A program made the position numbers and the translations under genes. From IMG/VR virus record IMGVR_UViG_3300032288_000917: 23,765 bases of DNA. One strand, given 5' to 3'. The notes beneath the pieces were generated by a model that saw nothing but the letters and a program-made list of their open reading frames with translations, was not told the origin of the DNA and did no database searches. Source of the stretch: an uncultured virus (IMG/VR IMGVR_UViG_3300032288_000917) (lineage: Duplodnaviria > Heunggongvirae > Uroviricota > Caudoviricetes). Numbering within the stretch: position 1 is the first letter of the stretch; each line of letters opens with the position of its first letter. Below, one piece after another: positions 1 to 23,765 of the stretch.

Positions 1-119
1 GGAACTTGACTTGCTACATATGCAACTACAGCAGACTGACTTGGTGCTACCATGTTACTATTTAATGCCATAGTACCATCGGTACTAATTGGTATTGCTT
101 TAGTATATCCTTGTGCCAT
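1..119 (-). CDS. Partial (runs off window) virion fibre-type protein, N-terminus MAQGYTKAIPISTDGTMALNSNMVAPSQSAVVAYVASQV
   Basis: ATG at 119-117 overlaps the TAA of the upstream gene (TAATG) and the frame is open to the window edge. The DGTxAxNSxxxxPSQxAVxxYV pattern is recalled from phage fibre proteins. Not in the ORF track. Confidence 0.75.
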   Translation of the reverse strand, partial: MAQGYTKAIPISTDGTMALNSNMVAPSQSAVVAYVASQV

Positions 120-1396
120 TATCTTATCTCTTTGAATTTCATTGTAAAGTATAAGTCTGTAGCCCCACCTAATCCCTCTGCAGCTATACTAAGTGTGCCA
201 AAATCTCTTTGGTTTCCTAGGGCATCAAGTGTGATTGGGTATTTTGAAGCTATAGCTGTACTTGAAGAGCCACTTCTACCGCCACCTCCTGATGGAGCAT
301 AACCACTGTCTATAATTATTTGAGGTGATACGCCAAATGTACCAGTATAATCAAATTGATAACCAGAATAAAGAGCATTTACATCATTCCATGCTGGACT
401 AACCAAAGAAGCACCAATACCAAGATACCACTGAGCTGCTCTATTACCAGTATTGATAACCTCTATATCAACAAGCGAAAACTTAGACCTGTTTGCATAA
501 CCTCCAAATGTAGATTTTGGCTGTATGGACATTACATGCTGATATATATTTACACCAGCAACTATTGGTGTAGACGCAGTAAAAGTGTAACCAAATCTTT
601 CTGCATCTTCAATTCCACCTTCACTAGACACAGAACAACAGATGAAGTGCATCCTGTCATTCAGGTTTGTAGCCAAAGCAGTCATACCCACCCTTACAGG
701 AAGATTAGCTGTTGCAATGTAAGGAGCAATTAGAGTAGAGTTGTTATTCAAAAACTCATGAGCATATACAATTTGACCATCTATATCAAAGCCAAATCTT
801 ACCCTACCTACATACAGCGCCTGAAAATCTATTACCAAAATCTGAGTTTTAGTTAAATCAAGTGTTGCTTGACTTGGACCACTACCGTCTAGTTTGTCAA
901 TGTTCCAGTTTGCTTGCTGAATAATTTGACTACCAGCTGTAGTAGATGAATATATGGTAAATGCCATTCCAGCAAACCCACCGTCATACTGAAACTCAAA
1001 ACCATTTGTTCCGTCAGATAAACCTACCGATCTTAACGTATCGTTGTTTATAGAACCAGCAGGGAACATATTAAAGGTAATGAATACAAGCTGAGACCTT
1101 CCTGGTTGATAAGGAATGTACTCATAACTCTGCATGTATATAAAATCACCGATATTACCATTATTATTAAATATAATTTCAGCAAGTCTATCTGCAGGTT
1201 GATGATCTGCATAACATCTAGCAGGATCACTTGAATACTCCTCAAAAACAAGAGGACTTAAATCATATGTAAATTGGTTATTGAATATATTCAACGGGTT
1301 ACTAACCCTCAATCTACTAAACGCATCAAGGTTTGCAGAATCCTTAATGGTTATGGAGTTATCAAGTATGGTATATCCTGTGTATCCTTGTGCCAT
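119..1396 (-). CDS. Putative virion structural/receptor-binding protein, beta-rich (possibly lectin-like), 425 aa
   Basis: Long ORF with TAATG coupling at both ends. Contains DAFSRLRVSNP and IDFQALYVGRVRFG motifs recalled from uncharacterised environmental phage proteins. Fold is inferred. Confidence 0.6.
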   Translation of the reverse strand: MAQGYTGYTILDNSITIKDSANLDAFSRLRVSNPLNIFNNQFTYDLSPLVFEEYSSDPARCYADHQPADRLAEIIFNNNGNIGDFIYMQSYEYIPYQPGRSQLVFITFNMFPAGSINNDTLRSVGLSDGTNGFEFQYDGGFAGMAFTIYSSTTAGSQIIQQANWNIDKLDGSGPSQATLDLTKTQILVIDFQALYVGRVRFGFDIDGQIVYAHEFLNNNSTLIAPYIATANLPVRVGMTALATNLNDRMHFICCSVSSEGGIEDAERFGYTFTASTPIVAGVNIYQHVMSIQPKSTFGGYANRSKFSLVDIEVINTGNRAAQWYLGIGASLVSPAWNDVNALYSGYQFDYTGTFGVSPQIIIDSGYAPSGGGGRSGSSSTAIASKYPITLDALGNQRDFGTLSIAAEGLGGATDLYFTMKFKEIR

Positions 1397-1755
1397 TATA
1401 CCGTGTAAATTTCAGATCCAAACAATTGAAAAGCTATACCACTGGCAGATGAACTTTGTACATATACCTCATCAGTCTGCTCAAGTGTTATACCAAATGT
1501 AGCAGCAAATGTATCAGTCTGTGCTATTGTCACATCAAGATACAAGTATTGATATGTAGTTGATGGTGCTCCACCAGCCTTTACAATAGCCACACTAAAC
1601 TTCTCGTTTGAGCCAAGAGAATTGCATACAGTTAATGTACTGCACACAGCTTCTGTCCTTGTGAATCCACCTCCACTAGGAACAGTGTATAGTAAGTCCC
1701 AACCACCAGTGCCCTCTATCTGACCCAATACTTTGTATTCTACTTTATTTGGCAT
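1396..1755 (-). CDS. Small beta-sandwich virion accessory protein, 119 aa
   Basis: YKVLGQ...LYTVPS...STLTVCN...LFGSEI pattern recalled from small phage tail-region proteins; coupled to both neighbours. Confidence 0.6.
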   Translation of the reverse strand: MPNKVEYKVLGQIEGTGGWDLLYTVPSGGGFTRTEAVCSTLTVCNSLGSNEKFSVAIVKAGGAPSTTYQYLYLDVTIAQTDTFAATFGITLEQTDEVYVQSSSASGIAFQLFGSEIYTV

Positions 1756-1756
1756 A

Positions 1757-2455
1757 TTATCCTCCCATTAGTAAGAATGGTGAAACTACTGTACTTATTT
1801 CAAAATTAGGTGATGTACCATCTACTATAACATCACCTGTTCTACCTGTAATAGCTACCCCACTTGCAGGACTAGTATTATTTATTGTAATAGATCCTGC
1901 TGCATTAGTTATACTAATATCAGTACCTGCAGTTATAGTAGACAAGGTATAACCTGTACCATTACCTATAAGCACTTGACCATTTGTTGGAGTTGTGCTA
2001 AGGCCAGTACCCCCATTTGCAACTACTAAAGTACCTGCAAGAGTTACTGCACCTGAAGTAGGAGCTGCAGGAGTTAACCCTGTAGTACCACCTGAAAATG
2101 TAGTAACGCCTCCTCCACCTCCTCCAGGACCATTGATCCAGATATTATTTATTGCATCATATGTAAGTACATCTCCAGGTGCAGGAGCTGTAATAGTAAC
2201 ATCTGCTAAATCATCTAAAGTTATAGCTGCTATAAGATTAGTGACATATGCAGTAAGATCTGTTTGGTTAAGAATATCTCCAGATATGTTACCCCAAGTA
2301 AGAGTTATATCTAATCCATCAGAAGTAGCAACTACCTCTTGCTTTTTTAAACGACCGTCTTTCTGTCCTATATATACAGTACCATCCTTGCCAAGATATT
2401 TATAATTAAGCTTAGCAAGTTTATTAGTATGTATGTATGAGATATTATCAGCCAT
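1757..2455 (-). CDS. Tail-fibre-like protein, 232 aa
   Basis: G/T-rich sequence with LDDLADVTITAPAPGDVLTYD, a poly-Gly hinge and GTLVVANGGTG fibre motifs. Confidence 0.65.
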   Translation of the reverse strand: MADNISYIHTNKLAKLNYKYLGKDGTVYIGQKDGRLKKQEVVATSDGLDITLTWGNISGDILNQTDLTAYVTNLIAAITLDDLADVTITAPAPGDVLTYDAINNIWINGPGGGGGGVTTFSGGTTGLTPAAPTSGAVTLAGTLVVANGGTGLSTTPTNGQVLIGNGTGYTLSTITAGTDISITNAAGSITINNTSPASGVAITGRTGDVIVDGTSPNFEISTVVSPFLLMGG

Positions 2456-3171
2456 TAAGTGAAATTCAATGTTACTATATCTAATAAGATATTACCTGCA
2501 GTCACATTGTATATACGTACTTCCTCTTGCATAAAACTTCCTGAGTAGCAACAAGAAAAATTAGCACGTATAGCTATAAAATCATTAGGAGATACATTAG
2601 CAATAATATTGTTTAAGTACTGAAGCTTATAAATAGCACCTCCCCATTGTGGCACACTATTTACACAAAAGAATACTTCAATATTTGTATCAAATAAACC
2701 TACTCTTTCAAACTCTAAATCTATAGGTTTACTCATTCCAATCATTGATTTGAAAGGAGTAATAGCTGTAAAACCTGCTGTTGCAAACCCATAAGCATCA
2801 GGAAAATCTGATGAAGTAGGAGTATCAGTAACTGTAGAAGTAACTATATTATCAAACGTAGCTATTATTGCAGCAGGACTAGCAGATAGGTTAGTTAAAG
2901 TTACAGGCTCTGTTACATCAAAAGGACTAGGACTTATAATCTCTACTCCAAAATTTAAAAAATGATTTGGAGCTACAATTATTTCTATTGTATCAGGCGC
3001 AAGCTTAAAGTCTAGTAAAGTACTTGGAGCTACGTTAGAATCAAAAATTAAAGGTTCAGGAGTTACACGAAAATATAATTGAGTATCTACATTAGCATAC
3101 GATATTTGTATTACAATAGGAGCATCAATTTCTGTAATCCTAGAAGAAGTATATCCGTAAGTAAGAGACAT
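2455..3171 (-). CDS. Repeat-domain adhesin, C-terminal part (about two repeat units), 238 aa; start revised to MSLTYGY
   Basis: ATG at 3171 lies 1 nt after the upstream TGA. Contains the same repeat unit as 3173..6310 (LYFRV, V.PN.F..F, RIYNVTAGNILLD). Confidence 0.7.
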   Translation of the reverse strand: MSLTYGYTSSRITEIDAPIVIQISYANVDTQLYFRVTPEPLIFDSNVAPSTLLDFKLAPDTIEIIVAPNHFLNFGVEIISPSPFDVTEPVTLTNLSASPAAIIATFDNIVTSTVTDTPTSSDFPDAYGFATAGFTAITPFKSMIGMSKPIDLEFERVGLFDTNIEVFFCVNSVPQWGGAIYKLQYLNNIIANVSPNDFIAIRANFSCCYSGSFMQEEVRIYNVTAGNILLDIVTLNFT

Positions 3172-3172
3172 A

Positions 3173-6100
3173 TCAATAATTATTAGTAGGATTATTAAAG
3201 CTTGTAGTACCAGGATTAGGATCACTACCTGCAAATGCAGTATTCCATGTCACAGAGAAAGTATCTAAAGTTACATTTCCTCCTGATTGATTGTTTACTG
3301 TTAAAGTAGTACTACCTCCTAACTGTATATCTTGAACTATAGCTATAGCCATATACATACCATTTTGTACAGGAGTAGTTACAAGAGTGTCAGCTGGATA
3401 TGTAAACGCAGGATAACTTGCAGAAGGAGTAAATATACTTGCTCCTGGAATAACATTGTCTGTTGCTATTCTAACAAATCCTTGGTTACCTGGATGTGTA
3501 GTACTAGTTATTGTAAAAGGTGTAAGAGAGTATTTATAAAATACTGTAAATCCAGCTGAAGAACTATAAGTTTCTATACTCCAATTTAATGTATTTGTAA
3601 CATCTTTTACTTGCAAGACTTGAGTAAATCCATATTTTCCATCTACTTGATTACCTATTATAATATCATTAAAATTTATAGTATTAGGAATTACATCAGC
3701 AACATTTTGTAATTGAGTAGTACAAGTAGTAGCTTGTTCTGCCACTCCACTAGGTGTTACATACGTTTTTTTTACAGATCCATTACTAGAAAAAGAAGTT
3801 GCAGATATAGGATATACACTAGAAGTAGGTACTATTTCTATAAATAAATCTGCAGGTAAAGAAGCGTTATTAAAATAAGTATCTAGTCCTAATACACGAT
3901 TATTAATAGTAAGTACGCCATTTACAAATGTAAAAGATCCAGATAGTAACCTAGTATAATAAGGCACAGTAGCTGGATCTAAGAAAGGATCAAATGCAGG
4001 AGAAGCTGTACCTGTGTAAATTCTATAATAAAGTTGTATTTGTCCTGTAAAGTTTATTACACTGTAAACATTAAAAGGATAATTAAAGGTAGTACCACTT
4101 TTTAAAGATAATCTAACTATAGCAGCAGCTCTTTTATAACCATCTATTCCAGGACCTAATTGATTAGGATATGGAGTTTTATTAATACTAGCTGTACTAG
4201 CTATTACAGCATTAGCTGAATTATTATCAGGATAAACAAATGCTGTAAATGTACCTAATGTAGTATTAGTAGTAACAGAGTTTACTGTAATAACATACCC
4301 TCCAAAATTTACAACTTCTCCTGTAGTACTTGTATAACTTACGGCAAATTGTAAATATTGTCCTATAGCTACAGAAATTGTACCTCCACTATTTATAGCT
4401 ATAAATAAAGGACTTGTTGCAGTAGGATTATTATTACTTGGAGGTAAAGTATTTGTAGCGCTTACTCTATAATAAAGTTGGACATAACTAGGTGCGTTAT
4501 GCTGTATTTGAAGAGTAAACGGTCCACCAGAACCAGATATTAAATTACTTGAGTATAACCAAGAAGGACTAGTAAAATTGGGAATAACTTGATCTTGGTT
4601 AACATTAGCAAACGAGGCATTTATAGAAGTTACAGCTGCAAAAGTAATTACAGTATTAGCTAATAATGTACTAGTAGTATTATTATTAATATTTAAATTA
4701 ATATTAGTAGAAACAGTATTTGTAGGATAACTTCCCCAATCTAAAAACCATGTAACGTATTGACCGTTAGTTACAGTAATAGGTCCTGTGTATACATTAA
4801 AAGGAGGTGATTGAGCTGCCGCAGGAGAAGCTGCATTATAATCAATTCCTGCTACTAAAGGTGCAGCTGTTACAGCATACCAAACTACTAAAGTATTTGT
4901 ACCAAAAACTGCAGGATTTGTAGGAATAGGATTAGCAGATAAAGTAATAGGTTGATTAATCCCTGTAATTTGAGCGCTAGAAGTATAAATCCAAGGATCT
5001 AAAATAGATTGATTAGTACTATAATTTCCCCATGATACAGTATTAGGAGTATAATCAGGTCCTTGGACTAAAGAGACTTGTACAGTATTTACTAAAGTCC
5101 CACCTAAGCTATTATTATACACATAGAATTGACCGTTTGTTACTGCATTTACAACAGGTACTGTAGTAAATGATACAGTAGTTCCAGTAAATACTGTAAA
5201 AGTAGATCCTGTAGCACCAAAAGGAACTAGTGTCCAGTTAGGATCTGTAGTAACATCTAACAATTCATTAAAAGGTCCAATAGCTGTAGTACTGTAATAA
5301 ATATCTGCCTCTACTACGTCTGTATTTTTCACAGTAATACTTGCACCACTTGTACCTAATGAGTTAGCAGGTATAATTTGTGAAGCAAAAGTTTTTGAAA
5401 ATCCTTGTCCTACATAAGCAGGAAATTGTGCACTTACAGAAGTCCAACCAGCACTAAAATTTAATTTAGATAAAGTAGTAGCAGTAAAAGAATCTAATAA
5501 AACATTATTATTTGATGCATTACGAATATTAAAAACTGTAGTACTTAAACCTATTGAAGGCCCGTTAGCAGTAAAAGTAATATATGAACCATTATTTACT
5601 GTAATATTTACACCTGGTACCCATCTTACAAATCCTTCAGAATTATTATCGAATAATACTAAACTTGAACTAAATGTAGGAGGGGCTAATGGAGATACTC
5701 TATACCATAAAGTGGACACTTCTGCTGAAGAACTAGTTATAGATAACTCAATAAGAGTGTTAATACCATTAATCTGTTGAGTAGTATACTGCCTTGTAAT
5801 GCTAGGATTAGTAGTAGGATCAAAAGTAATATCACTCCAATTTACTGCGTCAGGAGTTACATCTGAAGCAATACTATTTACAGTTACTGAAAAAGAGTCA
5901 ATAAAAGTAGCATCATCATACACAGTTACTAACTCAATAGCTGATTGAGCTGGAACTGCTTGAGAAAATATTTCTACTCCAAACGTAACATAATCTAAAT
6001 CATTTACTAGGATAAAATCTCCAGGTGCTACATACACCATGTTAGTAACTCCATCTATTAAAATACTAGAAGGGGGAGTACCTGACGCACTAGATAAAAA

Positions 6101-6310
6101 GTTTGTAGGGCTTACAAAAGCATACACACGAGCTAAAATATTATTATACTGAATAGTAAGTTTTCCTGTAGCAGGAGCAGGAGTTACTTGCTGAGAAGTA
6201 TAAGTATATAAAGCTGTAGAATCATTTCCTTCAATATCACTCCAGTTAGCAGTAATAGGAGGAGGAGGTACAGGCGCAGACGTCTGTGATAGTATCCCTA
6301 TTTTAAACAT
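3173..6310 (-). CDS. Large T/S/N-rich repeat adhesin or fibre with about 7 tandem ~130-150 aa beta-sandwich-like units, 1045 aa
   Basis: Recurring unit DxTPxxVxW...YTxxQIxGIN...LxYRVS...ITVxNGxYxxF...NxxxxxLLxxF seen several times in the translation. Confidence 0.7.
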   Translation of the reverse strand: MFKIGILSQTSAPVPPPPITANWSDIEGNDSTALYTYTSQQVTPAPATGKLTIQYNNILARVYAFVSPTNFLSSASGTPPSSILIDGVTNMVYVAPGDFILVNDLDYVTFGVEIFSQAVPAQSAIELVTVYDDATFIDSFSVTVNSIASDVTPDAVNWSDITFDPTTNPSITRQYTTQQINGINTLIELSITSSSAEVSTLWYRVSPLAPPTFSSSLVLFDNNSEGFVRWVPGVNITVNNGSYITFTANGPSIGLSTTVFNIRNASNNNVLLDSFTATTLSKLNFSAGWTSVSAQFPAYVGQGFSKTFASQIIPANSLGTSGASITVKNTDVVEADIYYSTTAIGPFNELLDVTTDPNWTLVPFGATGSTFTVFTGTTVSFTTVPVVNAVTNGQFYVYNNSLGGTLVNTVQVSLVQGPDYTPNTVSWGNYSTNQSILDPWIYTSSAQITGINQPITLSANPIPTNPAVFGTNTLVVWYAVTAAPLVAGIDYNAASPAAAQSPPFNVYTGPITVTNGQYVTWFLDWGSYPTNTVSTNINLNINNNTTSTLLANTVITFAAVTSINASFANVNQDQVIPNFTSPSWLYSSNLISGSGGPFTLQIQHNAPSYVQLYYRVSATNTLPPSNNNPTATSPLFIAINSGGTISVAIGQYLQFAVSYTSTTGEVVNFGGYVITVNSVTTNTTLGTFTAFVYPDNNSANAVIASTASINKTPYPNQLGPGIDGYKRAAAIVRLSLKSGTTFNYPFNVYSVINFTGQIQLYYRIYTGTASPAFDPFLDPATVPYYTRLLSGSFTFVNGVLTINNRVLGLDTYFNNASLPADLFIEIVPTSSVYPISATSFSSNGSVKKTYVTPSGVAEQATTCTTQLQNVADVIPNTINFNDIIIGNQVDGKYGFTQVLQVKDVTNTLNWSIETYSSSAGFTVFYKYSLTPFTITSTTHPGNQGFVRIATDNVIPGASIFTPSASYPAFTYPADTLVTTPVQNGMYMAIAIVQDIQLGGSTTLTVNNQSGGNVTLDTFSVTWNTAFAGSDPNPGTTSFNNPTNNY

Positions 6311-6311
6311 G

Positions 6312-6653
6312 TTATGTCAAATCTCCAATAATAGTCCAAGCATTATCAAAAGTCTTAATCATAGTAGCGCCTGTATATTGACTAGCTAAGGTCAAAGCTC
6401 CAGCTTTACTATTTAAGGTAGTACCAGACGCAGCAAATGAAATAGCCCCTGTACTATAATTGATAATGTCAATTTGAGTTCCTACTAAAGTATCTAGTGC
6501 AGGTAAAGTTACTGCACAAGGATTCATAAATACTAAAACTTTACCTGTGTCATCTGAATTCATTATATAAGTAGCTACACTAACTACTTTAATAGTATTT
6601 ATAAATTCTATATGCTCAGGGTAATCTCTTGTTTTAACAGATGAAAGACTCAT
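6312..6653 (-). CDS. Small fibre-associated protein, 113 aa
   Basis: TYxxxxxDxGKxL...VTLP...W.IIGDL pattern recalled from phage fibre modules; 1-nt spacing to neighbours. Confidence 0.6.
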   Translation of the reverse strand: MSLSSVKTRDYPEHIEFINTIKVVSVATYIMNSDDTGKVLVFMNPCAVTLPALDTLVGTQIDIINYSTGAISFAASGTTLNSKAGALTLASQYTGATMIKTFDNAWTIIGDLT

Positions 6654-6654
6654 T

Positions 6655-8199
6655 TTATTTTATAGTATAAATGTTATAATAAACTTTAGTTTTTAGTGTA
6701 CCGTTACCACCCAGTGGTGTTGTAGAGCCAACAGGTGAAGAAAGAGTTACTGCAGTATTATTAGGACTAATAAATAAATTTGTAGAGGCACTAGCGTTTA
6801 AAAATACACTAGAATTTGCACTAAATACACTAGTAGTTTTAAGTGTATCTACAGGAAAAGTAGCTAAAAGTTGGTTACCATAGCGTAATTCATAAGGTAA
6901 CGAAGGATCAGTAAATAGTATGCTACCCTCTTTAAATTCAAAAATTACTTTAAAATCGTAGTATGTATTAGGATTTGATAATTGTGGTAATATTGTTAAA
7001 GGAAAATCTTTCATAATCTCTATGTCACTAGTTAAAAATACACGCTCTCCATAATAATCATAGCCATTAAAATGCACATTATTAGCAATAGTCGTATAAT
7101 CTAGTGCCCCACCTTCTCCTTTTATAACACTATCCCTAAAATCTAAAGAAGTAATTGTAGGAATTAAACGTCTAGTATAAGAAAAAGCACCATCACCACT
7201 AGTACTCCAATTTGTAAATTCTACAGTATAATAGTATCCAGTAGCTTGATCTAACATGACAAGTTCTAAATTATCTGGTATATTAATAACATCATCAGCT
7301 AAAGCTCCCCATAGATTACCATAAACTCTATTTTTAATAGTAGTTAAATTAGACCAACCGTTATAGTTTTCTCGATTATCTGTGTGTCTACTATTCCACA
7401 AAACTCCTATAGGAGAACCAGGAAATTGATAAGGAGGAGGAGGTACGGATGCATAAGTAACTTTAGTTTCTTTATATGCATTGTATAAAAGATCATTATC
7501 AACATTATCTCTTTTTAATGCTGTACCTGGACTAATTATATCTATTGTATCAGGACTATTAGGAGGTCTTACAAAATCAGTTTTAAGAAAAATTTCCCAT
7601 CTATCATAAGCAAAACTTCTGTTTGCTATATTACCTTGCCCCCAATCTTTAAATTTAATTAACCAGTATCTATCGCTAGGAGTATGCTTCATTACAAACT
7701 CTAACTCTTGCATTACCATTGAAGGTGGTACAGACCCCCATCCTGCAGTTTCAAACGAATCTATCCAAATAGCAAAGTCAAAGTTTTTTGCATTTGATAC
7801 TGCTACCCATCCGTAATTAATACCAGAATTTTTACTATAACTACTAATTTCATCTGTAGGCTTTAGTTTAGAAGACCATAAAGTATTTAGAGGACTTACA
7901 CTATAATTATAAACAGATTCTACTGCAATATTTATAAGACCTCCACCACCACTATCAGGTCTAGTAAGTTCTAAAACTCCAGGAATAATAACATCTTTTT
8001 CTAAACCTGTAGCACTTTTTGCAAAAGATACTTTAGGTCCTAATGTGCCTTCTACAAAATCAGATTTAAAAATACCTCCAGCAGCACTCATACTATTTAA
8101 TGAGTCTACTATAGCGTTTAAATGCCCTAATTGAGCTACCTGAGCATCATTAGAAGTTTTAATGTACCTCTCAGCATTTGTTTTTGTAAATTTTTCCAT
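6655..8199 (-). CDS. Putative receptor-binding/virion protein with shared N-terminal anchor and an internally duplicated ~145 aa domain, 514 aa; start revised to MEKFTK
   Basis: ATG at 8199 is 1 nt after the upstream TAA. The N-terminus aligns with that of the 839 aa protein. Two copies of D.I.PG..L.R...L.N...E...SP...LW.S...GW...LE.VM...Y...F..W...F.Y.R. Confidence 0.7.
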   Translation of the reverse strand: MEKFTKTNAERYIKTSNDAQVAQLGHLNAIVDSLNSMSAAGGIFKSDFVEGTLGPKVSFAKSATGLEKDVIIPGVLELTRPDSGGGGLINIAVESVYNYSVSPLNTLWSSKLKPTDEISSYSKNSGINYGWVAVSNAKNFDFAIWIDSFETAGWGSVPPSMVMQELEFVMKHTPSDRYWLIKFKDWGQGNIANRSFAYDRWEIFLKTDFVRPPNSPDTIDIISPGTALKRDNVDNDLLYNAYKETKVTYASVPPPPYQFPGSPIGVLWNSRHTDNRENYNGWSNLTTIKNRVYGNLWGALADDVINIPDNLELVMLDQATGYYYTVEFTNWSTSGDGAFSYTRRLIPTITSLDFRDSVIKGEGGALDYTTIANNVHFNGYDYYGERVFLTSDIEIMKDFPLTILPQLSNPNTYYDFKVIFEFKEGSILFTDPSLPYELRYGNQLLATFPVDTLKTTSVFSANSSVFLNASASTNLFISPNNTAVTLSSPVGSTTPLGGNGTLKTKVYYNIYTIK

Positions 8200-8200
8200 A

Positions 8201-10720
8201 TTATTCTTTTTTCCAAAGGAATGCTGTTGATGACTCAACTAATCTAAATGTAGCAGTTTCTCCAGCTGCTAATGTGTAAGTTCCAGAAACAGTAGCAGCT
8301 GCAATATTAGCACCTAGTCCAGCATCTACTGTAATAGTAGAAGCCCCAGCTCCTACGTCAGAAACAATAAATTTATTTCCTTTTACTACTGCAGTTCTAC
8401 CAGATGAAGAAGGAAAAGGTCCAACTCCAGTAAATGTTTTAGAAACTCTATAAAAACCTGTTCCACCTGTAGCGCCTACTCCAAATGCTACAATTATAGT
8501 TCCTCGTGGAACATTAGCAGCAATTAACTCTTGCCCTAATTGAATAGTACCAGAAGTCATAGCAGTAACATTTATTATATTATAAGCACTATATGCAAAC
8601 GTAAATACAGCAGATGTAGGTAAGTTTACAATAGTAGCTCCAGTCCCAGCAGCACCTACTATAAGATTTACAGGTTTTGTAGTAAGGTTAGTTGTACTTC
8701 CATAGTTTACACTTTGTAATGGAGGTGCGCTAAGTAACACATCACTTTGCATTACAATACCTTCTATAGTCTGACTGTTACCTGTAAAATACAAAGTACT
8801 ATCAACAACTTTAGAATTTTTTATAGCGCAATTAGTAAAGTTATTTAAATAAATAAATCCTCCTTGAATATCAGAACCTGTAAAATCTGTAAATAAGTTT
8901 GCATCTACAGTACCTTTATCAATAAAAGGTACATCTACATAATTAGTATTATTCCAAGATTTAATATAACATTGACTTGTAGTTCCAAATATTACTGGAG
9001 AAAGAGTGTCTACTCTTTCTGGATTATACACTGTATTTATTAATCGTATTTTACCTCCTGATAAAGAAGCAAAAAGATCTTGCCCATCTATATTTTCATC
9101 AGTTCTTTGAATAATACAGTTTATAACAGTAAGCAATCCTCCATTTTCACAATGAAATATACCATCTGTCTTACCAAAAGCAGATCCTGTAGAAACTATA
9201 GTCGTTCCTTCTATAGTGAGGTTTGCATAACCGTTAACTACAATACAATCTGAATCACTTTCTATTCTTTTTATATTAGCGTAAAAAGTACCATCACCAT
9301 ACGTCCAAAAACACCAACCGTCACCAGACTTTAAAAAATTTATATTAAAATAACCTACATCACTTGCTGAACTTTCGTCTACATAAATACATAATCCTTT
9401 GTTAGTAGGTGAGTTATTTAAAATTTTATCTGCAGTCAATGAAATTTTTTGAAAGTATATATAAAAGATAGGACCACTATCAGCATTAAGAGCATCATCT
9501 GCTATAATCTCTGTAACACTAGCAGTAAGTTGAGCATATTGTCCTCCTATACAGCAATTAAATCCAGAAGCTACAGATTTTTTACGAATTAAATTAGCTT
9601 TTACATCTAAAATAGGAACTATCGCTCCAACATAACTTGGTAAAACAGCTGTACCTTGGCTACCATTTAAATATATAACACAGTCTTCTGCTAATATTTG
9701 ATCAGCTACAAACTTTACATTACTAGCTTTTGATAATTTTAAAACTCCTTTTTTAAAACCTCTTTCAGCAAGAGGTAAGGTTAAATCAGTTCTTGTACTA
9801 CCTCTACCTTCAAATGTCCAACCTGGAGCATTGATAAAGCAAGTTACTGATGTAGTAACAGCTGAAGTATCATCAAATAAAGGTTTCTGTACTGCTAATG
9901 CTAATCTTAATAGACCAGTTCCTAAAAAATTAAAGTTAATCCCATCACGTAAAGTCAAACCATCAGGCATTTCATATGTACCAGGAAATACTACTACAGT
10001 ATCTCCAGTTAATGCTGCAGCTAATCCTGCATTAATGGTAAGATAGGGAAGACCTAAGTTATTACGTTGACCTGTAGAATCACTCCCAGTAGGAGAAACA
10101 TATACAGCATTACCTGCTACTACTGAACCTACACCAGCTGGGCCTTGAGGTCCGACAAGTCCTTGTATACCTTGTATACCTTGAGGTCCTTGAGGACCTT
10201 GTAATCCTACAGGACCTTGTACACCTTGTGGCCCAGTATTACCTGTAGCACCTGTTGCTCCAATTGGACCTTGTGGTCCTGTAGCTCCTTGAGCTGCAAG
10301 TAAAGCCCAGTGTACAGTATCTACTGCAGGAGTAGTATTAGCAGGGTTTCCTGCAATAGCTAAAATGCAAAAATAAGATGAGCCGTTATATGCTACTGCA
10401 TCATCAGCTATATAAGAAGTAGCAGGTGCCCAACTACCTTTCCAATCTAAACCTGCAGGACCAATAGGACCCGCAGCACCAGTTGCACCTTGTGGACCAG
10501 TTGGGCCAATAGCTCCAGCAGCTCCAGCAGAACCTGTTGCACCCTGTGCACCAGCAGGACCTTGTGGTCCAGTAGGACCTTGAGGACCAGCTATTCCACC
10601 TTGTTGTGCAATAGTATTTAGTTCCTCAATAACAACATTAAGATTACCTAATTGAGCAATACCCGCATCATCAAAAGTCTGAATGTCTTCTTTGGCTCTG
10701 ACTCTGGTATACTTCTCCAT
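8201..10720 (-). CDS. Collagen-stalked tail spike/fibre with CBM5/12-like insert and pectin-lyase-like beta-helix (putative depolymerase), 839 aa
   Basis: Two Gly-X-Y runs, a [17 protein letters not shown] module, and the beta-helix cap motif VYVSPTGSD...PYLTI...[11 protein letters not shown]. Confidence 0.75.
10127..10597 (-). repeat. Collagen-like (Gly-X-Y) repeats: 16 triplets (10597-10454) and 18 triplets (10288-10127) separated by a ~54 aa globular module
   Basis: Counted directly from the translation. Confidence 0.95.
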
Positions 10721-13140
10721 TATTTATCGTATTTATTCTTGTTAGTTTTGGCAACCTTTAATGCTGTATCAGCTTTCATCTTTTCAATCTTTTCTTTAGA
10801 TTGAATCTCTTTCTCTTTAATGTTCAGCTCTTTAGCTTTAGTAACCTTATCAGCTTGAAGCTTAAGGTTCTCAATAAAGTTCTTAGAGTCAAGCTCTCTT
10901 TGTTTTAAAGCTTGTGCTCCTATTTCAAGAGGATCAGGAATAAGATTCTCATTTACATCAAGATCCATCTGCCTGTTGTAGGTAGCAATCTGTGCAACTT
11001 GAATCTTAGTTTCATTAGTAGTATCAGCAATATACTGCTTAAGCTGCATATCTTCTACATGCATCTGTTGTTGTGCAGCTATCTTCTGCTGTTCAATCTG
11101 AGATACTTGCTCTTGTTGAGCTTGCATCTGCTGCTGCTTATCTTCATAATATTTAGACAGAGTAGCACGAATCTCAGATACTGACTCAGTAGTATATATA
11201 TCTGCAATCTGATGGAAAGCCATTTGGTCATTCTGAAGAGCAAACTTCATATGTTCCTTCATAGCTTGGAATACTTCCATATCTTTGTTCTCATCAGTTA
11301 CAAACACTCCGTAATCTGCATTATTGAACTCCATACCATCAAGCTGGAAAAGTACAGTCTGTAAATCATCAGTAACATACTGAAGGGCTTTACTTTTATC
11401 CTTATAAACATCTTTTGCCACTTCAAGCATAGCTTCACATACGTCAAGCTTAGTCAAAGTGTGCATTCTAAACAGATCTTCTGTTACAAGGCTAGACTGT
11501 GTAATACTTCTTTCAACATTGCCCACGAGCTCTTGATTAGAGATAGCTCCAAGACGCTGTGGAGGTACACCTGCTGTATTTTGGATTTTTCGTTCAATTT
11601 CTTGTAGGAGTTGAATGTTAAACTGAATGTAATTACCCATCTCAAGGTTAAGCTCCTTGTTTTGGGTAGACATATTCTGGTTAATACCCATACGCTTGTT
11701 ACCCTCATTAAGAGAATTAACAAAGCCTATACGCATTGCACGGGCATAATACATCCACTTATCAATTTCCCATCCATCAGGAATCATGGATACATCTACA
11801 AGTGCAATCTTACCCATGTTGGTAGCTAAGGCTAGCTCAGTATCATACCAAAGGATGAAATAAAGGTATACCCAAGGTACAAGCCTATCCATAAGACTAG
11901 TACTTTGAGTATTAGTAGCAGAGCACATACGTCCAAAGTAACCTGACTTACACTTAGACAGGTTATCCATATTCCTGAACTGCTGAGGTCTCCTACGAAT
12001 TGTAGGTTCAATGTACATATCCATACCAATACGTACACCTTCCCAATACTCAGATACCCAATACCATTCTACTCTCTGTTGTGGGTCTTTTTTATCCCAT
12101 TTCCAATCCTCATCTACAGTAAAGCTTTGCTCTTCTCCAGTCTGAGGGTCAATATAATAGAATGTACCTATCTTACGAAAAGACTTCCAGCGTACTCTGT
12201 ACACAGGAATCCTATCAATAAAGCTTTCTTGGTTTTGAAAGTGATAGATAGTCTCAACTTCTTTAATAGTCAAAGGATTGATTACCTGATTACCTGGAAT
12301 ACCACTAGGATAGTAGTTCTCAAGTTCATCAATCTGGTCAGGAGTCAATAATTCATAAAACTCATCAATAATTTGATTGACAGTTAGGTAATTCTCTTCA
12401 AGAATCTGATCACATTCTTCAATAGAATCATTGTTCTCACCAATCTTAAAGAAAAGCTGCAAGGGGTTAACCCTTTTCACAGACACTTCGCCTGCTACTT
12501 CTTCAACTCTATAAAACTCCTCGCCTGCAATCAGCCAGTCCTTCCATCCTGTGGCAAAGACATCTTTTAAACGGAATTTTTTCTTGTAGTACGAAAGAAA
12601 TTTCTCAGCTGTAAGTTCACGCATGTCTTTTGCAGACATCTGCGCTGCTTTAAGAACTTCTTCAGGAGGAGGTTGAGGGTTATTAGGATCTTGTTCCACC
12701 CCTTGCATGAGGTATTGGAACAACGCCTGGACGATAAGTTCTTTAGTTCTTTCCTCTTTTTCAGTGATTGCTGTCTCATTGACTACCCGTACTATAGGAT
12801 TAAAAAATCTCTTATGCTCTTCACCAAAAAGAACATTAAAAATCGGGTATAAGACGTCGTAAGGCTGTAATGTAGCTGGAAGCTGAAACTTGTTAGGCTG
12901 GTTCTTCCCTAAATTAAAAGGATTAGTGATATGCTCAAAGTGAGTAATATCAATCTTATTATTTATAAGATCATAATTCCTCTTTCTCTCTGTAACAGAC
13001 CTTCTCCTTTGAGAATCCTTACCCTTGGTAGAGGCTATAATAGCATCTACACACTTATGTTTCCATTCAAGTGTTTCTTTCACTGAACGGGCAACTTTCT
13101 GCCTGGGTAGTATTACCCTATCTTGATATACAACTTCCAT
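10720..13140 (-). CDS. Portal protein (crAss-like type), 806 aa
   Basis: Immediately downstream of TerL. Size and motifs (WKHKCVD, L.GEE.KR, DWLIAGEE, W.WV.E.WEG.RIG, GVPPQRLG, Q-rich coiled-coil C-terminus) match my recollection of Crassvirales portals. Confidence 0.9.
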   Translation of the reverse strand: MEVVYQDRVILPRQKVARSVKETLEWKHKCVDAIIASTKGKDSQRRRSVTERKRNYDLINNKIDITHFEHITNPFNLGKNQPNKFQLPATLQPYDVLYPIFNVLFGEEHKRFFNPIVRVVNETAITEKEERTKELIVQALFQYLMQGVEQDPNNPQPPPEEVLKAAQMSAKDMRELTAEKFLSYYKKKFRLKDVFATGWKDWLIAGEEFYRVEEVAGEVSVKRVNPLQLFFKIGENNDSIEECDQILEENYLTVNQIIDEFYELLTPDQIDELENYYPSGIPGNQVINPLTIKEVETIYHFQNQESFIDRIPVYRVRWKSFRKIGTFYYIDPQTGEEQSFTVDEDWKWDKKDPQQRVEWYWVSEYWEGVRIGMDMYIEPTIRRRPQQFRNMDNLSKCKSGYFGRMCSATNTQSTSLMDRLVPWVYLYFILWYDTELALATNMGKIALVDVSMIPDGWEIDKWMYYARAMRIGFVNSLNEGNKRMGINQNMSTQNKELNLEMGNYIQFNIQLLQEIERKIQNTAGVPPQRLGAISNQELVGNVERSITQSSLVTEDLFRMHTLTKLDVCEAMLEVAKDVYKDKSKALQYVTDDLQTVLFQLDGMEFNNADYGVFVTDENKDMEVFQAMKEHMKFALQNDQMAFHQIADIYTTESVSEIRATLSKYYEDKQQQMQAQQEQVSQIEQQKIAAQQQMHVEDMQLKQYIADTTNETKIQVAQIATYNRQMDLDVNENLIPDPLEIGAQALKQRELDSKNFIENLKLQADKVTKAKELNIKEKEIQSKEKIEKMKADTALKVAKTNKNKYDK

Positions 13141-13163
13141 GAAGCTCTAATTAACCCAATTTA

Positions 13164-13195
13164 CAAAAGTACTTTTTTAAGTATGGATTAACCAA
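13164..13195 (-). promoter_or_regulatory. Bacteroidota housekeeping-type promoter for the portal/fibre operon
   Basis: Minus strand TTG (13195-13193), N21, TACTTTTG (13171-13164) in the 59-nt TerL-portal gap; matches TAnnTTTG. Confidence 0.6.
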
Positions 13196-13199
13196 TAGT

Positions 13200-15275
13200 T
13201 TACATGAAAAATTGTCCCTTCCCTATAGCAATTTTTTTATTTGAGGTAATACCATTGTGGAAAAATTCATGGTCCAAGAAGGTTTTTACCTTCTCTTCTA
13301 CCTGTACTTCATACTTACGCATCTCTTCCTTTTGATAAAGTGCTAGCATTAAAGCCATTACACGGTCAAAGTTACCATCAGGATTATATAAAATCAACTC
13401 TTTAAGCAAAGGTACGCATCTAATCTTATGTGAAACCTTAACATCACCCTCATATGTTCTTCTAAGCCAGCTGTTAATCAACCCTTCGCCATACCTTTTG
13501 ATTTCCATAGGCATGTGCATACCATAACCTCTGTCTACAGTACTAGATGCTACTACATCTTTTACCAGTTTAGGTTGCTTAGCAAGTAAATAAAGGGCTC
13601 CACATGACTCAAAGTAGGTAAACACACCTTTTTTCTCATTTTCATACAAGGCCAAAGCATTATAGTAAACAAGTAATCTTCTACAATTCTCATAAAAGTC
13701 ATTTGCCGTCTCAGGCCTTCCGCTATATTCAGCTACTATTCTATTTGTCAGATTATCTAGCAGGATGATAGAACCCAAAGACCCAGAATTAGACTTATCA
13801 TGGTCATAAGGGTCAATACCTGCGATGTAACGTCCCCAAGGTATATGGCCTTCATCAGACTTAATTGGATGTTCATATATAACAACTGAGCCTTCTGTAT
13901 TAGCTTCTGCTTTAAGTGGGAAATCATATATAGGTCTGTTTTTAGCATTATTCCTCCACTCAACTTCTCCCTCAGGTGTAATAGCTATATCTCCTACCCA
14001 GTCTGCATCTGCAAGTTTAGTAGTCTCAATATGTGCAAGAGTATATTGTAGATCTTTAAGAGGGAATATATTATTAGTCTTAGAAAGAAATACCTCACTA
14101 GGTACAATCGGATTATACACTACATACTCATCATATGCAGACGCATCCTTAGCAAGCTTCTTCTTCTCTCTCTGATCTTCTTCTCCAGCTTTAGCTAATG
14201 AAAAGTTCGTATTACCAAACTCATCCTTATAATTAATCTTGGTATAAGTAGCAGGAAAGAATAAAGCTATCTTTCCTCTGTTCTCATAAATATCCTCAAA
14301 TACCAGACAATCATACGCCTCTGGGTCGTAGAACATCTTTTGAGCTGCGAGGGTGCCACCGCCAACCATGTCACCACCAGTACCAATATACAAAGTGGAA
14401 CCAAATTTATAATTATTAAGGCGTTGAGTATTTTCGTCAGCAAAGTGTGACTCAATAAGATTTTCCCAAAGACCAATTTCTTCTCCTATTTTAACTGTAT
14501 TACGACCACCCACACCTGCAAGTGGTTTATCCTTGTAAACCCTAGGCTTAAAGCAACTTCTGGTACCTACCATTTGCCATTTACCACCTACCTTTTTCTT
14601 GTAGTAGTTCTCTGCTTTCTTACCAATAGCCCAAGTTCCTGCCAAAGTCTTAAGAAATGGTGCTGGATAGTATACACCATTGACTTCCATACCACCAGGA
14701 TAATTATTAAGTACGTCTTGAATCTTTGTAATAAGGTCATTAACATAAGGCGAGTTATAAGCAGACAATAAAATCTCTGCAGTTTCTTTTGGTACCTCTC
14801 CAGGAGTATACTCTTTCTGCCCGTCTGTCAAATACTCATGAGCTGCTACATTAGCTCCCCAATAAGACTTACCCCAACCACGAGGACCCAAGACAAGCAA
14901 ATTCTGAGCCTCATTATTATACAAAGGTTTACCTAAATCTTCTTTCTGCTTCTGCCTAAGGAAAGACCTAATATCATCTACATCTCCTACCTTCTCAAAG
15001 CCAGACAATCCTCTAGCTTCAATCCAATAGTAAGCTAAGTCCCAAACATAATCTAGATCCCAAGGCCTATCCTTCTTTCTACTTTTCTTGTCTCCAAGAA
15101 CTATAGTAGCATAGTTAATGTAATGATATAACTGGGGAGGGCACCATACTCCATTTATCCAAACACCTTCAATAACCTTCTTTTTTTCAGACCTCCAGAA
15201 ATCCAGATAGCCCTGACTAAGAGGGTGCAGTTTAGGTACAGATGGTAATGCAAATGCCTTCCTATTGTCCCACAT
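13200..15275 (-). CDS. terL: Terminase large subunit, 691 aa
   Basis: Walker A-like GPRGWGKS, Walker B-like KIGEEIG, YIGTGG motif, RNase H-like nuclease YIAGIDPYD...YENE...NFDRVMA; adjacent to the portal. Confidence 0.95.
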   Translation of the reverse strand: MWDNRKAFALPSVPKLHPLSQGYLDFWRSEKKKVIEGVWINGVWCPPQLYHYINYATIVLGDKKSRKKDRPWDLDYVWDLAYYWIEARGLSGFEKVGDVDDIRSFLRQKQKEDLGKPLYNNEAQNLLVLGPRGWGKSYWGANVAAHEYLTDGQKEYTPGEVPKETAEILLSAYNSPYVNDLITKIQDVLNNYPGGMEVNGVYYPAPFLKTLAGTWAIGKKAENYYKKKVGGKWQMVGTRSCFKPRVYKDKPLAGVGGRNTVKIGEEIGLWENLIESHFADENTQRLNNYKFGSTLYIGTGGDMVGGGTLAAQKMFYDPEAYDCLVFEDIYENRGKIALFFPATYTKINYKDEFGNTNFSLAKAGEEDQREKKKLAKDASAYDEYVVYNPIVPSEVFLSKTNNIFPLKDLQYTLAHIETTKLADADWVGDIAITPEGEVEWRNNAKNRPIYDFPLKAEANTEGSVVIYEHPIKSDEGHIPWGRYIAGIDPYDHDKSNSGSLGSIILLDNLTNRIVAEYSGRPETANDFYENCRRLLVYYNALALYENEKKGVFTYFESCGALYLLAKQPKLVKDVVASSTVDRGYGMHMPMEIKRYGEGLINSWLRRTYEGDVKVSHKIRCVPLLKELILYNPDGNFDRVMALMLALYQKEEMRKYEVQVEEKVKTFLDHEFFHNGITSNKKIAIGKGQFFM

Positions 15276-15799
15276 TATATCTCTCCTTTTTCAGTAAGAC
15301 TTTCCATAGCTCCACCAAGCATAGTACCTGCTTCACCATCTTGTACAAGTCTTGACATAATCTCTTCATATTCTGCATATAGCTTAGAGTTAGACAAAAG
15401 CCTTTTCTCAATCTCATCAGCAGTCTCTGCAGAATACTTTAAAGTCTTCATGTACTCAGTCTTTTCATTCATAAGCCTTTCCCATTCAGACATCTGCTTC
15501 ATAGGTACAGACTTGTACCTTTCCCAGTCCTTAATATACTTATCAAGCTGAGACCAGTCAAAAGATTCCTCCTTCAACACATCTTCAGCTATAAGCTTCT
15601 TTCTTTCAGGTTCAGATAAAGGCCTATACTTAGACTCAAAGTCAGCATAAAAAGCCACTGCCCACATAAGTTTGCTAGAGTGGGATTTATTCTTAGACTT
15701 GTCCTCTATATAAAGCTTATTATACAGGGCAGGGGCTTTAAGCTGTGGATTTACTTCCCAAAAGTTTGCTAGTAAATCCCATGAATCTATTACTTTCAT
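15275..15799 (-). CDS. Helical phage protein, putative terminase small subunit (positional call), 174 aa
   Basis: Coupled (TAATG) directly upstream of terL; helical, charged composition. Function inferred from position only. Confidence 0.5.
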   Translation of the reverse strand: MKVIDSWDLLANFWEVNPQLKAPALYNKLYIEDKSKNKSHSSKLMWAVAFYADFESKYRPLSEPERKKLIAEDVLKEESFDWSQLDKYIKDWERYKSVPMKQMSEWERLMNEKTEYMKTLKYSAETADEIEKRLLSNSKLYAEYEEIMSRLVQDGEAGTMLGGAMESLTEKGEI

Positions 15800-16026
15800 C
15801 TTAGAGTAAGATCTTCTTTAGGTTCAGGTAAACCATTAGTACGTACAAGAATATAATCAAAGTTTAAAGCTTTAATCTTCTTAACAGCTCTCCTAAGATT
15901 TACATCACTAGCATATCCTTTATCAGAATATGCTATGACATTGTTCTTCCTACCTAATAGTCTCCAGAACCATAGTTTACTACTCATACTTTGAAAGTAA
16001 TACAAAGTATAACCTTTCTTAACCAT
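15796..16026 (-). CDS. YegP/DUF1508-like small protein, 76 aa
   Basis: WFWRLLGRKNNVIAYSDKGYASDVNLRRAVKKIK resembles the DUF1508 pattern W.WRL...N..IIA.SE.Y.......AI..VK. Confidence 0.65.
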   Translation of the reverse strand: MVKKGYTLYYFQSMSSKLWFWRLLGRKNNVIAYSDKGYASDVNLRRAVKKIKALNFDYILVRTNGLPEPKEDLTLR

Positions 16027-16027
16027 T

Positions 16028-16459
16028 TTATTGTAAGTTTTCCAGCTTGTAAATAGTAGTATAGAACAGAGCTACAATCTCATCTACTTGATTCTGTACA
16101 TAAGTCTCAGAACAAATAGCTTTACGCTCAGTCTCTACATAGCTAAGACACTTCTTTACATAAGTAAGTGCGTTACCTACATTACTATCTACAGAATGAG
16201 AATAATCATACTTCAGGATTCCATACTTACCCTGAATAGATTCTGCGAGAGCATCCACCATGTCAGGCAAAGCATCATAAAGACCACCAAGTGCCATATG
16301 CATAGCAAAAGCACCTGCACCTTTTGTGCACAAATGATAAACATGGACTTGCATACTGCAGCCCAATAAATAAGAAATAAATTCACCTTCTTTAGAAGAT
16401 TTAGACCCCATAGATTTGGGAGGTTTTGGTAGGTTCATAATATTATAAGCGTTAGCCAT
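16028..16459 (-). CDS. Ferritin/Dps-like four-helix protein (phage DUF5856-like), 143 aa
   Basis: HVYHL...H.AL..LYD......D.LAE..QG and C-terminal N..DEI......T.YKL metal-ligand pattern. Confidence 0.8.
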   Translation of the reverse strand: MANAYNIMNLPKPPKSMGSKSSKEGEFISYLLGCSMQVHVYHLCTKGAGAFAMHMALGGLYDALPDMVDALAESIQGKYGILKYDYSHSVDSNVGNALTYVKKCLSYVETERKAICSETYVQNQVDEIVALFYTTIYKLENLQ

Positions 16460-16460
16460 T

Positions 16461-16838
16461 TTAGTTTAAAATAGATTTAGCACTGTCTTTAATAGCTTGC
16501 TTGTACTCCAACTCATCCTTAATGTAATTCATATCTACTTTCATGAGTACATCAAAGTCACGAATAAGAGCAAACTTCCTATTATACATTTTAAAAATAT
16601 CTACGTTCATTGGACGCAAAGAAACCCAGTCACCAATTTCTATGCCCTGTACTTTATCTCCTGTACTAATAACAGGGTGAGCAATAGATTTAGTTTCTTC
16701 AGAACTAACAGGTAGAAAAATCCCACCTGAGGTCTTAAGGTTCTCTACAAATTCAATAAGCATATGGTCACTCATAGGAGTAAAGTGCTTACGCATTTTT
16801 TCGTGGATTTCCACGGTTACTTGATCTTGGTTTGACAT
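16461..16838 (-). CDS. groES: GroES/Cpn10-like co-chaperonin, ~125 aa (start uncertain: 16838 preferred, 16892 possible)
   Basis: PMSDHMLIE...KTSGGIFLP mobile loop, VISTG...IEIGDWV, LIRDFDVL. Confidence 0.85.
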   Translation of the reverse strand: MSNQDQVTVEIHEKMRKHFTPMSDHMLIEFVENLKTSGGIFLPVSSEETKSIAHPVISTGDKVQGIEIGDWVSLRPMNVDIFKMYNRKFALIRDFDVLMKVDMNYIKDELEYKQAIKDSAKSILN

Positions 16839-17184
16839 TATTTTTAGGTTTTGTTTTACACTTTTTAACTTTTGGCTTAGAGACCCTACCATAGAACCTC
16901 TGTTTAAAGCCTGTCACTCTTATAGTACCATCCATCTTTAAATGAACCATTTCATCATAAGGCTCCTGTAATACCATCCAGCCTATATCTTCATGAAATA
17001 TCCTACATCTTGAAAGATCAATAATACCCTTATCTGTAAAAAAATTATCTACTAGCTTGACGTCAGACAAATGCATTACAGTAACACCTTTCACATTCCT
17101 GCGAATGATTTTATCCTTCTCTCCAGTAAGATGCGTAATGTACCTTACCTGAATAGTCCCACCACCTAGTTTTACAATGGCCAT
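16789..17184 (-). CDS. Hypothetical protein with Lys-rich C-terminal tail, 131 aa
   Basis: ORF in operon position, overlapping both neighbours; no recognised family. Confidence 0.65.
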   Translation of the reverse strand: MAIVKLGGGTIQVRYITHLTGEKDKIIRRNVKGVTVMHLSDVKLVDNFFTDKGIIDLSRCRIFHEDIGWMVLQEPYDEMVHLKMDGTIRVTGFKQRFYGRVSKPKVKKCKTKPKNNVKPRSSNRGNPRKNA

Positions 17185-17420
17185 TTGTCTTTAGGGCATT
17201 TACCGTTTTGAGTCCTAGCCTTAGCTTCCAATACACATCCACAATCTCTACACCTACTACCTAAATTAACATTAGGTTTAGTAGTATTAGATACACAATC
17301 CTTACATACCATCAGCCTCTTCAAAGCCTTCTCCTCTATCTCCTGATCCCTTACTATCAGGTTGCTCCACCCTTCCACTATATCTGGAAAGCTGTTGAAC
17401 ATATCTTTCAGTGTTGACAT
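17172..17420 (-). CDS. Cys-rich metal-binding protein (DUF6171-like), 82 aa
   Basis: RL.VC..C...C..CGC....K......CP..KW motif. Confidence 0.75.
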   Translation of the reverse strand: MSTLKDMFNSFPDIVEGWSNLIVRDQEIEEKALKRLMVCKDCVSNTTKPNVNLGSRCRDCGCVLEAKARTQNGKCPKDKWPL

Positions 17421-17607
17421 ACTTTAACTTTCTTAACGGTACAACAAATTTTCCCATTTTAGGAACCATAATATTATGCCCCTTTTCTTCACGCATAGTA
17501 CTTACAATCATCTCAAAGACAGACCTAAACGCCAGTTCTACATCCTTTTTAGAAATTCCTGATTTCCTAGCCACATCCTCATATACTTCCTTCAGCTCTA
17601 ACTTCAT
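17302..17607 (-). CDS. HU/IHF-like DNA-binding protein, 101 aa
   Basis: VARKSGISKKDVE...FEMIVSTM...IMVPKMGKF matches the HU/IHF fold signature; ATGA overlap with the upstream gene. Confidence 0.8.
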   Translation of the reverse strand: MKLELKEVYEDVARKSGISKKDVELAFRSVFEMIVSTMREEKGHNIMVPKMGKFVVPLRKLKYVNTERYVQQLSRYSGRVEQPDSKGSGDRGEGFEEADGM

Positions 17608-17954
17608 TTCTCAAACTCAAATGCTACAAATAACCTAAACTTTCCATCCTTAGGATAATTAGTCAGCTTAGGGTTTAACCCATTAGGCTCTATAAGTCCC
17701 TTATCTTTTAATCCTTGCAGCAACTTCTCAAATAACCTAGCATTAATCTTCATCTTCTTACGAATAGCCTCCAAAGTGTTCTTTGAAAGTAAGTATTCCT
17801 CTAGCACATGAGTAGGATAATCCTTATGTGCAAAGTGCAAAGTCAATAAAGCAGCTAGTATATCAATCTCTCCCTTACTAAGATGTAGTACAGGATTTAG
17901 CCAATTTAAATAAGTCACAAAGAACTTATTTCTAGGCGTTTTGATAGTTATCAT
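17604..17954 (-). CDS. Winged-helix-like phage protein, 116 aa; probably leaderless
   Basis: LSKGEIDILAALL...IRKKMKI....FEKLLQGLKDKGLI resembles MarR-type wHTH; ATG is 4 nt from the promoter -7 box. Confidence 0.6.
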   Translation of the reverse strand: MITIKTPRNKFFVTYLNWLNPVLHLSKGEIDILAALLTLHFAHKDYPTHVLEEYLLSKNTLEAIRKKMKINARLFEKLLQGLKDKGLIEPNGLNPKLTNYPKDGKFRLFVAFEFEK

Positions 17955-17958
17955 GCAC

Positions 17959-17990
17959 CAAATATAAAGGACTTCCTACATTAAAACAAA
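17959..17990 (-). promoter_or_regulatory. Consensus Bacteroidota promoter for the late/packaging operon
   Basis: TTTG (17990-17987), N20, TATATTTG (17966-17959). Confidence 0.85.
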
Positions 17991-18021
17991 AGAAAAAGCC
18001 CAACTCATTGAGAGTCAGGCT
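17987..18021 (-). terminator. Intrinsic terminator ending the non-coding transcript
   Basis: Minus strand AGCCTGACTC-TCAAT-GAGTTGGGCT (10 bp with 2 G-U) followed by TTTTCTTTTG. Confidence 0.8.
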
Positions 18022-18413
18022 AATTCTTGGGTTGATGAGTATCTTTAGAACCTAATCTATAAGCAACACCTTTGTCCTAAATTAGAAAAATCTACCTTTT
18101 CTAACTTTATTATTTTTGCACACTTATGCCCTTGGGATTTTCATCCTTTAAGCACTTGCGTGCATCATTTTACTGTCTTTCCTTCAAGTCGTCTGAGCCT
18201 TTCAGCTTTTACCGTTATACTGGAGGCATCTCTATCAACCCTTAGCCTTTAACCCAGTCAAGAAGCGTATGAACAGTAAGGGTTTTTCACTTGTATTCCA
18301 AGGTTTATTACCCCCAAGAGAGTCTGCCTTTGTACTCCAAGTGTGCAGGAGTAGGTCTAACAGACGAGTCTTGTATTAAAAAGTAGCTTACGGGCTACTT
18401 TTGCATGACATGC
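17990..18413 (-). ncRNA. Candidate ~420-nt structured non-coding RNA, family not recognised
   Basis: Own consensus promoter and terminator, no sense ORF of 60 aa or more, many nested helices and GNRA-capped hairpins (see findings). Confidence 0.65.
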
Positions 18414-18417
18414 GGGG

Positions 18418-18449
18418 CAAATATAATACTCATTTTTACAAACACCAAA
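18418..18449 (-). promoter_or_regulatory. Consensus Bacteroidota promoter driving the candidate ncRNA
   Basis: TTTG (18449-18446), N20, TATATTTG (18425-18418). Confidence 0.85.
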
Positions 18450-18465
18450 AAAATGTAAAAAAAAG

Positions 18466-18675
18466 TTATGGGGCTATAGCATTTTTAACCCTATCCAAAC
18501 TAGGATTGTGGCAAAACCTCAACTTCTTATTAGATATAGTCCATATCTCCCCATTATCCAAAGCACAGGTAAACAGCAAATCATGCTCCTGACTATAATC
18601 TATCACTAAAAAAGCATACCCCTCCATTTTATGCTCAATAGAATAAATAGGTATCATAGGATTTAATTGTAGCAT
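18466..18675 (-). CDS. Small phage protein, 69 aa; start revised to MLQLNP
   Basis: MLQLNP.IP...G.A..VIDY..E.DL......GE.W...N..LR...N pattern recalled from phage hypotheticals; ATG is 3 nt from a TATATTTG box. Confidence 0.7.
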   Translation of the reverse strand: MLQLNPMIPIYSIEHKMEGYAFLVIDYSQEHDLLFTCALDNGEIWTISNKKLRFCHNPSLDRVKNAIAP

Positions 18676-18678
18676 ATA

Positions 18679-18686
18679 CAAATATA
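18679..18686 (-). promoter_or_regulatory. Bacteroidota -7 promoter box (no clear -33)
   Basis: TATATTTG with an A-rich upstream tract, immediately before the ATG at 18675. Confidence 0.6.
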
Positions 18687-18788
18687 AATTTTTTTTATTT
18701 TTTATGGGAATTAGAGAGTTACCCACCCCACCAAAGGGCACCCCTTCCTTATAATAGCGGAATATATCCCCCGCATAAAACTATCCAA

Positions 18789-19052
18789 ATGGAAAAAGAA
18801 CTTGAATTGTTAACCTTAGCAGAAATTAAGGAAGCATTAGGTGCATCTGAATTGCGTGTTGTAGATTCTAACAATACGGATGACAATGGTGAAGCACTAC
18901 GTAGCACTGTGTACCACGGATCTACCAAGTTAGGCTTAGTAAAGAAAGGATTACTTGCTAAAGACCTAAAGGATAACCAAGACTATGTAGTTGCAGTCAA
19001 GAATCCTGAACTTGGTTGGGTATTTACTATTAGGAAAGGGGAGATTATCTAA
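18789..19052 (+). CDS. Hypothetical protein, 87 aa; first gene of the rightward arm
   Basis: ORF with A-rich leader, followed by a terminator. Confidence 0.75.
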   Translation: MEKELELLTLAEIKEALGASELRVVDSNNTDDNGEALRSTVYHGSTKLGLVKKGLLAKDLKDNQDYVVAVKNPELGWVFTIRKGEII

Positions 19053-19066
19053 TCCCCTTTTCTTTC
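19034..19066 (+). terminator. Intrinsic terminator overlapping the stop codon
   Basis: AAAGGGGA / TCCCCTTT stem followed by a pyrimidine run. Confidence 0.7.
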
Positions 19067-19130
19067 TTCCCTTGTCTACACCATACTACACACTACACGT
19101 TACTTATTGTGTATAGCATTATACCTAAAA

Positions 19131-19302
19131 AACTCAATCTCTTCCCAAAGGATAGCAGATGTAATAGAGTATATATTAGGGTTGGGATATAAAGAGTTAT
19201 GCCTCCAACATCTATTATACATCTGAGTGCAGAGGGATTACATCAGGACTTTATCTATTGGACTTCACACAATAGAAGCTTTACGGTGAGGCTTAAACCG
19301 TT
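19131..19302 (+). ncRNA. Candidate structured RNA element
   Basis: Intergenic; several 5-8 bp helices, two of them mutually exclusive (see findings). Confidence 0.4.
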
Positions 19303-19361
19303 CTATTAGATTTTACTCAATACCATTAATATAGCATTCTCACTAAAATCCCACAAACATC

Positions 19362-19523
19362 ATGTCAAACTCAAGCAAAGCAGTTCTATCAATGTTAATG
19401 GCATTAATCTGTAGTTTCTTTTTCTTTAGTGCATTAGAATTAGAGATATACATAGTAGCATTAGTATTCTGTCTTATGATGGGAGGCTTTGCTATGGTAG
19501 GCTTACATTACGATCGTAAGTAA
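19362..19523 (+). CDS. Small two-TM membrane protein, 53 aa (MSNSSKAVLSMLMALICSFFFFSALELEIYIVALVFCLMMGGFAMVGLHYDRK)
   Basis: Translated by hand; AC-rich leader like neighbouring genes; two hydrophobic segments. Below the ORF-track cutoff. Confidence 0.65.
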   Translation: MSNSSKAVLSMLMALICSFFFFSALELEIYIVALVFCLMMGGFAMVGLHYDRK

Positions 19524-19529
19524 TAGTAA

Positions 19530-19604
19530 GGTCCTGTAGGTAAACGGATATACCAGTTGCCTTCTAAGCATCTATTCTACGTTCGATTCGTAGCAGGACC
19601 ACCA
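19530..19604 (+). tRNA. trnR: tRNA-Arg(UCU), CCA encoded
   Basis: Acceptor GGTCCTG/CAGGACC-A-CCA, anticodon loop CT-TCT-AA, T arm CTACG-TTCGATT-CGTAG. Confidence 0.92.
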
Positions 19605-19626
19605 ATCAACCAACCACATCACACAC

Positions 19627-19773
19627 ATGCAACCAGTTAAACCTAAACCTAGCCTCAGGCTAATCACATTACTGTGGTTTGTCAGAGCTACACCAAGAGA
19701 CAGGAATAACTATCCTGTAGCAGAAGTAATAGAAACTAAAGAACTAGGATTTCTACACATCCATCTTAACTAA
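19627..19773 (+). CDS. Small hypothetical protein, 48 aa (MQPVKPKPSLRLITLLWFVRATPRDRNNYPVAEVIETKELGFLHIHLN)
   Basis: Translated by hand; fills the gap between the tRNA and next gene; AC-rich leader. Confidence 0.55.
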   Translation: MQPVKPKPSLRLITLLWFVRATPRDRNNYPVAEVIETKELGFLHIHLN

Positions 19774-19802
19774 CACACTAACACACACTACACACACTCA
19801 CA
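19770..19802 (+). repeat. Short imperfect tandem repeat CTA(AC)n forming the leader of the next gene
   Basis: CTAACACA-CTAACACACA-CTACACACA-CTCACA-ATG. Confidence 0.8.
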
Positions 19803-20159
19803 ATGGACAAAGCATCTAATTACATCAAAGGATTTATTGGAGCATACCTATTCATTATAAGCACAGTAGGCTCAGGTATTTCAGTTTATCTGTTTACAGA
19901 GAATGCATTTTACCCATTCCTTGCAATAGTGTTAAACATGGTATTATTCTATACACATGATACACTATGGAATAAGGCTGTAATAGAAGAAAAAGAAGAA
20001 ACTGAACAGATTAAATTAAAGCAAGAACCTATTAAAGTAATAGGTACACGCACAGTAAACTATTATGAAGAGGTACAAGACATACCTACAATAGATCATG
20101 ATAGACCATTCAAATTCAACTTGGCTAAGACTTACTACGAACCAAAGAAACCAGTATAA
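19803..20159 (+). CDS. Membrane protein with two N-terminal TM helices, 118 aa
   Basis: Two hydrophobic stretches followed by a charged tail. Confidence 0.75.
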   Translation: MDKASNYIKGFIGAYLFIISTVGSGISVYLFTENAFYPFLAIVLNMVLFYTHDTLWNKAVIEEKEETEQIKLKQEPIKVIGTRTVNYYEEVQDIPTIDHDRPFKFNLAKTYYEPKKPV

Positions 20160-20201
20160 TACACACATAGTTCCATTAACAATCAAACCATCCTACACAT
20201 C

Positions 20202-20489
20202 ATGCCAAAAAGGATCTACAAAGCCTGGACAAAGGCTGAGCGCAAAGCGCTAATCAAGACAGTCTTTACATCTGGTGAAGACATTACTGCATTTGCTCGT
20301 CAAACGGGCCGTACCTATTCTTCTGTAACAGCAGCATACAGAAGATTTACAAAGAAGAATATATTAGAAAGTAGCACTGCTTCTGTACCTAGTAAATCAA
20401 AAAAGCTAGGTAATAAGCAGACTACTTATGTATTTAAGAACTGCAAATCTGTAGAAATTAGTGGTAACACAGTAATTATACAGATATAG
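20202..20489 (+). CDS. Basic HTH (Myb/SANT-like) DNA-binding protein, 95 aa
   Basis: WTKAERKAL...FARQTGRTYSSV pattern. Confidence 0.6.
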   Translation: MPKRIYKAWTKAERKALIKTVFTSGEDITAFARQTGRTYSSVTAAYRRFTKKNILESSTASVPSKSKKLGNKQTTYVFKNCKSVEISGNTVIIQI

Positions 20490-20491
20490 TT

Positions 20492-20791
20492 ATGACAGAA
20501 GCCCAAATCCTGATGCGATGGAACAATATTCCTATTGCACGAATCAATGAGAATTACAAACTAAAGATTTTAAGAAAGATTCGGCAGAATGCAAGTACTA
20601 AATGGTACGGGCATTCTGCTCAAGATTGGATTGAGGCTTTTGCCGCCAAGGACAGTGCAGAGCAAAAATGCTATTTGGATAATATTGAAGCTGCAATACA
20701 ATTGGCACAAATGAGGCGTAGAAAAGAGTATGAAAATAACCGTATAACATTCAGATTACTTACGGGTATTTGTCGTGCTGCAAATCTGTAG
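20492..20791 (+). CDS. Hypothetical protein, 99 aa
   Basis: ORF starts 2 nt after the previous stop. Confidence 0.7.
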   Translation: MTEAQILMRWNNIPIARINENYKLKILRKIRQNASTKWYGHSAQDWIEAFAAKDSAEQKCYLDNIEAAIQLAQMRRRKEYENNRITFRLLTGICRAANL

Positions 20792-20947
20792 TACCATAGT
20801 ATAAGAATAACTAAATCCAGCTAGTCTACACAGCCAAGGCATGAAACAGAGACTAATGACTGGTCACAGTGAAGGTAATACTATTACTATATCTAATACA
20901 AAATTTAAATTAACTCAAACAGTTCAACAATTCAAAAAACAAAAATC

Positions 20948-21415
20948 ATGTCAACAGTAAAAGTAACAACTGCTTCTAACAGCACATCAGAAATTATCGG
21001 AGTATCTAACAACAATCCAGAGTTTGGCTACATTCGTGTAGAAGCAAATGAAGGATTATCATTTGGCAATGGAGGCTGGCTTAACTCTAAGAGCAAATCA
21101 GCTCTGATTAAAGGTAAAGTAGCAGACTTGCAGACATTCATTCGTAAGAATAATGTATCTGTAGGCTATGAAATTCCTGGTCAGATTGTAGTAATGGAAC
21201 AGGCTGGAACGCCTTTCTATGAAGGACAACAGCCTAAGCGTGCTGGTGTAGATGGTGAAGTTCTCTTTGTAACCCGCAATGGTGAAAAACTTCCTATCTA
21301 CCGTCAAACTGAGTTCACTATGGATATGAACAAAGTTGACATGCTTGTACAGCATGAAAATGCACTGTCTACTGCAGCTAAAGTAATTGCTGCTAATGAT
21401 ATTGCAGTAAAGTAA
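20948..21415 (+). CDS. Phage protein, beta-rich, 155 aa, function unknown
   Basis: NNPEFGYIRVE...SALI.G...PG.IVV.E...K.AG..G...PIYR pattern recalled from Bacteroidota phages; strong A-rich leader and own terminator. Confidence 0.8.
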   Translation: MSTVKVTTASNSTSEIIGVSNNNPEFGYIRVEANEGLSFGNGGWLNSKSKSALIKGKVADLQTFIRKNNVSVGYEIPGQIVVMEQAGTPFYEGQQPKRAGVDGEVLFVTRNGEKLPIYRQTEFTMDMNKVDMLVQHENALSTAAKVIAANDIAVK

Positions 21416-21438
21416 TAGATTGATAATCAATCTATAGA

Positions 21439-21486
21439 AGTAATTAGGGGGAAGTTAGGGATAGTCTTCCCCCTATTACTTTTTTG
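21439..21486 (+). terminator. Intrinsic terminator
   Basis: TAGGGGGAAG / CTTCCCCCTA perfect 10-bp stem followed by TTACTTTTTT. Confidence 0.85.
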
Positions 21487-21528
21487 TTATTATCTTTATC
21501 AACCAAAACCACACAATAACCACAAACA

Positions 21529-21828
21529 ATGGATTATTCAGTAACAATAATGCATGTATTCTACCATCCTGAAACACAGGAAGAAGAACACGTATGGATT
21601 GATGCAGATATTGTAGATGAGCCTGAGGTACACACATACTACAATGGTAACCCAGGACATCCAGGTTCAAGATCTGTAGAGATTACAAGTTGGGGTAAAT
21701 GTCTTGATGATACACACCCTGAATGGATTACATTAAACATGCTACATGATGCATTAGACTCTATAGATCTATCAAATCATAGTAGTAGTGACAATGACAA
21801 TGAATATGAATTTAACTCAGATAAATAA
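21529..21828 (+). CDS. Acidic hypothetical protein, 99 aa
   Basis: D/E/H-rich ORF with AC-rich leader. Confidence 0.7.
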   Translation: MDYSVTIMHVFYHPETQEEEHVWIDADIVDEPEVHTYYNGNPGHPGSRSVEITSWGKCLDDTHPEWITLNMLHDALDSIDLSNHSSSDNDNEYEFNSDK

Positions 21829-21830
21829 CC

Positions 21831-22220
21831 ATGCAAATTGACTACAAACTTGTAATAGTATGTGTATTAGGTATACTACTATTCATGTGGTACAAGAAAG
21901 ACCACAAAGCAAACGAACAGATTGAAACACAGCTGTATCAGAATGACTTACGCATAGACAGCCTACAAGTCGTACTGAATGCATATGACTTTGATCGTAA
22001 AGCACTCAACATTAAGATTAATACACTTAATGATTCTATCAGTGTACTTAATGCACTGCTTGCCTCTAATGAACTTCAAATCCAACAACTTAAAAGAAAG
22101 AGAAATGCAAAACTTAATTCTATTAACAAGTATGCTTCTGATGACATCATCAAGTTTTTGTCAAACAGATACTACGGAAGTAAAGACTCCACCACCACCC
22201 CAAAAGACACTATCAATTAA
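21831..22220 (+). CDS. N-terminally anchored coiled-coil membrane protein (i-spanin-like topology), 129 aa
   Basis: TM LVIVCVLGILLFMWY followed by heptad-like helical region. Confidence 0.65.
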   Translation: MQIDYKLVIVCVLGILLFMWYKKDHKANEQIETQLYQNDLRIDSLQVVLNAYDFDRKALNIKINTLNDSISVLNALLASNELQIQQLKRKRNAKLNSINKYASDDIIKFLSNRYYGSKDSTTTPKDTIN

Positions 22221-22590
22221 TACTCTTAAGAACGATACTATCATAGGCATTCCTAAGACTCTTACATTGTATCTTATACAAGATGCAATTAAAGCAGACT
22301 CTTATGCTGAAGAGATTGTATTACTTAAGAAAGGCTTAGACATCAAGCAAGAGGTAATTACTAAACAAGATACTGTAATTCAACTGCATAAACAGAAAGA
22401 AGCAGGGTTTAGAAAGCAGATTAATGATTGCAATGACTTGGTATCTGAGTTTGAAGCAAAGAATATTGGTTTAGAAAAGCAAGTAGTTAAGAAGACTAGA
22501 GCTAAAAGATTCTGGTTTACAGTAGCTATTGCTGCAACAGCTAGTATATTTATCACACACTATTCATGGAAAGAATCTGTGCCTTGGTAA
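22105..22590 (+). CDS. Exported coiled-coil protein with signal peptide and C-terminal TM, 161 aa; start revised to MQNLILL
   Basis: Signal peptide MQNLILLTSMLLMTSSSFC|Q (Gln at +1 is common in Bacteroidota), Pro linker, coiled coil, TM FWFTVAIAATASIFI. Confidence 0.7.
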   Translation: MQNLILLTSMLLMTSSSFCQTDTTEVKTPPPPQKTLSINTLKNDTIIGIPKTLTLYLIQDAIKADSYAEEIVLLKKGLDIKQEVITKQDTVIQLHKQKEAGFRKQINDCNDLVSEFEAKNIGLEKQVVKKTRAKRFWFTVAIAATASIFITHYSWKESVPW

Positions 22591-22706
22591 TACTTATTGT
22601 TTTGTGTACAGGCTGTGCACAACAAGTGACAGATCCTACAAGACCTGATGTAGCTCGTAAAGCATACAAGACTCAGCAGATTAATCTGCAACATTTTTCT
22701 TACTAA
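22566..22706 (+). CDS. Small lipoprotein, 46 aa (MERICALVILIVLCTGC-AQQVTDPTRPDVARKAYKTQQINLQHFSY)
   Basis: Translated by hand; hydrophobic core ending in lipobox-like CTG-C; overlaps the previous gene by 25 nt. Confidence 0.55.
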   Translation: MERICALVILIVLCTGCAQQVTDPTRPDVARKAYKTQQINLQHFSY

Positions 22707-22711
22707 TAGTA

Positions 22712-22785
22712 GGGCCTTTAGCTCAGTAGGTTAGAGCGACAGACTCATAATCTGTATGTCGTAGGTTCAATCCCTACAGGGCCCA
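22712..22785 (+). tRNA. tRNA with CAU anticodon, probably Ile2 (lysidine, reads AUA) rather than Met; no encoded CCA
   Basis: Acceptor GGGCCTT/AGGGCCC-A with C4-G69 and C5-G68 (TilS determinants); ACAGA-CTCATAA-TCTGT; paired 1-72 excludes initiator tRNA. Confidence 0.88.
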
Positions 22786-22790
22786 CTATT

Positions 22791-22875
22791 GCCTAAGTGG
22801 TGGAATTGGTAGACACGAGGGACTTAAAATCCCTTTCTACAAAATAGAGTGCAGGTTCAACTCCTGTCTTAGGTA
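22791..22875 (+). tRNA. trnL: tRNA-Leu(UAA); no encoded CCA
   Basis: GCCTAAG/CTTAGGT-A, D arm GGTGGAATTGGTAGACAC, AGGGA-CTTAAAA-TCCCT, long variable arm. Confidence 0.93.
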
Positions 22876-22880
22876 CAAAT

Positions 22881-22985
22881 AGTCAGGTGGCGGAATGGTA
22901 GACGCTAAAAATGTAAGGAAGGAAGACATAAATCAAAAGTCCTGAAAGAAGGATTCCATGCAGGTTCGAATCCTGTCCTTGACTA
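22881..22985 (+). pseudogene. tRNA-like element (Leu-type D and T arms, no canonical anticodon arm)
   Basis: AGTCAGG...CCT(T)GACT-A acceptor, GCG-GAATGGTAGA-CGC, GCAGG-TTCGAAT-CCTGT; the ~54-nt centre lacks a 5-bp/7-nt anticodon arm. Confidence 0.75.
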
Positions 22986-23033
22986 GACAAGATGTATGTA
23001 GGAGGTAGAAATATCTCCTACATCTCTTGTTTT
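22986..23033 (+). terminator. Strong GAAA-capped hairpin, probable terminator of the tRNA cluster
   Basis: ATGTAGGAGGTA-GAAA-TATCTCCTACAT (12 bp), outer GACAAGA/TCTTGTT, then T run. Confidence 0.7.
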
Positions 23034-23056
23034 ACTAACATAGGTTCGTATATTTG
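23027..23056 (+). promoter_or_regulatory. Bacteroidota promoter of the HNH gene
   Basis: TTG (23027-23029), N19, TATATTTG (23049-23056). Confidence 0.75.
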
Positions 23057-23075
23057 TGACTACAAATGTATAACT

Positions 23076-23489
23076 ATGGAAAGATTCTTTAATAAAATTA
23101 ATAAGACAGATACTTGTTGGTTATGGACTGCAAGTTTGAGAGGTAAAACAGGATATGGCGCATTCAAACTTAATGGTAAAGTTATAGATGCTCATAGAAT
23201 ATCTTATGAATTGCATAATGGTATTATTCCTGAAGGAATGTATGTATGTCACACCTGTGATACTAGAAAATGTGTAAACCCTAATCATTTATTTTTAGGT
23301 TCTCCTAAAGATAATTGGCAAGATGGGTTTGATAAAGAAAGAATTAAATTATCAGGAGGAATAGATGCTAAAAAACTTAAAAAACATCCAAGTAGAGGCG
23401 CTTATTTAAGGGGATGTAGATGTAATGAATGTAAAGCTATCAATAATATGATGGTTAAAAGATATAGGGAAGGATTAAAAAGTAAATAA
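23076..23489 (+). CDS. HNH homing endonuclease (HNH_3-like) with C-terminal GCRCxxC motif, 137 aa; start revised to MERFFNK
   Basis: CWLW...GYG...AHRISY...VCHTCD...CVNPNHL..G...DN; ATG at 23076 lies downstream of the promoter. Confidence 0.92.
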   Translation: MERFFNKINKTDTCWLWTASLRGKTGYGAFKLNGKVIDAHRISYELHNGIIPEGMYVCHTCDTRKCVNPNHLFLGSPKDNWQDGFDKERIKLSGGIDAKKLKKHPSRGAYLRGCRCNECKAINNMMVKRYREGLKSK

Positions 23490-23525
23490 TCCTGTCCTGA
23501 CTACTAACATTAAATCAGAAACACT

Positions 23526-23732
23526 ATGACACCAAAAGAAAAAGCAGAAGATTTAGTAAGCAGATATAAAAGAGAAATACTAAGGGGAAAGTATCGCATT
23601 GATGGATTTGTAATTGAAGAACTAGCTGAAGAATGTGCATTAATAGCTGTGGATGAGATATTCAGGAATAATACTGATGAATCTAAACATGACTATTGGA
23701 TAAACGTAAAAGAAGAAATAGAAAAACTATGA
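23526..23732 (+). CDS. Small phage protein of MTPKEKA type, 68 aa
   Basis: MTPKEKA..LV...A.ECALIAVDEI...YW..VK.EIEKL pattern recalled from Bacteroidota phages. Confidence 0.8.
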   Translation: MTPKEKAEDLVSRYKREILRGKYRIDGFVIEELAEECALIAVDEIFRNNTDESKHDYWINVKEEIEKL

Positions 23733-23765
23733 CACCATCAGAAATACTACAAAAGCACGAGGATG
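23729..23765 (+). CDS. Partial CDS (MTPSEILQKHED...)
   Basis: ATGA overlap with the preceding stop; open to the window end. Confidence 0.55.
   Translation, partial: MTPSEILQKHED

Follow-up and report, generated by a model that had tools for sequence, protein, structure and literature searches.

What does the region at positions 18449-17987 (minus strand) of the window encode, the window being the whole 23,765-nt stretch of an uncultured phage genome that was analysed? The first-pass annotation had placed here a stand-alone, structured non-coding RNA (ncRNA) gene upstream of an array of wHTH, HU, GroES and TerL genes, and covariation, the null result with Rfam and the conserved position of the element now support this placement. 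Very probably, the region is a genuine gene for a structured ncRNA and represents a new family, and it is proposed here, with a probability of about 0.5 for the explanation as a whole, that it is an independent gene of an uncatalogued family whose RNA acts in trans as a folded molecule. To our knowledge, few large, well-supported structured RNAs have been described in phage genomes, and the literature searched contained no large structured RNA of crAss-like phages.

The transcription signals first read from the window are present on the minus strand, including a TTTG-N20-box promoter at 18449-18418 facing leftward. TTTG as the -33 element and TAnnTTTG as the -7 box are what we take to be the Bacteroidota promoter consensus, and full matches to TTTG-N17-23-TAnnTTTG occur twice in the 23,765 bases (18449-18418 and 17990-17959), the second giving the next gene the promoter of its own that had been claimed for it. 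By itself this count is at chance level, at least two matches being obtained in 35 of 100 shuffles; in the alignments, the -7 box of the RNA is aligned and kept in most homologues. From its distance to this box (~5 nt), the RNA start is predicted near 18413, giving a predicted transcript of ~420 nt of which the first ~296 nt (18413-18118) form the conserved part. The stretch is free of reading frames, as had been stated, with no minus-strand ORF of at least 20 aa between 18449 and 18003, and the indels among aligned homologues of the RNA region are not multiples of three. The hairpin at 18021-17997 with its T-run, claimed as an intrinsic terminator at 18021-17987, ranks first among the 10 terminator-like sites in positions 1-19500, where shuffles give 9.0. 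Throughout lineage A its sequence is near-identical, also in phages where two inserted genes precede the terminator. In the lineage C phage G001, a TAnnTTTG box, the core and then a hairpin with U7 can be seen by eye, with a second consensus promoter after the terminator. The promoter and terminator of the window and the like signals in G001 thus support a self-contained unit. A terminator scan between the RNA and the next gene found none in G003, a complete genome of lineage B; in G005 (lineage D) neither a terminator of the usual type nor a TAnnTTTG box was seen by eye ahead of the next ORF; and the two ORFs downstream of the RNA in L011 and L012 have no obvious promoter by eye. Because these signals are missing, the RNA in those phages may be the 5' leader of the operon.

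Homologues of the RNA were found in four crAss-like lineages (A-D), the TerL identity between the group of the window and two distant lineages being 33-35%. All 12 relatives of the downstream 116-aa gene were examined, and the RNA is present in 11 of them; in the twelfth, L013, the contig ends before the expected position of the RNA. The idea that an FN3 gene had replaced the RNA in L011-L013 was refuted by the model R1 and by direct reading, which showed that the two inserted ORFs are preceded by a full, though divergent, copy. Exact-pattern scans recovered 17 IMG/VR and 16 metagenome stretches, and R1 detects a single copy in every one of the records G000-G004, as well as a divergent copy in G005. 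A looser IMG/VR pattern gave 59 stretches, 39 of them from new contigs, none of which (0/39) passes R1 at E ≤0.1 beyond the bare pattern. Among 185,579 species genomes, none matches the exact core pattern. With a degenerate pattern, 12 matches in unrelated phyla were obtained, R1 matching no more than the bare pattern in three; L061, with one full-length but weak R1 match (19.3 bits, E 0.014), was considered as a bacterial homologue and is taken as chance. The closest cultured relative found is Cellulophaga phage phi14:2, with a TerL 34% identical, and its whole record has no R1 match at E ≤1; blastn against 50,697 GenBank phage records gave no match either. So far, the family is restricted to a small number of environmental crAss-like (Crassvirales-type) phages, and with ~20 IMG/VR and 15 metagenome contigs it is rare in the collections scanned, which makes its general importance uncertain.

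Covariation among the homologues was found in the core, the 5' domain and the pseudoknot. It was counted on unfitted MAFFT alignments with slid partners and shuffles as controls, and since the sequences are few and related, the following counts overstate the number of independent events. In the core, 16 of the 30 pairs change on both sides (81 cells), and 87.8% of cells are paired compared with 31-56% for slid partners, the observed value being reached by none of 500 shuffles. The 5' domain has compensatory changes in 24 of its 34 pairs, with 87.9% of cells paired against 37-51% when slid. For the 8-bp pseudoknot between the P2 loop and the 3' tail, 97.7% of 128 cells are paired versus 19-56% with a slid partner; three of its eight pairs are compensatory, with the variants CACUA/UAGUG, CGCAC/GUGCG and CACCU/AGGUG. 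RNAalifold on the raw MAFFT alignment recovered 16 pairs, a shortfall due to helices misaligned between clades; therefore, per-sequence folds and hand-set structures were used, and independent single-sequence folds give the same architecture. That the RNA lies on the minus strand, as annotated at first, is borne out by the folding z-score (-3.97, compared with -1.69 for the plus strand) and by the core-helix cells, where 26 G-U against 1 A-C favour this strand.

Features of the RNA gene and its surroundings, in window coordinates
Feature	Position	Strand	Basis or remark
RNA promoter: TTTG 18449-18446, 20-nt spacer, -7 box TATATTTG 18425-18418	18414..18449	(-)	Pattern match
5'-terminal mini-hairpin GCAUGUCAUGC (GCA/UGC)	18403..18413	(-)	Alignments; CAC/GUG in clade B
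P1 hairpin AAAGUAGC/GCUACUUU, conserved hexaloop CCGUAA	18380..18401	(-)	Covariation
P2 three-tier hairpin: CAAGA/UCUUG, GUCUGUU/GGCAGAC, UACUCC/GGAGUA	18315..18373	(-)	Single-sequence folds and covariation
Pseudoknot 5' strand GCACACUU, in P2 apical loop	18339..18346	(-)	Partner 18125-18118
P3 hairpin: GGGG/CCCC base, conserved internal loop, 4-bp tip, pentaloop RAAUA	18280..18314	(-)	Covariation
Universal three-way-junction core P4-P8	18170..18279	(-)	30 pairs, covariation
P4	18279-18272 with 18177-18170	(-)	Core helix
P5 CUUC-UU-G/C-UU-GAAG	18265-18259 with 18188-18182	(-)	Core helix
P6 ACUGG/CCAGU	18258-18254 with 18223-18219	(-)	Core helix
P7	18248-18224	(-)	Core helix
P7 loop UAAGGGUUGAUAGAGAU, most conserved 17 nt	18228..18244	(-)	Invariant alignment columns
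J6/8 AUAACGGUAAA	18218-18208	(-)	Core junction strand
P8	18207-18196	(-)	Core helix
J8/5 CAGACGA	18195-18189	(-)	Core junction strand
P9 two-tier hairpin: GCUU/GGGC outer stem, GGAU-GAAA-AUCC tip	18126..18155	(-)	Single-sequence folds
Pseudoknot 3' strand AAGUGUGC	18118..18125	(-)	Pairs with 18346-18339
A/U-rich spacer, poorly conserved, including hairpin 18104-18082	18022..18117	(-)	Alignments without conservation
Intrinsic-terminator-like hairpin and U-run	17987..18021	(-)	Terminator-site listing; hairpin itself 18021-17997
Separate promoter of next gene, TTTG-N20-TATATTTG	17952..17990	(-)	Pattern match at 17990-17959; ATG 4 nt past -7 box

The 5' domain begins with a mini-hairpin, and some homologues carry an extra hairpin, P0, between it and P1. 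P1 has eight pairs, five of them changed on both sides and 98.5% of cells paired; its hexaloop is CUGUAA in one subclade, and in L011 the hairpin reads GAGGUC-CCGUAA-GGCCUC. P2 has an identical shape in each sequence folded alone, with both-side changes in 4/5 (P2a), 6/7 (P2b) and 5/6 (P2c) pairs, and its apical loop contains the 5' strand of the pseudoknot. In P3, all four tip pairs are compensatory with 100% of cells paired; the base has no compensatory changes on the fixed alignment (76.5% paired), but the L008 clade retains it as AUGG/CCAU. The ~120-nt core is the sole part common to all lineages, with P4 broken in L035, and its three-way junction contains near-invariant unpaired nucleotides. 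The P7 loop is invariant in most of lineage A and in B and C, and recognisable though divergent in L008, L011 and L084; considered as the seed of an antisense sRNA, it has no complementary site at three or fewer mismatches elsewhere in the window. In most homologues, P9 consists of an outer 4-bp stem and a variable inner hairpin, the minimum-energy fold of the window sequence having two separate hairpins instead, and GNRA tetraloops cap P8 and P9 in many members.

The multibranch fold first drawn by eye survives in part and fails in its long-range helices. Three local hairpins were retained, namely UACUCC/GGAGUA, which is P2c, AGC-UGAAAG-GCU, which is P8, and GGAU-GAAA-AUCC, which is the tip of P9. 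The three long-range helices (18373-18361 with 18195-18185, AGGCA..CUCU/AGAG.UGCCU and AACCCUUA/UAAGGGUU) lack covariation: alignment A2, with 23 sequences, shows them 77.1% paired versus 75.6% when shuffled, with both-side changes in 3 of 28 pairs taken together, a count reached by 334 of 500 shuffles. The strands of these three take part in different helices, for which covariation is seen. Two further local hairpins were not confirmed: of the sequences folded, that of the window alone has GCAC-GCAA-GUGC as its minimum-energy fold, and the 8-bp hairpin at 18104-18082 lies within the non-conserved spacer.

The first reading had not recognised the family, and the comparison with Rfam 15 agrees. 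With cmscan, the whole window yielded only three tRNAs at gathering scores, and positions 17700-18800 at E ≤10 gave eight weak matches, the best being Thr_leader on the terminator hairpin, whose 23.1 bits fall short of the gathering score of 55. Across 12 homologous loci at E ≤5 there were seven scattered matches, with none near gathering among the recurring families; these are Thr_leader and suhB (two loci each), at 20.9-22.2 bits compared with gathering scores of 55 and 41, mostly outside the conserved core. The IMG/VR candidate-RNA catalogue (PMC10690425) may already list the element, although its readable tables do not contain the contig identifiers. A mimic of 23S rRNA helix 69, suggested by the P1 loop CCGUAA and by UAUAACGGU in J6/8, is unsupported: the 9-mer match to E. 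coli rrlH (E 4.9) has the E-value of eight other chance 9-mers, and the idea is further weakened by most homologues having UAUGACGG instead.

The RNA shares its strand with TerL and precedes it by 3-8 kb in every one of the four lineages. TerL is 85% identical to that of the window in G003 and 84% in G004; it is 33% identical in G001 and G002, where it lies ~8 kb downstream of the RNA, and 35% in G005, at 5.4 kb. The immediate neighbour varies by lineage and is a 116-aa protein, a ClpP-like protein or a 142-aa protein. The operon that follows the RNA in the window runs down to position 119, over ~18 kb. In G003, which is complete with direct terminal repeats, the RNA is at ~69.1 kb of 87.3 kb, away from the ends.

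As a mechanism for the RNA, binding in trans is given close to even odds. Host RNA polymerase would start ~5 nt past the -7 box and stop at the intrinsic terminator, yielding an RNA of ~420 nt produced together with the late/packaging genes. The 5' hairpins P1-P3 are tied to the 3' tail by the 8-bp pseudoknot, with the core P4-P8 between and P9 just before the tail, and the invariant loop and junction would offer a binding surface to a conserved partner, for example a protein or complex of the host or a small ligand. Phages with TerL proteins of 33% identity have cores that are ~90% identical, which points to a partner that hardly changes; a near-invariant core of ~120 nt under such divergence is the signature of an RNA contacting something highly conserved.

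The same arrangement could instead belong to a cis-acting leader of the late/packaging operon, whose RNA would make its own polymerase termination-resistant or serve as an antiterminator platform, with read-through of 18021-17987 into the ~18-kb operon; this is a possible though not a favoured explanation. HK022 put RNA (~70 nt) and Bacillus EAR RNA are cis-acting processive antitermination RNAs, and the lambda PR'-6S RNA-tR' unit is a platform for a phage antiterminator. Like these, the element is a promoter-proximal structured RNA followed by a terminator and heading a late operon with terminase genes: in the window, it lies between the promoter at 18449-18418 and the terminator at 18021-17987, on the strand of the operon and with this terminator directly between the two. 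Its place upstream of the TerL array on the same strand in four lineages, the missing terminator in G003 and the lack of clear signals by eye in G005 and ahead of the inserted ORFs of L011 also favour a leader. The conserved position is weakened as evidence by the general conservation of phage gene order, and the second consensus promoter that directly follows the terminator both in the window and in G001, which the three known systems do not have, makes the operon there independent of read-through. A leader would also find no other convincing operon terminators to overcome, given 10 sites against 9.0 expected with the RNA's own ranked first, and the RNA, far larger than put, has no sequence or Rfam match of any kind to these systems. 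A protein-independent polymerase-modifying RNA, similar to put and EAR in action and unrelated to them, which would license the host polymerase for the whole late/packaging operon, is unlikely. If it were true, RNA-based control of late transcription would be seen in the Crassvirales for the first time.

The remaining alternatives are less probable than a leader. The compact pseudoknotted fold, the GNRA tetraloops of P8 and P9 and the near-invariant unpaired junction nucleotides bear a general resemblance to ribozymes or ligand-binding aptamers, and the invariant junction and loop might form an active site or pocket, for instance for self-processing or for sequestering a signalling molecule. 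This is improbable, as no ribozyme or riboswitch model of Rfam 15 matches even at E ≤10, the fold ends at 18118 and the terminator begins at 18021, the two being 96 non-conserved bases apart with no expression platform overlapping the fold, and the downstream gene has its own promoter and differs between lineages, with no common gene class hinting at a ligand. Packaging, virion cargo, protein sponging and anti-defence were the roles first suggested. The HU-like, GroES-like and TerL genes adjoining the RNA gave rise, by context, to the idea of a packaging or virion RNA, which would either belong to the terminase motor, as phi29 pRNA does, or enter the capsid bound to the HU-like protein. This idea is very improbable: the immediate neighbours change between lineages, and the absence from phi14:2 and from the GenBank phage records counts against it because an RNA essential to a conserved motor should have a wider distribution. 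That the conserved, ORF-poor region near the terminase genes holds no RNA gene at all, being instead a pac site or origin acting at the DNA level, a gene for a small protein or the template RNA of a reverse transcriptase, is largely refuted and hardly credible. Many G-U pairs among the compensatory changes would be A-C on the other strand, the element of G003 is not at a genome end, the RNA strand has no ORF of at least 20 aa, and reverse transcriptase (RVT_1, PF00078) was matched in none of the five records G000-G004, which include the complete G003, while control genomes gave matches.

The 120-nt core or the 296-nt full fold is a small and concrete target for structure work and pull-downs. 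The RNA may also bear on late-gene control in crAss-like phages, which is poorly understood.

Several described RNAs share traits with the element. The ncRNAs of UG27 reverse transcriptases in gut phages are reported as arrays of short hairpin units beside the enzyme (PMC9226505; bioRxiv 10.64898/2026.09.22.753630). They are likewise structured ncRNAs in phages of Bacteroidota, and they differ from the single-copy RNA described here, which has no reverse transcriptase in the five records. A PhoH2-associated multistem RNA of ~357 nt from Bacteroidota is of similar size and, by inference, of the same host phylum (bioRxiv 10.64898/2026.10.21.760802). In the lineage C phages, a PhoH gene (a PhoH family match in a 219-aa frame) lies 2.9 kb downstream of the RNA; an obligatory link is rejected because G003 has the RNA without PhoH. 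Phi29 pRNA is also a phage ncRNA and resembles the element in a possible link to DNA packaging, here through the neighbouring genes, but the element has no model match, is absent from phi14:2 and is not at a genome end.

GOLLD and ROOL, which occur in phages and prophages, belong to the large ornate RNAs. They run to several hundred nucleotides, contain many helices and a pseudoknot, lie close to tRNA genes and have their own transcription signals. With a core of ~120 nt and a conserved part of ~296 nt, the present RNA is smaller; it has no match in Rfam 15, which presumably includes models of both, and differs in host range, being found in crAss-like phages with Bacteroidota-type promoters. 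It shares with them a phage origin, a pseudoknot, transcription signals of its own and a tRNA gene in the vicinity, since ARAGORN places only three tRNAs in the window (19530, 22712 and 22791), all outside 17987-18449 and the nearest of them 1.1 kb from the RNA.

The non-coding RNA gene that the first-pass annotation had proposed is real and better supported than that annotation could know, and its fold needed correction; the RNA is single-copy, strand-specific and compactly folded, and it constitutes a new family. The window is part of a crAss-like phage genome; the IMG/VR record behind it has 23,969 bases (estimated 27% complete) and contains a long gene array on the window's minus strand, with tRNA genes in a divergently transcribed region, the nearest of the three lying 1.1 kb away from the RNA. 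The nearest cultured relative of the large terminase (TerL) is that of Cellulophaga phage phi14:2 (Crassvirales), with 34% identity, and this relationship together with the promoter type points to a Bacteroidota host.

Features of the window, with the helices of the RNA
Feature	Coordinates	Strand	Remarks
Portal gene	10720-13140	minus	
TerL gene	13200-15275	minus	
GroES-like gene	16461-16892		small gene upstream of portal and TerL
HU-like protein gene		minus	small gene upstream of portal and TerL
116-aa protein gene	17604-17954	minus	upstream of portal and TerL; no known family
Twin promoter	17990-17959	minus	ahead of the 116-aa gene
Terminator hairpin	18021-17997	minus	followed by T-run
Pseudoknot, 3' strand	18125-18118	minus	AAGUGUGC
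P9	18155-18126	minus	
P8	18207-18196	minus	
P7	18248-18224	minus	17-nt loop UAAGGGUUGAUAGAGAU
P6	18258-18254 with 18223-18219	minus	
P5	18265-18259 with 18188-18182	minus	two U-U mismatches
P4	18279-18272 with 18177-18170	minus	
P3	18314-18280	minus	loop RAAUA
Pseudoknot, P2 apical loop	18346-18339	minus	GCACACUU
P2	18373-18315	minus	three tiers
P1	18401-18380	minus	loop CCGUAA
Promoter of the RNA	18449-18418	minus	TTTG-N20-TATATTTG
tRNA Arg-TCT	19530-19604	plus	divergently transcribed region
tRNA Met-CAT	22712-22786	plus	divergently transcribed region
tRNA Leu-TAA	22791-22876	plus	divergently transcribed region

All the transcription signals described in the first-pass annotation were found: the promoter, a stretch without minus-strand ORFs of at least 20 aa (18449 to 18003), the terminator hairpin and the next gene's promoter. 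These two promoters are the only full matches in the window, a number that, as a count alone, is not above chance (35 of 100 shuffles). The hairpin was listed first among the terminator-like sites in 1-19500, the remaining nine being about the shuffle yield of 9.0. Folding of the minus strand beats that of shuffled sequence (z = -3.97), whereas that of the plus strand does not (z = -1.69), and the core has 26 G-U pairs against one A-C combination. Taken together, this G-U excess, the promoter, the terminator and the GNRA loops establish the strand as minus and favour an RNA over a duplex-DNA signal. Both in the window and in lineage C, the RNA comes with a consensus promoter and a strong terminator of its own, and a further promoter of this type serves the next gene.

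Homologues were obtained through relatives of the 116-aa gene (12 IMG/VR loci), through the invariant core pattern (17 IMG/VR and 16 metagenome stretches) and through a degenerate pattern, which added one further lineage. After duplicate removal, about 26 distinct sequences form four lineages: A, the window's clade, which includes the divergent loci L008/L009/L041 and L011/L012; B, with the phage records G003 (a complete 87-kb genome with terminal repeats) and G004, whose TerL are 85% and 84% identical to the window's; C, with G001, G002 and locus L046 (TerL 33% identical); and D, with G005 (35% identical). The records G000-G004 carry a single copy each. In phi14:2, the search of the whole record gave none at E up to 1, and the exact core pattern is absent from 185,579 prokaryote species (one genome each). 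A degenerate pattern matched 12 unrelated prokaryote genomes, which were rejected as homologues, as the covariance model for core copies (R1) gave only pattern-level matches and one weak full-length match, taken as chance. A looser IMG/VR pattern gave 59 stretches, and none of the 39 from previously unseen contigs passed R1. By these phi14:2, prokaryote and IMG/VR searches, the family is rare.

The idea that an FN3-domain gene replaces the RNA in L011-L013 proved wrong; R1 and direct reading show a divergent complete copy with two inserted ORFs downstream of it, L013 being cut by the contig end. In these sister phages, the two ORFs separate the RNA from the conserved terminator (L011:1361-2909, L012, L013); they have 105-109 aa and 403-414 aa, the longer one with weak fibronectin type III matches, and no obvious promoter was seen ahead of them. 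The metagenome contig L035 (2,069 bases) belongs to lineage B in its 5' half and to lineage A in its 3' half, with P4 broken and 23 of the 30 core pairs formed, and has arisen either by natural recombination or by chimeric assembly.

The sequences, folded one by one, have a common architecture throughout, and the structure was set by hand on MAFFT alignments not fitted to structure. In the core (alignment A3, 22 sequences, 30 pairs), 87.8% of the cells are paired, compared with 31-56% for slid partners, and no shuffle out of 500 attains the actual pairing percentage, number of cells or covariation score. Similarly, the 5' domain (A5, 20 sequences, 34 pairs) is 87.9% paired, compared with 37-51%. 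Covariation among homologues, the check named in the first-pass annotation, is found in both parts, with both-side changes in 16 core pairs (81 cells) and 24 pairs of the 5' domain (83 cells); the sequences being related, these cells are not independent events, although the four lineages still differ in almost every helix. Model-fitted alignments give similar pairing and covariation numbers. P7, in its stem as well as its loop, and the two junction strands, AUAACGGUAAA and CAGACGA, show hardly any variation and are therefore uninformative on pairing. The U-U mismatches of P5 are kept in 19 of 21 distinct sequences, only the L008 clade having U-A and G-C, and these mismatches may form a specific metal- or protein-binding site.

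Three hairpins of the fold drawn by eye in the earlier annotation correspond to P2c, P8 and the tip of P9, whereas its three long-range helices had to be discarded, being 77.1% paired (75.6% in shuffles) with both-side changes in 3 of 28 pairs, a count that 334 of 500 shuffles also attain. That they seem to fit in the window has two sources: each has an invariant segment of the core as one of its strands, and the P2 3' strand (CAGACUCUCUUG) resembles by chance junction strand J8/5 with P5 (CAGACGACUUG). The P1 loop (18386-18391) and the junction UAUAACGGU (18210-18218) between them reproduce the two halves of helix 69 in 23S rRNA (E. coli GGCCGUAACUAUAACGGUCC); this resemblance was rejected, as the 9-mer match does not exceed chance and UAUGACGG stands in most homologues.

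The P2 apical loop is complementary to a strand right after P9. Across alignment A2, 97.7% of the 128 cells of this pseudoknot are paired (19-56% when slid), with both-side changes in three of eight pairs, and its variants include CACUA/UAGUG (L032, L038), CGCAC/GUGCG (L018, L023) and, outside A2, CACCU/AGGUG (L011, L012). For the L008 clade (3 of 20 sequences), per-sequence search gave no convincing duplex, and the A2 columns have only a weak CUA/UAG match between wobble pairs, one position being mismatched. In G003 (L018/L052), three copies of the 3'-strand motif UAAGUG are present in the 3' region, some 60-150 nt past that strand, and could offer the P2 loop alternative partners; the repeats were not seen in L014.

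Lineages C and D are without P1-P3 and the pseudoknot, and the model of the 5' domain (R2) detects none in them; lineage D has other peripheral hairpins. Both retain P4-P8 with compensatory changes (read partly by eye), P5 being UAUUG/CAAUA in C and UUUGAG/CUCAAA in D, and P4 being CUUAUU/GGUAAG and AGUUCUUUA/UAAAGAAU, respectively. The functional unit is thus a three-way junction of about 120 nt with its invariant loop, to which lineages A and B seem to have added the 5' domain and pseudoknot as a clamp. The core is about 90% identical, while the terminase has drifted to 33% identity.

Rfam 15 gave no family at threshold in the whole window except three tRNAs, and ARAGORN no tRNA or tmRNA at the RNA locus. 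Permissive Rfam searches yielded eight weak matches in 17700-18800, the best on the terminator hairpin, and seven scattered ones in 12 homologous loci, none near a family gathering score. A blastn search of 50,697 GenBank phage records gave no match either, and the earlier impression of an unrecognised family was borne out. In the literature searched, no comparable structured RNA is reported for crAss-like phages; an orphan structured RNA of a phage is a kind with precedents. The IMG/VR-derived catalogue PMC10690425, with its more than 10,000 candidate RNAs, may hold this one unnamed; the contig identifiers are not in its readable tables. The ncRNAs of UG27 reverse transcriptases are a different thing.

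In every lineage, the RNA is on TerL's strand, 3-8 kb upstream, in a gap of the gene array, and no fixed protein partner is encoded beside it. Its neighbour is the 116-aa protein in lineages A and B, a ClpP-like protein followed by PhoH and GroEL in C, and an unannotated 142-aa protein in D. Lineage C has only a weak relative of the 116-aa protein (E 0.001), 3.5 kb further downstream, and D has none; PhoH is not in the complete G003, and of the five other records searched, only G004 has the small gene that precedes the RNA.

With a probability of roughly 0.45-0.5, we read this as a trans-acting RNA produced alongside the late genes, whose invariant loop and junction would bind a near-unchanging partner, be it a host protein, a host complex or a small ligand. 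The main rival, though rather unlikely, is a cis-acting leader of the operon. In its favour, G003 shows no terminator after the RNA, no promoter was seen by eye in G005 or before the inserted ORFs of L011, and the layout resembles that of the lambda PR'-6S-tR' unit and the put/EAR RNAs; against it, the second promoter makes read-through needless in the window, and no other intrinsic terminator of the operon is convincing. A ribozyme or ligand sponge would be consistent with the fold but is without specific support, and seems improbable. A packaging or virion RNA is highly improbable, the element being absent from phi14:2 and from the GenBank phage records. Largely excluded are a DNA signal, a small ORF and a reverse-transcriptase template, the first by the G-U excess and by the position of the element in G003 (69.1 kb into the 87.3-kb genome and not near its terminal repeats), the second by the ORF-free stretch, and the third by the lack of a reverse transcriptase in five records.

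A GroEL-like protein is encoded upstream of TerL in lineage C (13005-14489 in G001, locus L051) and likewise in phi14:2, and with the GroES-like gene of the window this makes chaperonin genes recurrent in this block. The terminator and its flanks (ACCCAAGAAUURGCCUGACUCUCAAUGAGUUGGGCYUUUUCUUU, window 17987-18030) are near-identical across lineage A, at the same place in L006-L013, despite the divergence of the RNA in L008 and the two genes that precede the terminator as an insertion in L011-L013; as this conservation exceeds the needs of a terminator, the region may double as a binding site. The -7 boxes (TATATTTG) of the 116-aa gene (17952-17966) and of the small upstream gene (18670-18686) are followed by an ATG only 3-4 nt later, which suggests that their mRNAs have little or no leader. 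For the upstream ORF (18466-18741), listed with 91 aa and a GTG start, the ATG at 18672 is the likelier start and would make the product 68 aa long.
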